From Myxococcota bacterium (lineage in GTDB: Bacteria > Myxococcota > Kuafuiibacteriia > Kuafuiibacteriales > Kuafuiibacteriaceae): a DNA stretch of 64,000 nucleotides. Under the pieces are notes generated by a model. That model had not been told where the DNA came from, did no database searches, and saw only the letters and a list, made by a program, of their open reading frames with translations. Positions 1 to 64,000 of the stretch are shown here, in pieces. The DNA lies in contig DAIQNR010000006.1 of NCBI GenBank assembly GCA_036788295.1, positions 51,523-115,522 on the forward strand. Reading direction: 5' to 3'. A program made the position numbers and the translations under genes. How positions within the stretch are numbered: the stretch's first letter is position 1; every line of letters starts with the position of its first letter.

Positions 1-331
1 TGCAGCGCGCAGCCTCCATCATGGCTCGAGCGCGACGATAATAGCCGAGCCCCGACCACGCGGCCCGGACCGCGGCCGGGTCGGCCGAAGCGAGAGCCTC
101 CACGGTGGGGAAGAGGCCCAAGAACCGCTCGAAATAGGGGATCGCGGTGGCGACCCTGGTCTGCTGCAGCATGACCTCGGAGACCCAGATCGCGTAAGGA
201 TCGCGGGTTCGTCGCCACGGCAGGTCGCGACGGTGGGCCCGATACCAGGTGAGCAGCGCCTCTCGGAGGGCGGCGACGTCGGCGGGTGGGGGGCGAGGCG
301 CGAGCGGCTGCGGTTCGAGGTCCTCGTCCAC
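1..331 (-). CDS. mutY: A/G-specific adenine DNA glycosylase MutY. Partial: N-terminal ~110 aa, gene runs off the 5' edge of the window. Putative GTG start at 331.
   Basis: Minus-strand translation gives ...[84 protein letters not shown], closely matching the MutY N-terminus ([23 protein letters not shown]...GLGYYARAR). It is not in the ORF track because no in-window stop is present. Confidence 0.7.
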   Translation of the reverse strand, partial: [110 protein letters not shown]

Positions 332-597
332 CCGGCGAAGCTTTCGGGCGAGCCGGGCAAAATCAAGGCCGGTGACGCCAGACGCCGCGTTCGGGCTCGG
401 CGCGGGCCACGTTTTCGGCCGGAGGCGGAAGGGCCGACCCTCTCCGAGGTCTGGACACTTCTGCGACGGCGGCCCGGGCTGGTTCAGCCGTCATTCGAAC
501 GAGGGTCAGCCAGGGGTGTGACGCGGCGGAGGAGCGAGGCGAGGTCCAGGCCGGATCCTCGCCCCCGAGCGCCGAACCCCGTGGTACTCTGCCGCCC

Positions 598-1071
598 ATG
601 GCGGTGCAGCTGGTGATGTATGCAGAGGAGCACAGGCAGCTCCTCGCGGTCTCGGAGCGTCTGTGCCGGGAGGCCAACGCCCGGGTGGTGTTCATCATCG
701 ACAAGAACGGTCAGCTGCTCGCCTCGGGCGGGGACGTGAGCCGAATGGACAGCACCTCGCTCGCGTCCCTGGTCGCCGGGGAGATCGCCGCGACCGGTGG
801 GCTCGCCCAGCTCATGGGGGAGCGAGAGTTTTCGACCTTGTTTCACGAGGGGGTCAAGGAGCACCTCCACATCTCCATCATCGCGAGCCGGGTGATCCTC
901 GTCGTGATCTTCGACAGTCGGTCGAGCCTCGGGCTCGTTCGGCTGCGGGTCCGAAAGCAGTCCGAGGCGCTCGGACACATCGTCGAGGCGCTCGCTCGGC
1001 GCAGCGCCGAGCGGCCCACCGCGCTCGGCGAGATCACCGACGAAGACATCGACAACCTATTCTCGCTGTGA
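598..1071 (+). CDS. mglB: MglB, roadblock/LC7-domain GTPase-activating protein of MglA
   Basis: 157 aa. QLVMYAEE...VVFIIDKNGQLLASGG...HISIIASRVILVVIFDSRSSLGLVRLR...DIDNLFSL matches M. xanthus MglB almost colinearly. Lies immediately upstream of mglA. Confidence 0.9.
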   Translation: MAVQLVMYAEEHRQLLAVSERLCREANARVVFIIDKNGQLLASGGDVSRMDSTSLASLVAGEIAATGGLAQLMGEREFSTLFHEGVKEHLHISIIASRVILVVIFDSRSSLGLVRLRVRKQSEALGHIVEALARRSAERPTALGEITDEDIDNLFSL

Positions 1072-1078
1072 GGCTCCA

Positions 1079-1666
1079 GTGGCGTTCATCCATTACTCGA
1101 ACCGCGAGATCAACTGCAAAATCGTCTACTACGGCCCCGGCCTCGGAGGAAAGACGACGAACGTCGAGCACATCTACGAGATCACGCCCGAGCAGATCCG
1201 GGGCCGGATGATCCGGCTCGCGACCCAGACCGAGCGAACCCTGTACTTCGACTTTCTGCCGCTCCCGCTCGGGGAGATCCGTGGGTTCAAGGCCCGATTC
1301 TATCTATACACCGTACCAGGGCAGGTGTTCTACCACGCGAGCCGGAAGCTCATCCTCCGGGATGTAGACGGCGTGGTGTTCGTCGCCGACAGCCAGGCCG
1401 ATCGCATGGAGAACAACCAGACGTCGATGGACAGCTTGAAGTCCGATCTCGCCGAATACGGCCTCGACCCGGCCAAGGTCCCGCTGGTCATTCAGTACAA
1501 CAAACGCGATCTGCCCGACGTCGCGCCGGTCGCGGACATGTCTCGGCTCCTCAACACGACCAAGTGCCCCGAGTTCGAGGCGGTGGCGACCACCGGCCAC
1601 GGCGTGCTCGACACCCTGAAGGCGATCGCCCGGCTCGTTTTCCAGGAGCTTCAGCGGGGCCGCTGA
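1079..1666 (+). CDS. mglA: MglA, Ras-like small GTPase (mutual gliding motility protein A)
   Basis: 195 aa. REINCKIVYYGPGLGGKTTN P-loop, LYFDFLPLPLGEIRGFKARFYLYTVPGQVFY, VIQYNKRDLP. About 65% identical to M. xanthus MglA by eye. 8 nt after the mglB stop. Confidence 0.95.
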   Translation: MAFIHYSNREINCKIVYYGPGLGGKTTNVEHIYEITPEQIRGRMIRLATQTERTLYFDFLPLPLGEIRGFKARFYLYTVPGQVFYHASRKLILRDVDGVVFVADSQADRMENNQTSMDSLKSDLAEYGLDPAKVPLVIQYNKRDLPDVAPVADMSRLLNTTKCPEFEAVATTGHGVLDTLKAIARLVFQELQRGR

Positions 1667-1711
1667 CCACCGGTCGATTGACAAGAGCGGCCTAGACCCT
1701 ACTTTCGCCCC

Positions 1712-3154
1712 ATGCAGCGGTCGTTTCCGGCGCTGGTCGCGGCTGCGATGGCGGCCGGGTGCTCGAGCGAAGAGCCAACGCCGAACAACCTGGCCCTGGT
1801 GGTGCCCTCCAGCCCGGTTGGATTCTTGGCCGGCGTGGTGCAGGACGCGGTCTCCGACCAGCCCATCGAGGGGACGAGGGTCGATGTGTTCGGCGGTGGG
1901 GTGGCGGCCGAGGCGCTGACGGGCGCCGACGGCCGGTTCAGCGTCGGCCCGGTGGCGGCGGGGGCAGCGCTGCTCGTGTCCTTGTCCCGCGATGGGTACA
2001 CCCCGCTCCAGCGAACGGCGACCATTCCCTCTTCCTCGGGGGACTTTCCTACGGACAACGGCGCGGTGCTCCTTCAGGCGAAGCTGGTCCCGGCGACGGG
2101 AATTCTCGACGTGGACGTCGCCGACTCCGCCGGCCGCCCGGTGCCGGCAGCCGTGGTCCAGGTCAGCGTGACCGGCGAGGCCGGCGTCTACAGCGCCACC
2201 ACCGATGGGTCGGGCCGCGCCTCGCTGTCGGCGCTCCCGGATGTGTGGCGGGTCGCGCCCCGAGCCTGGGTGGAGCTGTGGGTGACGGTCAGCCCGCCGA
2301 CCCCCGAGTACGGAACGTGGAGCCAGGCCCTCCGCCCGTCCGATCTGGCGGCCGGGGTCCGCCGGCTCACAGCGGTCCTGCCCCGTTCGGACCCGCCTAC
2401 GCCGCTGTCGCTGCTGGCGACGAACGCCGCGGACTCCGGTCTGACCATCGTGGATGCAGAGGAGGGCCTCGTGTTCCTGTTCGACCGGCCGGTGTCGGTG
2501 AACGCGTTTTCGGCGGAGCTGTTCGACGACGCCGCGCAGAGGGTCGGGGTCGAACTCTCGCTCGGGGAGCTTCCGGGCCGGGTAGCGGCGCGCCCGAGCG
2601 AAGCGCGCCCCGGACTTGGCTATTTTCTTCGGCTCCGCAGTCTGGACGGGGCTTGGCGGTGGGAGCGGCCGTTTTTCTTGGCCGATCCGGGCGACCAGCC
2701 GGTGGCGGTGTCCGGTCGCTGGGTCGATGGGACCGGGCAGGGCCAATGGGGCAGCCGCGCCGACCGCCTGATCCTCGAGACCAACCTCCCGATGGGGCGC
2801 AAGGATAGCCCCGGGTTTCGCGCTCGCGTGTGGCTCGAGCTCGATCTCGATGGCTCCGGCCGGGTGGGCGATGGCCCGGGCGAGCGCCCCGGCTCCGGCG
2901 CGCCCGACGCCTACCCACCGGGGCTGCCGCTCGACGGCGAGGCGGTGGTCCCCTCGGGCTTCGTCCCCTCCGGGTTCGGGCGGACCATGGCGGGCCCTGG
3001 GCCTTCGGTCGCAGAACCGCTCACCGATCCCGCGTCGAGGGTCGGGTTCGAAGTTCGTTTCCCCACTTCGGAAAATGGCGGCGAGGCGCTCCGGACGCCG
3101 CCGGGGCGTCCGGTGCCCGCCGCTCTCACCGGCGTCCTGTCCCTGTCCCGCTGA
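1712..3154 (+). CDS. Lipoprotein with carboxypeptidase-regulatory-like (CarbopepD_reg) beta-sandwich domain
   Basis: 480 aa. N-terminal signal with lipobox MAAGC. Segment GVVQDAVSDQPIEGTRVDVFGG...LTGADGRFSVGPVAAGAALLVSLSRDGYTP is typical of CarbopepD_reg_2 domains. Stop overlaps the next start (TGATG). Confidence 0.6.
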   Translation: MQRSFPALVAAAMAAGCSSEEPTPNNLALVVPSSPVGFLAGVVQDAVSDQPIEGTRVDVFGGGVAAEALTGADGRFSVGPVAAGAALLVSLSRDGYTPLQRTATIPSSSGDFPTDNGAVLLQAKLVPATGILDVDVADSAGRPVPAAVVQVSVTGEAGVYSATTDGSGRASLSALPDVWRVAPRAWVELWVTVSPPTPEYGTWSQALRPSDLAAGVRRLTAVLPRSDPPTPLSLLATNAADSGLTIVDAEEGLVFLFDRPVSVNAFSAELFDDAAQRVGVELSLGELPGRVAARPSEARPGLGYFLRLRSLDGAWRWERPFFLADPGDQPVAVSGRWVDGTGQGQWGSRADRLILETNLPMGRKDSPGFRARVWLELDLDGSGRVGDGPGERPGSGAPDAYPPGLPLDGEAVVPSGFVPSGFGRTMAGPGPSVAEPLTDPASRVGFEVRFPTSENGGEALRTPPGRPVPAALTGVLSLSR

Positions 3155-3501
3155 TGGAGTCGGCGGTCGGGCGGTGGCTCGAGGGCCACATCTTTCCCAC
3201 GCAGCGGCTGCTGAGGACACTCATCGACCTGGGGTCGGGCGCGGCGCCCTCCGCTCGGGCTGAGCTGGAGGGTCGCGAGCTGGTGTTCCGGTGCTCCGAC
3301 CGGGGCCGAGGGTTTCTGCGGGTCATCCCCCAGGTGAGCGGCGCCCTGCTCGCCTTTCCGCGCGGAGGCGAGCTCTTCGACCCGAAAGGGCAGCTGCGGG
3401 GGCCGGCCGGACTGCAGCGGATGGTCGCGGTCAAAGACCAGTCCGACCTCGATCCCTACCTTCGCCGCCTGATCGACGAGGCGGCTCGGCTCGATCGATG
3501 A
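3154..3501 (+). CDS. Hypothetical protein, translationally coupled to the upstream lipoprotein gene
   Basis: 115 aa. Starts MESAVGRWLEG at the ATG overlapping the upstream TGA. Mixed, protein-like composition. No recognisable motif. Confidence 0.45.
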   Translation: MESAVGRWLEGHIFPTQRLLRTLIDLGSGAAPSARAELEGRELVFRCSDRGRGFLRVIPQVSGALLAFPRGGELFDPKGQLRGPAGLQRMVAVKDQSDLDPYLRRLIDEAARLDR

Positions 3502-3504
3502 CGC

Positions 3505-3945
3505 TCACCCGGGGGAGCGAACGAGGCGGAAGTCGTCCACGTGCAGCTTCGGCGGATTGGACCGGGAGAGCAGCCCCTCGATGACATAGGTCGCTCCCGG
3601 CTCGAACGGGTGGCACTTCACCTGGTTGAGCTTGCCCCGGCACTGGATCGCTTGTCCTTCCCACACCCCGGCGAGCACCACCGGCCAGCCCTCGACCCCG
3701 GGCACGTCGAGCACGAAGGGCCCTTTGCAGACCTGGCAGTCCCGGCAGTAGGTCATGAACCGACCGTCTTCGGTGTCGAGCCGGCACCGGATCCCGGTGC
3801 GCAGCTTGGCCTTGACGGTCACCTTCTTGCCGAGGTGCGAGTCGAGCTCGGAGACGAGCTTTGCCGCGTCGAGGGGGCCCTCCGCGCACCCCAGCGCGCC
3901 GATGCCCAGAGCAGTCAAGGAGACCAGGATCAGAGTGGTTTTCAT
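3505..3945 (-). CDS. Small Cys-rich lipoprotein (146 aa)
   Basis: MKTTLILVSLTALGIGALGCAEG signal/lipobox, 8 further Cys (YCRDCQVCKG, QCRGKLNQVKC). GGAGG RBS 5 nt upstream. Real start lies inside the 331-aa track ORF. Start ATG overlaps the upstream gene stop (ATGA). Confidence 0.6.
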   Translation of the reverse strand: MKTTLILVSLTALGIGALGCAEGPLDAAKLVSELDSHLGKKVTVKAKLRTGIRCRLDTEDGRFMTYCRDCQVCKGPFVLDVPGVEGWPVVLAGVWEGQAIQCRGKLNQVKCHPFEPGATYVIEGLLSRSNPPKLHVDDFRLVRSPG

Positions 3946-4532
3946 CGGTCCTCCAGCCGCGCGGTCATCAGGCCGGTGCCCCATTCGGGGTTCGTGGTTG
4001 GCCCTTCGACCTCGCATTCGAGAAAAAGGTGTCGGTCTTCGAAGAACAGGTGCGGCCCGACCCGATGCGACCCCGGCGCGGCGAGCGAGGGCGGCAGCCC
4101 GGCGGTGGGCAGGGCAGCCGGGTCGGCCTCCAGCGGTCGGCCATAAAGCGCGAGCACGGTCCGGTCGCTGGCAAAGAACAGGTCGAGCATGGTCGCGTCC
4201 CCGGGGTCGTCGCCTTGGAGCGCCGCTCGCGCCGCCACCTTCGCCGCGAGCAGCCCCTCCGAGGGATGGTGGTGCCCGGATGACGACCCGACCGCCAGCG
4301 CCCAGGCGCTCTTGCGCTCGGCTTGGCGGCCGAGCGCATAGTCGCCGGGCGGCAGCCCCGCCCACCATGGGGCGCGGCCCTGGGCGACCGCGGAGTCGAT
4401 CGGCGGTTGGGGAGGATCCGGCGGCCGCGCCGCGGGGACCGAGCTCGTCGGCGGGGCCGGTCGGGCGCGACTCGAGGGGCCGGCCGCCATCGGCGCGCAT
4501 CCGAGCACGGCGATGAGGACGAAGGCTCTCAC
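3942..4532 (-). CDS. Hypothetical lipoprotein (about 197 aa)
   Basis: GTG start at 4532..4530 overlaps the TGA of the upstream gene (GTGA). Product begins VRAFVLIAVLGCAP (lipobox). Longer in-frame extension rejected because it would overlap the upstream gene by 200 nt. Confidence 0.5.
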   Translation of the reverse strand: MRAFVLIAVLGCAPMAAGPSSRARPAPPTSSVPAARPPDPPQPPIDSAVAQGRAPWWAGLPPGDYALGRQAERKSAWALAVGSSSGHHHPSEGLLAAKVAARAALQGDDPGDATMLDLFFASDRTVLALYGRPLEADPAALPTAGLPPSLAAPGSHRVGPHLFFEDRHLFLECEVEGPTTNPEWGTGLMTARLEDR

Positions 4533-5755
4533 GGCGAGAACCTCATCCGGCCGAACCGGTCCACGGCATGGAAATCCCCCACCCGGGGCGGGGACCAGGC
4601 CGAGTACTCCATCCGCTCTTCGCCGTCGTCGCGAAACGACTCCACCCGAAACGCGTTCATCCGCCACTCGGCCCCCGGCGCCGGGGGCCCGGTCACGCCG
4701 CGAATCCCCGTCCACGGGACCTTCCATTCGCTGGTCCAGCCCCGGTCCGGGCGGCCGTCGTTCAGGGTGCCGTCGACTTTCGTGCCCACGGTCTGGCCAG
4801 CGTCGTACGACCGGTTCATGCCCTGTCTGGGGCCATCGAAGCTCGCGTCGAAGATGACTCCGGTTGGGCTCGCCTGAAGCTCGACGTAGGGCCCCGTGTC
4901 GGGGGCGGCGACCCCGGGCATCAAGAACAGCTCGACCGCCTCGAACTCGTAGATCGGGGCGTCCCGCATCGTGTGCTTCTCCCGCACGTCGCGATCTTCG
5001 GCCTCGAAAGCGACGTAGAGATAATCGTCGTCGTACAACAATCGGAGCCGGGTCGGAAACTGGATGGGGCGGGGCCGCCCGAGCGTGTCCGACATCTCGA
5101 GCACCGGTGCCCGCCCCCAGTCTGGTTCATCGAGGACGCCATCCGGCTCGATCCGGCCCCGGGCCCTGGGGACGAGCACCTCGGGGAGGCCGGGCGGCGG
5201 CAGGCCGGCGACCGGCAACTGTACGGCGAGGACCCGGTCACGGCCGTCCGACGAGCCGGGCCCGGCCTCGACCGTCATGCGGTTTGGCCCATCGAACAAC
5301 CCAACCCACACCGAGTAGAGCCCCCTCGGTGCGTCCGGGGGAATCGAGATCCGGTGCACGTCGAGCCAGCGCTCTTTGGCCTTCATCGCGGAGAACGGAA
5401 CCCTGCCCTCGACCGGGCGGTGGTCCGCCACCGCGTACCGGGTCCCCGCGGCCTCGAGGTGAACGAACACCGATGGGTCGGTCGAAAACGGTCGCTCGAC
5501 CTCGAAGACGTGGGACAGCTCGAGCGCGTCGCCCGCCGACGGACTCGCCGGCACGACGGAGAGCCCCAGGTACCGAATTCGCCCCGGCCCCCCACGCTCC
5601 ACGAAGACGGCCTCGGACCGGTGGCCCGGTTCGGCGGCGGGGGCGAGGAACGCCCGCACGAGCGCAGCCGGTCGAGGCTCCTCTCGACAGCCGCCGAGCG
5701 CGAGCAGCGGGGCCCAAGCCAAGACCACCAGACACCGACCGTTCACACTCTCCAT
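4529..5755 (-). CDS. Lipoprotein with CBM9/DOMON-like carbohydrate-binding domain
   Basis: 408 aa. Signal plus lipobox LALGGC. C-terminal half has the YDDDYLYVAFEAED...ELFLMPG... pattern typical of CBM9-like / DOMON-like domains. Confidence 0.6.
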   Translation of the reverse strand: MESVNGRCLVVLAWAPLLALGGCREEPRPAALVRAFLAPAAEPGHRSEAVFVERGGPGRIRYLGLSVVPASPSAGDALELSHVFEVERPFSTDPSVFVHLEAAGTRYAVADHRPVEGRVPFSAMKAKERWLDVHRISIPPDAPRGLYSVWVGLFDGPNRMTVEAGPGSSDGRDRVLAVQLPVAGLPPPGLPEVLVPRARGRIEPDGVLDEPDWGRAPVLEMSDTLGRPRPIQFPTRLRLLYDDDYLYVAFEAEDRDVREKHTMRDAPIYEFEAVELFLMPGVAAPDTGPYVELQASPTGVIFDASFDGPRQGMNRSYDAGQTVGTKVDGTLNDGRPDRGWTSEWKVPWTGIRGVTGPPAPGAEWRMNAFRVESFRDDGEERMEYSAWSPPRVGDFHAVDRFGRMRFSP

Positions 5756-5861
5756 TCAGCGGCAGGCGCGCCCCCGAGTCCACCCTCACCGCCCTGTCAC
5801 GAAGTTAACGGGCCCGTGCGCCCAGGCACGCTGCGAGACCAGAAACCACCGCAGAGGCGAA

Positions 5862-5877
5862 CGGCACCGCTTTCGCA
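5862..5877 (+). promoter_or_regulatory. Candidate sigma-54 (-24/-12) promoter element cGGCAC-N5-TCGCA upstream of the metzincin gene
   Basis: Sequence cggcaccgctttcgca fits TGGCAC-N5-TTGCA at 9 of the 11 consensus positions. Plus orientation, about 290 bp upstream of the 6165 start, in a 410-bp divergent intergenic region. Confidence 0.25.
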
Positions 5878-6164
5878 GAGGAAGCGATTCACGGCGCTGC
5901 CCGGGATGAAAACCCGGTTTGGCCCCCTGGAAACCCGGACGAGGATCGACCCATCGGACGAACGGCGAAACACAGCGGTCACACTGGACTTCCCGGCCTG
6001 AAACTTGGAAGGTCCCGGCCCGTGCCTAGGTGCGGATCGGCGACAGTCCGAGAGGCTGCTCCGGGGACCCCAGAGCCGAGCGGCTGGGCAAGAACGTGCG
6101 AGCGCGAGGGGCGGTCCCGGGCGGTTTGGGCTGCGAAGAGCGCAAGGAGATACGAGGTCATCGA

Positions 6165-9100
6165 ATGAACGAAGGACGCGGAGTGACGGTGAGGATGAAA
6201 GCGGCCCGGGTGCTGGCCCTGCTAGGCGCCTCGGCGACGGTGACCGCTGGGGTCGCGTCGTGCGTGCCGAGAAACCAGGACATCAACCGGGTCCAACCGG
6301 GGTTTGTCCGAAAGGCCATCTTCCAGACCGACCACGAGTGGTACTACCGCCGGACGGTCGCGCGGTCGGAGACGACCAACCAGTACATCATCGAAGGTCA
6401 CGGCGACATCGCGCTCGACCGCGTGAAATTCGATGTGCAGGAAAACCTGCTCCTGGCCTACCAGCCGTACGAGAACCTCCCCGGGACCACGCTCGCGACC
6501 CTGCCTGGCAACACGAGCTACAAGGGGCCCGTGCTCGCGGCATGGCCGATCACGTCGCACTTCGACATCATTCGAAACTACGATCCCCTCACCGGGAACC
6601 TGACGAACCTCATCGTCGAGAACACGGTCGATAGGCCGTGGCACGAGCGAGAGTTCATCAGGGTCGATTGGCACCACAACCTCGTCGAAGGGTCCATCTT
6701 CGCCGACTACTCCGGCTACTGGTTCCCGGTGAACTACGTCAGCGCCGACACCGGCTTCTGGCGAAACCTCGAGGAGAGCCCAACCGACCCGTTCGCGTCG
6801 CGGTTCAGCGACGACTACGTCGAGGTCAACGAGACCGTCGCCCTCGGCATGGACATCTTCATGTGCGCGTCGATGACCGGCTTCTCGTGGGCCGGCTTCT
6901 CGAACTGCGGATTCGGTGAGGCCCAGCTCCGCCACTCGTTCAAGCGCATCGACGAGCCCTCCGACTACATCCCCCGCGAGTTCCCGGATTCGATCGTGCG
7001 CAAGGGGGCGGACGGGCAGCCGATGTTCGACCCCGAGACCGGCGAGGTGGTCCGCGAACACATCTACAACCGGTTTGGAATCTTCCGGATCACGACCCCG
7101 ACCTACGACCCCGGGTACGGGCTGACCGAATCGGGGCGCCTCTTCCGCGCCATGCTGTTCGACATCTGGGAGCGCCACACCGACGCCCAGGGGACGCCCC
7201 TCCCGTTCGCGGCACGGACAGAGAAGCCGATCGTCTACTACCTGAACCACGACTACCCAAACCGCTACCGCCAGGTCGCTCGCGAAGTCGCCGACGAGTA
7301 CAACCGAGTCTTCACCTCCATGGTCGCCGACCTCAAGGGCGTGGAGTACGACCCGGAGACCAACAACTGCGGCGAGGGGTGGCCGGTGCAGTGCATGTTC
7401 GAGATCCGGGACAACGACTGCAGCGAGCCCAACGTCATCCGCTACGTGAACGACAACCCGGATCTGCTGTTTGCGGTGGAGCGAGCGGTGTGCCGCGACG
7501 GCGAGTCCTGCGGTGTGACGCTCGCGGACCTCTCGAGCGCGATCGGCGTCGGCAACCTCGACCAGGTCTGCACCTCTCTCGAGGCCGCGACCGTCGATCC
7601 CCAGACCGGAAAGTCGGACTTCGATTGGCAGCGCGTCGGTGACCCGCGCTACAACATGCTGGTCTACCTGAACAACCCGCAGCGCTCCCCATGGGGCGGC
7701 TACGGCCCCATGCACGCCGATTCGCGGACCGGACGCACCGTGTCGGCGACGTCCTTCATCCGCGGCCACTACTACGAGATCGGCGCCGCAAACGTGGTGG
7801 ATTACATCGAGCTCATCAACGACGAGAAGAGCATCGACGACATCATCTACGGGCAGGACATCCGGCGTCACGTCCGCGACACGCTGCAGAGGGGCGGATT
7901 CCTCGCCAACATGCAGGCTTCGCCCGGCTTCCTCGACCGGCTCGGGGAGCGGATCAGCGACCGCGGGGTGACGAGGGACGAGCTCCTGCCCCGGGTCGAG
8001 AACACCCGCCACCAGATGAGCCGCCTCGACCGAATCAAGGGGACGAAGTTCGAAGACACCCTCATCACCGAAGCCGACCTCCTGATGGCCTCCAACGGCC
8101 AGTGGGACCCGAGACTCGGACCGGCTCCCGACGACCTGAAGGAGCACGCGTCCCCGCTTGGGCGGCTGACGTTCGGGAACCCCGCCTCGCCGCAGCGCCG
8201 CGCCGCGCAGGCAGCGCTCGGGGAGGCCGGCTACTGCTTTCTCGCCGCCGACTTCGACCCCCACTGGGCCGGAATGGCGCTCGCGCTTCGCGACGCCGAC
8301 CGAGAGGAGCGCTTCCGCGTCGCCTCCGAGCGACTCATCAAGCACGTGATCCTGCACGAGCTCGGCCACAACGTCGGCCTCGCCCACAACTTCGAGGGCA
8401 GCTACGACGCCATGAACTACGAGCCCGAGTTCTGGGACCTCGAGGGACGCACCGCTCAGGAGAAGCTGGAGGGTCGCCAAGATGAGCTCAAGCAAACGAC
8501 CGTGATGGAGTACATGCCGAGCGGCAAGGGCGCTTTCGGCGACTACCTCGGAAAGTACGACGAGGCCGCGCTGCGGTTCGCCTACGGCAACCAGGTCGAA
8601 GTGTTCGACGGCCCCGACGTGGACCCGAACCTTCGCGGCGGGGAGGCGCTCCGGGCGTGGCGGTACCTGAACGACTACCGCTCCATCCCCGACCACCTCT
8701 GCGGCTCGAACGGATGCTCCACGCCGGCCCAGCGGGCCGCCGTGGTGACTCAGCGGAGGTGGGTCGATTTCGATCCCCAGAACCCGCCCCAAAACGAGGT
8801 GCCGTACCTCTTCTGCGACAACTACTTCAACCGCATGACGCCGTTCTGCGCGACGTTCGACTTCGGCGCCAACCTGCGGGAGGTGTTCTCGAACTACTAC
8901 GTGATGTGGTCGCAGTACTTCTTCTTCAACAACTTCGCTCGCGACCGCATCTCGCCGATCTCTTGGAACATCAACTCCGCGCTGACCCCTGCGTTCTTGG
9001 CGATGAACTTCGTCGATACCGTGGCGCAGTACTTCTACTTCCTGAACGTCACGCAGGGAGCGGAGTTCCGGAGGACGGCGCTGCACGAGGACATGGCGAC

Positions 9101-10121
9101 GACGCTGGCCAACGGGCTGAACATGGCGGCCGAGATCATCTCGACTCCGGACCCGATCCGGATGTGCCGCTGGCCCGGGGTGAACCCGCCGACCTTCATC
9201 ACCGCCGACGCGCTGCGCTCGTGCGACAAGTACGCCGAGCTGGGCTCGCCGTACGCGCTTCGCAGCGAGATGATCGAGATCCCGCTCGGTCACGGTCGCC
9301 CGGCGTCGATCGGCCTGACCGAGGACTACGAGACCTGGCAGCTCAGCTTCGTCGGGTCCTACTTCGACAAGACGAACGTGATCTTCCTGCTCGGGATGTC
9401 GAACCCGAGGCTGTTCCGATTCAACTACGATCTCGATCTGAGGAACTACTTCATCAGCCTCTACCGGATCTTCGAGCCCGAGCTGCGCGAGTTCTACCAG
9501 TCGCTGTCGAACCTCGACGTCTGGCTGGGCCTGTTCCGGCAGTCGGTGGCCCAGGACTTCGGGTCGTATTGGTGCCGCGACCCGGCGGTCCCGAACCGGC
9601 CCGACCTCGGGTACTTCGAGCCGAGGCGGATGATCGACCCGGTGCTCAACACGTCGATGCCGGGCCCGACGCAAAACTGCTTGGAGCCGGCACTCATCTA
9701 CCCCCGTTTGCTGGCCAACACCCCGTTCAACGCGATGTTGAGCGCCCACGCGCTCTTCTCCTCCGACTTCGACTCCCAGCTCGACCTGGGGAAGGACATG
9801 AAGATCTTCATGCGGGGTACCGATGACGACTTCACGTCCTGGGCGAACTTCCCGAACTGCGAGGAGGCCGGTGCCAACGAGGACTGCTTCTGCTCGCTCG
9901 TCGATGAGCTGACCGGGGTGGAGTTCCGCTCCATCCAGATCGCGTCCTCCCCGACGCTCGACGGCACCGTCCGGACGAGCCCCGGCTGCAGGCTCATCGA
10001 GCAGGCCCAGCTGGCGCAGAACAACTGGCGGACAGGACCATTCGAAAAAGACAACTGGCGACAGTGGATCGAGCGTCTCGAGTACGCGCGCGACCTCTAC
10101 CGCCTCTTCCAGGACCGCTGA
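6165..10121 (+). CDS. Giant zinc metalloprotease lipoprotein, DUF4953-type metzincin (HELGHNVGLAHNF)
   Basis: 1318 aa from ATG 6165 (AAGGAGA RBS). Alternative ATG at 6195 gives MKAARVLALLGASATVTAGVASC, a lipoprotein signal. HExxHxxGxxHNF zinc-binding motif at VILHELGHNVGLAHNFEGSYD. Track ORF start 6030 is upstream of the RBS. Confidence 0.8.
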   Translation: MNEGRGVTVRMKAARVLALLGASATVTAGVASCVPRNQDINRVQPGFVRKAIFQTDHEWYYRRTVARSETTNQYIIEGHGDIALDRVKFDVQENLLLAYQPYENLPGTTLATLPGNTSYKGPVLAAWPITSHFDIIRNYDPLTGNLTNLIVENTVDRPWHEREFIRVDWHHNLVEGSIFADYSGYWFPVNYVSADTGFWRNLEESPTDPFASRFSDDYVEVNETVALGMDIFMCASMTGFSWAGFSNCGFGEAQLRHSFKRIDEPSDYIPREFPDSIVRKGADGQPMFDPETGEVVREHIYNRFGIFRITTPTYDPGYGLTESGRLFRAMLFDIWERHTDAQGTPLPFAARTEKPIVYYLNHDYPNRYRQVAREVADEYNRVFTSMVADLKGVEYDPETNNCGEGWPVQCMFEIRDNDCSEPNVIRYVNDNPDLLFAVERAVCRDGESCGVTLADLSSAIGVGNLDQVCTSLEAATVDPQTGKSDFDWQRVGDPRYNMLVYLNNPQRSPWGGYGPMHADSRTGRTVSATSFIRGHYYEIGAANVVDYIELINDEKSIDDIIYGQDIRRHVRDTLQRGGFLANMQASPGFLDRLGERISDRGVTRDELLPRVENTRHQMSRLDRIKGTKFEDTLITEADLLMASNGQWDPRLGPAPDDLKEHASPLGRLTFGNPASPQRRAAQAALGEAGYCFLAADFDPHWAGMALALRDADREERFRVASERLIKHVILHELGHNVGLAHNFEGSYDAMNYEPEFWDLEGRTAQEKLEGRQDELKQTTVMEYMPSGKGAFGDYLGKYDEAALRFAYGNQVEVFDGPDVDPNLRGGEALRAWRYLNDYRSIPDHLCGSNGCSTPAQRAAVVTQRRWVDFDPQNPPQNEVPYLFCDNYFNRMTPFCATFDFGANLREVFSNYYVMWSQYFFFNNFARDRISPISWNINSALTPAFLAMNFVDTVAQYFYFLNVTQGAEFRRTALHEDMATTLANGLNMAAEIISTPDPIRMCRWPGVNPPTFITADALRSCDKYAELGSPYALRSEMIEIPLGHGRPASIGLTEDYETWQLSFVGSYFDKTNVIFLLGMSNPRLFRFNYDLDLRNYFISLYRIFEPELREFYQSLSNLDVWLGLFRQSVAQDFGSYWCRDPAVPNRPDLGYFEPRRMIDPVLNTSMPGPTQNCLEPALIYPRLLANTPFNAMLSAHALFSSDFDSQLDLGKDMKIFMRGTDDDFTSWANFPNCEEAGANEDCFCSLVDELTGVEFRSIQIASSPTLDGTVRTSPGCRLIEQAQLAQNNWRTGPFEKDNWRQWIERLEYARDLYRLFQDR

Positions 10122-10144
10122 GAATGGGGAGGAGAGGACGAGAG

Positions 10145-13100
10145 ATGGATATCATGAAGAACATGAAGCTGGCCGCGGTCCTGGCCACCGCCGCTGCGGC
10201 CGTGGGCTGCATCGGGGAGCCGCGGACCATCGACCGAACGCAGCCCAACGCGCTCGACAAGTCGATGTTCGAGGGCATCTGGTACTACCGCGCCGCGGTG
10301 GTGGAGTCCGACCCGGAAGCGGGCGTCATCGAGGGCATCACCTCGAACATGGACAAGCTGCGGTGGCGCATCGAGCGCGACCGGCTGGTGGGGTACCGAA
10401 GCTACGAGTTCGTCCCCTACGCCGAGGGATTGAGCGACGAGGGCGGGGACTTCTTCGGCTCGCCCTCGGTCGCGTACCGGATCACGAGCCACTTCGACAT
10501 CCAGCGTGACTACAACACGACGACCGGGGTCGAGACGAACGTCATCGTCGAGAACACGACCGACCGGCCCTGGTACCAGCGCCAGTACATGAGGGTGGAC
10601 TGGTCGCAGAACCTAGTCGGGCGGCCGACGCGGATCGGGTGGGCGAACTACCCGGACGCCTTCTTCTCTGCGTCGGCGATCACCGGCTATTTCGAGCAAG
10701 GGCACGTCGATACCGACGTCAACCGGCCGTTCATCACCCAGGACTACTTCGACGTCACCAACAACTTCAACGTCGCGCCGAACCCGTTCTACTGCAACAT
10801 GATGTTGCTCTTCAACTCCGTGCCCCGCTGCGGCGCGGCGAACGTGAAGGTCCGGCTCTCCTTCCGCAAGGTGGACACCGACGCGAAGTACGACGCTCTC
10901 TACTACCCCGACAACCTCGAGCTCAGGGACGACGAGGGCAACGCCATCGTCCTCAACAACGACGGACGGACCTGCGGACCGAACTGGAACCCATCGCAGT
11001 GCACGGTCCAGACCGTGGGGATGGACTCCCGGTTCGGCAACTTCCGGATCATGCGGGTCGCGTTCGACAAGGAGCGCAACTTCACCCGAACCGGGCGCAT
11101 CTTCCTCGCCGGCCGGTTCAACATCTGGGAGGACGCGTTCGACGAGAACGGCTCCCTCATCCCGTACGAAGCGCGGGTGCCGCGTCCCATCATCTACTAC
11201 AACAACGTGAAGCATCCGGAGGATCTGTTGGACGCGGCGCAGGAGATGGCGTCGTCTTGGACCGAGCCGTTCGACGAGACGGTGGCCTGGCTCAAGGGGT
11301 ACCGCACGGCCGATGGCCGGCCCGACGTGGAGGCGCTGAGGCAGCGGGACCTCGCCGACAACGGGGGCGCGATGTTCCAGGTCCGCCGAAACGCGTGCAA
11401 CCCGGAGGCGATCGTCGCCTATGCCAACGAAAACGGCCTGGGCTCGGTGGTGCAGCGCGTCGCCGGCTCCCCGGAGCTGGTCACGGTCGGGAACGTCGAG
11501 CAGGTCTGCGCGGCGGTTCAATTCGAAGAGATCCGGCAGGGCAAGACGGTCGATCCCAAGGTGGCGGCACGGGGGCAACAGGCGCTGGCGTTCACCTGGC
11601 AGCGCAAGGGCGACCTTCGGTACAACATCAACAACTACATCAACCAGCTGCAGAACGGCCCCTGGGGCGTGGCCCAGTTCGGACAGGATCCCGAGACCGG
11701 GGAGTTCGTCGCCAACATCGCGAACTACTTCGGCGACGCCGGTGACCGGATCTCGCAGCGGGGCGTGGACCAGTTGCAGTGGCTGAACGGGGATCTCTCG
11801 CAGGAGGAGCTGTTCCGCGGCGACTTCACCCGCAACGAGGTCGTGTCGCGCCGCTCGCTCGAGAACTCGAACATCCGGCTCGGGACCCTGCAGCGGTGGA
11901 TGACTCGCGAAGGGGAGATCCTCGACTCCCTCGGAGGAAACATCGCCCGGGAGTCGACCAGCGGCTCCGACGATGACCGCTTCGCTCGGATGTGGCGCGG
12001 GACCTCGATCGAGCGGGACTTCCTGGTGACCGACGACATCCTGCGCGGGTTTGCCGGTCCCACGCTGTACCAGCCGTTCGACAGCGGCGGCGGGGCTCGT
12101 GGCTCCGTTTCGTCTGGGGTGAGCGGCGTCTCGCCGGGCATGATGAGCGAGGAGGCGCTCGCCGCCGCCTCGCCGGTGAACTGGGGGATGACGCCAGAGA
12201 CCAACCCCTACAACCAGGCCGCCTTCGAGCTCGGCAGCCGTGGATGGGACATGGCCGACTTCTTCGACCCGAACATGGCTGGCTTGGCCCGGTTCGTTCA
12301 GGGCTGGGAGCGGGATCGCATTTGGCAGCACATGCGGCGCGGGCTCTACATCGCCGTCCAGGCCCACGAGGTGGGCCACACCGTGGGTCTTCGCCACAAC
12401 TTCCAGGGCTCGGTGGACGGGCTCAACTTCCGCCCAGAGTTCTGGGAGTCGACCGTGGAGATGGGTGAGGATGGCCAGGAGCGACAGATCGGCTTCTGGA
12501 ACAACCCACCGTCCAAGGACAACCCAAACCGCGGACCCGAGTACAAGTACTCCTCCATCATGGACTACGGCTTCGATCTGTCCCAGCAGGGCTGGCACGG
12601 GCTCGGGTCCTACGACAAGGCGGCGATTCGCTTCCAGTACGGGCAGTTGCTCGAGTTCTGGGACCCATCCAAGATCTCGATTCCCAACCCCCGCAAGTAC
12701 GGGAGCTTCGCGCGCCGCTGTGGCCAGGACAACGACTTCTACGGCTTCCGCGGGCTGATGTTCTGGAACCTGCCCGACCAGATCCCGAGCATCCTGTCGA
12801 GCACCCCGGTGGATCAGACCTCTTGCCTTGGGAACTACGACACGAACCAGTCGTGCGACTCGGAGATGGACGCACTGTTCCGGGAGTTGGTGGTGCGGAT
12901 GGAAGCCAACGCGGTTTCGGTCAACGACCCGTCGCGGTGCACCTTGTTCATCACCGACGTGAATGAGCTCCTCGATTCCGTTCAGGAGCAGGCGCCGGAC
13001 GCGTCGAGGGTCTACGGCGCGCGAATGCTCGGGTCGTTCTCGGATTACCTCGAGCAGCAGGTGGAGGTCCTGACGAACTTCCCGGACTACACCAACCGGG

Positions 13101-14689
13101 CGATCGGGGTGTCGACCCCGGAGCGAGCCGGATCGAAGGGCGGGATCTTCCGGGACAAGCCTCTGCTGGACGCGAACGGGCAGGTGGTGCGGGATGAGCT
13201 CGGCAACGCGCGGTGCGAAGTGCAGGTTCAGCGCGACGCGAACGGCAACCCCGAGCTCGACGGCAACGGCAACCCGATCGAGGTAAGGGACGCGTCCGGC
13301 AACCCGGTCTGCGCCCGCATCACGACCTGGGAGGGTGTGCTCCACCCGGTGCCGTACGAGTACTGCTCGGACCTGTACGCGAACTTCTCGAACCCGTTCT
13401 GCCAGCGGTGGGACACCGGTTGGACGTTCACGGAGGCGGTTCAGAGCCACGCCGACAAGTTCGACCGCGACTACGTGTTCAACAACTTCCGGCGGGATTC
13501 GATGTCTCCCTGGGGCAACGCTGGCGCCTACATGCAGCGGCTCATGGCCCGGACGATGTTCCACATGACGAACGTCTACCGGTACTATCTGTTCACTCGG
13601 GGCTCGGCCTTCCAGGCTCCGAGGTACCTCGACTGGGCGGAGGCGTCGTACCGCGGCCTGAACTTCCTGGAGCGGGTCATTCAGACTCCGGAGCCAGGGA
13701 CGCACTGCCTGGGGGCGGACAACGTATACCGGCTTCAGCTCGACCCGAACCAGACCTGCGAGTCGCCGTACACCGTGGGCCTAGGGCCGGCGGCCGGTCG
13801 CTTCCTCGACAGCTCCTGGACACAGGAGTACCACTACAAGGCCAACCGAATCGGTGACTTCTACACGAAGGTGGCGGCGGTCGCGCAGCTCACGTCGTCG
13901 TCCGGGCGCTTCGTCCGGGACTTCGCCGACGTGTTCGACCGACGGGCGTTCTCGCTCGGGTACCTCCGGGTGTTCCAGGATCCGCTCCTGCAGCGGTTCT
14001 CGGCCCTGATCTCCGGGGATCACACGGGGTACCGGAGCCGGGTGGTGGAGGACGAGACCGGCAGCGGTCGCTACGTTCGGTACACGCCGTTCTTCGACGA
14101 GGCCTTCGACGATGGCCGCTCGGTGCGCCAGTGGCTCGAGCGGGACGCGGATCGGGACGGGGTCGCCGACTTCCCGGAGATCGAGCCGGCGTGGTCGTGG
14201 AGCCTTCAGTACTTCTCCATGGCCTACGCTCTGGCGAACTGGAGCTCGATCAACGACAGCGCCCCCGAGTACTTCCGGATGGCGATGATCGCCATCGAAG
14301 GGACCCCATGGGACCCGATCTACCCCGAAGGAATGACGATTCAGACGTTCACCGACCCGGAGACGCAGATCACCTACCGGGCTCCGGTGATCAGGCCGAT
14401 CTCGGAGGGCAGCATTCTCGATCGGGAGTTCCGGGACTACTACGGGGACGCGACGATGCTGACCGAGGGTCGGTTCCGGTTCTGGGGGCCTGGGGCGGAG
14501 ATTCTGGCCGAGGCGGACAACTTCGTTCGGCTCGAGTACGAGCCGGCGCGGCAGGCATGCGAGAGCACGGGCGACGCCGCTTCGTGCGCTCGGTTCCGGC
14601 GAGCCCGAGCCGGGCTGAACGAGCGGACCGGGTTCATCGACCGGGTTCGAAAGTTCGTCCAGCGGGCGCAGATGACCGTCGAGCTGTGA
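10145..14689 (+). CDS. Giant zinc metalloprotease lipoprotein, paralog of the preceding gene (HEVGHTVGLRHNF)
   Basis: 1514 aa from ATG 10145 (GGGAGGAGAGG RBS). MDIMKNMKLAAVLATAAAAVGC signal/lipobox. Motif AVQAHEVGHTVGLRHNFQGS matches the DUF4953 Met-zincin signature. Colinear similarity to the upstream paralog (WYYR..., HFDIQRDYN..., NVIVENTTDRPW...). Confidence 0.8.
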   Translation: MDIMKNMKLAAVLATAAAAVGCIGEPRTIDRTQPNALDKSMFEGIWYYRAAVVESDPEAGVIEGITSNMDKLRWRIERDRLVGYRSYEFVPYAEGLSDEGGDFFGSPSVAYRITSHFDIQRDYNTTTGVETNVIVENTTDRPWYQRQYMRVDWSQNLVGRPTRIGWANYPDAFFSASAITGYFEQGHVDTDVNRPFITQDYFDVTNNFNVAPNPFYCNMMLLFNSVPRCGAANVKVRLSFRKVDTDAKYDALYYPDNLELRDDEGNAIVLNNDGRTCGPNWNPSQCTVQTVGMDSRFGNFRIMRVAFDKERNFTRTGRIFLAGRFNIWEDAFDENGSLIPYEARVPRPIIYYNNVKHPEDLLDAAQEMASSWTEPFDETVAWLKGYRTADGRPDVEALRQRDLADNGGAMFQVRRNACNPEAIVAYANENGLGSVVQRVAGSPELVTVGNVEQVCAAVQFEEIRQGKTVDPKVAARGQQALAFTWQRKGDLRYNINNYINQLQNGPWGVAQFGQDPETGEFVANIANYFGDAGDRISQRGVDQLQWLNGDLSQEELFRGDFTRNEVVSRRSLENSNIRLGTLQRWMTREGEILDSLGGNIARESTSGSDDDRFARMWRGTSIERDFLVTDDILRGFAGPTLYQPFDSGGGARGSVSSGVSGVSPGMMSEEALAAASPVNWGMTPETNPYNQAAFELGSRGWDMADFFDPNMAGLARFVQGWERDRIWQHMRRGLYIAVQAHEVGHTVGLRHNFQGSVDGLNFRPEFWESTVEMGEDGQERQIGFWNNPPSKDNPNRGPEYKYSSIMDYGFDLSQQGWHGLGSYDKAAIRFQYGQLLEFWDPSKISIPNPRKYGSFARRCGQDNDFYGFRGLMFWNLPDQIPSILSSTPVDQTSCLGNYDTNQSCDSEMDALFRELVVRMEANAVSVNDPSRCTLFITDVNELLDSVQEQAPDASRVYGARMLGSFSDYLEQQVEVLTNFPDYTNRAIGVSTPERAGSKGGIFRDKPLLDANGQVVRDELGNARCEVQVQRDANGNPELDGNGNPIEVRDASGNPVCARITTWEGVLHPVPYEYCSDLYANFSNPFCQRWDTGWTFTEAVQSHADKFDRDYVFNNFRRDSMSPWGNAGAYMQRLMARTMFHMTNVYRYYLFTRGSAFQAPRYLDWAEASYRGLNFLERVIQTPEPGTHCLGADNVYRLQLDPNQTCESPYTVGLGPAAGRFLDSSWTQEYHYKANRIGDFYTKVAAVAQLTSSSGRFVRDFADVFDRRAFSLGYLRVFQDPLLQRFSALISGDHTGYRSRVVEDETGSGRYVRYTPFFDEAFDDGRSVRQWLERDADRDGVADFPEIEPAWSWSLQYFSMAYALANWSSINDSAPEYFRMAMIAIEGTPWDPIYPEGMTIQTFTDPETQITYRAPVIRPISEGSILDREFRDYYGDATMLTEGRFRFWGPGAEILAEADNFVRLEYEPARQACESTGDAASCARFRRARAGLNERTGFIDRVRKFVQRAQMTVEL

Positions 14690-14696
14690 TGTAGGT

Positions 14697-14717
14697 CCCC
14701 GGGCTTCGGTCCCGGGG
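14697..14717 (+). terminator. GC-rich hairpin (CCCCGGG-cttcggt-CCCGGGG) 8 nt after the metzincin stop
   Basis: Perfect 7-bp stem with 7-nt loop starting 8 nt after TGA 14687-14689. No U-tract, which is common in high-GC genomes. Confidence 0.4.
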
Positions 14718-14741
14718 GCCCAATACCTTCTACAGAGGGGG

Positions 14742-14844
14742 GTGCTCTGAACGCCGAACCCGGCGGTCGGGGCGCCCCCGGTCCGTTTTCAGGGCGTGCT
14801 CTGAACGCCGGACTCGGCGGAACGCCCCTTCGCCGTTTTCAGGG
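14742..14844. repeat. Two tandem about 50-bp imperfect direct repeats, each an imperfect palindrome (gtgctctgaacgccg...cgttttcaggg)
   Basis: Unit 1 at 14742-14794, unit 2 at 14796-14844. Each begins CTCTGAACGCCG and ends CGTTTTCAGGG, which are inverted complements of each other. Sits between convergent genes; unit 2 overlaps the last 2 codons of the methyltransferase gene. Confidence 0.6.
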
Positions 14845-15834
14845 TTCGGCGCGCCAGCGAAGAATCAGGGTGTCGAGATAGTCGCCCCGGTCCAGTTGGT
14901 TGGGTCGATTGGCGACCGGGTGGTCCCAGCTCGGTAGGCCGAGTCGCTCCAAAACCTCGATTCGACCTCCCGTTTGCGCCGCGCCCCGTTCCGCGGCGAC
15001 GAGCAGCCGGTCCGCGTCGACCTCCAGATGGTGGCTCGACACGACCAGCACCCCGGTGCGGTCGAGCTGGTCGATCGCCCCCCGGAGCATCTCGTCGAGG
15101 TCGCGGTCGAGGGAGAAGGGGCGTCGTCCGTGGCCGAACGCGGGGGGATCCAGGACGACGAGGCCGTAGCTTCGTCGAGGACGCTTGAGGTGGTCGAGGG
15201 CGTCGTCCGGGAACCACCGGTGTTGGTTCGGGTCGAGGCCGCTGTGGGCCATGTTCCTGCGCCCCCAGTCGAGCGCTCGCTGGGAGATGTCGACGCTCGT
15301 GACCCGGGTCGCGCCAGCGAGGGCGGCCTGCACCGAGAAGCTGCCGGTGTAGCAGAACAGGTTGAGGACCTCGACGCCTCGGGCGTGCACGCGGGCTCGC
15401 CACCGGGTCTGGCGATGGTCGAGGAACAAGCCGGTCTGGACGCCGTCGTCGAGGCGGCATTCGAAGGCCGCGTCTCCTTCCCGGACCATCACGAGCGGCG
15501 GCCTTCGCTCGCCGAGGACCTCGGATCGGGATTGCCGGGGGTCTTCGGCGAGCACCTTCAGCACCACGCCGTCGGGGTCGAGGGCCTCTTTGGCCGCTTC
15601 GGCCCAGCTCCTCGCCACCTCGGATGGCACCGTCGTCCTTGCGGCCAGGACCAGCCACCGCCCGTAGCGATCGAGGGTGAGACCGGGTGGGGCCCCGTCG
15701 CCGGGGCCGTTGAGGATTCGGTACGCGTTGGTCCGCGGCTCGCAAAGGGCTTGGTCACGACGATCCTGCGCAGCCAAAATCAGGTTCGGTGACGGATCCG
15801 GTCCCCTCCCGGTCGCTGGCGGCATGTTTTCCAT
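14839..15834 (-). CDS. rlmI: Class I SAM-dependent rRNA (cytosine-C5) methyltransferase, RlmI/RlmK (YccW) family
   Basis: 331 aa. VLNLFCYTGSFSVQAALAGATRVTSVDIS... and LVVLDPPAFG motifs of the RlmI-type 23S rRNA m5C methyltransferase. N-terminal PUA-like region. Confidence 0.7.
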   Translation of the reverse strand: MENMPPATGRGPDPSPNLILAAQDRRDQALCEPRTNAYRILNGPGDGAPPGLTLDRYGRWLVLAARTTVPSEVARSWAEAAKEALDPDGVVLKVLAEDPRQSRSEVLGERRPPLVMVREGDAAFECRLDDGVQTGLFLDHRQTRWRARVHARGVEVLNLFCYTGSFSVQAALAGATRVTSVDISQRALDWGRRNMAHSGLDPNQHRWFPDDALDHLKRPRRSYGLVVLDPPAFGHGRRPFSLDRDLDEMLRGAIDQLDRTGVLVVSSHHLEVDADRLLVAAERGAAQTGGRIEVLERLGLPSWDHPVANRPNQLDRGDYLDTLILRWRAEP

Positions 15835-15938
15835 TTCCCCCCGGTTCCCTTCGAGCTTAGCCGAGGATTACGCTCATCGCAGCCTTGGCTCGGTCGAATG
15901 CGACGGATCGGGGCCGGGGGCCCCAGGGAGGTAGCCCG

Positions 15939-16634
15939 ATGGTGCGAATGGTCCAGTGGGTGGCCCTGGCCGGGTTGGCAGCGAGCTGTGGAGGCGAAGC
16001 GGGCGACTTCGGGGGCACCGTGGAGCCGGTGCAGGTCTGGGCGGAGCCGTCTGGACGTCGCTTCGACGAGGGGCTCGAGGTGAAGCTGCGGTCCGCGGGA
16101 GCGGTCGAGATCTACTTCACCCGAGACGGCAGCTCTCCCACTCGTGAGGACGCCTCCGAGTACACCGGACCGATCTGGCTCGAGCAGAGCTCGCTGTTGA
16201 CCTTTGTCGCCGTGGGGCCGGACGGCCGCACCAGCGCGCTGTCCACCGAGCTCTACCAGCGAAACCCGGTCCGTACCCCATATCGGCCCCCAGCTCGGGG
16301 CCTCGAGGTGTCCACCGACGTGCTGTTCTTTCTCGCCGACCCGGAAGAGACGGAGCTCGAGCAGACCATTCATGTGCGATCGGTGGGGCTCGACCCGGTG
16401 GGGATTCACGGGATCACGATCGTGCCCCGCGGCGCCTACTTCGAGCCGGGGGTCTTCACCGTTTCGCCAGCGGAGCCGACCCGGCTTGCTCCCGGTGATC
16501 GGCTCGAGCTCGTCGTGCGGTATCGGACGACCCCGATGCTGCGAACGGCGGCGCTCGTACTCGACAGCGACGACGAGCGGGCGCTCGACGGCCGCTGGGA
16601 GATCAGCTTGGGGGGCCGCATCGGGTTCTGGTGA
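15939..16634 (+). CDS. Lipoprotein with chitobiase/beta-hexosaminidase C-terminal-like (CHB_HEX_C) domain
   Basis: ATG 15939, GGGAGG RBS 7 nt upstream. MVRMVQWVALAGLAASCGG lipobox. Signature EIYFTRDGSSPTREDASEYTGPIWL of the CHB_HEX_C_1 fold. Confidence 0.6.
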   Translation: MVRMVQWVALAGLAASCGGEAGDFGGTVEPVQVWAEPSGRRFDEGLEVKLRSAGAVEIYFTRDGSSPTREDASEYTGPIWLEQSSLLTFVAVGPDGRTSALSTELYQRNPVRTPYRPPARGLEVSTDVLFFLADPEETELEQTIHVRSVGLDPVGIHGITIVPRGAYFEPGVFTVSPAEPTRLAPGDRLELVVRYRTTPMLRTAALVLDSDDERALDGRWEISLGGRIGFW

Positions 16635-16681
16635 GCTTGCCGCTTGTCCCGGGGCGGCTCGGCGGATACTGACCCACCTCC

Positions 16682-17290
16682 GTGGTGCAGCAGGCGGCCC
16701 TGGAGCGGCAAGCGCTCGAGCAGCTTCGTCGCGGCGATCTGCGCGCGGCCCACGGGACGCTCCGTCTGTTGTCGAAGCTCCGGCCCGGGGATCCTCGGGT
16801 CGCGCGGCGGCTCGAGCAGATCGAAGCGCTGCTCGAGCGCCGGGAAGAGGCGCGCGAGCGGATGCGCAAAGAGCCGCTGCGTTACGCGCATGCCTACATC
16901 AAAGCGGGGCGACTGACCGAGGGGCTGAGGCTGCTTAGGGCCGCGCTCGCCCAGGATCCGGACAACCGAAGGCTGAGGGAGCTGGCGCTGCAGGTCGCTC
17001 GTCGGCTCTCCGATGTGCCGTCGCCCGCTCCCCACGGGCCGGCCGACGCTCCCGTCTCGGCGGTCGCGCCGCCGCCCGAGCCGGCCGAAGTCGATGACGG
17101 TCCGATCGAGCACGAGCCGGGCGGACAGCTCCGGGCTTCCGCAGGAGTGCCGTCTCCGTCGCCCGACCCCTCGGTGCCCAGCGAGGCCGAGGCTCGGGTT
17201 CTCACCCTTCGGGACTGGCTCGCGAGGGTGCAGGCCCATCGCCGGCGTCCATCTCGGTGGTGGTCACAAGCGCAAACGGAAAGGGGGTGA
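16682..17290 (+). CDS. Hypothetical protein, TPR-like N-terminus plus Pro-rich linker (GTG start)
   Basis: 202 aa. Helical repeat-like N-terminal 110 aa, then a P/S/A-rich segment. Its stop overlaps the RBS of the following small ORF. Confidence 0.4.
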   Translation: MVQQAALERQALEQLRRGDLRAAHGTLRLLSKLRPGDPRVARRLEQIEALLERREEARERMRKEPLRYAHAYIKAGRLTEGLRLLRAALAQDPDNRRLRELALQVARRLSDVPSPAPHGPADAPVSAVAPPPEPAEVDDGPIEHEPGGQLRASAGVPSPSPDPSVPSEAEARVLTLRDWLARVQAHRRRPSRWWSQAQTERG

Positions 17291-17295
17291 AAGTC

Positions 17296-17403
17296 ATGGC
17301 ATCAAAGAGCAAGCACAAGCGCATGAAGATGAAGCGGGCCATCCAGTACCGCAAGCGAATGAAGGCGAAGCGCAAGGCCCGCAGCGAGGCGCGCGCCTCC
17401 TGA
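17296..17403 (+). CDS. Candidate small, highly basic protein (35 aa, MASKSKHKRMKMKRAIQYRKRMKAKRKARSEARAS)
   Basis: Not in the ORF track (<60 aa). ATG at 17296 is preceded by AAGGGGGTGA, a strong RBS with 5-nt spacing. 20 of 35 residues are K/R. Followed by a hairpin. Confidence 0.45.
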   Translation: MASKSKHKRMKMKRAIQYRKRMKAKRKARSEARAS

Positions 17404-17415
17404 ACCCGGCACCCC

Positions 17416-17446
17416 CGGCTCGGACGGCCTCGGAGGAGCCGAGCCG
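17416..17446 (+). terminator. Hairpin cggctcgg-N15-ccgagccg after the small ORF, between convergent genes
   Basis: 8-bp perfect stem beginning 13 nt after TGA 17401-17403. Convergent with pcnB (ends 17492). Confidence 0.35.
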
Positions 17447-17491
17447 TCCTCCACCGGGTCGACCGTTGGCTGAGCGGCGTGACCTCGTGGT

Positions 17492-19102
17492 TCAGCTGCC
17501 GGGTCGACGTCTTCGTCCACTCCGTCGCCGACGGGGGCTCGCCGGTCGCGAAGCGGACCCGTCGAGCACCACGCCCTCCTCCTTCGCCCGAACCTCCCAA
17601 TCGCGGACGTCCTCGAGGCCGATGCCGCGGGCTCGGGCGTGGATCTCGTAGAGCCGCAGCGCGGCTGGGAACACGGGCCGTCGGGCCATCGCCGTGGGGG
17701 AGATTCGGCGGCGGCGGCGACCGTCGGAGCCGATCTGCCGCTGAATCGCGAAGCACTGGCGGAGATTCTCCGAGAGGCGACGAGTGAACTGCAGCTCCCG
17801 GCCCACGGAGGTCAGCAGATCGGCGAGGCGCTTGGCCCGGTCCCGGCCCTCGGCGTCGGCGTGGGCCATCACCGCTTCGGCGAGCGGGTAGAGCAAAGCC
17901 CCGAGGACCACGTCATCAGCGACCGGGCCCCGGGCGACCACTTGATCCAGCCCATCGAGGTGGCTGCGCAGATCGCGGAGGCGGTCCTCGGCGGTCCCTT
18001 CGATCTCGGCGCCCGCGAGCAGAGCGAGCGAGCCGTCCACATACGCCTCGATGTCGGGCACCAGGATCTCTAGGACCCCGTGCTCGCGCATCAGGTCGAA
18101 CGACGCACGGGCGTGGCCCATGCGGAGGAGCTTCAGGGTCTCTTCGAGCAGCCGCGCGGGCGCGCACTTTCGAAGCTCCCCGCCGTGGCGGCGCAGCGCC
18201 GCTTCAAGCTCGGGCTCCCACATGAGCCCGGCTTTGGCCCGAAATCGGATGGCCCGCACGATCCGGACCGGATCCTCTCGGAGTCGGATGTCCGGGTCGC
18301 CGATCATCCGGACCAGTCGGGCGTCGATGTCGGGCATTCCTCCGACGTGGTCGATGATGCGCTCGGTCTCGGGATCGTAGAACAGCGCGTTGATGGTGAA
18401 GTCGCGCCGCTGCGCGTCCTCCCGCTCGGTGCCGAAGACGTTGTCTCGCCTGATGAGCAGGTCCGTGTCCGCTTCGGATTCTTCCTCCGCGACCGGGGCT
18501 GCCGCCCGGAAGGTGGCCACCTCGAGGACCTTCCCTCCCCGGAAGTACAGGTGAACCAATCGGAACCGCCGACCAATGATCCGAGCGTTTCGGAACATCG
18601 CCTTGACCTCTTCTGGGCGGGCGTCGGTGGCGATGTCGAAGTCCTTCGGCTCGAGGTCGAGCAGGAGGTCGCGAACGCAGCCGCCTACCAGGTAGGCCTT
18701 GTAGCCGAACCGACGGAGGTGGCGGATGGCCGACACCGCCTGCGGGTCGAGCGCATCGGCTCGGATGCGGTCATCGGCGATGGATTCGCCCTGCTCCTCG
18801 GGGTCTTCGACCGGTACCGGAGCGCGCCGGGGCGAAGCGCTCGCGGGCGGGAAACGGGTTTCGGGGGAGCGGGAAGGCCCGAGCAGACGCTCCCGCGGGC
18901 CGACCGACTCGAGGTCGATCCCTTGCTCGCGGACATAGGCTTCGAGCTCGCGGGTGGCCGACTCGAGCGCTTGGCGAGTCGCCGCGGCCCCCGCGTCGCG
19001 CCGCGGCCGGGTGACCGACCAGTCCCGCACCTCGCGGACGACACGGAGGGAGTCGAGAAGCCAGTCCATCGCAACAGCGTCCGTCATGACCTCGCTCGAC
19101 AC
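17492..19102 (-). CDS. pcnB: Poly(A) polymerase I / tRNA nucleotidyltransferase-family protein (PcnB-like) with N-terminal extension and Arg-rich C-tail
   Basis: YLVGGCVRDLLLDLEPKDFDIATDARPEEVKAMF...IIGRRFRLVHL...RRDFTINALFYD head domain. C-terminal SPRRRRSGRRRRPGS tail typical of PcnB. Confidence 0.8.
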   Translation of the reverse strand: MSSEVMTDAVAMDWLLDSLRVVREVRDWSVTRPRRDAGAAATRQALESATRELEAYVREQGIDLESVGPRERLLGPSRSPETRFPPASASPRRAPVPVEDPEEQGESIADDRIRADALDPQAVSAIRHLRRFGYKAYLVGGCVRDLLLDLEPKDFDIATDARPEEVKAMFRNARIIGRRFRLVHLYFRGGKVLEVATFRAAAPVAEEESEADTDLLIRRDNVFGTEREDAQRRDFTINALFYDPETERIIDHVGGMPDIDARLVRMIGDPDIRLREDPVRIVRAIRFRAKAGLMWEPELEAALRRHGGELRKCAPARLLEETLKLLRMGHARASFDLMREHGVLEILVPDIEAYVDGSLALLAGAEIEGTAEDRLRDLRSHLDGLDQVVARGPVADDVVLGALLYPLAEAVMAHADAEGRDRAKRLADLLTSVGRELQFTRRLSENLRQCFAIQRQIGSDGRRRRRISPTAMARRPVFPAALRLYEIHARARGIGLEDVRDWEVRAKEEGVVLDGSASRPASPRRRRSGRRRRPGS

Positions 19103-19181
19103 CTGCGGCGCGGACAGCCTCGTTGGCCCCGGGAGCGACCCCGCGCGGCTATAGCAGGGGCCGGTCCGAGGGCCAAACCGA

Positions 19182-21194
19182 TTATTTGCCGGCGACCTCC
19201 GCCGCGTTTTTCGTTGGGGCCTGGACTCGCGACGCCGCCGGGGACTCTCGGGAGGAAGCGAGCGAGTGAAACAGGGCCGCCGCGTCCGCGCGGCTGTCGA
19301 GGTAGGTGTAGCCCGCGAGGCCGCCTTCGTAGTGCCGTACCAGCGCCGCGCTCTGCTCGAACGTGATCTTCCCGTCCGCGAGCGCGCGCTCGATGGCCCG
19401 GCGCAGCCGCTCCATGAGGCTCCGCTGGTCGTAGCTGACGTAGCTGAGCACGTCGCGGACGGTGTCGCCCTCGACGACGTGCCGAACCGAGTAGCCGTTT
19501 TGCTCGTCGTGCTCGATGTGCACCGCGTTCACGTCGCCGAATAGGTTGTGAAGGTCGCCCAAGATCTCCTGGTAGGCCCCCACGAGGAACACGGCGAGGA
19601 AGTAGGGCTCGCCCGTCGTGTAGGGGTGAAGCTCGAGCGTCTCCTTCACGTCGTGCAGGCCGATGAACTGATCGATCTTCCCGTCGCTGTCGCAGGTGAG
19701 GTCGGCGAGCACCCCGCGGCGGGTGGGCTGCTCGTTCAGCCGGTGGATCGGCATGACCGGAAACAGAGCTTTCACCGCCCAGGAGTCGGGCACCGACTGA
19801 AACAAGCTGAAGTTGCAATAGTACGTGTCGGAGACCAGCTTCTCGAGCGGCTCGAGGTCCTCGGGAACATAATCGAGCTCCCGCACGATCTTCCAGATCC
19901 TCCGGCAGGTCTCCCCGTACAAGCGCTCCGCCATCGCTCGGTCGCGCAAAGAGAGGATGCCGTGGCGGTACAGCGACAGCGCGTCCTCCTTCAGCTGAAG
20001 CGCGTCGTGGTAAGCCTCCGAATAGTTCTTCTTCGAGACGGTGGTCGCGGTCTCCCGAAGATCCTCGAGGACCTGGTGATCCTCCTCGCCGGCCGGGGGC
20101 AGGGGCCGGGTGTCTTCGGAGGCGTTCGTCCCGAGCACGTTGAAGACCAGGATCGAATGGTGGGCGACCAGGGCCCGGCCCGACTCGGAGAGGATGATCG
20201 GGTGGGGGATGTCCACCTCGTCGAGCGTGGTCGCGGTCTGCCAGACGACGTCGGAGGCGTACTCGTCGAGGCTATAGTTCTTCGAGGCGTGAAAGTTCGT
20301 CTTCGAGCCGTCGTAGTCGACGGCGAGGCCCCCGCCGATGTCGAGGTACGTCAGCGGGGCTCCGAGCTGGTAGAGGTCCGCGAACATCCGAGTGACCTCG
20401 GACATCGCGTCCTTCACCGCTCGGATGGCCGTGATCTGCGAGCCGATGTGAAAGTGCAGGCAGACGAGGCGATCGAGCAGGCCGCGCTCTTCGAGCAGCT
20501 CGCACGCGAGCACCAGCTCTTCGGCCGACAGTCCGAACTTCGACCGCTCGCCCCCGGACTCGGCCCAGCGCCCGCTCCCCTTGGTGGACAGCTTCGCCCT
20601 GAGCCCGATGTTCGGGGCGAGCCCGATGTGCTCCGAGGCGTCGAGGATCGACGGCAGCTCCGCGAATCGGTCCACGATGATGAGCGACGTCACCCCGACC
20701 CGCTGCGCGAGCAGCGCGGTCTGGACGTAGGCTTCGTCCTTGTAGCCGTTGCACACGACGAGCCCGTCCTTGCGTCCGCCCATGAGAGCGAGCGCCACCA
20801 GCAGCTCGGGCTTCGAGCCGGCCTCGAGCCCGAGCCCGAGCGGCTCGCCGACGTCGAGCAGTTCCTCGACCACGTGGCGCTGCTGGTTGACCTTGATCGG
20901 CATCACCGGGCGATAGGAGCCCTTGTAGCCGTACTCGACGATCTTCCGGTCGAACGCGCCCCGCAGCTCCTCCACCCGGCGGCGCAGGATGTCCGAACAC
21001 CGGATGAGCAGCGGCAGGGGAAGCCCGCGCCGGACGAGGTCGTCCACCACCATCTTCAGGTCGATCGGGTTGGCGCCGGTCGCGGCCGACGTGATCTCCA
21101 CGTGGCCGTCGGCGTTGATCCCAAAATACCCGTTGCCCCAGCCCTTGATGCCGTAGAGTTCTTCGGAATCGCGCGATGTCCAGCCGCCAGCCAT
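19182..21194 (-). CDS. speA: Biosynthetic arginine decarboxylase
   Basis: 670 aa from ATG 21194: MAGGWTSRDSEELYGIKGWGNGYFGINADGHVEI, the canonical SpeA N-terminus, plus PLP fold. The track ORF extends 243 codons further upstream (to 21923) through an Arg/Pro-rich low-complexity stretch, judged spurious. Confidence 0.85.
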   Translation of the reverse strand: MAGGWTSRDSEELYGIKGWGNGYFGINADGHVEITSAATGANPIDLKMVVDDLVRRGLPLPLLIRCSDILRRRVEELRGAFDRKIVEYGYKGSYRPVMPIKVNQQRHVVEELLDVGEPLGLGLEAGSKPELLVALALMGGRKDGLVVCNGYKDEAYVQTALLAQRVGVTSLIIVDRFAELPSILDASEHIGLAPNIGLRAKLSTKGSGRWAESGGERSKFGLSAEELVLACELLEERGLLDRLVCLHFHIGSQITAIRAVKDAMSEVTRMFADLYQLGAPLTYLDIGGGLAVDYDGSKTNFHASKNYSLDEYASDVVWQTATTLDEVDIPHPIILSESGRALVAHHSILVFNVLGTNASEDTRPLPPAGEEDHQVLEDLRETATTVSKKNYSEAYHDALQLKEDALSLYRHGILSLRDRAMAERLYGETCRRIWKIVRELDYVPEDLEPLEKLVSDTYYCNFSLFQSVPDSWAVKALFPVMPIHRLNEQPTRRGVLADLTCDSDGKIDQFIGLHDVKETLELHPYTTGEPYFLAVFLVGAYQEILGDLHNLFGDVNAVHIEHDEQNGYSVRHVVEGDTVRDVLSYVSYDQRSLMERLRRAIERALADGKITFEQSAALVRHYEGGLAGYTYLDSRADAAALFHSLASSRESPAASRVQAPTKNAAEVAGK

Positions 21195-21404
21195 GGGCGC
21201 CCGGTTACACGGCGGACCGGGCTTTTTCCACCAAAGACCGAAGGCCGCCCCTTCGATGACCCGGTCCCAGCTTTCCCCGCGGTTGATGGTGCCCGCTCGC
21301 TCGGGCACGCTGCCGGCCGTGAGGGCTCTCACCGTGGCGCTCGGCCCCCGGTTGGCGGCTTGCCCGAGAATCGGCCGGTCTAGGCTCGGTCGGAGGGACG
21401 AGGC

Positions 21405-21863
21405 GTGAACCACGTCGAGGTCCTGAGGCGGCGCCGACCCGGCGCCCGGGGGGGCAACGCGAGGCAGGTCAAGCAGGCGGCGCAGGCCACGCTCGCCCAC
21501 GAGGGGGTCACCGGCCGAGAGGTGTCGGTGCTGCTGACCGACGATCAGGAAATTTGGGCTCTGAACCGGGATTTTCGGGGGGTGGACAAACCCACCGACG
21601 TGCTCGCGTTTGCGTTCGACGAGGCCGAGGAGGGGATGATGGGCCCGAGCCTCGGGGATGTCGCGATCAGCGTGGAGCGGGCGGCGCTGCAGGCAACGAG
21701 CCGGCGTGTCACGCTCGACGCCGAGCTGGAGCTGCTCGTGGTGCACGGCTGCCTTCACCTTCTCGGGTACGACCATGAGGAGCCGGACGAGGCCCGCGCC
21801 ATGCGCAACCGGACCCGGGCGGTGCGCCGGACCCTGCGCGCCTCGCGGGCCGGAGCCCGATGA
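21405..21863 (+). CDS. ybeY: Endoribonuclease YbeY (rRNA maturation factor)
   Basis: 152 aa. HGCLHLLGYDHEEPDEA zinc-binding motif. GGAGGG RBS 7 nt upstream of the start codon at 21405. Confidence 0.85.
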   Translation: MNHVEVLRRRRPGARGGNARQVKQAAQATLAHEGVTGREVSVLLTDDQEIWALNRDFRGVDKPTDVLAFAFDEAEEGMMGPSLGDVAISVERAALQATSRRVTLDAELELLVVHGCLHLLGYDHEEPDEARAMRNRTRAVRRTLRASRAGAR

Positions 21864-21921
21864 CCGGGGCTCGTCTCGGGCCCTTGTCGCCCGGGCGGTG
21901 GCGTCGTACCACCGGCAGCCC

Positions 21922-22506
21922 ATGCGAAGAGTTCGTCGGGTCTGCGTGTTCTGTGGCTCGCAGCCGGGAAAGGACCCGAAGTACGCCGCGGTGGCGGACG
22001 CGGTCGGCCGCGCGATCGCCGAGCGCGGTTTTGGCCTCGTCTACGGGGGCGCGCGGGTTGGCACCATGGGCATGGTCGCCGACGCCGCGCTCGCGGCTGG
22101 CGCGCCGGTGTACGGGGTCATCCCCGAGCGCCTGTCCCGGCGGGAGCTCGCCCATGAAGGGCTCGACGAGCTGTTCGTCGTGGACAGCATGCACGCCCGA
22201 AAGACGATGATGGCCCACCTCTCGGACGCGTTCTGCGTGCTCCCCGGCGGCTTCGGGACGCTCGAGGAGGCGTTCGAGATCCTCACCTGGAGCCAGCTCG
22301 GCTACCACCGAAAGCCGCTTGGGCTGGTGAACCCGGATCGCTTCTTCGACCACCTGGTGGCCTACCTCGACGGGGCGGTGCAGGCTGGCTTTCTTCTCCC
22401 CGAGCACCGCGCGCTGTTGTTCTCGGATCCGGACCCCCAAGCGGTGCTCGACCACCTCGCCACCGCCGAGCCGCCGGAGCTGCCCCGCTGGATCGACAAG
22501 CCGTGA
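21922..22506 (+). CDS. LOG-family cytokinin riboside 5'-monophosphate phosphoribohydrolase (TIGR00730 Rossmann-fold protein)
   Basis: 194 aa from ATG 21922: VCVFCGSQPGKDPKYAAVADAVGRAIAERGFGLVYGGARVGTMG...GGFGTLEE... LOG signature. Confidence 0.8.
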   Translation: MRRVRRVCVFCGSQPGKDPKYAAVADAVGRAIAERGFGLVYGGARVGTMGMVADAALAAGAPVYGVIPERLSRRELAHEGLDELFVVDSMHARKTMMAHLSDAFCVLPGGFGTLEEAFEILTWSQLGYHRKPLGLVNPDRFFDHLVAYLDGAVQAGFLLPEHRALLFSDPDPQAVLDHLATAEPPELPRWIDKP

Positions 22507-23414
22507 CGCCCGACCGCCGCTTCACCCACCGGGTCCGCGGGCTCGAGCTGGTTTGGCACGGGTTTGGGGACCGCGACGGGCCGGCGGTGGTGTGCGTGCA
22601 CGGGTTCCTCGACCACGGCCGGTCCTTCTCCGCGGTCGCAGCTGCGCTCGGGGCCGATCTGTGTCTGTGGTCGCCGGACCTCAGAGGCCACGGCGAGTCG
22701 GGCTGGGTCGGAGCTGGTGGGTACTACCACTTCTACGACTATTTCGACGACGTCCGCCGCGGGCTCGACGCGGCTGGGCTCGACCGGTTCTTGCTCGTCG
22801 GGCATTCGATGGGGGGGAGCATCGCGACCGGGATCGCCGCGCTCATGGGTTCGAGGGTGCGGGGGCTCGTGCTGCTCGAGGGCATGGGGCCTCCCTACAC
22901 CCGTCTCGAGGACACGAAGAACCGGCTGGCCCGGTGGATGGTTTCGGCGGCGCAGCCGGCGGTGGACGGCGACGTCGCCCACCGGCGGGCCCACCGGCCC
23001 AAGATGGCCACCCTCGACGAGGCGGCGGCGAAGCTCTGCCGCTTCAACCCTCGGCTCGACGAGGCCCGGGCGTTTTCGCTCGCCGCGAGCTTCGCCGAGC
23101 CGGTGGAGGGCGGGTACGCCTGGCGGTACGACCCCCTGCACCGGACCCCGGCGCCGAAGCCCTTCCTCGAAGGGGAAGCCCGAGCCCTCTGGGCGACGAT
23201 CGAGGCCCCCACGCTGTCGCTGTACGGGGAGCACGGCATGAAGCCGCCCCTGGTCGCCGAGCGCCACCTCCACCTCCGCGGGGCCAAGAGCGGGGTCGTC
23301 CCCAAAGCCGGCCACAACCTCCACCACGAGCGGCCGGAGCTGGTGGCGGCCGCGATCCGGTCGATGCACGAGACCGGCCGGGCCGTGCTCCCGGATGGGG
23401 TTCACCCCGGCTGA
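22503..23414 (+). CDS. Alpha/beta-fold hydrolase
   Basis: 303 aa. GTG start overlaps the LOG stop (GTGA). HGFLDHG...LVGHSMGG nucleophile elbow (GHSMGG). Confidence 0.7.
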   Translation: MTPDRRFTHRVRGLELVWHGFGDRDGPAVVCVHGFLDHGRSFSAVAAALGADLCLWSPDLRGHGESGWVGAGGYYHFYDYFDDVRRGLDAAGLDRFLLVGHSMGGSIATGIAALMGSRVRGLVLLEGMGPPYTRLEDTKNRLARWMVSAAQPAVDGDVAHRRAHRPKMATLDEAAAKLCRFNPRLDEARAFSLAASFAEPVEGGYAWRYDPLHRTPAPKPFLEGEARALWATIEAPTLSLYGEHGMKPPLVAERHLHLRGAKSGVVPKAGHNLHHERPELVAAAIRSMHETGRAVLPDGVHPG

Positions 23415-24268
23415 GCCGGATGGCGGTCGAGAAAGGCGCGAACCGAGCCGGCGAGGTCCGCTTTGCCGTCGAGCACGGCTCCGAGGTGCTGGTCGAACCA
23501 CGGCCGAACCACCGGCTGGGCGAGCCGCCACTCTCGGTGGATGAGCCAGGCCACCGGCCCGGCCTCGTCGAGGAAGCCGGAGCGACGAAAGTCGGCGTCG
23601 GTGGCCTCCACGTCGTAGGGGACCCGGCCCCGGTCCACCCTCCAGCCGTCGCTCGTGGCCTCGAGCGCGACCCACCCAGCGAGGTGGACGCCATCGGAGG
23701 GCGAGCCGACCGAGCCTGCGTTTACGACCCGGGCGTCGCCGACGCCAAAATCGAGCGCTTCGTGCAGGTGGCCGACCACGAACACGCCGTCCGCGGGGGC
23801 CAGGTCGCGCCGGTTCTTCGTGGCTGGCGACAGGCCCACGTCGTCGCCGCCGAGCGAGGCGTGCACGACGCGCAGCGGGGGCAATCCGGGCACATCGACC
23901 GATACGCCGTCCGGCTGGCCGAACAGGGCTCGTACCCGGGCCCCGAGCTGCCGATGGGTGAAGGCGGAGGTCGCGTGGACGTCCGCGAGCCGGCCGGTGG
24001 GAGCCTCCCCGGTGGCGTGGCGGCGCACGTAGCGCTCGTGGTTTCCGCTCGTGAAGACGAAGCGGGCATCGGCGAGCTGGTGGAGCCGGTCGAAGACCGC
24101 GTCGGAGCGGGGGCCTCGGTTCACCACGTCCCCATGCACCACCACCAGGTCGGCGTGCTGGGGTTGGGCGTCGGCCAGGACCGCTTCGAGCGCGGCTCGG
24201 TTGCCGTGCACGTCGGACAGGCACAGCACCCGGGCCCCGCGGGTCAGCGCTCGATGGACCCACTGCAC
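23402..24268 (-). CDS. Calcineurin-like metallophosphoesterase (PPP-type Ser/Thr phosphatase-like); start uncertain
   Basis: LCLSDVHGN, VHGDVVNRG, GNHE, GHLH motifs. The only in-frame start downstream of the kinase stop is GTG 24268 (VQWVHRALTRGARVLCLSDVHG). The 388-aa track ORF would overlap the kinase gene by 217 nt. Confidence 0.6.
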   Translation of the reverse strand: MQWVHRALTRGARVLCLSDVHGNRAALEAVLADAQPQHADLVVVHGDVVNRGPRSDAVFDRLHQLADARFVFTSGNHERYVRRHATGEAPTGRLADVHATSAFTHRQLGARVRALFGQPDGVSVDVPGLPPLRVVHASLGGDDVGLSPATKNRRDLAPADGVFVVGHLHEALDFGVGDARVVNAGSVGSPSDGVHLAGWVALEATSDGWRVDRGRVPYDVEATDADFRRSGFLDEAGPVAWLIHREWRLAQPVVRPWFDQHLGAVLDGKADLAGSVRAFLDRHPAQPG

Positions 24269-24350
24269 CTCCCAGAGCTTGGGGGAGCGGACCCGCCCGG
24301 TAAAGCGGCCGTGGACCGAGGCTCCGACGCCGGTCCATTCGGCCTCGAGG

Positions 24351-25364
24351 CTAGCCCCGGCCGCCGGGACGCACGAGCCGGCGCCACCACGGCGTGGCCC
24401 CCGGTGAAGGGCGAGGGACGGCGACGGTCGGCTCGGGCCGGGCCCTGCGTAGGCGGCTGGTCTCCTCCGCGATCCGGCCCACCGCCGCTTCCCATGCGTA
24501 CCCCGAGGTCTTCGGCCCGACCGGGCCGAGCGCCCGGCGCAACACCCGCAGCGCAGAGCGCAACTCATCGGCGGTCGCGAACCGGGCGCCGATGTCCGGG
24601 TCGAGCGCCTTCGCGAGGGTTCGGTCCGCTTCTCCGGGGAGCGTCGGGTCGATCTGGCTTGGAGCCGGGATGCCGCGCAGCATCTCCACCGCGACCGCCA
24701 TCGCGCTTCGCGCGGTGAACGGGAGGCGGCCGGTGAGGCCCCGGTACACTACGACCGCGACCGACCACAGGTCGGCTCTGCCGTCCACCGGGGAGCCGGC
24801 GAGCGCCTCGGGGCTCATGAAGCTCGGGGTCCCGATGAGCGCGCCGGCCTCGGTCAGCGGCGTGTGCTCCATCCCGACCGGCCGAACGATGCCGAAGTCG
24901 AGCAGCTTCACCCGCCCCGGGGTCAGGAAGATGTTTGCGGGCTTCACGTCCCGGTGCACGAACCCCCGGGCGTGGGCGGCGCCGAGTGCGTCGAGCACCT
25001 CGATCGCGACCTCGAGCACCCGCTCCCTCGGCATGCTCCCGCCGCTGAACGCTTGGGCCAAGTCTTCGCCTTCGAGCCGCTCGAACACCACGAACGGTTG
25101 GCCATCGGCGTCGAGCCCGGCGTCGAGCACGTCCACGATGCCCGGGTGCCCGAGCGCCCCGACGGCCTGGGCCTCACGAAGAAAGCGGCGCCGGATCGCG
25201 TCCACCGAGGCGAACTGGGGGTGCAGGCGCTTGAGCGCAACCCGTCTTCCGGTCACTCGGTGCACCGCCCCGTACACCGCCCCCATGCCGCCGCTCCCGA
25301 GCAGCTCTACGAGCAGGTACCGGCCGCCGACCTCCTGCCCGAGCTTCGACATCAACTCCGTCAT
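24351..25364 (-). CDS. Ser/Thr protein kinase (Hanks-type), 337 aa
   Basis: Start MTELMSKLGQEVGGRYLLVELLGSGGMGAVYGA...VALKRL...HRDVKPANIFL...DFGI...GTPSFMSPE. ATG 25364 overlaps the TGA of the upstream HD gene (ATGA). The track ORF N-terminal 224 aa is an Arg-rich spurious extension overlapping the HD gene. Confidence 0.85.
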   Translation of the reverse strand: MTELMSKLGQEVGGRYLLVELLGSGGMGAVYGAVHRVTGRRVALKRLHPQFASVDAIRRRFLREAQAVGALGHPGIVDVLDAGLDADGQPFVVFERLEGEDLAQAFSGGSMPRERVLEVAIEVLDALGAAHARGFVHRDVKPANIFLTPGRVKLLDFGIVRPVGMEHTPLTEAGALIGTPSFMSPEALAGSPVDGRADLWSVAVVVYRGLTGRLPFTARSAMAVAVEMLRGIPAPSQIDPTLPGEADRTLAKALDPDIGARFATADELRSALRVLRRALGPVGPKTSGYAWEAAVGRIAEETSRLRRARPEPTVAVPRPSPGATPWWRRLVRPGGRG

Positions 25365-26677
25365 CCCAGCTCCTCGAGCGCCTCGGTTGCGATGGTGGCC
25401 ATGACCGGAGGCAGCGGCAAGCGCAAGCTGGGCAGGCCAGGGCGATCGGAGAGCTCGGATAGGTCGAGCTCGAGGCCTTCTCGGAGCCTTCCTCGGCCCT
25501 GATCTTCCACCACCACGACCGGGTGAAAGGCGAGCTCCGGGTGGGGCTCGATCACACGAACCCGCTCGCCGGTGCTCAGCTCGGCCTCGGTGTCGGCGGG
25601 GACCGCATCCACCAGCCGAGCCAGCCGCTCGAGCAGGTAGGGGTTCAATCCGACCGCCCGCCGCTGAAGCCACGCGATCGAGGCGCCGGCGCTGGATCGA
25701 TGGTGCAGAGCCAAGGTCCGAAGTCCATCGAACTGATCGGCGAGCTTGGTCAGCTCGACCGCGAGCAGGCCCGGAGCGCCGTCCTGCAGCGGCGTGTGGT
25801 GACCGAAGGCGACGACGGCGCCGAGCCGAGCGCCGGCTTCGAGCAGGAGGCGACCCCCTTCGAGCGTGTGGCGGTCGAGCCAGGCCCGCTCCGACGGGGT
25901 GAGCGGGGCCTGCTTGTCGAGAATCGCCGGCGGGATCCGGGTCTTTCCGAGGTCGTGGGTCAACCCGGCGGTCACGAGGCTCTGCACATCGTCTTCGTCG
26001 AGCCCGAGCGTCCGCGCCTGTGCGCCGACCAAGCAAGCGACATTGACCGAGTGGACGAGCTGCCGGTCGTCCCGATCCTTGAGCGCAGCGAGCGCACAGA
26101 GCGGCAACTCAGGTTTCAGCAAGTTGTCCATCAGCGCCTGCGCGAGCCGGGAGAACGCAATCTCGCTGGGGGGCTTGCCGGCGCCGCTCGCCGCGAAGAG
26201 GCTCCCGAGCTCCCGGGTCGCCTGCCGGTAGACCGAACGAAAGTCCTGTGCGGTGGCCCGCTCGTCGAGCTGCAGGTGCCGAAGCTGGATGCGCTCGACA
26301 CCTCTGCGCCCGAGCCACTGCGAAGATGACTCTCCGGCCAGCTCCGCCTCCGTCGCCGACAGGAGGTCGAGCAGCACCTCGACCTCGGAACGCTCGACCC
26401 CGGGAGCGAACGCGACCACTTCGAGCCCGAGCGCGAGCAGCCGCTCGGCGAGCCGGCGGGCGGCCACCGGAGGCTTCGGCAGCAGCACCCCGTCCACCGC
26501 GAGATGGTCGGCCAGCACCCCGATCGTCAACTGCGGTCTGCCGTCGAGGCATCGCCGGATGGCGGCGTGCACGGAGGCCGCGGCCCGGCGGGCGGCCTCG
26601 GCGCCCGGGGCATAGATGCGACGGCTGCGCCACGCCCCAGCGAGCAGGAGGCCGGCGTCGCGGTGGGTCTCATCCAT
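25361..26677 (-). CDS. HD-domain protein related to HD-GYP phosphodiesterases, with degenerate GYP motif
   Basis: 438 aa. HSVNVACL...LTHDLGK (HD), LTPSERAWLDRHTLEGGRLL, FGHHTPLQDGAPG (HHExxDGxGYP degraded to HHTPLQDGAPG). Long N-terminal helical region. Start overlaps the upstream gene end by 8 nt. Confidence 0.7.
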   Translation of the reverse strand: MDETHRDAGLLLAGAWRSRRIYAPGAEAARRAAASVHAAIRRCLDGRPQLTIGVLADHLAVDGVLLPKPPVAARRLAERLLALGLEVVAFAPGVERSEVEVLLDLLSATEAELAGESSSQWLGRRGVERIQLRHLQLDERATAQDFRSVYRQATRELGSLFAASGAGKPPSEIAFSRLAQALMDNLLKPELPLCALAALKDRDDRQLVHSVNVACLVGAQARTLGLDEDDVQSLVTAGLTHDLGKTRIPPAILDKQAPLTPSERAWLDRHTLEGGRLLLEAGARLGAVVAFGHHTPLQDGAPGLLAVELTKLADQFDGLRTLALHHRSSAGASIAWLQRRAVGLNPYLLERLARLVDAVPADTEAELSTGERVRVIEPHPELAFHPVVVVEDQGRGRLREGLELDLSELSDRPGLPSLRLPLPPVMATIATEALEELG

Positions 26678-28718
26678 GTCCGATGGCCTCGAGCGCTCGG
26701 CGGGCGGCGCGGTGGCGGCGGGCCCGCTCGATCAGGACCTTGGCGCTCGGGGAAGGATGATGGACGAGCGCGCGAGCGGCGGCGAGGCGGACCGCCTCGA
26801 CCGGCCCCGACGAGAGGAGGGGGGCCGGCCGGACCAGGAGGTGGCCGAGGTAGGCGAGGGCGAGGCCTCCGTCGGAGTGACCGAGCGCCTCGACCGCGAG
26901 CAGGGCGACCCGATCGCTGAGCCCGTCCTCTTCCGGCCCCGCTCGGAGCAGCCGGCGAATGGGCCCAGGGCCCTTCAGGCCGGCGATGAGACCGACGAGC
27001 TTGAGGCCTGACCCACGGGGCGCCCGGACCAGCGCGTCGATCACGAGTCCGATGTCTTCCCTACGCACGGTGGCGAGTGCGCGCCGCGCGACCTCGAGGC
27101 CCTCCGGGCTGCCGGTAGCGAGCGTGGCTTCGAGCGCGGCCGCGAGCCGGTGGGGACCGAGCGGGCCAAACCCTCCGGCGATGAGCTCGGCGAACGACTC
27201 CGGGGGCAGGCGACGCATGGTGGATCGCAAGTGCAATTGCTGCTGGGGCCCGAATCGGTGGAGTGCGCCGAGCAGGAGCGCGGCTCGCACCGAGTTCGGG
27301 GTCCGAGGGTCCCGGACGAGGCGGGGGAGGCGAGCGAGCCCGCTGGGGCGGTCGACCGCGACCCGTAGCAGCGGCCGCAGCTCCCTGGAATCTCCAGCCC
27401 GGCGGGCGATCTCCAGCTGCACCGGGAGCCCCGCATCCCGGATGCCTTCGTCCTCGAGCGCCTGGGCGAGTCCGAGCGCGTCCTCGGCGAGCTCGGCGCT
27501 GACGGGGCCGTCGGCGGCGAGCAGCGCGCCGTACACCGCGAGCAGCGGCTCTCGGACCAACCTCTTGTCCAGGGTGTGAAGGACGTCTTGCCCAAGAACC
27601 GGGCGGCTCTCCCACCGCCTCCGCAGTTCAGCTTGCCGAATGAGCCCAGGGTAGGAGCCCGGGTCGGTCAGCTCGGCGATCCCGTGCCGCTCGTCGCCGA
27701 GGGTTCGCGCCTCGAGCGACTGCCACAACAGCCCGTCGATGGGGCGCCCCCGGGCGCTCGACGCGCGGTCCACTTGCGCGAGCAGACGCCGCCGGGCGCC
27801 GAGCACCGGCCTCAGCCGGCCGAGGAGACGGCCGACCGCCTTCGCGACCGCCTCGCTGCTGTCTTCGAGCAGCGCGCTGGCGATGGCGTCCACCACCGTG
27901 CCGTCGTCGATGGACGGCCCCAGCGCGGACAGGAGGTCCGAGCCTTCCACTTCGGAGAGGCGCCGCAAGAGCTCGAAGCGGGCTTCGGGGGCGAGGCGGG
28001 CGAGCGCATCGGCGAGCCGGGCCGCGCCCTCTCCGAGGTCGGCCCTGGCCCCAGCATGCAGGCGAAACGCCTCCGCGCCCGCGTCCGCGATCTCGTCCCT
28101 TCCGGCGCGCCCGTCCTCGGCCCGCTCGATGAGGTCCTCGAGAAACTTCCCGAGGCCGTCCGGGTCCCGGACCGACTCGAAGCGGACCGGGATCGGTTCA
28201 CCGCCCCGGCCGAAGCGGATCACGGTGCGGAGCCCCCGCTCGAGCACCGGATCCTCCCTGGCCGCCGGAGGCAAGCGGGCCACGGCGCCGTCGAAGAGCC
28301 CGGCGAAGTCCACGGAGATGAGCTCGAGGCCGGGGCTCTCCAGCTGGTCGAGCCGGGCCGATTCATTCGGCTCGGGAGGCGCGGAGAGGGCGTCGATCAC
28401 GGCGAGGAAGCGGTCTGGGTCGACCCGTCGGTCGAGGCGGATCCCGAGCAGCCCGCGGCGGAGCATGGTCCGGGCGAGCGCGGCGGCCGCGCCCTCCGCT
28501 CGAGCCGGTCCGTCTCGGTCGACGAACAGGCTGCTGCCTCCGGTGGCGAGCGAGAGCCGCCCGGGGTCGGCCCGAAACCGCTCCTCGAGCGCGGTCCGGA
28601 CCTCCTGCCGGGCCTCGACGCACACCGGATGGCTGGGCGCGTAGTAGGCGAGCGCCTGCGCCGCTCGGCCGAGCGCGGACAGAAGCCTCTCGCTCACGAA
28701 AGACCCTCCACCACCCAC
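26670..28718 (-). CDS. Large uncharacterised protein with C-terminal HEAT/PBS-lyase-like repeats (682 aa)
   Basis: Protein-like, diverse composition. C-terminal LLAVEALGHSDGGLALAYLGHLL...AVRLAAARALVHH repeats. Start may be downstream of 28718, which overlaps the preceding gene by 25 nt. Confidence 0.55.
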   Translation of the reverse strand: MGGGGSFVSERLLSALGRAAQALAYYAPSHPVCVEARQEVRTALEERFRADPGRLSLATGGSSLFVDRDGPARAEGAAAALARTMLRRGLLGIRLDRRVDPDRFLAVIDALSAPPEPNESARLDQLESPGLELISVDFAGLFDGAVARLPPAAREDPVLERGLRTVIRFGRGGEPIPVRFESVRDPDGLGKFLEDLIERAEDGRAGRDEIADAGAEAFRLHAGARADLGEGAARLADALARLAPEARFELLRRLSEVEGSDLLSALGPSIDDGTVVDAIASALLEDSSEAVAKAVGRLLGRLRPVLGARRRLLAQVDRASSARGRPIDGLLWQSLEARTLGDERHGIAELTDPGSYPGLIRQAELRRRWESRPVLGQDVLHTLDKRLVREPLLAVYGALLAADGPVSAELAEDALGLAQALEDEGIRDAGLPVQLEIARRAGDSRELRPLLRVAVDRPSGLARLPRLVRDPRTPNSVRAALLLGALHRFGPQQQLHLRSTMRRLPPESFAELIAGGFGPLGPHRLAAALEATLATGSPEGLEVARRALATVRREDIGLVIDALVRAPRGSGLKLVGLIAGLKGPGPIRRLLRAGPEEDGLSDRVALLAVEALGHSDGGLALAYLGHLLVRPAPLLSSGPVEAVRLAAARALVHHPSPSAKVLIERARRHRAARRALEAIGHG

Positions 28719-30577
28719 GTCGCCGGCCCGGCCGGCGCCAGGCGCACCGGCTTCGCGTCGAGCCCGGCGAGCATCGGGGCCTGCGCATCACCGAGCGCAT
28801 CGACCCCCGGGCATCGGCGGAGCGCGGACAAGACGTCCTCCCCGAGCACCAGACCGGGCGCTTCGGTCAGCAGGACGAGGCGGGGCGGGACGGACAAGAG
28901 CCCGGTTCGCCGCCGCTCCCGCCCGAGCTGCGCCCACCGCTGAGCGTGCTCGGCCCTCGCCGATGCCCGCAGCCATGGGAGCGAGAGGCCACGGTCCGCG
29001 GGGCCCGAGGCGAGGCCGATCCCCACCGCGAGCAGCAGTCCTGGAGGGCTCGACGCCTCGACGAGGGCGTCCACGCCTCGCTCCGGATCTTCGGCTGCCG
29101 CTTCGAGCAGGTCGGGGAGGTCTTCGGACCCGATCGGCGGGGGGAGCGCCCGATGAAGAGCCGCTTCTGCCTCGCGCCTCAGCCGCTGCCAGCCGAATGC
29201 GAGCACCGCGAGCGCATCCACCGGACCGGTAGCGGCGACTCGGTCCGGGCCAGCCGGGACCGTCTCGACTCCGGGCTGCTGCTTCGCCAGGTCGCGCGCT
29301 GGTGCGAGCAATACCGCCTGCATGGTCTCTAGCACGACCGAAGCCGAGGGTCCCATGAGGTCCGCTCCGTGCATGGTGAGGAGCAAGACACCTTGCTCGG
29401 TAGGCCGGGCCCGGCTGAGCAGCGGGCGACCGATCTCGAGTTCGAGCGCGGGACGGCGCCGGTCCGCTACAGCTCGCAGGCGGGCGGCCAGCCGCTCGTC
29501 GAGCCGGAGGACCAGGGCCCCGAGCGCGGCGAGCACGGCTCGACGCTCCCGCTGCTCCTCGGACGGAGGGGGGGCCTCGAGCTGCTGCAGGAGGGCCTGG
29601 GCGAGCGGATGGGGGAGACCGCGGAGCGCCTCGAGGAGCCGGGCTCGCCTGGGGGTCTCGGCGACGGCCGCGAGCAGGGCCCGAGGATCCCTCAAGACAT
29701 CGGCCACCGGCGCCGACGCTCGCGGACGGGGGCTCGACCGCTCCGCCTCCCTTCCCGCTCCGCTCCCTGGATGAAGCGAATCCTGCACCGCCGACACCGC
29801 GATCGCTGCGTCTCGCACCCGCTCGGCGGTGACCGCGCGGTCGAGGTGGTCCCGCTCCCGGTCTTCGACGAGCAGGCGCTCGGCCAGGGCGTCGGCGGCG
29901 TCCTTCAGTCGCACCGGCTCATCGCTCGCCCCGTCGATCACCCGGCGGGCGAGGGCGAGCGCCGCCGGGGTGGTGCGATAGTTGTTCACCAGGCGCCCCG
30001 CGATCCGGTCCGGGTCGGCGCCGAGCGACACCGGTGACGGGACGAGCGCGAGGGCCCGGGCCAGGCGGCCGCTGCCTTCGACCGGCTCCCGGTCGAGCCA
30101 CGCGGCGGTGTCGGCCCGGAGCATCAGGTCGAACAGGACCCGGCGCTCGATGCCGGCGGCCCGGAGCCGGTCGGCGAGCCCGGTCACAAAACCGCTCCAT
30201 CCGAGCAGGGCCGCTTCTGTCCCCCGGTGCCCGGACTTCTCCGCTTCGAGGACGCGGAGCAGCACCTCGGGGAGCACCTGGCCGAGCTTCGACCCCGGGC
30301 CGCCGAGAAAAGCGAGCGCGTCCGCCGGGTGCACTCCGGCGTCGGCCTGGGCGAGCCGCATCGCGCGGCGCATCGCGCCCGGTTCGGGCGTCGATCCCAA
30401 GTCCCGGCCGAAGTCGGCGGCGAGCCGGTCGAGCTCGGCTCCGAGCCGAGGGCCAAGTTCGACCGAGCCGGGGAAGCGAACCGAGTCGGGGAGGAGCAGG
30501 TCGAGCCCGCCGCGGTGAAGCGTCGACTCGAAACCTCGCGCCCGGGCCCCGACCCACGCCTCGCAGGTGGGTAGCAC
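28694..30577 (-). CDS. Large uncharacterised helical protein (627 aa), first gene of the operon
   Basis: Long ORF with no recognisable catalytic motif. Contiguous and co-oriented with the next four genes. Divergent intergenic region upstream of the 30577 start (30578-30713). Confidence 0.5.
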   Translation of the reverse strand: MLPTCEAWVGARARGFESTLHRGGLDLLLPDSVRFPGSVELGPRLGAELDRLAADFGRDLGSTPEPGAMRRAMRLAQADAGVHPADALAFLGGPGSKLGQVLPEVLLRVLEAEKSGHRGTEAALLGWSGFVTGLADRLRAAGIERRVLFDLMLRADTAAWLDREPVEGSGRLARALALVPSPVSLGADPDRIAGRLVNNYRTTPAALALARRVIDGASDEPVRLKDAADALAERLLVEDRERDHLDRAVTAERVRDAAIAVSAVQDSLHPGSGAGREAERSSPRPRASAPVADVLRDPRALLAAVAETPRRARLLEALRGLPHPLAQALLQQLEAPPPSEEQRERRAVLAALGALVLRLDERLAARLRAVADRRRPALELEIGRPLLSRARPTEQGVLLLTMHGADLMGPSASVVLETMQAVLLAPARDLAKQQPGVETVPAGPDRVAATGPVDALAVLAFGWQRLRREAEAALHRALPPPIGSEDLPDLLEAAAEDPERGVDALVEASSPPGLLLAVGIGLASGPADRGLSLPWLRASARAEHAQRWAQLGRERRRTGLLSVPPRLVLLTEAPGLVLGEDVLSALRRCPGVDALGDAQAPMLAGLDAKPVRLAPAGPATWVVEGLS

Positions 30578-30713
30578 CCCGCTACCCTACGTCCGGACGC
30601 CAAGGTCCGGAAGTCGGGTCCGCGCCGCCCGGTGCGCAAGCGCCGAGACCCCCGGTCCGGGGGGACAGGTTGGGGGAAAGAGCGAGGATGCCGGCGCGGA
30701 AGCCCCTCCTTTT

Positions 30714-31343
30714 TTGATCTTGAATTTCAGTCGCAATAGCGAAACCGTCCCGGCGCTCGTGCTGGTCGCCGGTGCCATCTTCGTTCTCCTCGGGCAGGCG
30801 GGCCTCTACGCCCTCTGGCCGTCGCCGGACCTGCGGCCGCTTCGGCGATTTCGGCCCGGCGCCGCGGCCGGCAGCGTGGGGCTCGTCGTCGCTGGGGGCG
30901 CGACCGCCGCGCTGGCGGGTGGAGTCACCGGGCTCCTCCTCGTCCTTGCTGCAGCGATGGTCGGCGGGCCGGTCCTCGTGCTCGCCGCGCCGCTCCTCCT
31001 GCGCCTACCAACCGCCCCCGAAGGCGCAGCCCGCCGGGGACGGCTCCGCCACCGGTGGACGACTGGGGAAGGCTGGGTGAAGGCGGTGGCCTCCCTGGTG
31101 GGTGGGTTTGCCGTCTTCGTTCTCACCTGCCTCTGGTTTCCGCTCGTTCTCCCCGAGCTCGGGCTGTCGATGGAGGCGGCGCTCGCTCTGGCTACGCTGC
31201 TCGCGCTCCCGGGTTGGGTGGGTTTGACCTTTGCCTGCCTCTGCGCACGCCGCCCGCTCGGAGCCGTGGCATGGGTTTTGGTGTCCACGCTCGTGCTCGG
31301 GGTTTCTGCCCTCCTCCCCGCGCTCTCGAGGGGCCCGACGTGA
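30714..31343 (+). CDS. Polytopic membrane protein (about 5 TM helices); start uncertain (TTG 30714 or GTG 30762)
   Basis: Hydrophobic segments VPALVLVAGAIFVLLGQAGLYALW, GLLLVLAAAMVGGPVLVLAAPLLL, FAVFVLTCLWFPLVL, LATLLALPGWVGLTFACL, VAWVLVSTLVLGVSALL. Stop overlaps the GTG start of the PepSY gene (GTGA). Confidence 0.5.
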   Translation: MILNFSRNSETVPALVLVAGAIFVLLGQAGLYALWPSPDLRPLRRFRPGAAAGSVGLVVAGGATAALAGGVTGLLLVLAAAMVGGPVLVLAAPLLLRLPTAPEGAARRGRLRHRWTTGEGWVKAVASLVGGFAVFVLTCLWFPLVLPELGLSMEAALALATLLALPGWVGLTFACLCARRPLGAVAWVLVSTLVLGVSALLPALSRGPT

Positions 31344-32862
31344 AGGTCCTCGGCGCCCGGCTCACCCGAATCTTCTGGGATGCGCACGCCGTCATCGGTG
31401 TCTCGTGCAGTCTCGCCCTCTTCGTGATGTTCTACGCTGGGGCCTACACCCTGTACCGGGGCGAGCTCGGGGCTTGGATCGACCCGTCGCTTCGAAGCCA
31501 CGGCAGTTCCGCAAGTCTCGCCGGCGTGGCCGCGCTGCTCGAGCGGCACCCGCCGGACCGGGGGAGCCACGTGCCCTCGTCCATCCATTCGGTGACCGGG
31601 CCTACTACTTCGTCCGGTACGACCACGAGGGCGAAAAGCTCGAGCGCCGCGTGGGCGCATTCGATGGCGCCGCACATCCCCGGGACGGAAGAAGCGCGCT
31701 CCCCGAGCTGCTCCATGACCTCCACTACTTTCGGCAACTGGGCGAGCCGGGGCGGGTCGCGTCTGGGATCGTCGCGCTGTTCGGGGTCGTCGTCCTCCTG
31801 TCCGGGCTGCTCCTTCACTGGGACAAGCTCCCGCGGAGGCTCCATGGCTTTCGGACCCACCGAGGCTGGCGCTGGTGGGTCACCGACGCCCACACGACGT
31901 TGGGGGTCTTGGGCATCCCGTACACGTTGATGTATTGTCTGACCGGCGCCTTCTTCGGGCTTCTCGTCGTGATCCTCGGGCCGACCGCCTTGGTCGTCTT
32001 TGGCGGGGATACCGAGGCGGTCGAGCAGCATCTCACCGGTGTGCGGACGCCCGAACCGGCCCCTCTTGGCGCCGAAGGGCCTTTGCCTGACCTCGGTGAG
32101 GTCGTACGCTGGGTCGAGCAGCGCTGGGGTTCGGACATCGTGCTCTTTCGGACCGATGTCATCGACTGGGGGGACCGTTCCGCAAAATGGGTGGTGGAAG
32201 GGGCACACGCCAAAACTCTCGCCACGTCGGGCAAGGTGGTGGCGAGCGTCGCCACCATGGAGGTCCTGGACGAGCAGCGACCAGAGGAGGCGAACATTCT
32301 GGGCCGCACCATCTCGGTGATCACGAACCTTCATTTCTCACGACTCGGGCACCCGGCCTTCGACGCGCTGTTCTTCCTCTTGGCGCTTCTATCCTGCGCG
32401 GTGATCCTGACCGGCAACGTGCTGTGGCTGTCCGGCCGCTCCCCGTTTCGGCTCGACGCCGGGCGGTGGCTCGACCGCGGGCTCGGCCGAGCCACGATCG
32501 GCGTCGCCCTGGGCCTCGTGGTCGCGGTGCCGGCGGCGCTCACCCTCACCCGGCTCATCCCGCTCGACAGCGCCGGGCGAGCGGCCATCGAGAGCGCGTT
32601 CTTCTTCTCCACATGGCTCGGCATCTCTCTTTTCGCTCTCTCCGTGAGGGATCCACTTCGATTGGGGAAGACGCTGCTCGGCCTCGCCGCCTTCTTTCAC
32701 TTCGCTGCTCCGGCCCTGAACGCCGCGATGACGGCTCGGCCCTTCTCCGACTTCGCGACCCTCAGCGTCGATGTTGGCCTCGTCTCGGGTGGGGCCCTGT
32801 GCTTCGCCCTGCGCCGCATCGTCGCGACGAGCCCGGACCACCCAAGGAGTTCGATCCCATGA
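31340..32862 (+). pseudogene. PepSY-associated TM helix protein (PiuB/XusC-like), disrupted by a -1 frameshift near 31560
   Basis: N-terminus VKVLGARLTRIFWDAHAVIGVSCSLALFVMFYAGAYTLYRGELGAW (PepSY_TM TM1) is in the 31055 track frame. The continuation ...EPRALVHPFGDRAYYFVRYDHEGEKLERRVGAFDGA...LHDLHYFRQLGEPGRVASGIVALFGVVVLLSGLLLHW (TM2) and the rest are in the 31231 frame. Adding one G to the G5 run at about 31561-31565 restores a single ORF. Confidence 0.7.
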
Positions 32863-34112
32863 AAAAAACCTCCATCCAGTGCGCATTGCTCGCCGGCTTC
32901 GTTTTCGCCGCCTGCGGGGACGACAGCATCGGGGACCAGGCCGACGCGGCCATATCCGGCGCCGACGCCGGCGCTCGAGACGGAGGTGCCCCCGACGGCG
33001 GCAGCGCCGATCTGGGGGTCGAAGTCGCACGGCGGTACGCGCTGATGATTCGAATCCGTCAGCCCGACGGGACCACCAACGCGACCTACCTCGAGACCCG
33101 GCAAAACCTCGATCCCTCGGAGCTCATCACCACCCGGAACGCGCGGGAGTTTGCCGCGCAGCTGCGCTTCGCGCGGTTCGAAGACGCGATCTTTCTCGAG
33201 GACGTCCGACAACCCACGCTCGCCCGCCTCGACTACGAAAGATCAACCGGGACCTTCACCGAAGGTCCGGTCCTGTCGTTTCAGCCTCGCGGGCTGACCT
33301 CGGTCCGGGCCCACTTCCTCTCCGCGACCAAGGGGTACGCCATCGATGGAGCCGGGTCGACCATCGCGAACTTCGACCCCGCCGCCATGGAGCTGCGCCC
33401 GGGCACCATCGACATCTCGGCTCAAAGACCCCAGGGCTCGGAGATCGACCTGCTGCTCGTGGTCACCCGCGGCAACCGGACGTTCGTCTCCCTCGCCTAC
33501 ACCAACCTCGACAACCCCGTCATGCCCACCATCGAGCCCGCGATCATCGTCGCGGTCATCGACAACCAGACCGATGCGCTCATCGCCTACCGCCGGGACG
33601 AGCGGTGCGGTCACGCGAGCGGCATGGTGCTGACCCCCACCGGAGACATCTATATTCACGGCGACAACGGCTTCAACGTGATCGACATGAGCCGCAGGGC
33701 GCGCATCGTCCGCATCCCGGCCGGGCAGGAGACATTCGATGACTACTTCTGGCAGCCCGCCGAGGCCCTGGGCGGACGGGAGAGCTCCCGCCTCACCCAC
33801 GCCGGTGGCGCCCGCGCGGTGACGTTTGCGTTGTATCCAGAGCGGCTCAACTTGCAAAACCCTCTCTCCGTCGTATTGGACCCGGTCCGCCGCCCATGGC
33901 TTGTAGACCTCGAGGCCCAGACCGCGACCGAGCTCTCCGATGTGCCCTTCACGAAGACGGGGATCCCATACTTGGTGGACGGGAGCCTCTGGCTCGGTTT
34001 GTCGCAGAGCTTCGACGCCACGGACATCTACAGCGTCGATCCTGTCACCGCCGCAGCGACGCTCGAGGCGCAGAGCGAAGGCCAGGTGTTCTCCGTGACC
34101 CGGCTACCGTGA
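32859..34112 (+). CDS. Surface lipoprotein, candidate siderophore-binding beta-propeller (XusB/DUF4374-like)
   Basis: 417 aa from ATG 32859 (AAGGAG RBS 8 nt upstream; ATGA overlap with the PepSY stop). MKKTSIQCALLAGFVFAACGDD lipobox. Sits between a PepSY-TM gene and a TonB-dependent receptor. Family assignment is by context and size only. Confidence 0.5.
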   Translation: MKKTSIQCALLAGFVFAACGDDSIGDQADAAISGADAGARDGGAPDGGSADLGVEVARRYALMIRIRQPDGTTNATYLETRQNLDPSELITTRNAREFAAQLRFARFEDAIFLEDVRQPTLARLDYERSTGTFTEGPVLSFQPRGLTSVRAHFLSATKGYAIDGAGSTIANFDPAAMELRPGTIDISAQRPQGSEIDLLLVVTRGNRTFVSLAYTNLDNPVMPTIEPAIIVAVIDNQTDALIAYRRDERCGHASGMVLTPTGDIYIHGDNGFNVIDMSRRARIVRIPAGQETFDDYFWQPAEALGGRESSRLTHAGGARAVTFALYPERLNLQNPLSVVLDPVRRPWLVDLEAQTATELSDVPFTKTGIPYLVDGSLWLGLSQSFDATDIYSVDPVTAAATLEAQSEGQVFSVTRLP

Positions 34113-34131
34113 CGAAGGGCGACGCTGTCGG

Positions 34132-36270
34132 ATGCGCGCTCTCTCCTTGGCGATGGCCCCTCTTGCTGTCGCCGTCGCCCAATCCGCCTCCGCCGCCGGG
34201 ACCTCGACCACGACGGTGGATGTAGTCCGGGTCACAGGTAAGCGGTTGTCGGAAGAGCAGAAGGCGATCGAGCGCGCCGCCGCGCTCGATGTGGTCGATC
34301 TATCCGGGGAAGCGATGCGCTCGGTGGACATGGGCACCATTCTGCGGCGCACCCGAGGGGTTGTCCTGCGGCAGACTGGGGGCCTTGGGTCGGCGACCAC
34401 CCTCAGCCTGAACGGGCTGTCCGGTCGGCAAGTCCCCATCTTTCTCGACGGATTGCCGATCGAGCTGTCCGGCTTCTCCACGAATCTCTCCGCGGTGCCC
34501 GTGGGTTTGGTGAGCAAGCTCGAGATCCACAAGGGCGTCGTCCCGGTCGAGCTGGCGAGCGACGCGCTCGGCGGCGCCATCGACCTTCGAACCAGGGAGG
34601 GGCGCCGCCCCCGTGCCTTCGTCAGCTATGAGAATGCCTCCTTCGCTACCCATCGGGCCCTGTTCGACGTCCATACGGGCACCGATTCCATCTATGGGTC
34701 GATTCAGGGCTGGTACGACCGGTCGGCCAACGACTATCGGATCACGGTCGACGCGGTCGACGCCGATACCGGGCGTCTCGTCCGCGATGGACTCGTCGTA
34801 GCGAAGAACAACGCTGATTTCGAGAGCTTCGGCGTCAGCGCGGAGGCCGGTCTCGAGAGGCTCCTCTTCGCCGACCGGCTCGCTGTCCGCGGCTTCGTTG
34901 GGGCCTCGACCCAAGGTCTTCCTCACGACGTCACCCAGGAGACCGCCTACGGGGAAGTTCAGACCGGGCTCGATGCCGCTGGCGGATGGCTCCGCTACGA
35001 GAAGTATGGGATCTTGGAGCGGCTCGACATCGATTTGGCCGTGGGTTTGGTCAGGCGGGCGAATCGACTGTCGGACCTCGCCGAGAGCCGCTACGACTTC
35101 GAAGGCAATCGTACCGCGCCCATCCGAGGCGAGCTGGTGTCCGGGGGCATAGACCAGACCCTCGACGAGTGGCTGGTCTCGGGCCGGCTCAACCTCAGCT
35201 ATCGCCTCACCGACGAGCATGGCCTCGTCCTCACCGCCGCCCCCCAGTGGGAACGACGGAGCGGCGCGCGGCGGGCGCCCGATGAGGACGCAAGCGAAGC
35301 GCGGCCGATCCCACAAGATGACATCCGGTCCCTGGTGGGTGGGCTCGCTCATCGGTGGCGGCCCTTCGACCTTCCCATGGAGAACGACCTGTTCTTCAAG
35401 GTCTACGCGTACGAAGCCCGTGGCGAGGAGGTTCTGCTGGGGTTCAGCGCGGGGCGGTTCTCGAGCGACACCCTCGACGTCGGCGTGGGGGACGCATGGG
35501 TCTTTCGGGCCGGCGACGCGGTGATCGTTCGAGCTTCGGGGGAGTGGGCGACTCGGCTGCCGGACTTCACGGAGATCATGGGGGACGCGGTCCTCGAGAG
35601 CGGCAACCCGGAGCTTCGCCCGGAGCGGAGCCTCAACCTGAATCTCTCCGTCTCAGCGTTGGAGGTCCCCACCGCGGTCGGTACCTTTGGCGGCACGCTC
35701 TGGGGATTTTCGAGGCTCGCCGAGGATCTCATCCAGGTCGAGACCGGGGGCGGAAGGTCTCGGTACGTCAACGTAGACAGCGCGATCATCTATGGTCTCG
35801 AGACCGACGCGCAGTGGTCGAGCCCCGGGGATTGGGTCCGCGTGAGCGGGACCTTCACGTGGGAGGAGACGAGGAATACATCGCTCGAGGGAGCCTACGA
35901 GCGGTTTCGGGACGATCGCCTCCCGAACCGGCCCTACCTCTACGGTTCGGCCGCCGTCAGCGTCGGGGGGCGCAGCCTCCTGTTTGGCGGCGACGAGGCC
36001 CGCCTGAGCGGCCACGGCCTGTGGGTGCACGAGTTCTTCCGCCTGTGGCCGAGCGCGGGGGCGCTCGAGACGAAGGCGGTGATCCCCGAGCAAATCCGGG
36101 TCGACGTAGACCTCTTGTACACCTTTTTGGCCCCTTTCGACCGTCGGACACGGGTGGGGGTGAGCTTCGAGTGCCGAAACCTGCTCGACGACCGCCTGTT
36201 CGACCGTCTCCGAGCCGAGCTCCCCGGCCGGTCGCTCCATTTCAAGGTGTCGGGGTCGTTCGAAGACTGA
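34132..36270 (+). CDS. TonB-dependent outer-membrane receptor
   Basis: 712 aa. Signal peptide MRALSLAMAPLAVAVAQSASA. Plug domain ATTLSLNGLSGRQVPIFLDGLPIE. Long beta-barrel with a C-terminal aromatic-rich end. Confidence 0.8.
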   Translation: MRALSLAMAPLAVAVAQSASAAGTSTTTVDVVRVTGKRLSEEQKAIERAAALDVVDLSGEAMRSVDMGTILRRTRGVVLRQTGGLGSATTLSLNGLSGRQVPIFLDGLPIELSGFSTNLSAVPVGLVSKLEIHKGVVPVELASDALGGAIDLRTREGRRPRAFVSYENASFATHRALFDVHTGTDSIYGSIQGWYDRSANDYRITVDAVDADTGRLVRDGLVVAKNNADFESFGVSAEAGLERLLFADRLAVRGFVGASTQGLPHDVTQETAYGEVQTGLDAAGGWLRYEKYGILERLDIDLAVGLVRRANRLSDLAESRYDFEGNRTAPIRGELVSGGIDQTLDEWLVSGRLNLSYRLTDEHGLVLTAAPQWERRSGARRAPDEDASEARPIPQDDIRSLVGGLAHRWRPFDLPMENDLFFKVYAYEARGEEVLLGFSAGRFSSDTLDVGVGDAWVFRAGDAVIVRASGEWATRLPDFTEIMGDAVLESGNPELRPERSLNLNLSVSALEVPTAVGTFGGTLWGFSRLAEDLIQVETGGGRSRYVNVDSAIIYGLETDAQWSSPGDWVRVSGTFTWEETRNTSLEGAYERFRDDRLPNRPYLYGSAAVSVGGRSLLFGGDEARLSGHGLWVHEFFRLWPSAGALETKAVIPEQIRVDVDLLYTFLAPFDRRTRVGVSFECRNLLDDRLFDRLRAELPGRSLHFKVSGSFED

Positions 36271-36285
36271 GCGGACCTTCGTCGT

Positions 36286-37296
36286 TCACCAGCCCGACCG
36301 CCAGACGTGCTGGGTGAGGGCTGCCATGTATTGAGCGCGCTCGAACGCGGAGGGGTCGGGGCTGTTGACTTGGCTGAGCGAGCCCTTCATCTGCTCGACC
36401 GATTCGTACTCCCGCTCGGTGAGCCAGGCCGAGAGGTCGCTCGAGACCTTGGCTGCGTGGCCGGGGCCGTGGCGGAGCAAGGCCGAAGTCATCATGGTGA
36501 CATCGGCGCCGGCGAGCAGGAGCTTCACCACGTCGCTGGCTTGGTGCACCCCGCTCGTGGCCGCGAGGTCCACCGAGACCCGCCCCTTGAGCAGCGCGAT
36601 CCACCGCAGCGGCAGCCGCATCTCCTCCGCCGAGGACAGGGTGAGCCGCGGCTCGACCGCGAGGTGGTCGAGGTCGATGTCGGGCTGGAGGAACCGGTTG
36701 AACAGGACGAGACCGCTGGCCCCGTTCTCCGCGAGCTGAAGCGCGAAGTGCCCCGGGCTGCTGTAGAACGGCGAGAGCTTCACGGCGAGCGGCAGCTGGG
36801 TCTGGGCCCGGACCTGCCGCACGAGCGCGACGACGTCCCGCTCGACCTCTATGCCCGGCCGAGTGACATCGGCGGGAACGGTGTAGACGTTGAGCTCGAG
36901 CGCGTCGGCACCCGCTTCTTCCACCTTGCGGGCGTGAAGCACCCACCCGCCTTGGGTATGTCCGTTGAGGCTCGCGATGACCGGGATGGACAGGGCCGCT
37001 TTCGCCGCCGCGATCAGCTCGAGCTGCTCGTCGCTGCGGCGCTTCATCTGGTGCATGTCGGGGAAGTAGCCGCCGGCCGCCTCCCCGAAGGTCTCGGCGC
37101 CGATGCGCTGAGCCCGAAACAGCTCCGCCTCCTCATGCTCGATCTGTTCTTCGAAGATCGAAGGCAGCACCACCGCCGATAGGCCGGCGTCTTCGAGCCG
37201 ACGCAGGGTGTCCACGTTTCCGGTGAGCGGGCCGCAGCTCGCCACCAAGGGGCTTTTCAGGGGCAAGCCCAGCCACCGGGTCGATAGATCCATCAT
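36286..37296 (-). CDS. Dihydroorotate dehydrogenase-like (DHOD family, class 1-type) protein coupled to PFOR
   Basis: 337 aa from ATG 37296 (ATGA overlap with the PFOR stop). LKSPLVASCGPLTGNVDTL...ELNVYTVP...LAVKLSPF... TIM-barrel DHOD/DHPD family features. Confidence 0.7.
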   Translation of the reverse strand: MMDLSTRWLGLPLKSPLVASCGPLTGNVDTLRRLEDAGLSAVVLPSIFEEQIEHEEAELFRAQRIGAETFGEAAGGYFPDMHQMKRRSDEQLELIAAAKAALSIPVIASLNGHTQGGWVLHARKVEEAGADALELNVYTVPADVTRPGIEVERDVVALVRQVRAQTQLPLAVKLSPFYSSPGHFALQLAENGASGLVLFNRFLQPDIDLDHLAVEPRLTLSSAEEMRLPLRWIALLKGRVSVDLAATSGVHQASDVVKLLLAGADVTMMTSALLRHGPGHAAKVSSDLSAWLTEREYESVEQMKGSLSQVNSPDPSAFERAQYMAALTQHVWRSGW

Positions 37297-40200
37297 CCTT
37301 GTTCCTCGGTCACGGTGTGGCGCTCGAGCCCGGCGAGCTGCTCGTAGTAGCTCCACCGCTCGTCGATGTCCTTTTGGGCGAGCACGGCGAGCCTCGAGGC
37401 GCGCTCGGGGTCGGCGCGCTGAAGCATCGCGTACCGAGCCTCCTTTTCGGCGTAGGTCTTGAACGGCCGGCTCGGCTTTTTGCTGTCGAGCTGAAAGGGG
37501 TGGGCGTCGGTGTCCGAGTGCCGGGGGTCGAACCGGTACAGCGGCCAGTGCCCGACCGCCTCGGCCTCCTTCATGTGCGACATCGACGTGCTCATGTCGA
37601 TGCCGTGCGCGATGCAGGTGGCGTAGGCGATGACGAGCGAGACGCCGGGGTAGGATGCGGCCTCGCGCATGGCCTGAAGGGTCTGCTTCATGTTTGCGCC
37701 GAGCGCGATCTGGGCCACGTATACGTTGCCGTACCCCATCGCGATCATGCCGAGGTCCTTCTTGCCGATCGGCTTGCCGGCGGCGGCGAACTTGGCGACC
37801 GCGCCCCGGGGCGTGGCCTTCGAGGCCTGGCCGCCGGTGTTCGAATAGACCTCGGTGTCGAGCACCAGGATGTTCAGATCCTCCCCGGAGGTGAGCACGT
37901 GGTCGAGGCCGCCGAAGCCGATGTCATAGGCCCAGCCGTCGCCGCCCACGATCCAGACGCTCTTTGGGACCAGGTGATCGGCGAGCCCGCTCAGCCGCCT
38001 CGCCTCCGCCGATGGGTTCGTGCTGAGTTGGCGCTTCAGCTCGGCGACCGCCTCGCGGCGGCCGGCGATCGCCGGCTCGTCGAGGATCGGGGCCGGGGCA
38101 CGGAGCGCGGCCACGAGCGCGCCCGGGATGGCCAAAGACGGATCGGTGAGCAGGGCCTCCGCGTGCAGGCTCTGCTGCTTCAGCGCGAGCCGCATCCCGA
38201 GCCCGAATTCGGCGTTGTCCTCGAACAGGGAGTTCGACCACGCCGGGCCCCGGCCGGCGCTGTCCTGCGACCACGGGGTGGTGGGGAGGTTGCCGCCGAA
38301 GATCGACGAGCACCCGGTGGCGTTCGCGACGACGGCCCGATCCCCGAGGAGCTGGGTCATGAGCTTCAGGTACGGGGTCTCTCCGCAGCCGGCGCACGCC
38401 CCAGAGTACTCGAACAGGGGCTCGGCGAGCTGGCTGCCCTTGACCGTCTCGAGCCGGACTTTTGTCCGGTCGGCGGCGGGCTGGGCGAGGAAAGCCTCGA
38501 ACCGGGGACGCTCCCGCTCGATGTGCTCGTCCTTGGGAGACATGTCGATCGCCTTGTGCTTGGCCACCGACTTGCTCTTTGCCGGGCAGACGTCCACGCA
38601 AACCCCGCAGCCGGTGCAGTCGTCAGGGGCGACCTGAACCATGAACTTCAGGTCGGGGCCGATGAGTTCTTTGCCCCGGTAGGGCACGGCGCCGAGCGCG
38701 GTGACCTCGTCCGAGTTCGGGAAAGCTTTGGTCCGGATGGCGGCGTGGGGGCAAACGAGCGCGCAGAACCCACACTGGATGCAGATGTCCGAATCCCAGA
38801 TCGGGATCTCGAGCGCGATGCTCCGCTTCTCGTACTGGGCCGTCCCGGTAGGAAAGGCCCCGTCCACGGGCAGGGCGGACACCGGCAGCTTGTCACCGTC
38901 GCCGCGAATGATGGCGCCGGTGACCCGGGTCACGAAGTCCGGAGCGGACGGGGGCACCGCCGGGCGCAGGCGGATCTCGGAGGTGATCGAGAGCGGGACC
39001 TTCACCTCGTGGAGGTGGGCGAGCGCGGCGTCCACTGCGGTGACGTTGGCATCGAGCACCCTCTGGCCCGACTTCTTGTACGTCTTCTCGATCGACCTCT
39101 TGATGGCGGCGATCGCCTCGTCTCTCGGCAAAGCCCCAAAGAGGGCGAAGAAGCAGGTCTGCATCACCGTGTTGATCCGGCCGGCGAGCCCCGCCTCCTC
39201 GGCGACCGCGACCGCGTCGATGACGAACAGCCGCAGCTTCTTCTCGAGGATGGCCCGCTGCACTTCTTCGGGCAGCTTGTCCCAAACGATTTCGGCGCCG
39301 TGCGGGGAGTTCAACAGGAACGTGGCTCCTTCGGCGGCCAAAGACAGCACGTCCCGCTGCTCGAGAAAGTTGAACTGGTGGCAGGCCACGAACTGCGCCG
39401 ACTGCACGAGGTAGGTGGACTCGATGGGGCGGGGAGAGAAGCGCAGGTGGGATACCGTCACCGCGCCCGACTTCTTCGAGTCGTAGACGAAGTATCCCTG
39501 GGCGTGGAGGTCCGTCTCTTCGCCGATGATCTTCACCGAGTTCTTGTTCGCGCCCACCGTTCCGTCGGCCCCGAGTCCGTAGAAGACCGCGCGGACGACA
39601 TCCGAGGGCTCGATCTCGGGCGCCTTGTCGTAGTTGATGCTCAAGTGGGTGACGTCATCGACGATGCCCACCGTGAACCCATTCCGGGGCATGGTCTGGC
39701 GCAGCTCCGAGAACACGCCGGTCGCCATTCGCGGCGTGAACTCTTTCGAGGAGAGGCCGTAGCGGCCGCCCACGACCTCGGGCACCGTCTGCCGCAAACC
39801 CTGCCGACGGGCTTCGCTCAGCGCAGCCAGAACGTCGAGGTAGAGCGGCTCGCCGGGGGCGCCGGGCTCCTTCGTGCGGTCGAGCACCGCCACCTTGCGA
39901 ACCGATGGGGGCAGGGCGTCGAGCAGCCCCTTCATCGAGAACGGCCGAAACAGGCGCACGCCCACCACGCCGACCCGCTCGCCAACCTCCACCATGCGCC
40001 GGACCGCCTCGCGGGCGGCGCCGAGGCCCGAACCCATCATGACGATGACCTGATCCGGCTCGGGGTGTCCGTCGTAGTCGAACAGCCGCATGCTCCGGCC
40101 GGTCTGCTCCGACAGGCGCTTCATGGCCGACTCGATGATGCCCGGGGTTTGGAGGTAGTAGGGGTTGCACGCTTCCCTCGCCTGGAAGAACACGTCCGGG

Positions 40201-40862
40201 TTTTGGGCGGTGCCGCGCAGGCTCGGGTGGTCGGGGCTGAGCGACCGCGCTCGGTGCCGCTCGATGGCGGCCTCGTCGAGCATCGAGCGAATCACCGCGT
40301 CGGGGATGACCTCGACCCCGTTGACCTCGTGGGACGTCCGAAACCCATCGAAGATGTGGAGGAACGGCACCCGCGCGTGCAGGGTGGCGGCGTGGGCGAC
40401 CAGGGCCTGGTCGTGCGCTTCCTGCACCGACGACGAGAACAGCATCCCGAAGCCCGAGGCGCGGGTCGCCATGACGTCGGCGTGATCGCCGAAGATCGAC
40501 AGCGCGTGGGTCGCGAGCGCCCGGGCGGCCACATGGATGACCGCCGGGGTGAGCTCCCCGGCGATCTTGTACATGTTCGGGATCATGAGCAGGAGGCCCT
40601 GCGAGGACGTGAACGTCGTGGTCAGCGCCCCCGCGGACAGCGCGCCGTGCACCGTGCCCGCGGCCCCGCCTTCGCTCTGCATCTCCACCACCCGGGGAAC
40701 CTGGCCGAACACGTTCTTTCGTCGGGCCGAGGCCCAGTCGTCGGACAGCTCACCCATGGGAGAGGCGGGGGTGATGGGATAGATGGCCACGACCTCGCTC
40801 GCCGCGTAGGCGATGCGGGCCGCGGCCTCGTTGCCGTCCATGAGAACGTGCGTCTTTGGCAT
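37293..40862 (-). CDS. nifJ: Pyruvate:ferredoxin (flavodoxin) oxidoreductase, single-chain PFOR
   Basis: 1189 aa from ATG 40862: MPKTHVLMDGNEAAARIAYAASEVVAIYPITPASPMGE. Two 4Fe-4S ferredoxin motifs (CIQCGFCALVCPHAAI, CTGCGVCVDVCP). TPP-binding GGDGWAYDIG. Confidence 0.9.
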   Translation of the reverse strand: MPKTHVLMDGNEAAARIAYAASEVVAIYPITPASPMGELSDDWASARRKNVFGQVPRVVEMQSEGGAAGTVHGALSAGALTTTFTSSQGLLLMIPNMYKIAGELTPAVIHVAARALATHALSIFGDHADVMATRASGFGMLFSSSVQEAHDQALVAHAATLHARVPFLHIFDGFRTSHEVNGVEVIPDAVIRSMLDEAAIERHRARSLSPDHPSLRGTAQNPDVFFQAREACNPYYLQTPGIIESAMKRLSEQTGRSMRLFDYDGHPEPDQVIVMMGSGLGAAREAVRRMVEVGERVGVVGVRLFRPFSMKGLLDALPPSVRKVAVLDRTKEPGAPGEPLYLDVLAALSEARRQGLRQTVPEVVGGRYGLSSKEFTPRMATGVFSELRQTMPRNGFTVGIVDDVTHLSINYDKAPEIEPSDVVRAVFYGLGADGTVGANKNSVKIIGEETDLHAQGYFVYDSKKSGAVTVSHLRFSPRPIESTYLVQSAQFVACHQFNFLEQRDVLSLAAEGATFLLNSPHGAEIVWDKLPEEVQRAILEKKLRLFVIDAVAVAEEAGLAGRINTVMQTCFFALFGALPRDEAIAAIKRSIEKTYKKSGQRVLDANVTAVDAALAHLHEVKVPLSITSEIRLRPAVPPSAPDFVTRVTGAIIRGDGDKLPVSALPVDGAFPTGTAQYEKRSIALEIPIWDSDICIQCGFCALVCPHAAIRTKAFPNSDEVTALGAVPYRGKELIGPDLKFMVQVAPDDCTGCGVCVDVCPAKSKSVAKHKAIDMSPKDEHIERERPRFEAFLAQPAADRTKVRLETVKGSQLAEPLFEYSGACAGCGETPYLKLMTQLLGDRAVVANATGCSSIFGGNLPTTPWSQDSAGRGPAWSNSLFEDNAEFGLGMRLALKQQSLHAEALLTDPSLAIPGALVAALRAPAPILDEPAIAGRREAVAELKRQLSTNPSAEARRLSGLADHLVPKSVWIVGGDGWAYDIGFGGLDHVLTSGEDLNILVLDTEVYSNTGGQASKATPRGAVAKFAAAGKPIGKKDLGMIAMGYGNVYVAQIALGANMKQTLQAMREAASYPGVSLVIAYATCIAHGIDMSTSMSHMKEAEAVGHWPLYRFDPRHSDTDAHPFQLDSKKPSRPFKTYAEKEARYAMLQRADPERASRLAVLAQKDIDERWSYYEQLAGLERHTVTEEQG

Positions 40863-40992
40863 TGTCCGCCGACTGTGCAAACGGTGGTCCAATGCGATTT
40901 CACCGTTCTCGAGGCCCGAGGGCGCACCGAACGGTAACTCTTTGCGGGGTGACAACCGAGCGAGGGGACGAAGATGCGTAGATACCCTTATA

Positions 40993-41913
40993 TCAACGGG
41001 TGAAGGCTCGGTAGGGTCCGGTCCGCCAGGTCATGTCGGCCAGAGCCCGCTGGCCCGCGGCGGAGGGGTGAAAGCAGTCGAAGGGGGAGACCTCGTTCGC
41101 GGCGAAGCGGTACTGCTCGACCGCGTCGGAATACTGGTAGTAGTGGTTTGGGTCGCTCTGCTGGTATTCGGCCGCGAGCCGCTCGAGGATTCGGTTGAAG
41201 GCGAGGTTTCGGCTCCGGGTGAACTGCCGGTCGGCCTCGGAGTTGGTCGGGCTCAGCATCGTTCCGCAGGGATAGATGTTGAGCAGGGTGGTCGCCCAGA
41301 CGGCCCGGCAGTCGAGGAATCCAAACGCGCTGAGGTCGGCGCCGAGCTCGTAGAGCCGGTAGATGTCCACGAGACCGAGCAGGTAGACGGTGGCCCCGGC
41401 CGGCAGGCCCCGTCGAAGCTCGTCGAGCGCCGCCCGCACGTTCGCCTCGAACTCGGCGTCCGATGGGATCTGGGCGAAGTCGTTCTTGCAGACGTCGTTG
41501 TGCCCCATCAGGACCGGGACATAGCTCGCCTGCCGCGCCACCGCTCCCCGCGCCTGAGCGAGCAGGTTCGGGGAGCTCGCCCCGCTCACCCCCTGCATGT
41601 CGTTGACCCGGCCCCGGGAGCCGAAGTTGCGGGTGATGCGCTGGTTGTGGCTGTTGACGTCGGTGCGGCCGAGCAGCCACTCCCAAAAGCCCCGGTAGCC
41701 GTTCGTGTAGCTGGCCCAGGGGTTCGGGTTCGCGATCCGCAGCACGTTGAATTCTTCGGCGTTGACCGCGGCGGTGATGCTGTCGCCGATCGAGGACAGC
41801 CGCGTGGGCGCGAGCTGCGGGGGTTTGCTTTGCGCCATCGCGTCGGGGACGAAGAGCGATGCGGTGAGGGCGGCGCTCAGCGACGCCGCCCGAAGTCGGA
41901 CAATGTAGGCCAT
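40993..41913 (-). CDS. Secreted SGNH/GDSL-family hydrolase
   Basis: 306 aa from ATG 41913 (GGGAGG RBS). Signal peptide MAYIVRLRAASLSAALTASLFVPDAMAQ. GDSIT motif near the N-terminus. DxxH-like C-terminal CFHPSAAG. Confidence 0.7.
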   Translation of the reverse strand: MAYIVRLRAASLSAALTASLFVPDAMAQSKPPQLAPTRLSSIGDSITAAVNAEEFNVLRIANPNPWASYTNGYRGFWEWLLGRTDVNSHNQRITRNFGSRGRVNDMQGVSGASSPNLLAQARGAVARQASYVPVLMGHNDVCKNDFAQIPSDAEFEANVRAALDELRRGLPAGATVYLLGLVDIYRLYELGADLSAFGFLDCRAVWATTLLNIYPCGTMLSPTNSEADRQFTRSRNLAFNRILERLAAEYQQSDPNHYYQYSDAVEQYRFAANEVSPFDCFHPSAAGQRALADMTWRTGPYRAFTR

Positions 41914-42020
41914 GGGTTCCTCCCTTCCTGCGGCCCCGGGCCATCGGGGCTGCCGGCGGACCGTAGCGCCGCGCGGCCTTTTGTCCCAGGGGGCCCCCGC
42001 CACTTTGTCGCGACTCGAGG

Positions 42021-42908
42021 TCACGCTCGCCGCGCCGCGCGCCACGCTCCGGGGGTGACGCCGTGGGTGCTCCGGAAGTGGCTCACGAGGTGCGAAGCGG
42101 AGCTGAGCCCCACTTCGGCCGCGATCGCGTCGAGGTCGAGGTCGGTTCCGCCGAGCAGGTGCTCGATCCGAAGCGAGAGGTGCCGGTCGCGCTCGGCCCG
42201 CAGGGAAGTCTGCGCGACCTCGAGACGGCGCTGCAGCGTGCGCAAAGACAGCCCGAGCGCCTTCGCGACCTCGGCCGTCCCATACACGCCCTGCTTTCGG
42301 AACACCTCCCGGACGCGACGGACGATCTCGGGCGTCTCCATCGCCGACGCCCGAAGAGCTTCGATCGGGGCGAACAGATCCGGCACCTCGCACCACGCGA
42401 ACGCGGGCGCTGCGTCGTCCTGAAAGCACTGAAAAGCGTAGGGAGGCCGAACGACATGCATCGCGCCGGCGACGATCACGCCGACGAACCCGCTGGGATG
42501 GAGGATGGCTTGCTTGAGGATGTTCGCACCCCACGCGTGGCGGCGCGCGACGAGATACGACAGCAGCCGTCCGAACGCGAGCACGTCGGCGGCCTCGAGG
42601 CCCCGGCCGTCTACGAAGGAGACGTGGCCGGCGAACCGTGGGTCGGCCCCGATCTCGAGGAACGGCATCATCTCGGTGATGTCCGCCTCGAGGGGCCGGC
42701 CCCACATGATCACCCCGAGCGCGCGGGTACCGTCCTGAAAGTACAAGAAGGTGCGTCCCACGAAGAAGCGCCGAGCCGGCGGCCCGAGGAAATCCCCCGA
42801 TGCGAAGGCCGGCTCGAACGGACCGAACGGACCCTCTCCACCCACCCGGGCGAGTCGCCTAACACGCCGACGTTCATGGCGCCAACCGGTAGCAAGACCG
42901 CGCCACAC
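42021..42908 (-). CDS. AraC/XylS-family transcriptional regulator
   Basis: C-terminal HTH: VYGTAEVAKALGLSLRTLQRRLEVAQTSLRAERDRHLSLRIEHLL...EVGLSSASHLVSHFRSTHGVTPGAWR. Confidence 0.75.
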   Translation of the reverse strand: MWRGLATGWRHERRRVRRLARVGGEGPFGPFEPAFASGDFLGPPARRFFVGRTFLYFQDGTRALGVIMWGRPLEADITEMMPFLEIGADPRFAGHVSFVDGRGLEAADVLAFGRLLSYLVARRHAWGANILKQAILHPSGFVGVIVAGAMHVVRPPYAFQCFQDDAAPAFAWCEVPDLFAPIEALRASAMETPEIVRRVREVFRKQGVYGTAEVAKALGLSLRTLQRRLEVAQTSLRAERDRHLSLRIEHLLGGTDLDLDAIAAEVGLSSASHLVSHFRSTHGVTPGAWRAARRA

Positions 42909-42934
42909 CCTCGACGACCGAGCGCCCAGCCGTC

Positions 42935-44407
42935 ATGGGTACACCGATGACATCGAGAGCGGGCGAGCGTGCGACGCCAGAGGCCGTGCTGCCCGGACGG
43001 GCTCCGAGCAACCTTCGGCTCAGCTGGGGTCTTTTGTGCGTGTTCTGGGTCGCGCCCGCCGCTTGCTCGAACGGCGGTGGCGATGCCGAGGACGGCGGTG
43101 GCAGGGAGCCGACAGAGACCGCTTTCCCCCAGTGCGTGGACAGCACGGAGGGCCTGTCGCGGGCGGCGCTGTTCCAGGCAACACTGCGGCCGCTCACCGA
43201 GGATGGGGTATTCGAGATCCCCCTATCTGCGACCGGCCGCGTTCGGCTGGTCCAGACGGTGGAGGGCGGGAAGCTGACTCGGCTGTCGGTGCGCAAGGCC
43301 TGGGGCTTTCTGATCTCGGACGGGTCGAGGTCGGTGGAGGCGGAGTCCGAGTTCAGCGACGAGAGGTTCACGGACACTTCGATGCGGGGGGAATACTTCC
43401 GTGACCTCGGCTTCTACTTTCCCGAGGTGGTGGCCCCGAGGAGCCAGCGGCTCCTGGAGACGCTGGAGGTGGAATTGGACGGCTCCGGGCGCATGCTTCG
43501 CCAGGTGGTCCGCGAGTTCTCCGAGGGACGGCTCAGCTTGGAGGTGGAGCAGACGGCGGTAGGCACCGACCAGATCCGCTCGGTGGCGCGCGCCGGCCGA
43601 AATGGGGCAACGGAGTTGATTTGGGATACCACTGGTTCTGCGAAGATGTTCAGTCCGGTCTGCGGTCCCCTCAGGAGTGGTACGCCGGATAGTCAGGTTC
43701 GCGACTGCACGGCGACCGAGTTGGCGCAGATTCAAGAGGAGCTGCTCGGGGGTTTGGAGCAGGGAAAGGCGTGTATCGAGAGGGTGGAAGAAGGCTCCAC
43801 CCCTGACCTCGGCGCCATCGACGGGCTCGTCGAACGGGTGAAGAAGAAGGAAGGCGCGATCAAGTGCTACACGGGAGGAGAGAGCGCTGGGTACATCAGC
43901 CGCAACTCCTCTGGTCCCGGCAGCGCTCTTGGGGCCACTCTCAACGTGAACGTGGGTATGCTCAGCCTATGCGACTCGAGCTTCCGGCGGTCCACTCTCT
44001 TTCATGAGATGTTGCACTTGGTACGGGGGCCTCACGACGAGGCGGACGAGCAAGTCTTCGAGCTTCCCGCGGGAGCCATCGGTCCGCTGACCGCTGCGCT
44101 CACCGATCCCATCCGCGCCTGCGAGGAGCTGTGCTTCGGAGATCCCGCCCGGGTCACCCGGTGCATGTGCGCCAAGTGCTTGGGTACCAAGGCCTGCGAT
44201 GACCGGTGCAGAGGTCTTCCCTCGTGCGTCGTGAGAAACGCAGCCGGAGTAGCGGTCAGCTCCGAGGCGGTCGGGTCGATGTGTTACGACCCTTCGGGAG
44301 TCAACTCGCCGAGCTGGCACGGTACCCATATGGCCTGCACCAGCGTTTGCTCCGGCGGCCGGACGTGCAAGAGCTACTCGGTGTCGTGCGACGACAACTG
44401 CAAGTAG
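42935..44407 (+). CDS. Secreted Cys-rich putative zinc metallopeptidase-like (lipo)protein (HEMLH)
   Basis: Signal LRLSWGLLCVFWVAPAACSNGG. Likely real start is GTG 42989 or ATG 42947 rather than 42935. Single HExxH at RRSTLFHEMLHLVRGPHDE. C-terminal about 110 aa contain about 18 Cys (CEELCFGD...CMCAKCLGTKACDDRCRGLPSC...CTSVCSGGRTCKSYSVSCDDNCK). Divergent from the AraC gene. Confidence 0.55.
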   Translation: MGTPMTSRAGERATPEAVLPGRAPSNLRLSWGLLCVFWVAPAACSNGGGDAEDGGGREPTETAFPQCVDSTEGLSRAALFQATLRPLTEDGVFEIPLSATGRVRLVQTVEGGKLTRLSVRKAWGFLISDGSRSVEAESEFSDERFTDTSMRGEYFRDLGFYFPEVVAPRSQRLLETLEVELDGSGRMLRQVVREFSEGRLSLEVEQTAVGTDQIRSVARAGRNGATELIWDTTGSAKMFSPVCGPLRSGTPDSQVRDCTATELAQIQEELLGGLEQGKACIERVEEGSTPDLGAIDGLVERVKKKEGAIKCYTGGESAGYISRNSSGPGSALGATLNVNVGMLSLCDSSFRRSTLFHEMLHLVRGPHDEADEQVFELPAGAIGPLTAALTDPIRACEELCFGDPARVTRCMCAKCLGTKACDDRCRGLPSCVVRNAAGVAVSSEAVGSMCYDPSGVNSPSWHGTHMACTSVCSGGRTCKSYSVSCDDNCK

Positions 44408-44409
44408 AT

Positions 44410-45984
44410 TCAGTCCATGCAGGCGGCCCGCCACTCGATCACCCGGGGCCACACCCCAACATGGCGGTTCAGCCAAGCGAGGTGGGGCCGAGCTTCGGCG
44501 CAGCGGGCCTCGAGGACATAGGACTCGGCTAGGGCCAGCCGTGCCTCGATGTCATCGGGGGACAGACGAAGCGCGCGCTCTTGGTCGGCCCACGTCGCGT
44601 TCGCATGGTGCGCCACCAAGAATGCCGCCATCCTCAGCCCGCTGAGGCCGACGGCGATGCACAGAACTGCAGCGACCGCGAGGCGAAGGGCCGCGGGGAA
44701 CGGTGGCCCGCCGCTCGAGCGCCCCGAAGCCACCCCCAGCGCCACCGCCGCCGCCGCGAGCCCGCTGGGCAGGCCCAGCACCGCGTCGAAGAGGGAGAGC
44801 GCGAGGAGGACGGCGAGGACAGCGAGCGCGGCGTGCTCCTTTCGTCGCCACAGAGTTCGCGCGAGCTGCCCGACCAGCGCAAGCGCCGCCGCCGTGCCGA
44901 CGAGCCCCTGCTCGACCAGCACCGCGAGGGCGTCGCTGGTCACGAGGCGATTGACCGGCATCAGCGACGAGCGGGATACGGTCGGGACGCCAGGGGGAGA
45001 AACCCGCAGGTAGACCGACGCCCAGGCTCCCGGACCGCTGCCGACCAGCGGTCGCTCTGTCAGGAGCGCCACGGACGCACGGGCCTGCACCACGCGCCCG
45101 GCACCGCTTCCATTCCGTCCGTCGAAGAGCGACCTCGCCGTGTCGGCGTAGGGCGTGGGGCTCCGCCACGACAGGCGGGTGGGCACGACCAGGGCGAGCG
45201 CAGCGAAGGCCCCCGCCAGCGCGAGCGGACGAAGCGTCCGGCCGCAAAGAGACAAGACCGCCACCCCCACGCCCGTCGCGAGCCATGCGGCGCGGCATCG
45301 GGTCACCACCACCGCCGCGACCATGACCGCGCCGAGCATCACGCCCGTGGCTCGCCGCCGGCGGTTCGGCCCGGTCGCCCACCCGAGGGCCACCGGTAGG
45401 CCGAGCGCGCAAACGTGGCCCACCGTGTTGCGCTGACCGAGCGTCGCACCGGGCGCCCGCCCATGCTTGGACCAGCTCGGGAAGGCTCCTTGCGCTTCGA
45501 GCAAGGCCAACACCGCGACGGCGCCGATGGCGACGAGGAGCGCTGCCTCCACGGCGGCCCGGCCGTCGTCGTCGGCCCATCTTCGGGCGCCGAGGAGCAG
45601 CGAAACGCCCACCCACACCAGCGCGGCCTGGCGCAGCACGAGGACTCCGGCCTCGCTCGTCAGCGAGGAAAGGGTCGCGGCGGCAGCGACGGCGAAGGCG
45701 GCCTGGCAAACCCCATCGAGCCGGGGCGGCGAGGGGCTGGCGAGCCACAGAACGGCGGCCATCGTAGCCAACCACAGCTCCTTTGGGAGGTGAAACCCCC
45801 CAAAGCCCGGATCGGACGACGAGAGCCACGGCAAGAGGCCGCCCACGGGAACGAGCATCCAGGCCAAGAGCGGCAACGAGGCAGCGCCTTGAAAACCCGG
45901 CCGAGCCATGAAGCGAAGCGCATAGGTCCATCGGCCCTGGTCCGCGACCACGGCGCGCGCCAACCGGTGGCAGAACCGCGCCAC
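44410..45984 (-). CDS. O-antigen ligase / Wzy_C-family polytopic membrane protein with C-terminal TPR-like tail
   Basis: 524 aa. About 10-12 hydrophobic helices and a large loop. C-terminal ...WADQERALRLSPDDIEARLALAESYVLEARCAEARPHLAWL. Located within a polysaccharide gene cluster. Confidence 0.55.
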   Translation of the reverse strand: MARFCHRLARAVVADQGRWTYALRFMARPGFQGAASLPLLAWMLVPVGGLLPWLSSSDPGFGGFHLPKELWLATMAAVLWLASPSPPRLDGVCQAAFAVAAAATLSSLTSEAGVLVLRQAALVWVGVSLLLGARRWADDDGRAAVEAALLVAIGAVAVLALLEAQGAFPSWSKHGRAPGATLGQRNTVGHVCALGLPVALGWATGPNRRRRATGVMLGAVMVAAVVVTRCRAAWLATGVGVAVLSLCGRTLRPLALAGAFAALALVVPTRLSWRSPTPYADTARSLFDGRNGSGAGRVVQARASVALLTERPLVGSGPGAWASVYLRVSPPGVPTVSRSSLMPVNRLVTSDALAVLVEQGLVGTAAALALVGQLARTLWRRKEHAALAVLAVLLALSLFDAVLGLPSGLAAAAVALGVASGRSSGGPPFPAALRLAVAAVLCIAVGLSGLRMAAFLVAHHANATWADQERALRLSPDDIEARLALAESYVLEARCAEARPHLAWLNRHVGVWPRVIEWRAACMD

Positions 45985-46195
45985 GGCCTCGACGCGCCGG
46001 CGCCGGATTGTCGTCGGAGGGTCTATGGGTTCGCCTCGTTCAGCGTCCAGTTCCCAGTCGATAGTGACACGATAAACGCGCGGGTCTCCATCTACGAATA
46101 CGGGACGAGCAGGACGCTCGGGAGCAATGCGAGCGCTCGAGCGTCGTGACGCTCGAACTCTCTACCGGGACTCGGGAGTCTCAGCCAGGAACCTT

Positions 46196-47209
46196 CTACC
46201 TACGAGTCGAGCTTGCTCGACCAGCGACGCGGGCCTCGAGCGCGGCGGGTCCGGCGCTGCCGTCCACCGCGTCGCCGTTCACGAAGGCCGTGGGCGATTC
46301 GGCGGCGCCGAGCCGGCGGGCGGCCTCGACCCGGCGGGCCACTTCGCCGAGCGGCGCGATTTGAGTGAGGCCCAGTTGGTTCGCGATTCGGTCCACTTCG
46401 CTCGGATCGGCGACCGGAGCGTCGAGCAGAGCGGTCAGCAACTTCGGTTTCAGTCCCTTTCCTTCGGCGGCGACCGCCCACTGCGCGATGCGAAGACCAA
46501 CCTCGTCCCCGTGGCGGGGGATGGGCCGAACCGTCCACCGAACCTTCGGCTGGGCTCGGGCCCAATCGGCGAGGGCGCGGGTCTGGGGCTCGGCGAGCGA
46601 GCCATAGATGACGACGACAGGGCCGTTCTCCGGCCCGGCCGCCTCGCCGGCGGTGAGCGGGATCGCGACCCGAGGGCGCGCTGGCGGAGGGTGGTCGATC
46701 CGAATGTCGGCCTGCTCCCGAAGGCTCCGGATGAAAGACAGCTCCGCTTCGAGGCGGGCCCGCTCCGAGAGGTACATCTCGACCCGAGCTCGGTCCTCTT
46801 CGCCAAGCCCTCGGTCCGCGAGGTAGGCTTCGACCTCGGCCCGGTCCGCCCGCCTCGGCGGCGCCTTTCTTCCCAGCAGCGCCTCGGCCGTGGTCCCGGT
46901 CTCGGCGGCGGCGCGGCGAAGGAGGCGCTCGTCGATTCGCCGCTCGAGCTCCTGCCGCTCGAGGATGTGCAGGTCCACCTGCCGCCGGAAGACCTCCATC
47001 GCGATCTCGGCGTGGACCTCGGACCGAAGGATCGGCGCTCCGTCCACCACGGCGAGCGCTGGATCTTCCACAGCCTTCCCGCACCCGAAGGAGAACACGA
47101 GCACCGCAGGCGACCAGGCGAGAGCCGGACCCATCGAGCAGAGCCGGGAGACGAGGCGAAGCACCGCCCGGACTGTTGCGGCCTTTGCGGGCCGCGGTCG
47201 ACCGGTCAT
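46196..47209 (-). CDS. DsbA-like thioredoxin-fold lipoprotein lacking the CxxC active site
   Basis: 337 aa from ATG 47209 (MTGRPRPAK...VLVFSFGCG lipobox). N-terminal coiled-coil/SurA-like region, then a DsbA-like fold in which the expected C-P-x-C position reads VVVIYGSLAEPQ, with no cysteines. Confidence 0.5.
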   Translation of the reverse strand: MTGRPRPAKAATVRAVLRLVSRLCSMGPALAWSPAVLVFSFGCGKAVEDPALAVVDGAPILRSEVHAEIAMEVFRRQVDLHILERQELERRIDERLLRRAAAETGTTAEALLGRKAPPRRADRAEVEAYLADRGLGEEDRARVEMYLSERARLEAELSFIRSLREQADIRIDHPPPARPRVAIPLTAGEAAGPENGPVVVIYGSLAEPQTRALADWARAQPKVRWTVRPIPRHGDEVGLRIAQWAVAAEGKGLKPKLLTALLDAPVADPSEVDRIANQLGLTQIAPLGEVARRVEAARRLGAAESPTAFVNGDAVDGSAGPAALEARVAGRASSTRR

Positions 47210-47222
47210 GAGGCGGCCGCGC

Positions 47223-48845
47223 CTACGAGGTCGTCTCGATCGGCCGCGGTGCGCACGTTCGGGCGCCGTGGGCCTCGAGGAGCGCCGCCGCTTCGTGGTG
47301 CCCATGCCGCTCGGCGTCGTCTCGCGGCGTGCCGCCCCAGCGATCGACGGGGTCCACCTCGACCCCGCGCTCGAGCAAGAACTCGATGACTTCGAGGTGC
47401 CCCTCCGCAGCGGCGAGATGCATGGCGGTTCGGCGGTCGTAGTCGGCGAGATGCAGGCAGTTGGCGCGGGCGCTGAGCCGCTTCAGCGCGGATACATCCC
47501 CCTTGCTCGCGGCCCACAGCACGGGACCCACCCGGTCCGCGCGCTCCTCTCCAAATGCGATCCGCGGGTCGTCCTTCTCCGTGAGTCCGGTGAGGTTGTC
47601 GTAGTTGTGGAAGTTGTACCGGCTGACGAGGCCCCGAGCCATCGCGAGGCCTCGAACCGAGTTCCCGAAGCTGTCGAGGCGGGGGGACCAAGTGACCATG
47701 CCCATCACGTTCGGCACGACGACCATGATCGCCCCGGCTACGCCCGACTTCGCCGGGAGCCCGACGGTGAACGCGAACTCCCCCGAGAAATCGTACATCC
47801 CGCAGCTGTACATCAGGGACATGCAGTTGCGGACGGTCTGCGGCGAAAACACCGTCTCCCCGGTGAGCGGGTTGACCCCTCCGTTGGCCAAGGTGGCGGC
47901 GAGCACCGCCATCTTCTTGGTCGTGACGTCGATCGAGCAGCACATGAAGTAGAACTCGAGGGTCTGGTGCAGATCGGTGCCCGGAGGGAACGCCTTGTTC
48001 TCCTGCATGAAATAGCCGAGCGCGAAGTTGCGGTCAGCGGTCTGGCGCTCGGACAGGTACACTGAATTGTTGAATCCGACCTTCGCGCCACACGCTCGGC
48101 GCCACTGCGCGAGCACGTAGTCGAACCGGTCGGACATGTCTTCGCCCGGGCGAAGCAGCGAGCAGCACATGATGGCGCCGGCGTTGATCATCGGGTTGTG
48201 CGGTTTGCCGTCGGCGTTCAACGCGAGCTCGTTGAAGCCGCGACCGCTCGGCTCGCGCCCGACGTGCTCATGCACCTTGGCCTCTCCGTGCTCCTCGAGC
48301 GCCAGGCAGTAGTTGATCGGCTTGCAGGTGGACTGGACGCAGAAGTCCAGGTCGTGGTCGCCGAGGTCGATGCGCTGGCCGTCGATCGTGCACACCGAGG
48401 CCGCCCAGTGCTCCGGATCGACCCGAGACAGCTGGGGAATGTAGTTGGCGACTGCGCCCCCGTCTTCGTCCCGGCACTGCTCGAACAGGCCGGTGATGCT
48501 CGCGCGAAAGCGCCCGAACTCGGGGATGACCATTTCTCCTGAGATTGCACGCTCGACCGTGCTGATGCCAGGCTGAATGACCTGGCAGAACGCGTTGTAG
48601 TCCATGCCCGCTTCGGTGTGGTCGCGGAGGCGAGCGAGGACTGGGCGCAGCCGGGGGTCGGTCGCGACGTCGAGCCCCGACGCCTCGAGCGCTTCGGTGA
48701 GCTCGGCGCGGCTCACGAGTTTCTGCGAGCCGGCAAGCGAGGCAAACAACCGGCGCTCCCGGAGGACCGCCGGCTGGGCCAGCTCCTCCGGGGCCAGGCT
48801 GACCGGCGACGCATCCGCGGTCGCCGTCGAGTGGTCTCGATGCAT
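47223..48845 (-). CDS. glsA: Kidney-type (GLS-like) glutaminase with N-terminal EF-hand-like domain and C-terminal ankyrin repeats
   Basis: 540 aa from ATG 48845 (AAGGGGAG RBS). VANYIPQLSRVDPEHWAASVCTIDGQRIDLGD...CVQSTCKPINYCLALEEHG...HEHVGREPSG..FNEL.LN.DGKPHNPMINAGAI and C-terminal DVSALKRLSARANCLHLADYDRRTAMHLAAAEGHLEVIEFLLERGVEVDPVDRWGGTPRDDAERHGHHEA are colinear with human GLS/KGA including its ankyrin tail. Confidence 0.85.
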   Translation of the reverse strand: MHRDHSTATADASPVSLAPEELAQPAVLRERRLFASLAGSQKLVSRAELTEALEASGLDVATDPRLRPVLARLRDHTEAGMDYNAFCQVIQPGISTVERAISGEMVIPEFGRFRASITGLFEQCRDEDGGAVANYIPQLSRVDPEHWAASVCTIDGQRIDLGDHDLDFCVQSTCKPINYCLALEEHGEAKVHEHVGREPSGRGFNELALNADGKPHNPMINAGAIMCCSLLRPGEDMSDRFDYVLAQWRRACGAKVGFNNSVYLSERQTADRNFALGYFMQENKAFPPGTDLHQTLEFYFMCCSIDVTTKKMAVLAATLANGGVNPLTGETVFSPQTVRNCMSLMYSCGMYDFSGEFAFTVGLPAKSGVAGAIMVVVPNVMGMVTWSPRLDSFGNSVRGLAMARGLVSRYNFHNYDNLTGLTEKDDPRIAFGEERADRVGPVLWAASKGDVSALKRLSARANCLHLADYDRRTAMHLAAAEGHLEVIEFLLERGVEVDPVDRWGGTPRDDAERHGHHEAAALLEAHGARTCAPRPIETTS

Positions 48846-49025
48846 GAGTTCTCCCCTTGGAGGCTCGGATGAAAGGGGGACGGCCTCCAACCCGACAGAA
48901 TCGCCAAGCGGGCCCGCTGCGCAAGCCGCATTCCGCGACAATTGACCACGGAGCGCTGATCTTCGCACTCACGCCGCCCGACCGCCGCCGGCGGGCGCGG
49001 GTTTCTGCTCGGTCACCACTACGTG

Positions 49026-49218
49026 GGTCAGCGGGAGGCGGTCTCTTCGAGGCGGCTCCAGAAACGAGCCGTGAGTCGCGACCACGCGTGGGCCTCGGCC
49101 ACCTCCCGCCCCGAGGCCGCCTGGCTATCGGGCGTGTCGCCACGGAGGCCCTCGAGGAGCCGAGCGGCGAAGCACGCGTCGGTCTCGGCCCGCCGGTAGT
49201 GAACGCCGTCCTCGAGCG
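49026..49218. repeat. 193-bp direct repeat, copy 1 (duplicate of the 3' end of the GT4 gene); second copy at 50891-51083
   Basis: Copies are identical except for 2 substitutions, both synonymous in the GT4 reading frame. Copy 1 encodes an orphan fragment (track ORF 49028..49243) identical to the last 60 aa of the GT4 protein (...LEDGVHYRRAETDACFAARLLEGLRGDTPDSQAASGREVAEAHAWSRLTARFWSRLEETASR). Confidence 0.9.
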
Positions 49219-49243
49219 CGCCAGCGTCTTCTGAAATCGGCAC
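49028..49243 (-). pseudogene. Orphan C-terminal fragment of the GT4 glycosyltransferase (duplicated 3' end)
   Basis: 71-aa ORF whose last 60 aa equal the GT4 C-terminus. No glycosyltransferase N-terminal domain is attached. Confidence 0.7.
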
Positions 49244-49400
49244 CCCGACCTCGCTGAAGGCCTAACTCGAGTGATTCCCCGAGGGCTCTCAGGCCGCCGA
49301 GGCGAGCCGCGCTCTGGAAGAGCGCTCGACTTGAAGAAGCTTTGAAGTTCGTCCGGGCTCGCGTCATTCACCGGCGACTTTCAAGAAAGGTCACTCCATC

Positions 49401-50783
49401 ATGAACCAAACACGACATTCCCTCATGATCTAACTCGCCGGATCCCTGACCCTCGCGGCCTGCGGCGGCGACGCGGTGGAGCTCGGCTCGAGCTACCTTG
49501 CCTCCGCCGACATCCTCGCGAGCGCGGGCGGAGGCTTCGTGGTCAGCGAGTCCGAATCCCCCGAGTACGCCGGCGTGGGCATCGACGTCCCGGCCGGGGC
49601 CCTGGCTCAGGACGTGACCCTCACCGTCGCGCCGACCGCCGACCTCGCGACCGTCGAGGACGTCGAATGGGTGGGACCGGCGATGGACTTCGGTCCGGAC
49701 GGCCTCACCTTCTCGATGCCGGCGACGATCACCCTGTTGGTGAACCGATCGCTCGGCGACGATTCCCCGGTGGTCCGCGCCGTGAGCGCCGACGGCAGCT
49801 CGGAGTGGATTGAGACCGATGACATCCAGGTCAACCAGAATGGCACGTGGTCCTTTCCCGCGTCCCACTTCACCATCTTTCAGCCCGGGCGAAGGCCGCG
49901 TCGCCAGACGGCCGGGGAGAGCTTCTCGGATCTCGACTGCCAACCGGGCTTCATCTGCGCCGCGATCGGCCGCTGCATCGACGGCTCGGGCGACGACCTC
50001 TACGAGGTGGCCCAGGCGGCGGGGAACTTCAGCACCCTGTTGACGACGGTGGACAGCCTCCGGCTCGCGGGGCTCATCTCCGTACCCGGACCCTTCACCC
50101 TGTTCGCCCCGACCGACGCTGCCTTCGCGTCGCTGCCCGTCAACCTGAGCGTCGTGGACTCGGCGATCGTCGAGAACATCATCTTCAACCACATCGCGTT
50201 CGACGAATTCGACGCCGCTGCCCTCACCGCAGCCGCGGAGGTGACGACCATCGCAAAGGTCACCCACGCTTTCGGCGGCGGGACGGTGCGCAGCGCCCGG
50301 ATCGCGACCGCCGATGTCGCCGCCTCGAACGGGATCATCCACGTCCTCGACGACGTCATCGTCCCGCCAACCATTCTCGAGACGGTGGCCGCGCGCCGGT
50401 TCACCCAGCTCTCCGCCGCCCTCGCCGCCGCGTCGCCGGCCACCCGCCAGGCGCTCGACCCGGATACCCTCGGGGGCGCGGCGCCGGTCACCCTGTTCGC
50501 GCCGCTCGACTCCGCCTTCGAGGCCGCGAATCTCGCTGGAGAGAACCTGGACGCGGTCCTCGCGACCCACGTGGTGGCCGGGCAGATCACTTCCGGCGAT
50601 CTCACTCCGGGTCGGGTCTTCACGACCCTGTCGGGGAGCCGTCTCACGGTGGGGACCGAAGGCCGGCCTGCGTCGCTGACCGACGAGCGCGGGAACACCT
50701 TCAGTGTGATCTTCTCGGATACGCGGACCCTGACCGGCGTCCTTCACGTCATCGACGGGGTGCTCCTCCCCGCGCGACCCTGA
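49401..50783 (+). pseudogene. Fasciclin (2x FAS1 domain) lipoprotein gene with an in-frame TAA at codon 11 inside the signal peptide
   Basis: ATG 49401 gives MNQTRHSLMI-TAA(49431)-LAGSLTLAACGGDAVELGSS... in the same frame as the 435-aa FAS1 ORF. The only start downstream of the stop is GTG 49476, which lacks a signal peptide. FAS1 signatures FTLFAPTDAAFASLP and NGIIHVLDDVIVP, VTLFAPLDSAF and GVLHVIDGVLLP. Confidence 0.6.
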
Positions 50784-50890
50784 GCGCGGCGTCGGGCTGG
50801 TCGTCGCCCCTGCGCAGGCCATCCCGAGGACCGGGTTCGTCCCTCGCTTTCTCGGTAGGCTCGTCCTCGGCGAGATTCGACGCGCCGGGC

Positions 50891-51083
50891 GGTCAGCGGG
50901 AGGCGGTCTCTTCGAGCCGGCTCCAGAAACGAGCCGTGAGTCGCGACCACGCGTGGGCCTCGGCCACCTCTCGCCCCGAGGCCGCCTGGCTATCGGGCGT
51001 GTCGCCACGGAGGCCCTCGAGGAGCCGAGCGGCGAAGCACGCGTCGGTCTCGGCCCGCCGGTAGTGAACGCCGTCCTCGAGCG
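50891..51083. repeat. 193-bp direct repeat, copy 2 (the native 3' end of the GT4 gene)
   Basis: See copy 1. Offset is 1865 bp. The two copies flank the FAS1 gene. Confidence 0.9.
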
Positions 51084-52068
51084 GAAACCCACGCACGCCC
51101 ACGGCCGTGGACACGAGCGGGATCCCGGCAGCGAGGGCCTCGACGACCTTCAAGGACGAGCCCGCGCCGTGGCTCAAGGGGTTTGCGAAGACGCGCGCCC
51201 GGCGAAGGTATGGCTCCACCGACGGTATGGTTCCCGTGACTTCGACGCGAGGTCCCCGGAGCGCCGCGACCCGAGCAGGTGGGTTTGCCCCACAGAGGAC
51301 GAGCGTGGCCTGGGGCGCTCGTGCCCACACTTGGGGCATGATCCGTTCAACGAGACGATGGGCCGCCGCCTGGTTCGGAGAATGGTCCATTCGGCCCACG
51401 AACAGGACCTCCGCGCCCCGTCGCGCCGACGGCAGCACGAGCGGGACGCGCTCGATCGCGACGCCATTTGGGATCACGTCTGGGCGCTCGGGTGAAAACG
51501 CCGCGATGTGGTCCGCGTCGGCCTCCGTCACGCAGACGATCCGGCTCGCCGCCCGCCACGCCTTCTGCTCGAAGGCGCGCATGGTCGCCACCGCCCATCG
51601 TCCCAGGGCGCCCACCGGTCCGCGAGCCTCGATCGACCCCGCCAGGAAGTCGCTCTCGACGTTGTGCTCATCGAGGAGCCAGGGGAGATCGGCTCCGAGA
51701 GCGGCCCGCGCGCCGTAGACATGCTCGACCCACACGAGGTCGAAACGGCGAGCACGGTGGGCCTCGGCGAAGGCGCGGAGGTTCGAGCGGGGGGTCCCCC
51801 GCGCCGCTCGGGTCGGCAGCCCCGGTTCGGGCAGGAAAAGATGGGGGTAGGGTGCCACCCGGTGCCAAGCGTACGTGGCAAGCAGCGGGTCGATTTCTGG
51901 GTTTCGCCGCTCCTTCCCGGAGGCCATCGTGAAAAGATGTAGCTCGGCCCGCTCGGCCACCCGCCGCGACAGTTCGAACATCCTCATCCTACCCCCGCTC
52001 GTCGGTGGGACCGGGAGGTAGGGGCAGAACAGCGCGATCCGGAGCACGGAAGCCTGGTCCCACGCCAT
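50893..52068 (-). CDS. GT4-family glycosyltransferase (GT-B fold)
   Basis: 391 aa from ATG 52068: MAWDQASVLRIALFCPYLPVPPTSGGRMRMFELSRRV... and C-terminal EX7E-type region. The 635-aa track ORF has a low-complexity upstream extension, judged spurious. Confidence 0.75.
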   Translation of the reverse strand: MAWDQASVLRIALFCPYLPVPPTSGGRMRMFELSRRVAERAELHLFTMASGKERRNPEIDPLLATYAWHRVAPYPHLFLPEPGLPTRAARGTPRSNLRAFAEAHRARRFDLVWVEHVYGARAALGADLPWLLDEHNVESDFLAGSIEARGPVGALGRWAVATMRAFEQKAWRAASRIVCVTEADADHIAAFSPERPDVIPNGVAIERVPLVLPSARRGAEVLFVGRMDHSPNQAAAHRLVERIMPQVWARAPQATLVLCGANPPARVAALRGPRVEVTGTIPSVEPYLRRARVFANPLSHGAGSSLKVVEALAAGIPLVSTAVGVRGFPLEDGVHYRRAETDACFAARLLEGLRGDTPDSQAASGREVAEAHAWSRLTARFWSRLEETASR

Positions 52069-52152
52069 GCGCGTCGGGTCACGTCGCTTCTCGGCCGCCG
52101 TCGAGACGCGAATCGCCCCGTCGGGTCGGCGCCGTGCTAGACGGTCGGGCCC

Positions 52153-53064
52153 GTGATCCCCCTCGTCGGGCATTTCGTTTGGATCGGGCCCCGGCTCGGC
52201 TTCGAGCACGTCCTCGCCGTCCGGTCGGCGGCTGCCCGGGGGGGGCTGGACCGGCTGGTGCTGCACCACGCCGACGCGCTCGACGCCGGGCCCGAGCTCG
52301 AGGCCATCCTCGCCGTCGAGACGCTCGAGCTTCGACGATTCGACCCCGAGACCCTCTTGCGAAAGCCCCTGATTGGGCTCTACCTCCGACTCGAGTCGGC
52401 TGCGGCTCGCGCCGACCTGGTCCGCGTCGCGATCTTGGCCGAGGAGGGCGGGGTGTACCTCGACGCGGACACGCTGACCGTGGCGAGTCTCGCCCCTCTG
52501 TGCGCCGGCGGCGGCGCGTTTGCGGGAGAGGAGCACATCATCTTTCCGGCCTCCGTCCGGGACAGCCGAAGCCCCGTCCGCTGGTCCCGAGCAATCGCGC
52601 AGGTTGGGCTGCGGACCGCGTGCCGCCTCGCGCCGGGGGGCTGGCGGGCGTTCCGGAGGGTCGAAGGCTGGTATCCTCGCGCGATGAACAACGCGGTCCT
52701 TGCTGGGGAGCCGGGACATCCCGTCCTCGACGCGCTGCTCGAGGCGATGGCCGGCCGGGCGGAGAAGTCGCGGCTGTCTCCCTACGCGCTCGGGCCGCAC
52801 CTCCTACAGTCTGGCGCCGCGCGCCTCGAGTCGATGGGGCTCGTCGTTCATCCTCCGCCTGTGTTCTATCCACTGGGCCCCCGGGTCGCGGAGCACTGGT
52901 TTCGGCCGGGCACGGCGCGCCACGTCGACCGGATGCTGGCCCCCGAGACCAGGGTGATTCATTGGTATGCGTCCAACCGGCTCACGGGGCCCATGAGCGC
53001 CGCGTGGGTTCGGGAGCGGGCCGAAGACCTCGCGTTCTGTCGGCTCGCGCGGCCTTTCGTCTGA
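52153..53064 (+). CDS. GT32-like glycosyltransferase (Gly_transf_sug, DXD motif)
   Basis: GTG start. VGHFVWIGPRLGF N-terminal motif and GGVYLDADT DXD motif, characteristic of Och1/capsular-polysaccharide-type GT32 enzymes. Confidence 0.6.
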   Translation: MIPLVGHFVWIGPRLGFEHVLAVRSAAARGGLDRLVLHHADALDAGPELEAILAVETLELRRFDPETLLRKPLIGLYLRLESAAARADLVRVAILAEEGGVYLDADTLTVASLAPLCAGGGAFAGEEHIIFPASVRDSRSPVRWSRAIAQVGLRTACRLAPGGWRAFRRVEGWYPRAMNNAVLAGEPGHPVLDALLEAMAGRAEKSRLSPYALGPHLLQSGAARLESMGLVVHPPPVFYPLGPRVAEHWFRPGTARHVDRMLAPETRVIHWYASNRLTGPMSAAWVRERAEDLAFCRLARPFV

Positions 53065-53118
53065 GAGCGCAGGTCGGCACCCCCCGGAAAGATCGTGCTA
53101 CGAGGAGCGCCAAAAAGC

Positions 53119-54177
53119 ATGTCCATCACCCTCGACGTCCTATCCCGGCCCGCGTTCAAGAACCGGCCGCTCAACCCCTACAACGCCCGCATCAACGAGC
53201 AGCTCGGAGGCTTTGGCGTGCGGGTCTTCGAGTATCGACCCCACCGGCCCCTCATCGAGCACTACGACGTGCTCCACGTGCATTGGCCCGAGACGACGTT
53301 CAACCACGACGTGCTCTCGGCGGCGGCGACGACAGAGTCGCTTCTCCTCGCGATGCGGGTGGCCCGGGCGAAGGGGACGAAGACCGTCTGGACGGCGCAC
53401 AATCTCTATGCTCAGGAGCACCGCTACCCGAAGTGGGAGGCCCACTTCTGGCGGCGATACATTCCCCAGGTCGATGGGGTCATCGCACTGACCGAGGACG
53501 GTCTCGAGCGCACACGAGAGACCTTCCCCGGCCTCGACACGCGGCCCGGGTGGGTGCTGCCTCACCCTCACTACCGCGGCGCCTACCCAGACACGATCTC
53601 CGACGAGGAGGCGCGGGCTCGCCTCTCGCTGCCTCCGAACGCCGAGGTCCTCGTCTTCTTCGGGCAGATCCTCGACTACAAGAACGTTCCCGCGCTCGTT
53701 CGCGCGTTTCGAACGATGTCCGGGGGCCCAAAGCCCCGCCACCTCGTGGTGGCAGGACGCCCACGGAGCCGCGAGCTCGAGCTCGCCGTCCGTCACGCCG
53801 CTCGGGGTGCGGATCGTGTGCATCTGCACCTGCGCTACGTCCCGGATTCGGACGTGCAGATGTTCCTGCGCGCCGCGGACCTCGTGGTGCTCCCGTACAA
53901 GGAGATCCTCAACTCGGGGAGCGCCGTGCTGGGGCTGTCGTTCGACAGGAGGGTCTGCATGCCCTGCACCGGGGCGGCCCCTTCGCTTCGCTCCGTGGTG
54001 GGAGAGCGCTGGATGCATCTGTACGACGAGCTGGGCCCCGAGTCCTTGGCTGCGGCGCTCGAGGGCGTAGGCGATCTGCCGCGGCGCACCGATGGGGCGC
54101 ATCTCGGCGGCATCTCGCCGATGGCGATAGCCGAGAGCACCGCCGCGATCTACCGGGAGCTGCTCGGCTCGAGATGA
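53119..54177 (+). CDS. GT1/GT4-like glycosyltransferase (GT-B C-terminal domain)
   Basis: 353 aa from ATG 53119 (AGGAG upstream). LVVAGRPRS...LRYVPDSDVQMFLRAADLVVLPYKEILNSGSAVLGLSF sugar-donor binding region. Confidence 0.6.
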   Translation: MSITLDVLSRPAFKNRPLNPYNARINEQLGGFGVRVFEYRPHRPLIEHYDVLHVHWPETTFNHDVLSAAATTESLLLAMRVARAKGTKTVWTAHNLYAQEHRYPKWEAHFWRRYIPQVDGVIALTEDGLERTRETFPGLDTRPGWVLPHPHYRGAYPDTISDEEARARLSLPPNAEVLVFFGQILDYKNVPALVRAFRTMSGGPKPRHLVVAGRPRSRELELAVRHAARGADRVHLHLRYVPDSDVQMFLRAADLVVLPYKEILNSGSAVLGLSFDRRVCMPCTGAAPSLRSVVGERWMHLYDELGPESLAAALEGVGDLPRRTDGAHLGGISPMAIAESTAAIYRELLGSR

Positions 54178-54306
54178 CCGGCGTTTCGACGAGGCAGGCC
54201 AGGCGATGGCCGCCATCCGCCTGCGCAGTCCACCGTTCGCCAAGACGCACCTCGGCATGCGCGGACCCGCTCGACAACCTCGCCCGAGCGTGCCATCCCC
54301 GGCCCC

Positions 54307-54933
54307 GTGCTCGGGTGGCTGAAACGCATCTGGCGCACGGCCCCGCCAGAACGGCACCTCGAGTTCCCGGAGTCGGCGATCGCGCACCGTCTCCTCGACG
54401 GGAAGAAGGGGATCGAGATCGGCGCGTCGGCGCACAACCCGTTTGGAATCCCAGGGACGATCTACGTAGACTTCACCGACTCCACCGAGACTTCGTTCAA
54501 GAAGTCGGAACTCGAGCTCGTCCAGCGGACGCAGCGGGTGGACGTGGTAGCCCTCGCTTGGTCGCTCCCTTTCGAGTCCGAGAGCCTCGATTTCGTGCTG
54601 AGCTCGCACGTCATCGAGCACTGCTTCGACATCATCGGCACGGTCGAGGAGTGGTTCCGGGTGCTCCGGCCCGGCGGGCTGGTGTTCATGGTCGTCCCCC
54701 ACATGGACCGAACCTTCGACAAGGACGAGGCTCCCACCCCCGTGAGCGAGCTCGTCGAACGGCACCAGGGACTGCGCGAGCCGACTCGGCCCCCGACCGA
54801 GCACCACTCGTTCTTCCGGACCGAAGACTTCCTCGCGCTGTGCGAGGACCAGCGATGGTCGATCGTCGAGCACCACGACGTGGACGACAAAGTGGGCAAT
54901 GGGTTCATCGTGGTCCTCCGACGAGAGGGATGA
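54307..54933 (+). CDS. Class I SAM-dependent methyltransferase (Methyltransf_11-like)
   Basis: LDGKKGIEIGASAHNPFG...ESLDFVLSSHVIEHCFD...LRPGGLVFMVVP. Confidence 0.65.
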   Translation: MLGWLKRIWRTAPPERHLEFPESAIAHRLLDGKKGIEIGASAHNPFGIPGTIYVDFTDSTETSFKKSELELVQRTQRVDVVALAWSLPFESESLDFVLSSHVIEHCFDIIGTVEEWFRVLRPGGLVFMVVPHMDRTFDKDEAPTPVSELVERHQGLREPTRPPTEHHSFFRTEDFLALCEDQRWSIVEHHDVDDKVGNGFIVVLRREG

Positions 54934-54936
54934 AGG

Positions 54937-56448
54937 TTGCCGGACGAGGCAGACGATGTACGCCGGCGCGGGCGCACGGGGATGGTCATTCTCGGGGCGC
55001 GCTCGGTCCTCAAGGAGGTCGCCGTCGCCGCTGGGAGCCTCGCGCTCGCTCGGCTGCTGGCCCCTGCAGACTTCGGGGTCTTCGCGATCGTCACCTTCGT
55101 CCTCACCCTGTTCCGGAGCGTCGGCGAGGTGGGTTTTGGCGCGGTGTTCATCCAGCGAGCCGAGCCCCCTACCCGGCGTGAGCTGAGCACTGTCTTCTGG
55201 TTTCAGCTCGGGCTGTCGCTGCTGCTGTTTGCGCTCGTCGTGCTCCTCTCCGAAGTCGTCTTCGAGGTCTGGCCGGAGCTTCCGCCGGACGCCCCCAGCC
55301 TCCTCCGAACGCTCGCGGTGTCGCTCGTCCTGGTGGTCCTCGGCGCCATTCCGGGGACACTGCTCGAGCGTGAGCTCCGCTACTTCCCCATCAGCGTCGT
55401 CGAGTTGGTCGGCTCGGTGACTTTCTATGGGACGGCGGTCGGGCTCGCGGCGGCCGGGCTCGGGACCCGCGCCTTCGTCCTTGCCGCGCTCGCTCAGAGC
55501 GTGACCTCGCTCATCGCGCTGTTCATGGCCCGGCCCTGGCTTCCGAGCTTCGTGTTCGATGTCGCAGCGCTGCGGAGGGTGCTTCCGTTCGGCCTGGTCT
55601 TTCAGGGAAAGCACTTCGTCGCCGTGCTCAACGACGCGGTCACCCCGGGTCTTGCCGGGGGCGTGCTCGGGCAGGCGGCGCTCGGCCTCAACAACTTCGC
55701 CCGGGGGACGGCGCTCATGCCGCTTCACGTCGTGGCGGTCATGGGCCGGGTGTCGTTCCCGTTGTTCAGCCGCCTCGCGAGCGACCGCCGGGCCCTCGCC
55801 GAAGAGCTCGACTTCATCTTCCGGCTCTGCGGCACCGCGAGCGTCGGGTTTTCGGTCTTGCTCGTTGGGCTCGGGCCGGAGCTGGTGAGCATCGTCTACC
55901 ACCCGAAGTGGCTTCCCGCGATGCCCGCCCTGTACATCTATTCGCTCGCCTTGAACCTCGGCTTCATGGCCCCGATCATGGCCGGCGCGTTCGAGGGCCT
56001 CGGACGACCGCAGGTCGTACTGCGCCTCGCCACCGCATGGACGGGTCTGAACTGGTTGATCTTGGTCGCTACGCTGTCTTTCGTCCCGACCCTCGAGGCC
56101 TTCGCGCTCGGCTACGTGGCCCACATGGTCATCGGGAACCTCGTGATGTCGCACCTTCTGAAGCGCGAGGTACCAGGCATCCACCCCATCGGGACCTGGC
56201 TGCGCGCCGCCGCGGTGGGGGTCGCCGTGGTCGTGGCGACCCGCGTGGGGGTCTCGCCCTTCGTCGATGGGTTTTGGTCGCTGGCCCTGGCGACCACGCT
56301 GGTCCTTGGCGGGTGGCTCGGGATCTCGGCGCTCGTCGATCCGGCGCTAAGCCGGTCGCTTCGCAGCTTCATCGAGCGGATCCGGCGGAGGCGCGCGCCC
56401 GTTCAGCGACGTGAATCAGCGGCCGACGTGAATCAGCGGCCGACGTGA
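54937..56448 (+). CDS. wzx: Polysaccharide/O-antigen flippase Wzx (MOP/MATE-like); start TTG 54937 or ATG 54982
   Basis: About 12-14 TM helices. N-terminal LALARLLAPADFGVFAIVTF motif typical of Wzx-family flippases. Confidence 0.7.
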   Translation: MPDEADDVRRRGRTGMVILGARSVLKEVAVAAGSLALARLLAPADFGVFAIVTFVLTLFRSVGEVGFGAVFIQRAEPPTRRELSTVFWFQLGLSLLLFALVVLLSEVVFEVWPELPPDAPSLLRTLAVSLVLVVLGAIPGTLLERELRYFPISVVELVGSVTFYGTAVGLAAAGLGTRAFVLAALAQSVTSLIALFMARPWLPSFVFDVAALRRVLPFGLVFQGKHFVAVLNDAVTPGLAGGVLGQAALGLNNFARGTALMPLHVVAVMGRVSFPLFSRLASDRRALAEELDFIFRLCGTASVGFSVLLVGLGPELVSIVYHPKWLPAMPALYIYSLALNLGFMAPIMAGAFEGLGRPQVVLRLATAWTGLNWLILVATLSFVPTLEAFALGYVAHMVIGNLVMSHLLKREVPGIHPIGTWLRAAAVGVAVVVATRVGVSPFVDGFWSLALATTLVLGGWLGISALVDPALSRSLRSFIERIRRRRAPVQRRESAADVNQRPT

Positions 56449-56452
56449 ATCA
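56410..56452. repeat. 17-bp tandem repeat (cgtgaatcagcggccga x 2.5) spanning the overlapping 3' ends of wzx and the RgpF-like gene
   Basis: Copies at 56410-56426 and 56427-56443, partial at 56444-56452. The unit length is not a multiple of 3, and it encodes the last residues of both convergent genes. Confidence 0.7.
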
Positions 56453-57179
56453 ACTCGACTGGGTAACCTCGGGCTTTCATCGCCGAAGCGACCCGGGAGC
56501 GGCTCACCCGTGCCGGGTTGTCTCGAAAGACCTCCACCTTGACCAGAGGCATCCCGAGCTCGAGCAGCACCAGCGGATGGAAGAGCGTGGGGTTGTTGAG
56601 GGTCCGCCGAAAAATCCGGGTCAGGGTTCTGGGCCGGAACAACAGGCGCTCTCGGTCGATGAAGGTGGCCGGGCGCAAGCCGTTTTCCTCGAGGAACGTG
56701 GTGAACCCGAGCTCGTAGCTCCGGATGAGCTGCCACTTGTTGCGGTACGGGAGCACGCTCGCGAAGAACGCTCGAAACGCCGGGTGGTCGAGCGCCGTCC
56801 GCCGGAGCACCAGAAAGTAGCTCTGGATGTGAAAGGCGTGCTCCCGGCTGGCCGTCATCCCCCAGAAGTCCGCCTCCCGCTCATCCATCGCCCGGAACGT
56901 GTCCGCGAGCGAGCCGACGGGCCCGTAAACGCTGGAGTTGGTGAGAATCAGCTCTTCTACGCCGTCGAGGTCGATCCGTTCGAGGGCGTGCTTCCACATC
57001 CCGAAGTCGTACCCCCGATTCTCGAGCAGGATCGGCGGGTCGCAGAGTCTCTCGAGCGGCGCGGGGTCGAGGTCAGGGGCGGTCGAGAGGAAGACGACCC
57101 GGTCCGCGATGGTCCGAAGGCCCTCGACGTAGTGCCGGATGTATGGCTTGACCTCGCCGTCGGCATCATAGTGAGCCAT
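56433..57179 (-). CDS. Rhamnan-synthesis protein F (RgpF)-like glycosyltransferase
   Basis: 248 aa from ATG 57179: MAHYDADGEVKPYIRHYVEGLRTIADRVVFLSTAP...ILLENRGYDFGMWKHAL... matches the Rhamnan_synth family. Overlaps the wzx 3' end by 16 nt. Confidence 0.65.
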   Translation of the reverse strand: MAHYDADGEVKPYIRHYVEGLRTIADRVVFLSTAPDLDPAPLERLCDPPILLENRGYDFGMWKHALERIDLDGVEELILTNSSVYGPVGSLADTFRAMDEREADFWGMTASREHAFHIQSYFLVLRRTALDHPAFRAFFASVLPYRNKWQLIRSYELGFTTFLEENGLRPATFIDRERLLFRPRTLTRIFRRTLNNPTLFHPLVLLELGMPLVKVEVFRDNPARVSRSRVASAMKARGYPVELIHVGR

Positions 57180-57262
57180 CAGCGCCAACCGAGACGTCAC
57201 GGCGCGGGTGGTACGAGCTTGGGCGCGCGCCGACAACCGTCCGGTTCGAAAAGAGCGCCTCG

Positions 57263-58657
57263 ATGAGCATAGACGTCTCGGACATCCTCCAGGAGCTCGC
57301 GGATCGCCCCCTGTCTGCCCTGTTGTGCCTGCCGCCGAGGCTGCTTCGCCTAGCGCGCGGGCCTCGGGCGCCCCGCGTTCCGCCCCTCCCCGACCCGCTG
57401 TCCGAGTTCTCGCTCGCGCTCCCCACCCCTCCGGAGACTCCGGACGTCAGCGTGGTCATACCCGTCTACGGGCAGGCGGCGGTGACCCTGCACTGCCTGC
57501 GGTCCATCGCGAAGGCGCGCGTGGGGCGGTCGCTCGAGGTCATCGTGGTGGACGACCGCTCACCCGACGTCACCCCGCAGCTGCTCGAGCGCGTCTCGGG
57601 GATAAGGGTCGCGCGCCCGGAAGAAAACGGAGGCTTCATTCGGGCCTGCCGACGTGGCGGGGACGCGGCTCGGGGCCGGTTCCTCGTCTTCTTGAACAAC
57701 GACACCGTCGTGACCGATGGCTGGCTCGATGCGCTCATCTGGACAATCGAGACCTTGCCCGGCGCGGGCATCGTCGGGGCCCGGCTCCTGTATCCGAACG
57801 GACAGGTCCAAGAGGTCGGCGGGATCGTGTTTCGAGACGGCAGCGGGGCCCACTTCCATCGGCGCTCCTTTCCCTCGGAAGCCTCCGACTTCGCCCGGGA
57901 GGTCGATTACGTGAGCGGGGCCTGCCTCGCCCTGCGGACGGAGGACTGGCGAGCCCTGGGGGGCTTCGACGAGCGGTACCTCCCCGCGTACTACGAGGAC
58001 ACCGACCTCTGCTTTCGGATGCGCGCGCTCGGAAAGAGCGTCTGGGTTCAGCCGGCGGCCGAGATCTTTCATCTGGAAGGGGCCACGCATGGCCGGGACC
58101 TGAACGTGGGGATCAAGCGCCACCAGGTGGACAACCACGAGCGGTTCTTCGAGCGGTGGCAAGAGACCTTGAAGGACCATCCCGTCCCCGGTCGAACCCA
58201 GCGAGAGAGCCCGTTTGCCGGCTCCCGCCGGCGCGGTGAGGAGTGCCTGGTCTTGGGCCTCGGCGGGGATGCGGACCTCGCACAGAGTGGCCGACGACCG
58301 GTCGAGGTCGCGCTCGCCATCGCCGCCGCCGGCTTTCACCCCGTGTTCTACGCCCCGAGGATGCCGCCTCGGCACCGCGCCGACCTCCAGCGGCTCGGGG
58401 TCGAGGTCCTCGGCCGCGCGAGCTTCGGGACGCTGCGGGCGCTGCTGCGGGCCCCCCGGTCGGGGCGTCTTCGCGCCGCGCTGCTCGCGGAGCCTCGGGT
58501 CGCGCTCATCGAGCTTGCGAGGCGGCGTCTCCCGCAGGCATCGCTCGTGGGGCTCGAGCCGGTTTCGAGCGAGGTCCGTCCCCTCCTCGACGCGATCTGC
58601 CCCGAGCCCCCGCGCGATCTCGGCCCCATGCTCCGCCGCGGACCTCGGACTTCATGA
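57263..58657 (+). CDS. GT2-family glycosyltransferase (GT-A fold)
   Basis: VSVVIPVYGQAAVTLHCLRSI...VIVVDDRSPD...FLNNDTVVTDGWLDAL...(DxD) and YYEDTDLCFRMRALG. Confidence 0.75.
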   Translation: MSIDVSDILQELADRPLSALLCLPPRLLRLARGPRAPRVPPLPDPLSEFSLALPTPPETPDVSVVIPVYGQAAVTLHCLRSIAKARVGRSLEVIVVDDRSPDVTPQLLERVSGIRVARPEENGGFIRACRRGGDAARGRFLVFLNNDTVVTDGWLDALIWTIETLPGAGIVGARLLYPNGQVQEVGGIVFRDGSGAHFHRRSFPSEASDFAREVDYVSGACLALRTEDWRALGGFDERYLPAYYEDTDLCFRMRALGKSVWVQPAAEIFHLEGATHGRDLNVGIKRHQVDNHERFFERWQETLKDHPVPGRTQRESPFAGSRRRGEECLVLGLGGDADLAQSGRRPVEVALAIAAAGFHPVFYAPRMPPRHRADLQRLGVEVLGRASFGTLRALLRAPRSGRLRAALLAEPRVALIELARRRLPQASLVGLEPVSSEVRPLLDAICPEPPRDLGPMLRRGPRTS

Positions 58658-58679
58658 AGGCCGCTCGCGCATCGGGGTA

Positions 58680-59570
58680 GAGTGCCTGGGTGGGCACACG
58701 AGGGATCGGGCTCGCGGCGTCGGTTTGGCGCTCGCGCTCGTCGTTTCACCGAGCGACCAGAAGGCGTCGATGACCTCCGGCTCGCCGGACGCGGTCGCGG
58801 CGTGAGGTACCCATGGCCTCGAAAGTTATGAGCTTCCGGTGCTGAGGGCGTTGGAGTGCTCGAAGGCCACAGCGGCCCCTTCCGCGAGATGGGCGAGGTG
58901 GGGACCGTACCGGCAGGGTGTTGGACACGAAGAAGACGACCGGGTAACCCGGGAGACCCTCACGCCTCCTCGAATGAAGTCCCGCCGAGCCGAGCGCCGG
59001 TGGCCAGACTCCGAGCGCGATGCGTCTGCGGGCGCAGGCATCGCGTGCCCCCGTGTCGGCCCAGAACAGCGCCCGCATCGAGAGGCCCGGCAAGGGGAAC
59101 CGAAGCGAGGGCTGACGGGCGTGAGGGAGTCGGAGGGCCGCATACGAGCGATGACGTCGGGGAACGGGGGCGCCCGGACCCGTCCGAGCGAAGGCGGCCC
59201 GTGTTGATGTGAGCTTCAGGAGGGAACCAGGACCAAGGCCTCGAGCTTGGCTGTAATGTCACCGAAACTGCTGAAGGTAGTGGAAAGAGCGGGAACCGAA
59301 CCCAAAGGGAGGTTCCATACGCTCGCGCATCTCATCGATGTGCCAGCCCTCGAGCGCGCCTACCGGCGAGCCGGAAAGGATGCCGCGTTGGGCGTCGATG
59401 GCGTGACGAAGGATGCATACAGGGAGATGGCGAATTGGCTCGCCCGTAGAGAGCAGAGGCTCCTCCCGCCGGTTCAATCGGCGGCCGGCGGCGCGTACAC
59501 GAGCACCGCCCCGCGCCCCCGGCAGCTGGCGTCGACGTTGGTCCCGCACCGCTGCGGAGCCCCCACGTAG
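58680..59570 (+). mobile_element. 3'-truncated group II intron remnant: about 560 nt of structured 5' RNA plus the N-terminal 100 codons of an intron-encoded reverse transcriptase/maturase
   Basis: ORF from ATG 59256 (GGAGGGAACC RBS): MSPKLLKVVERAGTEPKGRFHTLAHLIDVPALERAYRRAGKDAALGVDGVTKDAYREMANWL..., i.e. the ...KG-GVDG-T...Y.E.L...L...L signature of group II intron RT domain 0. It terminates at 59570 with no RT fingers/palm, and its 3' end overlaps the FG-GAP gene. The 5' boundary was not identified. Confidence 0.45.
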
Positions 59571-60775
59571 AGGCGCCCGTCGACGTCGAAGGCGACGGAG
59601 GTCCCGAACTGCAGGCCCGGGACGAACCAGTCGGAGACGAGGACCAGATCCTCTTGGGTCGGGTCGAGCGGCGCCACCAGGTGGACCGTCCCGTTCCCGT
59701 AGCGCGTGTCGAGGCCGGGGTCGCTCCGGCTCCCCGCCGCCACCCAGCCCCCGCCGGCGTCGATCGCCTCCCCCCGTTTGCGTCCCTGAAGATCGGAGGG
59801 AGGGAGCAGGCTCTTCCAGCCCGAGGCCCCGGGCGCCCGCACGTAAACCTGCCCGTTGTACGGGCAGACCACCTCGTTGGGCGCACATGGGGCCCCGGTC
59901 ATCGCTGCCCTCGTGCCCCGGCACGTGCTCCCCTCCGGTAGACAAGCGTGGGCGAGGGGGGCGGAGACCACCGGCCGGTCGTCGAGCCAGGCGACCGCAG
60001 CTCCGAAGGCCTGGGCGTCGGGCCCGGGCGGGGCGAGCTCGCTGTCCAGGGCCCAGGCTTCTACCCGGTACCCGTAGAGGTAGGCGGCTCCGAGGCAGGA
60101 GGCGCGATCGCAAGGTCGAGCGCCGGCAAGGACCCCGTTCGAAGGGGCACCCACGAGCAGGCGCCCTCCGTTCAGCGCCACCGACCAGCCGAAACGGGCG
60201 CCAGCCCCCAGGCCAGGAGGGATCAGCTCCACCGGCGCCGAGGCGGCCCCGGTCCGATACAAGAGCACCCGCCCTCGGCGGGCGTCGTGGCCCGGGTCGC
60301 CGACCGCGAGCCAGCCGTCGTCCGCGTCCATCGAAAAACCGAGCTCCTCCCCCGCCTCCGGCGCTTCGAGGAAGCTGAGCCCCTCGAGCGTCGGGCTCAG
60401 GCGGGCGATGCGGCCCCCGAGCCCCAACCACACATCGGCCTCGGTCGCCGCCACGGACGCGATGCGGGGAGCGTAGGGGGAGGCGTCGAAGCTGGCGCGG
60501 AAGGTCCAGGCGGCGTCTCGATCGAACGCGAACAGCCGGGGGTCCGAGTCGTCGCCCTGCGCCACGTAGATCGAGCTCGGGGTGGTGGCGATCGCCTCGG
60601 CGAAGCGGCTCGTGTCCCCCGCCGACAGCTTGCCGGCTTCGGTCCAGGCGGTCACGCTGCCGGTGCGGCGGGTGTAGGGAGGTGCTGGCGCCGGCGGCGC
60701 GACGGTCAGCGGGTCGGGCTCACCGCAGGCGAGCGCACCGCCGAGCGCGATGAGCGCGGCCCGGGTGCTCGTCAT
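59474..60775 (-). CDS. FG-GAP repeat (integrin-alpha-type beta-propeller) lipoprotein, third of three tandem paralogs
   Basis: 433 aa from ATG 60775: MTSTRAALIALGGALACGEPDP lipobox. Repeats FGWSVALNGGRLLVGAP, FGAAVAWLDDRPVVSAP, FGTSVAFDVDGRLYVGAP...GAVLVY. ATGA overlap with the upstream paralog's stop. Confidence 0.75.
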   Translation of the reverse strand: MTSTRAALIALGGALACGEPDPLTVAPPAPAPPYTRRTGSVTAWTEAGKLSAGDTSRFAEAIATTPSSIYVAQGDDSDPRLFAFDRDAAWTFRASFDASPYAPRIASVAATEADVWLGLGGRIARLSPTLEGLSFLEAPEAGEELGFSMDADDGWLAVGDPGHDARRGRVLLYRTGAASAPVELIPPGLGAGARFGWSVALNGGRLLVGAPSNGVLAGARPCDRASCLGAAYLYGYRVEAWALDSELAPPGPDAQAFGAAVAWLDDRPVVSAPLAHACLPEGSTCRGTRAAMTGAPCAPNEVVCPYNGQVYVRAPGASGWKSLLPPSDLQGRKRGEAIDAGGGWVAAGSRSDPGLDTRYGNGTVHLVAPLDPTQEDLVLVSDWFVPGLQFGTSVAFDVDGRLYVGAPQRCGTNVDASCRGRGAVLVYAPPAAD

Positions 60776-62109
60776 CGAATCGCCCTCTCGTAGACGTAGA
60801 TCGCGCCGGAGCCGACGGCGCTCGTCCAGGCCGGTTGCGGGGGCACGATGAGCTCGCCGACCCCGACCCCGAGCGAGCCGTCCCCCGGAGCCCCGACCAC
60901 CAGCCCGTCGGGGGCCAGCGCGACCGCGTGGCCGAAGCTCGCCTTCGCCTGGGCGAGGACCCCCTTGAACACGACCGGCTCCGCGCCCGGTCGGGTGAGG
61001 TCGAAGGCGAAGACCGCGCCCGGGCCGCGCTCCTGGTTTCCGTTGCATGACGTGTCGATCCCCGCCAGCTCGGGTGCGCCGGGGTCGTCCCGGACGGTGC
61101 AGCTGCGCTCGTAGGGCGCTCCGACGATGAGGGCCTCGTCGTCGACGGCCACGCTGTAGCCGAACCGAGCGATGGCGCCCTCGAGGACCGAGTAGCGATC
61201 GAGCCGGGCGAGCGTCCCGAGGTCGTGGACCATGACCTCACCGCCGAGCGGGGCCCCGACGTAGAGGCGAGGGCCCCGGATCGCCACGCTGGTCCCGAAG
61301 CCCGTGCAGGGCGCTTCGGCGTCGAGCGGGTCCGCGGGTCGCCAGCCGTCCTGCTCGAGCCGGAAGACCTGCACGAGGCCCCGGGCGTCGGCGCAGTCTC
61401 GTTCGTCCTCCGGGTCCCCGACCACCAGAGTCGAGCCGTCCAGGTCCACCCGTCGCGAGCCCGACTGCAGCCGGCGAGAGGGCAGCGGCAGGGTCTGGGC
61501 GAGCGTGAAGCCGCCGGCCCCGTGTCGGTAGAGATGGACCGCGTCCTCGTCGACCGCGGCGAGCCAGGGGTCGTCCACGTCGAGGGCGAAGCCGAAGCTG
61601 CGGGCAGAGCTCGGGGACTCGAGGACCTGGACCACCCGGGCCTCCGGCTCGGTCTCGAAGACCACGACCTCACCTCGAAGGCCGCGGACCCGCGACCCAG
61701 CGAGCCATCGCCCGTCGCTCGCCAACGCGTGGCCGAGCTGGTCGGCGTCCGCGGTGTCCTCGGGTTGGAGGGGGATGAGCGCGGGGTCGGTAGGGACGGT
61801 CGGGTAGCGCGCGATCAGGCCGCGTCGGTCGCAATCCAACTGGACCGCCTCCGCGGGGCTGCACTGGTGCGAACGATGGGCGGCGACGAAGATCGCGCCC
61901 CCCGCACGCGCGAGGCTCCGGCCGAAGCCGGACTCCGGCTGCCGATCCCGCGGCTTGACGTAGTGCGCTAGGCGAAAGCCGGACTGCGTGGAGCCTGGGT
62001 CGCCCTGGCCGAGGGAGACCTCCTCGGGGCCGCAGCCCAGGAGCGCCCCGGCGAGAGCGCCGCCCAAGAGCGGCGCGCCGATCCGTCTTCGCACAGAAGC
62101 GCTCCTCAT
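60772..62109 (-). CDS. FG-GAP repeat lipoprotein, second of three tandem paralogs
   Basis: 445 aa from ATG 62109: MRSASVRRRIGAPLLGGALAGALLGCGPEE lipobox. FGFALDVDDPWLAAVDEDAVHLY, FGTSVAIRGPRLYVGAP, FGYSVAVDDEALIVGAP, FGHAVALAPDGLVVGAP. ATGA overlaps at both ends. Confidence 0.75.
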   Translation of the reverse strand: MRSASVRRRIGAPLLGGALAGALLGCGPEEVSLGQGDPGSTQSGFRLAHYVKPRDRQPESGFGRSLARAGGAIFVAAHRSHQCSPAEAVQLDCDRRGLIARYPTVPTDPALIPLQPEDTADADQLGHALASDGRWLAGSRVRGLRGEVVVFETEPEARVVQVLESPSSARSFGFALDVDDPWLAAVDEDAVHLYRHGAGGFTLAQTLPLPSRRLQSGSRRVDLDGSTLVVGDPEDERDCADARGLVQVFRLEQDGWRPADPLDAEAPCTGFGTSVAIRGPRLYVGAPLGGEVMVHDLGTLARLDRYSVLEGAIARFGYSVAVDDEALIVGAPYERSCTVRDDPGAPELAGIDTSCNGNQERGPGAVFAFDLTRPGAEPVVFKGVLAQAKASFGHAVALAPDGLVVGAPGDGSLGVGVGELIVPPQPAWTSAVGSGAIYVYERAIR

Positions 62110-63317
62110 GGGGCCCGCCCTCGAGTGTACTTCACGAACCCTCCCTCGGCGCCGGTCACGACTTGATCTTGGTCGGCCCCCAGGACCGCGCCGAAGCCGC
62201 TCCCGAGGCCCTCTTCTGGGCGGGCTCCGATCACGAGGTCGAGCTGCCAGACCCCATCGGCGTCCGGCGTGAACCGATACAGCGCGCCCCGGGCCTGAGC
62301 GTCGCAGACCTCCGCCCCGCTCCGGCCCCGCGCCGCCCCCGGGGTGCACGCGGCCGCGTCGGGGGCGCCCACCCAGATCTGGGCCCCGAAGAGCGCGACC
62401 GCCTGCCCGAAGCCGTCCTGCCGGGCGCCGCGTAAGACGAGCGGCGGCCGCTCCTCCCAGCGCTCGTCCGACCGACGAAACAGGCGGACCTGGCCGAGGG
62501 CGGTCCCGACCGCGAGCCAGCGGCGGTCGAGGGCCAGCGCCTGCGCGAAGCGGGTCCCTCCGATCCGCGCGTCGGGCAGCTCCCGCTCGAGCACCCAGCG
62601 CTGCTCCCGGAGGACGTACAGCTCGACCCGTCCGCTGTCGGGTCGGTCCACGCTGCCGGGACCGGGGGCCGGGGCGTCGCTCAGGGGGAGCCCCACCGCG
62701 AGCCGGGCTCCGCTCATCGCGAGCCGGATGGCGTCGAGCGAGCTCGCGCGATGACGGCTGAGGGTCTCCAGGGTCTCGGTGTGGGCCCACCCATCGCCCA
62801 CTTGGCGGTAGACGGCGACCGCCCCGCGACGGTCTCCGACCAAGCGCGCCGGGATCCCGACCGCGAGCCAACCTTGGTCCATGGCGAGCGCGGCGCCGAA
62901 GCCCTCGACATCGCCGTTGCGGAGGGACACGTGGGTCTGCCCTCCGTCGTGGGTCCGGTAGAGGTCGACCCGGTCGGCACCGGGCGAACCGACCGCAATC
63001 CACCCGTCCGCGATGGCGAGGCTGTCCCCGAAGGTGTCGGCCGCGCTCGAGGTCTCGAGGAGGATGTCCGGCCCGTCGGAGCGGCTCCGGAAGACGACCT
63101 GACGGGGGCAGGGCGCGGCCGGGCAGGCCGCGGCCCGGGTCCAAGCGAGGCTGTCCTCGTCGACCGCCAGCGCGACCGTGCGGGCCGGCGCGACCGGCAG
63201 CTCCCGGGCCGCCGGGATCCACGTCCCGGTCTCGTGGAAGCCTGGGGGGAGGGCCTGCTCGACGATGCAGCCGACGAGCAGGCCGGCCACGCCGACGTCA
63301 ACGTGGACCCGTCGCAT
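62106..63317 (-). CDS. FG-GAP repeat lipoprotein, first of three tandem paralogs
   Basis: 403 aa from ATG 63317: MRRVHVDVGVAGLLVGCIV lipobox. FGDSLAIADGWIAVGSPGADRVDLY, FGAALAMDQGWLAVGIP, FAQALALDRRWLAVGTA, FGQAVALFGAQIWVGAP. Confidence 0.75.
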   Translation of the reverse strand: MRRVHVDVGVAGLLVGCIVEQALPPGFHETGTWIPAARELPVAPARTVALAVDEDSLAWTRAAACPAAPCPRQVVFRSRSDGPDILLETSSAADTFGDSLAIADGWIAVGSPGADRVDLYRTHDGGQTHVSLRNGDVEGFGAALAMDQGWLAVGIPARLVGDRRGAVAVYRQVGDGWAHTETLETLSRHRASSLDAIRLAMSGARLAVGLPLSDAPAPGPGSVDRPDSGRVELYVLREQRWVLERELPDARIGGTRFAQALALDRRWLAVGTALGQVRLFRRSDERWEERPPLVLRGARQDGFGQAVALFGAQIWVGAPDAAACTPGAARGRSGAEVCDAQARGALYRFTPDADGVWQLDLVIGARPEEGLGSGFGAVLGADQDQVVTGAEGGFVKYTRGRAP

Positions 63318-63996
63318 GCCGCTCGGAGAGGGCCTCCACCTCACGGCGGAGGGCGCTCGTGGGGTGTCGGCGGACAAAGCGCGCTGCCGCGCTGCGAAGA
63401 TCCCGGTCCGCGCCCTCGGCCGCCAAAACGAGCAGGAGCACGTAGGCCCTCATGTCCGCGAGCTGACCGGCAGGAAAGCGCGCCGCGTGCTCCAAAGCGA
63501 GCCTGCGCGCCTCGCTCGGGTCCGCAGGCAGGGCGTCGCGCGCCCGGTGGAGGAGCTCGAGCTCGGCTGAGAAGGTCGTGCGCGGCGCGGCCGGACGGAC
63601 CGTCGCCGGGCGCCGCGGCTCAGCCTGCATCCAGCGCGGGCTCGGCCGCGGCGGGGAGGCGCCGAGCTCCGGCTCTGGTGGTGGGGCCGTCCGCTCGGGC
63701 TCAGGGCCGGTCGGCGCGGGTGAGACCGTCGGGGCGTCGGAGGGGGCGGTCGGGGGAGCGACCGTCCGCTCGGGCGACGCGGGAGAGGTCGCCTCGCCCG
63801 CGCCCGGTTCTGCGGGGCTCTGCGACGGAGACAGCGACGCCGCGAGCATGCCAAGCAGGAGGATCCCGCTCACCCCCGCGCTTGCGGTCCCGAGCAGGGA
63901 CAGCCGCGGCGGCGGCGGTCGAGCCGACAGCACCGCGACCTGCGCCCCCACTCTCGCCGCGACCTCGGGGGGGAGCCCTCGCGTGGGTTCGGCCAA
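63298..63996 (-). CDS. Single-pass membrane protein with Pro-rich periplasmic linker, probably partial (continues beyond the 3' window edge); anti-sigma-factor-like topology
   Basis: Frame is open to the window end. The track start is only a TTG. TM segment LSLLGTASAGVSGILLLGMLAASL, then a P/A/T-rich linker and a helical C-terminal domain. Overlaps the first FG-GAP gene start by 20 nt. Confidence 0.45.
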   Translation of the reverse strand: MAEPTRGLPPEVAARVGAQVAVLSARPPPPRLSLLGTASAGVSGILLLGMLAASLSPSQSPAEPGAGEATSPASPERTVAPPTAPSDAPTVSPAPTGPEPERTAPPPEPELGASPPRPSPRWMQAEPRRPATVRPAAPRTTFSAELELLHRARDALPADPSEARRLALEHAARFPAGQLADMRAYVLLLVLAAEGADRDLRSAAARFVRRHPTSALRREVEALSERHATGPR

Positions 63997-64000
63997 GTCG

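Follow-up and report, generated by a model that had tools for sequence, protein, structure and literature searches.

Two adjacent genes, here called A and B, lie in a 64,000-nucleotide stretch of a Myxococcota contig (hereafter the window). They can be considered anciently duplicated, co-transcribed genes for giant metzincin lipoproteins, which most likely work as outer-membrane-anchored endopeptidases digesting extracellular protein. We assign a probability of about 0.6 to this reading. The features are listed in Table 1.

Table 1. Positions in the window of the A/B gene pair, its putative domains and motifs, and the divergent lipoprotein genes.
Feature	Position	Strand	Basis or remark
Pro-rich lipoprotein, 196 aa, no known family	3942..4532	-	
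Cys-rich lipoprotein, 146 aa, no known family	3505..3945	-	
Lipoprotein, 408 aa, C-terminal CBM9_1/DOMON-like domain	4529..5755	-	CBM9_1 E 1.3e-8, above Pfam cut-off
Divergent intergenic region, trio to A	5756..6164	.	
Gene A, predicted giant metzincin lipoprotein, 1318 aa	6165..10121	+	ORF and gene call; exact database match P0001
A signal peptide and lipobox GVAS-C33	6165..6263	+	Cys33 codon 6261-6263
A N-terminal beta-rich domain (aa 34-345)	6264..7199	+	AlphaFold model m825b4eb31b20, pLDDT mostly 80-97 there
A putative catalytic metzincin region (aa 350-830)	7212..8654	+	Predicted secondary structure; weak reprolysin/MMP/serralysin profile matches
A zinc-binding motif HELGHNVGLAHNF (aa 731-743)	8355..8393	+	
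A Met-turn candidate M781-E-Y783, astacin/serralysin-like Met-x-Tyr	8505..8513	+	Invariance in homologues
A C-terminal alpha/beta domain (aa 870-1318)	8772..10118	+	AlphaFold model md108d550a3cd
A-B spacer, 23 nt, GGAGGAG ribosome-binding site	10122..10144	+	
Gene B, predicted giant metzincin lipoprotein, paralogue of A, 1514 aa	10145..14689	+	Exact database match P0263
B signal peptide and lipobox AAVG-C22	10145..10210	+	Cys22 codon 10208-10210
B zinc-binding motif HEVGHTVGLRHNF (aa 741-753)	12365..12403	+	
B Met-turn candidate M806-D-Y808	12560..12568	+	
B-specific insertion, catalytic/C-terminal boundary (aa ~857-1068)	12713..13348	+	Eight-sequence alignment

The full open reading frames on the forward strand correspond to 6030-10121 (A) and 10064-14689 (B), and both are intact. 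The protein lengths are counted from the ATG starts used in the earlier note; A could also start at the ATG at 6195, beginning with MKAARV. The codon-position GC (GC3 of 0.89-0.91 in both) indicates that A and B are real genes, and the long antisense open reading frames over them are the usual shadows of high-GC DNA. Identical gene calls for A and B are seen in the public assembly GCA_964504175.1. No terminator was found in the spacer, and A and B are therefore probably co-transcribed. BLASTP aligns A and B with 29% identity over 866 aa (E 9e-86), and the C-terminal parts with a further 26% identity over 242 aa, in colinear order. As reported in the earlier note, the two are colinearly similar tandem paralogues separated by 23 nt.

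Lipid anchoring, which had also been proposed, agrees with the lipobox Cys in both proteins, with the predicted lipoprotein signal, and with the count of lipobox-bearing proteins in the family (287 of 351). Cys33 of A is kept in at least 90% of the aligned sequences among 118 homologues. It is directly followed by Val, not Lys, and Lys at +2 is seen in one family protein only. A and B would be exported through Sec, and lipid would be added at Cys33 of A and Cys22 of B. Because Lys is absent at +2, both are expected to be transferred to the outer membrane in a Lol-dependent manner.

Both A and B contain the extended metzincin motif HExxHxxGxxH/D and, at the sequence level, a Met downstream of the third His. 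This Met-turn candidate is located 40 (M781 of A) or 55 (M806 of B) residues past the third His. In 118 homologues, H731, E732, G734, H735, H741, N742, M781 and Y783 (A numbering) are invariant; G738, the Gly of the motif, is conserved in at least 90%. Both proteins have the complete metzincin catalytic set at the sequence level: the three His that bind zinc, the Glu that serves as general base, the Gly of the turn, and Met-x-Tyr. The motif HExxHxxGxxH-NF is seen in 341 of 351 family proteins. The metzincin-type zinc site recognized earlier is thus upheld by the invariance of HExxHxxGxxHNF and the Met-turn residues, and A and B are, judging from these motifs, metzincin-type zinc proteases. Conserved cysteines are numerous in both. 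When the family profile was compared with PDB, only reprolysins, matrix metalloproteinases (MMPs) and serralysins matched, weakly and aligned at the zinc helix. Foldseek with the A model containing the catalytic domain retrieved no metzincin structures, and the call of a metzincin fold therefore rests on the motifs, the weak profile matches and the order of secondary structures.

In astacins (M12A) and serralysins (M10B), the Tyr of Met-x-Tyr after the Met-turn is the fifth zinc ligand ("Tyr switch"). A and B have the metzincin motif and Met-x-Tyr in common with them, and serralysins are among the weak profile matches. As in these two families, the ligands of the zinc would be three His, water and probably Tyr783 (A) or Tyr808 (B). 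In contrast to them, A and B have Asn, instead of Glu or Pro, after the third His, are about six times larger and are predicted to be lipid-anchored; no significant sequence or fold match connects them. The best PDB profile match to the family is reprolysin/adamalysin-like (M12B), weak (E 0.003) and spanning the strand before the active-site helix. One family member (P0113) reaches the Reprolysin_5 cut-off, while A and B are below every reprolysin cut-off, do not have Asp after the third His, and differ in architecture. StcE/TagA (M66) and SslE/AcfD (M60-like) are large lipoprotein zinc proteases of Gammaproteobacteria acting outside the cell. A and B share with them, as an analogy and not as membership, the general concept of a zinc protease that is both very large and a lipoprotein. 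Pfam Peptidase_M66 remains below its cut-off of 20.6 on A (12.1 bits, E 0.094) and does not match B, and Peptidase_M60 matches neither. One homologue is named "M66 family" by NCBI.

Modelling shows the putative catalytic core placed between the beta-rich N-terminal domain and the alpha/beta C-terminal domain of about 450 aa, and interrupted by two helical insertions. Two AlphaFold models of A, one for each half and both confident, were used: m825b4eb31b20 (pLDDT 84.2, pTM 0.82) and md108d550a3cd (pLDDT 90.3, pTM 0.91). The modelled catalytic region includes a first strand PIVYY (356-360), a helix (366-391) and the active-site helix (713-736). Its first insertion is Cys-rich (approximately aa 420-490), and the second (approximately aa 534-712) is modelled with partly low confidence. 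The N-terminal domain holds a strongly conserved block, SHFDIxRxY...ENTxDRPW...RVDW. The C-terminal domain starts with the conserved EVPYxFC...PxC...DxG, in which C884, C895, D899 and G901 are invariant in the 118 homologues. The B-specific insertion explains most of the additional length of B; in it, C1024 and C1056 enclose a loop rich in Asp, Asn and Gly (nt 13157-13324). Foldseek against PDB gave no match at E<=1e-3 for the N-terminal-half model of A, and a best E of 1.8, not significant, for the C-terminal-half model; no Pfam or PDB relative was found for either terminal domain. According to the models, the terminal domains and insertions are conserved across the family and resemble no solved structure. 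It can be speculated that the flanking domains shape or gate the entry to the cleft.

About 1000 of the 1300 residues are outside the canonical catalytic core, and they are conserved as strongly as the core. Such conservation would suit non-catalytic scaffolds or adhesins with a fossil zinc motif, to which one or both paralogues might belong. However, all catalytic residues are intact in A and B and invariant family-wide, and the orthologues of A and B have diverged at an equal rate (55% and 54% identity to those of locus L003), which makes this highly improbable.

The only Pfam family above the threshold on A and B is DUF4953 (PF16313, "Met-zincin"), whose cut-off of 24.2 is exceeded marginally, by A with 25.8 bits and by B with 26.6 bits. 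A profile search therefore does place both proteins in DUF4953, formally and barely. Of the 316 positions in the profile, the matches cover 10-96 (A) and 16-35 (B), not the whole domain. Among the 12 family members scanned, the longest alignment is 17-166 and the aligned span is approximately 3-166 overall. DUF5117 and DUF5118 are absent from all 12 (A and B at E<=0.1, the other 10 at E<=0.01). Classical proteins with DUF4953 and DUF5117/DUF5118, annotated "zinc-dependent metalloprotease", are 800-900 aa in length. A and B have the zinc helix HExxHxxGLxHNF through the Met-turn in common with them, and because of this stretch pipelines give the A/B family the same label. Compared with the classical type as described in the earlier note, both terminal domains and both insertions are peculiar to the A/B family. 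The earlier placement in DUF4953 thus stands as far as the cut-off and the stretch from the zinc helix to the Met-turn, and does not extend further. A and B had also been regarded as 50-70% longer than the classical type; the best 150 representatives of their own family are 940-1667 aa, nearly all longer than 1200 aa. Since conservation in the family extends over all of the 1300-aa architecture, there is nothing "extra" in A and B. They belong to a separate family and are not lengthened DUF4953/DUF5117 proteins.

Upstream of A, three lipoprotein genes are transcribed divergently. All three encode a lipobox, neighbouring genes overlap by 4 nt, and CBM9_1 matches the 408-aa protein, as expected from the three-gene operon with a CBM9-like protein described earlier. 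The CBM9-like gene is syntenic in L003, L009, L010, L089 and the P0371 contig, and the synteny of the trio is limited to close relatives with at least 50% identity. The earlier note saw in A and B ordinary secreted DUF4953/DUF5117 zinc proteases that had gained about 500 residues and a lipid anchor, and that formed with this operon a surface machine for glycan processing or motility. The DUF4953 match and the conserved arrangement with the CBM9_1 gene (L003, L009, L010 and L089) are consistent with it. Against it, the match reaches over no more than about one quarter of the DUF4953 model, the DUF5117/DUF5118 domains are missing, the long architecture is family-wide and the CBM9-like trio is restricted to close relatives. 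Glycan processing finds no counterpart in A and B, where glycoside hydrolase and other carbohydrate-active domains are absent. Motility is not linked to the locus except by a Roadblock/GTPase pair, itself unrelated, that lies 4.5 kb upstream. We consider this explanation unlikely.

At E<=1e-30, the A/B family includes 1267 clusters (50% identity), usually of about 1200-1650 aa. No characterised member was found in the literature. The family is present in Myxococcota, many of which have a single copy, and giant lipoprotein relatives are seen in Bdellovibrionota, Oligoflexia and Vibrio/Aeromonas-type Gammaproteobacteria. It is patchy outside Myxococcota and Bdellovibrionota, and the record titles point to a concentration among predators and lineages with strong proteolysis. 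Based on the phylogeny, A and B each form a monophyletic clade, spanning nine and eight lineages respectively; the duplication is therefore ancient, not recent. The order A then B is kept in nine lineages (including L001, L003, L009, L006, L035, L011, L012 and L013), and another, independent tandem pair is retained in seven further lineages.

Among relatives that match the family profile over its catalytic region only (about 20-39% identity), a predicted, unannotated outer-membrane beta-barrel gene adjoins the protease gene in about 51 of 83 loci. This adjacency spans Myxococcota, Bdellovibrionota, Oligoflexia and Gammaproteobacteria. The barrel matches no family in Pfam, NCBIfam or PDB; DUF560/Slam and TonB-dependent receptors are among those without a match. 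Also within this set of relatives, an Opp/Dpp-type peptide ABC importer adjoins the barrel-protease cassette in Vibrio, Photobacterium and Motilimonas. Neither gene is found in the 64-kb window: the importer is absent, and the best barrel matches have E 0.35 and 0.0024, of which the second falls on a TonB-dependent receptor that is unrelated. The barrel gene is also missing in the closest relatives L003, L009 and L089. L010 and the P0371 contig carry it in the region equivalent to the divergent intergenic region, where no remnant was found in the window. The lineage of the window has probably lost the barrel gene from this locus, where just the three small, divergently encoded lipoproteins are retained.

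The barrel would probably dock the protease, display it on the surface, or take up its products. The coupling of a lipoprotein gene to a dedicated predicted barrel gene in the relatives resembles Slam/TbpB-type and SusC/SusD-type pairs; unlike in those pairs, the barrel falls in no known family and is missing in the window. A tentative extension, to which we give limited credence, is that the giant metzincin lipoprotein and the co-encoded barrel constitute an undescribed two-component outer-membrane system with two new-fold domains, in which the barrel displays the protease on the surface or links it with the uptake of peptides. Such a system would digest prey or environmental protein, and its origin would be ancestral to Myxococcota, Bdellovibrionota/Oligoflexia and marine Gammaproteobacteria. 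The lineage of the window would then be derived, with the barrel dropped or moved elsewhere in the genome, and its proteases would work with the small lipoproteins.

The tight coupling to the barrel gene might also be read as envelope housekeeping. A and B would then be periplasm-facing, outer-membrane lipoprotein proteases that process or quality-control outer-membrane proteins, like BepA, LoiP and YcaL, with the barrel as substrate or platform. The cassette of Vulgatibacter lies directly upstream of Omp85/TamB genes, many Myxococcota have a single copy, and the A/B locus is surrounded by housekeeping genes. However, only a single locus shows the TamAB adjacency, the family is patchy outside Myxococcota and Bdellovibrionota and its duplications are repeatedly retained, its members are far larger than known envelope-maintenance proteases, and the peptide importer in Vibrionaceae points to nutrition. 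Housekeeping is therefore rather doubtful.

As outer-membrane-anchored endopeptidases, A and B would most likely break extracellular or prey protein into peptides, and the two paralogues may have complementary specificities or form a hetero-complex. Metzincin chemistry is familiar, but it occurs here in a family of more than 1200 clusters (50% identity) of 1300-1500-aa envelope proteins with neither a characterised member nor a full-length family model, in which about three quarters of the chain has no structural relative. The concentration in predatory and proteolytic marine bacteria, the retained tandem pairs, the barrel linkage and the peptide importer in Vibrionaceae make the family a plausible unrecognised part of extracellular protein digestion. 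Thousands of genes would gain an annotation from the structure or activity of one member, for example that of a cultured Vibrio, Bdellovibrio or Vulgatibacter.

The ORF scan of the window finds two long ORFs on the plus strand, at 6030–10121 and 10064–14689. With ATG starts, they correspond to gene A (6165–10121, 1318 aa) and gene B (10145–14689, 1514 aa), and both gene calls are identical in the metagenome-assembled genome GCA_964504175.1 (contig CAZDDJ010000008.1). The GC contents at the third codon position (GC3) are 0.91 for A and 0.89 for B, and codon-position GC backs both frames; the long antisense ORFs are dismissed as the usual high-GC shadows. The signal peptides end in lipoboxes, VAS-C33 in A and AVG-C22 in B. 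The 23-nt spacer between the two genes contains GGAGGAG, and A and B are probably co-transcribed. The two proteins are colinear, with 29% identity over 866 aa (E = 9e-86) and 26% over 242 aa at the C-terminus. The ORFs, motifs, lipoboxes, spacer and A–B alignment all agree with the earlier note, which described two long, lipid-anchored, colinear zinc-site ORFs 23 nt apart. Conserved cysteines are numerous (22 in A and 19 in B), consistent with extracytoplasmic proteins. Scans for promoters, terminators, Rfam families and tRNAs gave nothing informative. The GC content of 6001–14000, covering the A/B genes, is 0.65 against 0.68–0.71 in the flanks. Foreign origin of this region is rejected because its GC3 is the local maximum; the deficit lies at codon positions 1 and 2 and thus reflects amino-acid composition.

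DUF4953 ("Met-zincin") is the only Pfam family matched by A and B, at 25.8 and 26.6 bits, respectively, over a cut-off of 24.2 bits. Only positions 10–96 (A) and 16–35 (B) of the 316-position profile are aligned, corresponding to the zinc helix through the Met-turn. Ten more family members from Myxococcota, Vibrio, Ferrimonas and Bdellovibrio likewise match DUF4953 only in part, at most at positions 17–166, and none of the ten matches DUF5117 or DUF5118. The NCBIfam scan gave nothing usable, and PDB sequence searches with A alone or B alone found no relative. A family profile built from 118 sequences reaches only reprolysins, MMPs and serralysins in PDB, weakly (E = 0.003–0.05) and at the active-site helix. 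No literature was found on DUF4953, DUF5117 or PF16313, and nothing relevant on metzincin lipoproteins in Myxococcus. Judged from the motif, A and B are metzincins; with a partial DUF4953 alignment and neither DUF5117 nor DUF5118, they are less than full members of the classical DUF5117-DUF4953 architecture. Thus, of the DUF4953/DUF5117-type assignment made earlier, the metzincin part stands, and the implied full architecture does not.

A and B belong to a very large family of giant metzincin lipoproteins that has an architecture of its own and no characterized member. Searching with A yielded 207 proteins; the best 120 of these are nearly all 1200–1520 aa and come from Myxococcota/"Deltaproteobacteria" metagenome-assembled genomes; where names are given among the listed matches, they are "zinc-dependent metalloprotease" or "hypothetical". 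The search with B returned a parallel set of orthologues of 1424–1590 aa. When 1.84 billion representatives were scored with a profile built from 12 diverse members, 5108 proteins matched at E ≤ 1e-3; the number falls to 2610 at E ≤ 1e-10 and to 1267 at E ≤ 1e-30. The top 150 matches are 940–1667 aa, nearly all above 1200 aa, and align mostly end-to-end. The motif HExxHxxGxxH-NF is seen in 341 of 351 family proteins and a recognizable lipobox in 287. Conservation is spread along the entire chain. Across the 118 sequences, invariant residues include the catalytic set (H731, E732, G734, H735, H741, N742) and, beyond the zinc motif, D748, N751, W757, M781 and Y783. They also include K50, G78, D134, W159 and R162 in the N-terminal domain, further G492, D493, R495, G512 and G523, and the pair C884/C895 with D899 and G901 in the C-terminal domain; the lipobox Cys33 is kept in at least 90%. 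These lengths and the whole-chain conservation indicate that 1300–1500 aa is the family norm, and not, as previously supposed, an extension by about 500 aa.

The two halves of A were modeled with confidence by AlphaFold2 from a 55-sequence alignment (residues 33–870, pLDDT 84.2, pTM 0.82; residues 700–1318, pLDDT 90.3, pTM 0.91). Foldseek against PDB gives no match at E ≤ 1e-3 for either model; weak matches to GFP-like/nidogen-G2 barrels (probability below 0.2) and to the ACE N-domain (probability 0.06) are treated as noise. B alone contains the Asp/Asn/Gly-rich loop DANGNPELDGNGNPIEVRDASGNPV (window 13157–13324, B residues 1005–1060) between Cys1024 and Cys1056, which may bind calcium. In the orthologue at locus L003 this region is variable and acidic.

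Features of A, B and their genomic neighborhood (residue numbers for protein features, window coordinates for the trio, locus coordinates for L entries)
Feature	Location	Strand or orientation	Remarks
Signal peptide and lipobox	A 1–33		
Beta-rich domain with very long strands	A 34 to about 345		AlphaFold2; conserved SHFDI...ENTxDRPW...RVDW block
Catalytic region	A about 350–830		AlphaFold2
Catalytic region, N-terminal elements	A 356–360 (strand), 366–391 (helix)		
Cys-rich helical insertion of catalytic region	A about 420–490		
Strands of catalytic region	A 497–533		
Second helical insertion of catalytic region	A about 534–712		partly low confidence
Active-site helix	A 713–736		
Zinc motif A	A 731–743	+	HELGHNVGLAHNF
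Zinc motif B	B 741–753	+	HEVGHTVGLRHNF
Candidate Met-turn	A 781		
Alpha/beta domain	A about 870–1318		AlphaFold2; opens EVPYxFC...PxC...DxG, ends in long helical hairpin
Insertion between catalytic and C-terminal domains	B about 857–1068		main source of B's extra length
146-aa lipoprotein	3505–3945	divergent from A	lipobox
196-aa Pro-rich lipoprotein	3942–4532	divergent from A	lipobox
408-aa CBM9-like lipoprotein	4529–5755	divergent from A	CBM9_1 E = 1.3e-8; lipobox
Barrel gene, examples	L006:8730–9992, L010:2285–3757, L070:7389–8246, L058:8126–8965, L053:8231–9052		about 45 other loci
Peptide importer next to cassette	L070:1109–6829, L086:1519–5479, L074:7807–13809, L066:13175–20892		

A neighbor-joining tree (1084 columns) was built from 68 family proteins and four outgroups, 72 sequences in all. 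In it, the A orthologues from loci L001, L003, L009, L010, L006, L035, L011, L012 and L013 form one clade. The B orthologues from the same loci except L010 form another, next to a group of single-copy genes to which Vulgatibacter belongs. The order is A then B in every case. A separate pair of clades (L037, L043, L045, L046, L047, L048 and L051) represents an independent ancient tandem duplication, with both copies kept and their order unchanged in seven lineages. A and B are thus tandem paralogues, as first proposed, from an old and stably retained duplication, which speaks for division of labor or a hetero-complex and against recent amplification.

The three lipoboxes, the 4-nt overlaps between adjacent genes and the CBM9_1 match bear out the divergent three-gene lipoprotein operon with a CBM9-like protein. 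The five-gene block of this trio, A and B recurs in L003 (55% identity), L009 and L089 (66%), and the neighbors beyond it differ between loci. No relatives of the trio are detectable outside this close group, nor by BLAST among the small genes flanking the distant cassettes L006, L007 and L008; the 146- and 196-aa proteins have no Pfam family. For glycan processing or motility, also suggested in the earlier note, there is no positive evidence.

Other genes in the window are as follows. Positions 598–1666 and 1712–3154 encode a Roadblock/LC7 protein with a small Arf-like GTPase (MglB/MglA-like pair), followed by a CarboxypepD_reg-domain protein of 480 aa. The Roadblock/GTPase pair also lies upstream of the block in L089. 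On the minus strand, two successive ORFs without Pfam match (682 and 627 aa; 26670–30577) lie in the most GC-rich stretch of the window (73–75%), adjoining an HD-domain protein (25361–26677). A 581-aa glutaminase (47223–48968, minus strand) carries an EF-hand_14 domain at its N-terminus and ankyrin repeats at its C-terminus, the layout of animal kidney-type glutaminase, which is unusual in a bacterium.

All-against-all clustering of ORFs from 50 loci reveals a protein of 350–490 aa encoded directly upstream of the protease on the same strand and far more widely conserved than the trio. Based on its ordinary (Sec) signal peptide, alternating-residue pattern and C-terminal aromatic residue, it is predicted to be an outer-membrane beta-barrel. 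With an HMM, versions of 260–306 aa are found at the same position, with gaps of 0–60 nt, beside giant lipoprotein relatives in Vibrio, Photobacterium, Aeromonas, Ferrimonas, Motilimonas, Bdellovibrionota and Oligoflexia. The shorter versions belong to Gammaproteobacteria and Bdellovibrionota, the longer to Myxococcota. Of 83 distinct loci across three phyla, about 51 have the barrel gene next to the protease gene. A database search with the barrel profile gives at least 8 matches, and no relative is seen in Pfam, NCBIfam or PDB. Two HMMs do not find the gene in the window or L089, and it is likewise absent from L003 and L009. In L010 and the contig of the database match P0371, the barrel lies between the CBM9-like operon and A, and the 196-aa gene is missing. 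This distribution indicates that the operon ancestral to the A/B clade was barrel-A-B and that the window's sub-lineage lost the barrel from the locus. In six loci, a sample too small to support a conclusion, the 196-aa gene and the barrel are mutually exclusive (196-aa gene only in window-type loci, barrel only in L010-type loci).

The metzincin catalytic residues are intact and invariant in both paralogues, and the lipoprotein signals are conserved. The Met-x-Tyr arrangement matches the "Tyr switch" of astacins and serralysins, which suggests a five-coordinate zinc. Lys at position +2 is lacking in A and B and follows the lipobox Cys in only 1 of 351 family proteins. In myxobacteria this lack argues against retention in the inner membrane; by lipoprotein sorting rules, A and B would be transferred to the outer membrane. 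The barrel-protease cassette has an Opp/Dpp-type ABC importer as its neighbor in two Vibrio species, Photobacterium and Motilimonas. This importer consists of a family-5 binding protein, two permeases and two ATPases that carry the oligopeptide C-terminal domain (oligo_HPY). The barrel partner, this Vibrionaceae peptide importer and the concentration of the family in predatory and proteolytic lineages suggest that external protein is digested into peptides for import. The main alternative, a protease facing the periplasm and maintaining the envelope, appears unlikely; its best support is a single Vulgatibacter locus adjoining Omp85/TamB. The earlier observation of the sequence thus holds, and its interpretation is supported in part. 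The chemistry itself is ordinary; about 1000 residues of each protein are without a known relative, and an outer-membrane system not yet described is hinted at by the conserved barrel partner.

Follow-up and report, generated by a model that had tools for sequence, protein, structure and literature searches.

HD-GYP phosphodiesterases such as PmGH (4mcw), PA4781 (4r8z) and V-cGAP3 (5z7c) are involved in c-di-GMP/cGAMP signalling. To my knowledge, the regulation of these enzymes and the role of their GYP-less members are poorly understood, and direct links from Hanks-type kinases to cyclic-dinucleotide turnover are scarce. Loss of the GYP motif goes with HD-GYP proteins that are atypical or inactive; Bd1817 (3tm8), an unconventional, stand-alone HD-GYP protein of the predatory 'delta' lineage Bdellovibrio, lacks the canonical GYP tyrosine. 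In DvhD, an HD-GYP domain that has lost its HD and HH metal ligands serves as a nucleotide sensor inside a multi-protein regulatory system (PMC13090378). In the window (the whole stretch of 64,000 nucleotides analysed here), a GYP-less HD-GYP-type gene is found between a gene for an alpha-solenoid protein and a Hanks-type kinase gene. I designate the five genes of this locus A to E, in the order of transcription.

All five genes lie on the minus strand: gene A (28694..30577, 627 aa, GC3 0.85), gene B (26670..28697, 675 aa), gene C (25361..26677, 438 aa), gene D (24351..25364, 337 aa), and gene E (23402..24268, 288 aa). Their GC3 (0.85-0.90) and GC2 (0.49-0.55) are similar to those of neighbouring genes, and the identical five genes were called independently on another contig of this organism (L004). 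The five ORFs of the first-pass annotation are thus borne out, except for the start of gene B. The GTG codon at 28697 is preferred to the earlier start at 28718, because GGAGG lies 7 nt upstream and a GTGA sequence makes a 4-nt overlap with the stop codon of gene A. Genes B and C overlap by 8 nt, and genes C and D by 4 nt (ATGA). It had been stated that overlaps or tiny gaps join every pair; this holds for the first three junctions, but D and E are separated by an 82-nt gap, which has GGGAGG ahead of gene E and no terminator-like site. On the basis of the overlapping junctions, translational coupling of genes A to D is counted as shown. The presumed promoter lies in the intergenic region upstream of gene A (30578..30760, minus strand), which is common to a divergent ORF; a simple scan found no sigma-70-like site there. 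At 627 and 675 aa, the two large proteins do not merit the label 'giant'. The mglA gene, preceded by a Roadblock/MglB-like ORF, is at 1079-1660, about 21.7 kb from the cluster. The distance given previously for mglBA was about 20 kb; this proximity is no evidence for a functional linkage.

Is this gene order found elsewhere? The A-B-C order was found in L001/2, L003, L005-L008, L013, L015, L016, and L019; L009 and L022 are partial and show A-B. In summary, the module recurs among uncultured Myxococcota-like bacteria, the dozen or so loci being independent, of metagenomic or MAG origin and 55-75% in GC, and every example found comes from an uncultured or draft genome. Gene order is retained at 25-45% protein identity, and the identity of B drops to ~25% across loci. 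A Hanks kinase gene adjoins A-B-C in every locus of sufficient length. It directly follows gene C in L003, L005, L007, L008, L013, and L019, is no more than 2 kb away in L001 and L006, and is upstream in L015 and L016, where the kinase is a different, membrane-anchored one. Since the kinase-HD linkage recurs in every related locus that is long enough, a kinase and a nucleotide-messenger-type domain appear to be functionally linked. The two large ORFs, for which a spurious origin had been considered, are genuine, being conserved and syntenic with normal GC3. When the proposed five-gene order was compared across relatives, A-B-C plus the kinase was retained and E dropped out, which leaves a fixed four-gene set open to biochemistry. 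The cassette had been called undescribed, and no description of it was found in the literature searched on HD-GYP proteins with kinases, Myxococcus or HEAT proteins. In L003, L006, L007, and L013, upstream response-regulator and MBL genes are common to all four loci (51-67% identity), a sign of vertical descent. As the window clade does not have them, they were rejected as module parts and taken for ordinary synteny of one sub-clade.

Gene C matches the Pfam families HD (PF01966, 1.2e-9) and HD_5 (7.7e-8, 32.7 bits; cut-off, 27.2). In a PDB profile search, it matched 4mcw (9e-18), 4r8z (9.5e-12), 5z7c (2.8e-11), and 3tm8 (8.6e-9), all of them HD-GYP proteins; the alignment with Bd1817 (3tm8) is confined to the HD region with no N-terminal match. 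In the HD-GYP-type catalytic domain (residues 199-330, 25688..26083), the H...HD..K...H...HH...D pattern is kept: H209, H241-D242, K245, H270, H293-H294, D314, and D317 are invariant in 7/7 family members and align with the metal-site motifs of PmGH. Instead of the HHExxDGxGYP motif, gene C has HHTPLQDGAPGLL (family consensus HH.....G.PGLL), and GYP is lost in all seven members of the strict family. Judged by these alignments, gene C belongs to the HD-GYP family, as the earlier description 'degenerate HD-GYP' implied, with an intact metal site and without GYP. It also differs from the HD-GYP phosphodiesterases in having an uncharacterised N-terminal domain in the place of REC, GAF or PAS, three fixed partner genes, and an extra conserved C-terminal domain (residues 345-438, 25364..25645) with the block NPYLLERFARL...LSTGE.VRV..PHPELAFHPVVEV; the activity of C is predicted. 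The C-terminal block is also present in a GYP-containing relative (L020, see below). Unlike DvhD, whose partners form a Lap-like protease/adhesin system, C keeps the metal ligands. Since all HD-GYP metal ligands are kept, C seems better suited to be an enzymatic output than to be just a 'second-messenger input'. Of the previous proposal that phospho-signalling is coupled to a second messenger, the recurring kinase-HD linkage stands, but C as a pure input is not supported. As GYP loss is typical of atypical or inactive HD-GYP proteins, C might nevertheless bind a nucleotide instead of hydrolysing it.

Gene B encodes an N-terminal alpha/beta domain ('N-dom', ~residues 1-135, 28293..28697, motif YYAPSHPV) and a long alpha-solenoid with HEAT-like repeats in its C-terminal part (~residues 380-675, 26673..27560). 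The AlphaFold2 (AF2) model of B has a pLDDT of 80, and HEAT-type repeats are recognisable by both sequence and fold, in agreement with the first-pass annotation of one large protein. B resembles HEAT scaffolds (the PP2A A subunit and CpcE/F-type proteins) at the fold level only; it differs from them in its distinctive N-dom and in having no conserved phosphatase or lyase partner. Its homologues include P0003 (45% identity) and P0004 (33%), and its full-length relatives amount to ~35 representatives at E<=1e-30 among 1.84 billion. There are ~700 weaker matches, and most of the 150 listed have just the N-dom in common with B.

It was found that the N-dom, ~120-140 aa in length, opens both B and C. 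In C it covers residues 16-132 (26282..26632), and its motif has degenerated to RIYAPGAEA; C-like proteins elsewhere keep it as FYPPEHP (L020) and LYAPDHP (L021). The hhalign comparison of B residues 20-136 with C residues 16-132 gave moderate statistical support (E 1.8e-4, probability 49%), and a joint alignment of 15 B/C sequences needed short gaps only. Homology of the two N-terminal domains is thus proposed with moderate confidence. In the B model, the order of elements is alpha-alpha-beta-beta-alpha-beta-alpha-alpha-beta. The N-dom has no match in Pfam or the PDB, and I regard it as a previously unnoticed domain and, in many bacteria, a marker shared by HD-GYP enzymes and the HEAT-repeat proteins encoded next to them.

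Genes A and B have no match among the Pfam, NCBIfam, and PADLOC families. For A, a Pfam scan of every family member and a search of the PDB with A-family profiles also gave no match, and the single-sequence AF2 model (pLDDT 38) is unusable. Word-indexed homologue searches with A alone or with a 7-sequence alignment returned the query only, probably swamped by Ala/Arg/Leu-rich words. The A homologues were therefore drawn from loci located via B. Gene A shares 41% identity with the upstream gene of L001 (1e-57) and, across 626 aa, 35% with a gene of L019 (9e-76), and the family alignments have a conserved motif, N-x-Y-R-T...A..LARRV, at residues ~198-213. These alignments indicate that gene A encodes a genuine conserved protein, presumably helical, of a family without recognisable relatives of known function. 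No significant similarity was found between A and B, the N-dom, the kinase extension of L010, or the C extension of L019. The LARRV motif gave a recurrent, non-significant alignment with the alpha3-beta2 element of the N-dom (E 0.03-0.12, probability <2%).

Gene D matches Pkinase (PF00069) at 1e-40 (140 bits; cut-off, 31.7). It has the motifs GSGGMG, VALK, HRDVKPAN, DFG, LT in the activation loop, and SPE; the Hanks kinase recognised previously is thus complete from the G-loop and Lys through HRD and DFG to the APE-like motif. In this, D resembles myxobacterial Pkn-type signalling, and this Myxococcota-like genome encodes MglA and MglB as well. In contrast to the Pkn-type kinases, D is minimal, consisting of a kinase domain and a short tail without a sensor or membrane domain, and is coupled to an HD-GYP-type protein. 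The kinases that follow C in other loci are 40-62% identical to D and likewise have no sensor domain. A module-specific tail helix (residues 289-303, 24456..24500, YAWEAAVGRIAEETS) is conserved in all downstream-type module kinases, including the first kinase of L013, and W291 and A294 are invariant in 7/7 kinase sequences. The helix is probably a docking element on the A/B scaffold. Docking by this helix cannot cover all members, because L015 and L016 have the different, membrane-anchored kinase.

Gene E encodes a calcineurin-type phosphoesterase resembling ApaH, PrpE, and SapH. The earlier identification is confirmed by Metallophos (PF00149, 53 bits) and Metallophos_2 (PF12850, 55.8 bits) matches at ~1e-14 and by the motifs SDVHG, GDVVNRG, GNHE, and GHLHE (DxH, GDxxxRG, GNHE, and GHxH types). 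In the PDB, E is closest to 3rqz, 3qfm, and 2qjc, and the match to PrpA/PrpB models is weak (1e-3, far below the cut-off). With tblastn, an E homologue beside the module was found only in L004 of the same organism; all other loci, even that of the closest relative (L001), gave none. Of the proposed five-gene cassette, the A-B-C-D order is thus conserved, and the membership of E is not supported. The tblastn distribution indicates that E is a lineage-specific local neighbour of A-B-C-D rather than a conserved module part; it may be co-transcribed with A-D in this organism.

A wider arrangement was found in L020, where a B-like gene abuts a C-like gene with the sequence HHLRYDLSGYP, without A or the kinase. 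The C-like protein aligns with the C family over 392 columns (hhalign, 2.4e-32), and L021 has the same pairing. From these two loci, the pair of a B-like protein and a true HD-GYP protein is regarded as the wider, ancestral arrangement. The pair lies near ATP synthase genes. In L012, a B-like protein has Metallophos, HEAT, and HD genes as neighbours; these bear no meaningful relationship to E, A or C and were rejected as counterparts.

With a probability of about 0.5, A-B-C-D would form a conserved cytoplasmic complex that uses Ser/Thr phosphorylation to control an HD-GYP-type nucleotide phosphodiesterase held on a scaffold. The core would be C, a predicted metal-dependent phosphodiesterase, paired with its alpha-solenoid partner B; the N-dom may join B to C, or let the two proteins bind the same partner or ligand. 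Within a Myxococcota/Bdellovibrionota-like lineage, the ancestral B-C pair may have gained the helical protein A and the dedicated kinase D. The sensorless kinase would probably be docked on the A/B scaffold via its C-terminal helix and, held in the complex, may phosphorylate A, B or C, which would make the HD-GYP domain switch its activity or its partners. In this way, the turnover of a nucleotide second messenger, possibly of the c-di-GMP, pGpG or 3'3'-cGAMP type, would be linked to Ser/Thr phosphorylation. In this proposal I infer the physical complex, the docking, the phosphorylation target, the substrate, and the direction of information flow. A more tentative and rather doubtful elaboration is a 'signalosome', in which the N-dom heterodimerises the phosphodiesterase with the HEAT scaffold, and the docked kinase and a novel-fold A gate nucleotide turnover by phosphorylation. 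If true, it would directly hard-wire eukaryote-like Ser/Thr signalling to cyclic-dinucleotide signalling.

The flow of information may be the reverse, as the first-pass annotation had it: C would be a non-catalytic sensor whose binding of c-di-GMP or a related nucleotide controls the kinase via B and A, and the kinase would act on targets elsewhere. The loss of GYP in all strict-family members fits this idea, as does the module kinase, whose input must come from a partner because it has no sensor domain of its own. The degenerate HD-GYP domain of DvhD is a documented c-di-GMP receptor (PMC13090378), but DvhD is without the HD and HH ligands, whereas those of C are invariant across deep divergence, which argues for retained metal chemistry and makes a pure receptor unlikely. 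It is less likely still that, as the first-pass annotation implied, the locus is a five-gene operon with a full kinase/phosphatase pair, E being the cognate protein phosphatase. E is co-oriented with A-D, follows at 82 nt with a good ribosome-binding site and no preceding terminator-like site, and has PPP/ApaH-type motifs. It might work against the kinase as a phosphatase, or hydrolyse nucleotides. However, no other module locus, not even L001, has E beside it, and the nearest solved relatives are of the Ap4A-hydrolase/SapH type, not dedicated protein phosphatases.

A role in conflict or defence, with the HD domain as a nuclease or nucleotide-depleting effector under the kinase and the large accessory proteins, seems improbable. 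The kinase scores on the PADLOC models PD-T4-6 and mad6, but such matches are generic for any Hanks kinase, and the accessory proteins A and B match no PADLOC defence model. The weak matches of the HD domain to Cas3 HD models (2e-5 to 7e-3) are far surpassed by those to HD-GYP structures (9e-18). In favour of this role, the family is rare, at ~35 full-length representatives, and its flanks vary between distant loci; against it, the flanking genes are housekeeping ones (such as YbeY, DHO dehydrogenase, and a TonB receptor), one sub-clade has constant response-regulator/MBL neighbours at 51-67% identity, and the ancestral pair has ATP synthase genes nearby. That unrelated genes without a shared function lie together by chance is strongly disfavoured by the synteny data and is the least probable explanation of all: the reading frames overlap, about a dozen loci with proteins 25-45% identical keep the order, and the kinase is still adjacent even when it has moved to the other side.

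As the first-pass annotation had it, five co-oriented ORFs lie on the minus strand at 23402-30577: A (30577-28694, 627 aa), B (placed there at 28718-26670; a HEAT-like solenoid), C (26677-25361, an HD-GYP-type protein), D (25364-24351, a Hanks kinase), and E (24268-23402, a phosphoesterase). The same five genes were called independently on L004, another contig from this organism. The most likely start of B is the GTG at 28697, giving 675 aa; GGAGG lies 7 nt upstream, and a GTGA overlap joins it to the stop codon of A. The A/B and C/D (ATGA) junctions are 4-nt overlaps and the B/C junction is an 8-nt overlap. The five genes have a GC3 of 0.85-0.90 and a GC2 of 0.49-0.55 (window GC, ~72%), matching undisputed neighbours such as the arginine decarboxylase gene at 19182-21923; the atypical codon composition that would mark spurious ORFs was not found. 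Since long antisense ORFs with high GC3 also exist in high-GC frames (such as the plus-strand ORF at 27576-28943), composition alone does not decide the strand. It is decided by homology, because all protein-level matches in other organisms fall in the annotated frames. Among these is the 55% GC genome of L019, and spurious ORFs are unlikely at that GC content.

Is this gene order kept in other organisms? Word-indexed searches brought up just two B relatives and no relative of A, and the contigs of both B relatives carry an A homologue upstream and a C homologue downstream. Further loci came from genome and metagenome pattern scans and an exhaustive HMM search, and the gene order of each was determined by tblastn with the five proteins. 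A contiguous A-B-C-D order was found in L003, L005, L007, L008, and L019, and also in L013, which has a second kinase in addition. In L001 and L006, D lies 1.7-1.8 kb downstream of A-B-C, while L015 and L016 have a kinase-A-B-C order with a larger, membrane-anchored kinase upstream instead. Two partial contigs, L009 and L022, have A-B; the A-like gene of L022 was confirmed by hhalign (E = 1.7e-17). Identity to the window proteins falls to ~25% for B and ~21-28% for A, and locus GC ranges from 55% to 75%. Thus, the order has been kept by selection rather than by recent common descent, and the suspicion that the two large ORFs might lack conservation or synteny can be set aside. On the other hand, the five-gene unit was not borne out. 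A homologue of E stands beside the module only on the same-organism contig L004; even L001, the closest relative (59% and 62% identity for C and D, respectively), is without it. What is conserved, then, is A-B-C together with a Hanks kinase, with E as a local neighbour. Where the source records carry a name, they are MAGs given as Deltaproteobacteria, 'MYXO', or Bdellovibrionota. Members of the strict B family are rare, 1.84 billion clusters containing 35 representatives at E<=1e-30.

In one sub-clade, a conserved response regulator and a divergently oriented Lactamase_B_2 (MBL-fold) gene with 51-67% identity precede the module (L003, 478-1952; L006, 6105-7807; L007, 5067-6506; L013, 3467-4911); they are not present in the clade of the window. 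An alkyl-sulfatase-like MBL gene is also ahead of the module in L007 and L013.

Scans of Pfam, NCBIfam, and PADLOC confirmed an HD domain at residues 199-330 of C. The best solved relatives of the C-family profile are all HD-GYP proteins (PmGH, 9e-18; PA4781; V-cGAP3; Bd1817), and the proposed degeneracy holds, with x-x-P-G-L in place of the GYP motif. H209, H241-D242 (with K245), H270, H293-H294, and D314/D317 are invariant in seven divergent members and align with the metal-site motifs of PmGH. In DvhD, a receptor-type HD-GYP protein, the HD and HH ligands have been lost (PMC13090378), whereas C has kept them. This difference favours retained metal-dependent catalysis in C, possibly on an altered substrate, over a role as a sensor. 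A conserved C-terminal domain of ~90 aa is also present in the GYP-containing relative at L020. The C homologue at L019 (10105-12228) is 707 aa long, with an extra C-terminal extension of ~270 aa that has no match in Pfam.

The same scans showed that the Hanks kinase D is complete (GSGGMG, VALK, HRDVKPAN, DFG, an activation-loop LT, and SPE). It lacks transmembrane and sensor domains. Kinases encoded directly after C show 40-62% identity to D, and all eight have the tail helix Y/P-x-W-E-x-A-L-x-x-I-E-x-E-I. The common helix and the identity indicate a module-specific orthologous group, and the helix is plausibly a docking element.

B has no match in Pfam, NCBIfam, or PADLOC. An AF2 model from three sequences (pLDDT 80) predicts an alpha/beta unit at residues ~1-135 followed by ~30 helices. 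Profile-profile comparison aligned residues 20-136 of B with residues 16-132 of C (E = 1.8e-4, probability 49%), and the N-termini of both families (n = 15) form a 140-column alignment with short gaps only. This N-terminal domain has a motif common to the two families, [YF]Y-x-P-x-HP, which is degenerate in the C of the window; the domain matched nothing in Pfam or PDB. The B profile has 731 matches, of which 35 are the full-length B family; most of the weaker matches among the 150 listed have the N-terminal domain alone in common. In sampled proteins, it stands ahead of HEAT_2 repeats and, in one case, ahead of an HD domain. Four of these broader relatives had an informative genomic context. 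At L020, the gene for a B-like HEAT protein directly abuts a C-like gene downstream, whose product (392 columns aligned with the C family, E = 2.4e-32) keeps a canonical HHLRYDLSGYP. The same pairing was found at L021, and a short HD protein is coupled to a B-like protein at L012. Thus, the B+C pair predates the four-gene module and has a wider distribution; A and the dedicated kinase are additions to it in one lineage. At L010 (3395-8292), a 690-aa Hanks kinase and a PilZ-domain gene directly precede a B-like gene, a hint of ties between the family and kinase and c-di-GMP signalling. Two cNMP-binding Crp regulators are also near this gene.

The A family has invariant positions including R171, L172, R201-T202, A206, A210, E252, D256, R346-A347, and P385-L386. 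A PDB profile search and Pfam scans of family members assigned no fold or family to it. Among the versions sampled, A is present only in those containing a kinase, which suggests a functional tie between the two. For the most conserved motif of A (residues ~196-235, N-x-YRT-P-x-A-x-x-LARRV...P-x-E), the top hhalign alignment was repeatedly alpha3-beta2 of the N-terminal domain of B and C, at non-significant scores; this may point to a degenerate domain copy in A or may be due to chance.

The calcineurin-like phosphoesterase domain of E was confirmed by the scans (SDVHG, GDVVNRG, GNHE, and GHLHE). Among solved structures, 3rqz, SapH (3qfm), and an Ap4A hydrolase (2qjc) come closest to it. Its description as PPP-like stands at the superfamily level, but a role as a nucleotide hydrolase is just as plausible. 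E follows D after an 82-nt gap in which no terminator-like hairpin was found, and GGGAGG precedes it. A true five-gene kinase/phosphatase operon including E is nevertheless a less likely reading, given the module loci without E.

The evidence best fits a cytoplasmic complex. B would act as the scaffold for C (the HD-GYP-type enzyme) and D (the kinase), with A probably as a co-scaffold, and phosphorylation would modulate the hydrolysis of a nucleotide messenger by C. Candidate phosphosites include the invariant T202 of A and T171 in the activation loop of D. The main rival reverses the flow: C would be a nucleotide sensor controlling the kinase. The degenerate GYP position may be compatible with this, while the invariant ligands favour catalysis. 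A defence system is also less likely; A, like B, matched nothing in PADLOC, nor in Pfam or NCBIfam. Every recognisable part is of a known kind (HD-GYP, Hanks kinase, or HEAT scaffold). Neither Pfam nor NCBIfam contains the four-gene set in its fixed association, the N-terminal domain, or the A family, and none of these was found in the searchable literature. As a predicted link between Ser/Thr kinase and HD-GYP signalling, the module is clean and testable; to date, it is known from the sequences of uncultured lineages.

The mglBA genes reported near the module are present (376-1666, plus strand), an MglB-like Roadblock/LC7 ORF preceding mglA (1079-1660); nothing was found that ties them to the module. 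The mglA product is 64% identical to M. xanthus MglA, and the pair points to a host of Myxococcota type. Two tandem, very large plus-strand ORFs with very high GC3 (6030-10121 and 9908-14689; ~1360 and ~1590 open codons) each have a weak Met-zincin (DUF4953) match and nothing else. Ordinary housekeeping genes for pyruvate:ferredoxin oxidoreductase (37293-41030) and the biosynthetic arginine decarboxylase, both on the minus strand, flank the wider region. A glutaminase gene (47223-48968, minus strand) encodes an N-terminal EF-hand_14 and C-terminal ankyrin repeats, the order of animal kidney-type glutaminase and unusual in a bacterium.

Follow-up and report, generated by a model that had tools for sequence, protein, structure and literature searches.

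XusABC of Bacteroides, an "iron piracy" system for the use of xenosiderophores, comprises the TonB-dependent transporter (TBDT) XusA (BT2065), the DUF4374 lipoprotein XusB (BT2064) and the PepSY protein XusC (BT2063); the B. fragilis XusB protein is represented by 9hqe and 9hqk. The Xus mechanism has been described, together with a hook criterion that separates XusB subclasses and associates the hookless type with hydroxamates (PMC13142918). For the reductase component, FoxB of Pseudomonas aeruginosa binds two haems through all four of its transmembrane (TM) helices (10.1101/2021.01.28.428567), and HiuB–HiuC of Caulobacter offers a precedent for a reductase partner (PMC12424826). In the literature, Xus and other pairs of a lid and a TBDT are essentially confined to Bacteroidota, an assumption made testable by a cassette conserved in several Myxococcota lineages, which has its own gene order, one more conserved membrane protein and acidic residues after the lipid cysteine.

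We analysed such a cassette, from a probable myxobacterium, within a stretch of DNA of 64,000 nucleotides, hereafter the window. A first-pass annotation had proposed a Xus-like uptake locus, and membership of its products in the XusA, XusB and PepSY_TM families supports that interpretation. We consider it likely that the locus is a Xus-like, iron-regulated operon (gene 1, xusC-like, xusB-like, xusA-like) for ferric siderophore uptake, which would place a transporter with a lipoprotein lid outside Bacteroidota. For this genome, the Xus-like label is right and the reductase gene is broken.

Layout, upstream region and conservation

Four co-oriented genes lie on the forward strand in the order membrane protein, PepSY_TM, lipoprotein and TonB-dependent receptor, as the first-pass annotation had described. 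Gene 1 (30759..31343) encodes a 194-aa polytopic inner-membrane protein, the PepSY_TM gene spans 31340..32862, the lipoprotein gene (417 aa) 32859..34112, and the receptor gene (712 aa) 34132..36270, its stop coinciding with the end originally assigned to the locus. The start had been placed at a TTG at 30714, but this position falls within an AT-rich putative operator, and both orthologue alignment and an independent Logan gene call begin gene 1 at the GTG at 30759. The overlaps reported between the first genes are present: the stop of gene 1 overlaps the PepSY_TM start (GTGA, 31340–31343), and an ATGA lies at 32859–32862. A further 19 nt separate the lipoprotein stop from the receptor ATG. 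The 4-nt overlaps, the 19-nt gap and the shared orientation suggest a single transcript with translational coupling. Over 16.6 kb the region is 100% identical to L001, a contig that Logan assembled separately from run SRR3311151, and its nearest named homologues are all from Myxococcota.

Upstream of gene 1 lies an AT-rich, Fur-box-like putative operator/promoter element (TTTTTTGATCTTGAATTTCAGTCGCAATAGCG, 30708..30740, forward strand) with a GC content of ~33%, against ~72% in the surrounding region; its core motif, TTGAATTTCAGTCGCA, occupies 30720–30735. Compared with the 19-bp Fur consensus of E. coli, 12/19 positions of the element agree, and 10/14 agree with the 7-1-7 form; a 6-bp periodicity is also present. 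By itself, the 12/19 match is no better than those of two further sites within the 64 kb. A shared motif derived post hoc, TTGNNNNTNNNTC[TG]CA, occurs only five times in 161 kb (both strands), and all five occurrences lie just upstream of the cassette's first gene (window, L006, L008, L009 and L003). In five lineages a conserved sequence resembling a Fur box thus stands ahead of the cassette, and a Fur-family protein may bind the 30708..30740 element.

The same set of four genes is found in L006 and L008. L009 carries a homologue of gene 1 and a TonB-dependent receptor alongside XusB and PepSY_TM, and a Myxococcota MAG (L003/L004/L011) has the receptor, XusB and PepSY_TM in the Bacteroides order. 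Across the distinct lineages examined, a XusB homologue adjoins a XusA/MxcH-like receptor in 8 of 11. A homologue (P0023) also occurs in a cultivable relative, Pendulispora rubella. Together with the intact orthologues in L006 and L008, it provides material for ligand and localization work.

Lipoprotein, reductase and gene 1

The lipoprotein consists of a signal peptide with a lipobox (F-A-A-C19, the cysteine being invariant among homologues), an acidic/Gly-rich disordered linker of ~35 aa (CGDD...), and a mature propeller of ~360 aa. A phmmer search of the PDB retrieved XusB (9hqe, E 3.4e-6), and a six-sequence profile of the family matched BfXusB (E 3.2e-10) and, more weakly, BtXusB (about 2e-4). 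The local Pfam model PF14298.12 scored 14.7 bits, under its cutoff (GA) of 25; precomputed matches to PF14298.14, 'XusB', cover the lipoprotein and all its homologues. In an AF2 model (pLDDT 78, pTM 0.78) the propeller is seven-bladed, in agreement with the fold that had been proposed, and in a Foldseek search of the PDB chains of B. fragilis XusB took the best six places (E 8e-19 to 3e-17; TM 0.71/0.78 for the top match), with BtuG the next class, ~7 orders of magnitude behind. Resemblance to DUF4374/XusB had been chosen beforehand as a point on which the Xus reading could fail; it holds in the sequence profile and in the predicted structure alike. Judged by these two comparisons, the lipoprotein is a distant but genuine XusB/DUF4374 homologue, its identity to solved XusB proteins being 16–18%. 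At E<=1e-10, the myxobacterial profile retrieves 706 clusters defined at 50% identity.

The reductase gene is interrupted. Its 1523 nt do not make a whole number of codons: codons 1–78 (31340 to 31573) lie in one frame and the remainder, to 32862, in another. MAFFT alignment of the window ('cgtgccc-tcgtcc') with L006 ('cgtgctcgtcgtcc') revealed a single-base gap at about 31574–31577, and the orthologues, of 510 and 520 aa, are uninterrupted. Reconstructed across the gap, the protein has 507 aa and in this form matches PF03929 over positions 1–293 (E 2.6e-40, 139.6 bits). The annotated PepSY-TM protein thus stands as a family member, but not as a single open reading frame, since a 1-nt deletion splits the gene. 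With the orthologues intact, the alignment indicates that the copy in this genome is either a pseudogene or a sequence error. Four histidines (His129, His160, His185 and His332) do not vary in the PepSY_TM alignment, and a fifth, His16 of TM1, is kept in 4/5 sequences; by analogy with FoxB, the conserved TM histidines could be the ligands of two b-haems. A phmmer search of the PDB gave no direct link between the window protein and FoxB. Proteins of the window clade have an additional C-terminal membrane region of ~140 aa. The deletion cuts TM1, and His16 with it, off from the remainder of the reductase, and the reductase step is probably compromised in this genome.

The lipoprotein also carries an unusual residue. 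Unlike BfXusB, the myxobacterial family typically has a probable Cys250–Cys282 pair; the window protein has Arg at position 282 (CGC, 33702–33704), where 127 of 139 relatives (91%) have Cys, and is the sole member of the 139 with Arg there. Given the frameshift and the loss of Cys282, uptake by this system may no longer work in the organism. A broader reading, in which the whole locus is a decaying, non-functional remnant whose reductase has become a pseudogene and whose lipoprotein is gathering damaging substitutions, deserves serious consideration, although we judge it to be somewhat improbable. Both lesions fit such decay, and the frameshifted sequence is identical in the second assembly (L001). 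However, both assemblies may come from the same reads, and a single indel in a metagenome-derived assembly may stem from an error of sequencing or consensus, or from a minority variant. The remaining three open reading frames are intact with a normal coding GC3 signature, and the alignment shows that BfXusB is without both cysteines; the fold therefore does not depend on the disulfide.

Gene 1 has no match in Pfam or NCBIfam. Its family has only four members among 5.8 billion proteins, all of them within this cassette, and an Arg-rich loop (R93, R95, R97) is invariant; the AF2 model is all-helical but of low confidence (pLDDT 59). Alongside the three Xus-type genes, the cassette has in gene 1 a fourth conserved component, one outside the Pfam and NCBIfam families.

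The receptor and its cargo

The receptor has a signal peptide, a TonB-box-like VDVVRVTG motif and, by Pfam, Plug plus barrel domains. Searched against the PDB with phmmer, it matched a single protein over its full length, B. thetaiotaomicron XusA (9gbc_A, E 9.1e-55, residues 27–707 against 108–790), and the next match, BtuB, covered the plug domain only (E 1e-10). The best NCBIfam model was MxcH (NF038079; 576.4 bits, E 8e-173, profile positions 98–788 of 792). Grouping with siderophore transporters, the second point fixed in advance as a test of the Xus reading, is therefore what both searches returned. Receptor homologues come first from Myxococcota and then from Bacteroidota-type receptors bearing CarboxypepD_reg.

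The MxcH match raises the alternative that the receptor is a functional MxcH importing the organism's own catecholate, myxochelin-like siderophore and not a foreign one. In Myxococcota MAGs, receptors that bear the MxcH name show 34–36% identity to the window receptor, and one of them, in the Myxococcales MAG L014, is preceded by a XusB-family lipoprotein; for passage across the inner membrane, L014 has an ABC importer (Peripla_BP_2, FecCD) instead of PepSY_TM. We nevertheless think this alternative unlikely. Assignment of the receptor as an MxcH equivalog was rejected, its score lying well under the cutoff of 925, and we regard it as a related paralogue or subfamily member. None of the 29 other open reading frames in the 64-kb window belongs to an NRPS or other siderophore biosynthesis family, consistent with a stand-alone uptake cassette. 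The lipoprotein, moreover, is of the hookless type tied to hydroxamates. Membership of the hook-bearing, catecholate-binding subclass (BtXusB type) was considered and rejected: no blade contains a long hook insertion, just short low-confidence loops at 273–275 and 328–340, and the structural match to BtXusB is partial (E 2e-8), against E 8e-19 for BfXusB. Because the propeller is of the hookless BfXusB type, neither enterobactin nor salmochelin is specifically indicated. Nor did any analysis lend support to these two ligands or to the 'xeno' character of the siderophore. The hookless propeller resembles the ferrichrome-binding XusB of B. fragilis, and the receptor family also includes the catecholate myxochelin receptor.

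In Echinicola, a distant DUF4374/TBDT pair affected fitness when lysine or tyrosine was the nitrogen source, with no obvious iron phenotype (10.1101/2023.03.17.533168), suggesting that distant DUF4374 members may carry other cargo. That the present locus handles something other than an iron chelate, whether another small nutrient or a copper chelate as in the known CrtA-type operons of a copper TBDT plus PepSY_TM (PMC12914433; PMC13038864), is very improbable, since the receptor has XusA as its sole full-length structural relative and a siderophore receptor as its best family model, and descriptions of the copper operons include neither a lipoprotein nor a Fur site (PMC12914433), whereas a XusB homologue and a Fur-like motif are found here.

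Proposed pathway and comparison with known systems

In the Xus-like uptake pathway that we propose, iron limitation would cause a Fur-family repressor to leave the AT-rich operator at ~30708–30740. The lipoprotein, acylated at Cys19 and carried on its flexible acidic linker, would presumably be exposed at the cell surface, where the seven-bladed propeller could capture a ferric siderophore and serve as a lid on the transporter, as suggested by its fold and homology, the acidic post-Cys segment and the conserved adjacency of the two genes. The XusA/MxcH-like TBDT would carry the complex into the periplasm, a role in keeping with its homology. The PepSY_TM protein, a putative di-haem membrane reductase by family and conserved histidines, would reduce Fe(III) and release Fe(II), an activity extrapolated from FoxB. 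Gene 1 might act as a partner of the reductase, by analogy with HiuC and HiuB in Caulobacter, and Fe(II) would enter the cell via a transporter encoded elsewhere.

A wider proposal, which we advance as rather doubtful, is that Xus-type lidded transporters are not a Bacteroidota speciality and form a large Myxococcota family with a Bacteroidota-like acidic post-Cys signal (consensus C-G-D-D-D), one clade of which recruited gene 1 to partner the PepSY_TM reductase or to handle the released Fe(II). If true, the route by which lipoproteins are flipped to the cell surface would be either shared or convergent, and gene 1 would touch the Fe(II)-handling step of Xus models. The cassette also bears on iron competition among predatory soil and sediment bacteria.

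Among described systems, BtuG–BtuB of Bacteroides, for vitamin B12, likewise places a surface propeller lid on a TBDT and comes second to XusB among the structural classes matched by the lipoprotein (E about 1e-11, TM about 0.55/0.67). The match is much weaker than that to XusB, BtuB resembles the receptor in the plug only, and no cobalamin-related genes are present. MxcH (NF038079) shares the phylum, is the best family-level match of the receptor and in L014 is also paired with a XusB-family lipoprotein; unlike MxcH, however, the window receptor is without ~97 N-terminal profile positions and has no myxochelin biosynthesis genes nearby in the 64-kb window. FoxB and the Caulobacter hiuABC system resemble the locus in encoding a PepSY_TM protein with conserved TM histidines together with a TBDT. 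In hiuABC a small membrane protein gene, hiuC, also lies beside the reductase gene, a positional likeness only. A putative Fur-type site is a further proposed point in common; in contrast to the window locus, the hiu and fox systems are without a lid lipoprotein.

Comparison with XusABC itself shows a shared component set in a different order: reductase, lipoprotein and receptor are reversed relative to Bacteroides, a feature of the window clade. The locus, which is probably from Myxococcota, also differs in its extra conserved membrane gene upstream, its frameshifted reductase gene and the low XusB identity noted above, and its receptor, unlike Bacteroidota relatives, is without an N-terminal CarboxypepD_reg domain. 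The lipoprotein shares with Bacteroidota export signals the acidic residues after the lipobox. As in XusABC, members of all three families lie side by side in one orientation, with a receptor whose homology to XusA extends across its full length and a lipoprotein propeller best matched by BfXusB.

Gene organization and the upstream element

Codon-position GC analysis and ORF listing revealed four co-oriented + strand genes within a region of about 67–75% GC. Gene 1 (30759..31343) has a GTG start and encodes a hydrophobic product of 194 aa; it is followed by a PepSY_TM span (31340..32862) with a GTG start and two frames, a lipoprotein gene (32859..34112) whose ATG start overlaps the upstream ORF, and the gene for a TonB-dependent receptor (34132..36270), which begins 19 nt past the end of the lipoprotein gene. 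The GTG at 31340 overlaps the stop codon of gene 1 (31343) in a GTGA, and the lipoprotein ATG overlaps the end of the ORF finishing at 32862 in an ATGA. The first-pass annotation had proposed a Xus-like xenosiderophore uptake locus here from sequence alone, and its gene set, gene order, overlaps and end coordinate of 36270 were reproduced by ORF and sequence inspection. Its TTG start for gene 1 at 30714, however, falls within an AT-rich element, and orthologue alignment and an independent gene call both moved the start to the GTG at 30759. GC content drops from ~0.74 to ~0.67 at 30.5 kb and remains low well past the cassette; the drop is therefore no evidence for a horizontally transferred island, a reading that we rejected. 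Neither gene 1 nor the lipoprotein had a match in a plasmid collection.

The element immediately 5' of gene 1, TTTTTTGATCTTGAATTTCAGTCGCAATAGCG, is about 33% GC, compared with about 72% in its surroundings. Similar AT-rich elements lie 5' of the first cassette gene in four retrieved contigs with related loci (L006, L008, L009 and L003). The elements agree with the 19-bp E. coli Fur consensus at 12–14 positions, and equally well at 6-bp shifts. A motif common to all five, TTGNNNNTNNNTC[TG]CA, occurred exactly 5 times when both strands of 161 kb were scanned, only at those sites and in each case on the coding strand. The Fur box sought upstream was thus matched by a conserved Fur-like element, but the motif was derived from those same five sites and the window site is not uniquely strong on its own; Fur control of the cassette is therefore a reasonable inference rather than a result. 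A sigma-70 consensus scan found no promoter, a single 'terminator' match at 30759 was within chance expectation, and Rfam found nothing within the window.

An intergenic region of roughly 180 bp containing the Fur-like element is common to the cassette and two divergent ORFs (26670-28718, -, 682 aa; 28694-30577, -, 627 aa). These ORFs have no Pfam or NCBIfam match, show very high first-position GC (0.83-0.84) and are not conserved beside the cassette in L006 or L008. Directly downstream, on the opposite strand, is a dihydroorotate-dehydrogenase-like protein (36286-37356, -; NF005741, 442 bits), followed by a full-length pyruvate:ferredoxin oxidoreductase with Fe-S cluster domains (37293-40955, -; TIGR02176, 1674 bits). 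A Roadblock/LC7 protein at 376-1068 (+) scored 74 bits, below cutoff, with the model for the GTPase-activating protein MglB, and is weakly consistent with myxobacterial origin. The phylum of the window, probably Myxococcota, was read from its nearest named homologues and from weak context of this kind. The remainder of the window carries housekeeping and polysaccharide-synthesis genes (arginine decarboxylase, PcnB, glutaminase, rRNA methyltransferases, glycosyltransferases and a flippase).

The lipoprotein and its receptor

The resemblance of the lipoprotein to DUF4374/XusB, on which the first-pass reading turned, was recovered by several routes. The DUF4374 match in the local Pfam copy was sub-threshold (14.7 bits, E 0.014, cutoff 25); precomputed database matches of the newer PF14298.14, now named XusB, cover the lipoprotein and all of its homologues. 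A phmmer search of the PDB found 'XusB' 9hqe (E 3.4e-6) and four other DUF4374 chains, and a profile of the lipoprotein with five homologues matched Bacteroides fragilis XusB (BfXusB) at E 3.2e-10 and the B. thetaiotaomicron protein (BtXusB) at about 2e-4. In the AlphaFold2 model (pLDDT 78, pTM 0.78) residues 1-55 are disordered, and the about 27 strands thereafter are consistent with a seven-bladed propeller. The best six PDB matches of this model in Foldseek were all BfXusB chains, both apo and ferrichrome-bound (E 8e-19 to 3e-17, TM 0.71/0.78), followed by BtuG-type B12 lids at about 1e-11 and by BtXusB at 2e-8 with a partial alignment. Some much longer relatives, P0038 (901 aa), P0030 (611 aa) and P0117 (555 aa), confine the XusB-like propeller to their C-terminal part, which suggests fusions with further N-terminal domains.

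The lipobox cysteine, Cys19, is invariant. The consensus following it across the family is C-G-D-D-D (window lipoprotein residues 19-55, 32913-33020), and a lipobox was detectable in 111 relatives, 76 of which carry two or more acidic residues (Asp/Glu) at +2 to +7; Lys/Arg is almost absent there. Within this family sample, the acidic segment resembles Bacteroidota lipoprotein export signals; for a XusB homologue, the Bacteroidota-type export signal CSDDDPVNP has been quoted (10.1101/2023.03.17.533168). Residue 282 of the window lipoprotein is Arg (CGC, 33702-33704), alone among 139 aligned family members, 127 of which have Cys at this position (a TGC codon in L006 and L008). Its likely partner is Cys250, conserved in 93% of the family and retained in the window lipoprotein, so the window protein may possibly have lost a disulfide. 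Profile alignment placed neither cysteine in BfXusB; the XusB fold does not, therefore, depend on them.

Among solved structures, the receptor was matched over its full length only by XusA, as seen in the cryo-EM structure of XusAB (9gbc_A, E 9.1e-55); all other TonB-dependent transporters (TBDTs) in the PDB matched in the plug domain at most. It also matched the NCBIfam model for MxcH, the TonB-dependent myxochelin receptor family, at 576 bits (E 8e-173), short of the equivalog cutoff of 925. Its database homologues were Myxococcota receptors first, some named MxcH at 34-36% identity, with receptors bearing an N-terminal CarboxypepD_reg domain, which is associated with Bacteroidota TBDTs, coming after them. 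By sequence, then, the receptor groups with XusA and MxcH, and not with the non-siderophore TBDTs. Several receptor homologues (L009:3836-6259; P0179, P0183, P0186) have a TonB_C domain (PF03544) fused N-terminally to plug and barrel, an unusual arrangement.

The interrupted PepSY_TM gene and gene 1

The PepSY_TM gene is present where the first-pass annotation placed it, but not as a single ORF. Its span of 1523 nt is not divisible by three. For its first 78 codons the frame from 31340 reads as a convincing N-terminus (…RIFWDAHAVIGV…PPDRGSHV), after which it turns to nonsense; the frame ending at 32862 is nonsense upstream of about 31575 and good downstream (…LVHPFGDRAYYFVRY…). Intact orthologues of 510 and 520 aa occur on two metagenomic contigs, and DNA alignment located a one-base deletion at about 31574-31577. 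Over 16.6 kb that take in the frameshift site, the window and a Logan assembly of run SRR3311151 are 100% identical, so a pure assembly artefact is unlikely; it is possible, however, that the same reads underlie both assemblies. Programmed frameshifting was rejected: no slippery heptamer was seen by eye at the site, and the orthologues are plainly in frame.

The reconstructed protein matched PF03929 over profile positions 1-293 (E 2.6e-40). A phmmer search of the PDB did not reach FoxB, a solved PepSY_TM ferric-siderophore reductase, and family membership thus rests on Pfam. His 129, 160, 185 and 332 are invariant in five homologues, and His16 of TM1 is kept in four of the five. In FoxB, two b-haems are bound by all four TM helices and ferric siderophores are reduced (10.1101/2021.01.28.428567). 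Since the frameshift cuts TM1 off from the remainder, the PepSY_TM product as encoded is probably inactive. Together with Arg282, the frameshift suggests that selection on the locus may be relaxed in this genome. In this clade, PepSY_TM proteins run about 140 aa past the Pfam model at their C-terminal end (window residues ~365-507, about 32430-32860), and additional hydrophobic segments in this extension are kept in L006, L008, L009 and L003.

In proteobacteria, DUF3325/DUF3649 proteins are typically encoded on either side of PepSY_TM genes, a possible lead for gene 1. Pfam and NCBIfam yielded no usable match to gene 1 at E<=10, whether searched with the whole protein, with its halves or with each of the four homologues; its family has only four members in a collection of 5.8 billion proteins, and its structure model is all-helical with low confidence (pLDDT 59). 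A 91-aa ORF between receptor and XusB genes in L003 was left out as a gene 1 homologue because the profile comparison was not significant (probability 1.4%). In the Caulobacter hiuABC system, the small membrane protein HiuC (CCNA_03021) and a PepSY reductase are both required for some substrates, and HiuC is predicted to bind the reductase, HiuB, at an ipTM of 0.9 (PMC12424826). By analogy only, HiuC offers a precedent for gene 1, whose product could act as a reductase partner.

Related loci and proposed function

A word-based search retrieved only six lipoprotein homologues; when a profile was run exhaustively against 1.84 billion cluster representatives, 1128 matched at E<=1e-3, of which 706 reached E<=1e-10. 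All 9 matches with an organism name came from Myxococcota (Myxococcota, Myxococcales and Sandaracinaceae MAGs, and Pendulispora rubella). Metagenome scans for related loci yielded none in the first and two in the second; a 35-sequence alignment was too divergent for seeding such a scan. L006 and L008 share the order of the window (gene 1, PepSY_TM, XusB, receptor), L009 has XusB, PepSY_TM, gene 1 homologue, receptor, and the Myxococcota MAG loci L003/L004/L011 have receptor, 91-aa ORF, XusB, PepSY_TM, the Bacteroides order. L013 contains receptor and XusB. At L014:8769-17514 (Myxococcales MAG GCA_049841135), XusB overlaps the start of an 'MxcH' receptor gene, followed in place of PepSY_TM by Peripla_BP_2, two FecCD permeases and ABC ATPase fragments; the outer-membrane pair is the same, but the route across the inner membrane differs. 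Three tandem XusB paralogues, one + and two -, lie at L012:7623-11654 (Myxococcota MAG JBCDFZ010000036), with no XusA-like receptor within the 12 kb retrieved. Lipoprotein and receptor genes are adjacent in 8 of 11 distinct lineages and thus form the conserved core; these neighbourhoods often add the reductase as a third part, and gene 1 is a clade-specific fourth.

In the published Xus model, a surface lipoprotein captures the ferric siderophore and lids the TBDT, import is TonB-driven, and periplasmic reduction of the iron falls to a PepSY protein (PMC13142918). The parts and homologies of the cassette fit this model: the lipoprotein would capture a ferric siderophore and lid the receptor, TonB-driven import would follow, and PepSY_TM would carry out periplasmic reduction. 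With no long insertion in its model, the lipoprotein is of the hookless type, which under the hook rule for XusB ligand subclass proposed in PMC13142918 points towards the hydroxamate-binding BfXusB subclass; the receptor clade, by contrast, takes in the catecholate myxochelin receptor, so the two cues to ligand class diverge. No siderophore biosynthesis genes were found in the 64-kb window, an absence that is compatible with the use of foreign siderophores without proving it. A role with copper chelates, as for CrtA-PepSY_TM, is unlikely: neither a lid lipoprotein nor a Fur site features in the description of those copper operons (PMC12914433), whereas the window locus has a XusB homologue and a Fur-like element, and the grouping of its receptor also argues against this role.

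The component families are already known, and automated annotation tags some Myxococcota proteins as DUF4374; two of the nine named matches already carry the label 'DUF4374 domain-containing protein'. A literature search found no description of Xus-like systems in myxobacteria. Compared with Bacteroides XusABC, the cassette keeps the core but probably belongs to another phylum; its genes are ordered differently, one further conserved gene is present, and the window copy is damaged.
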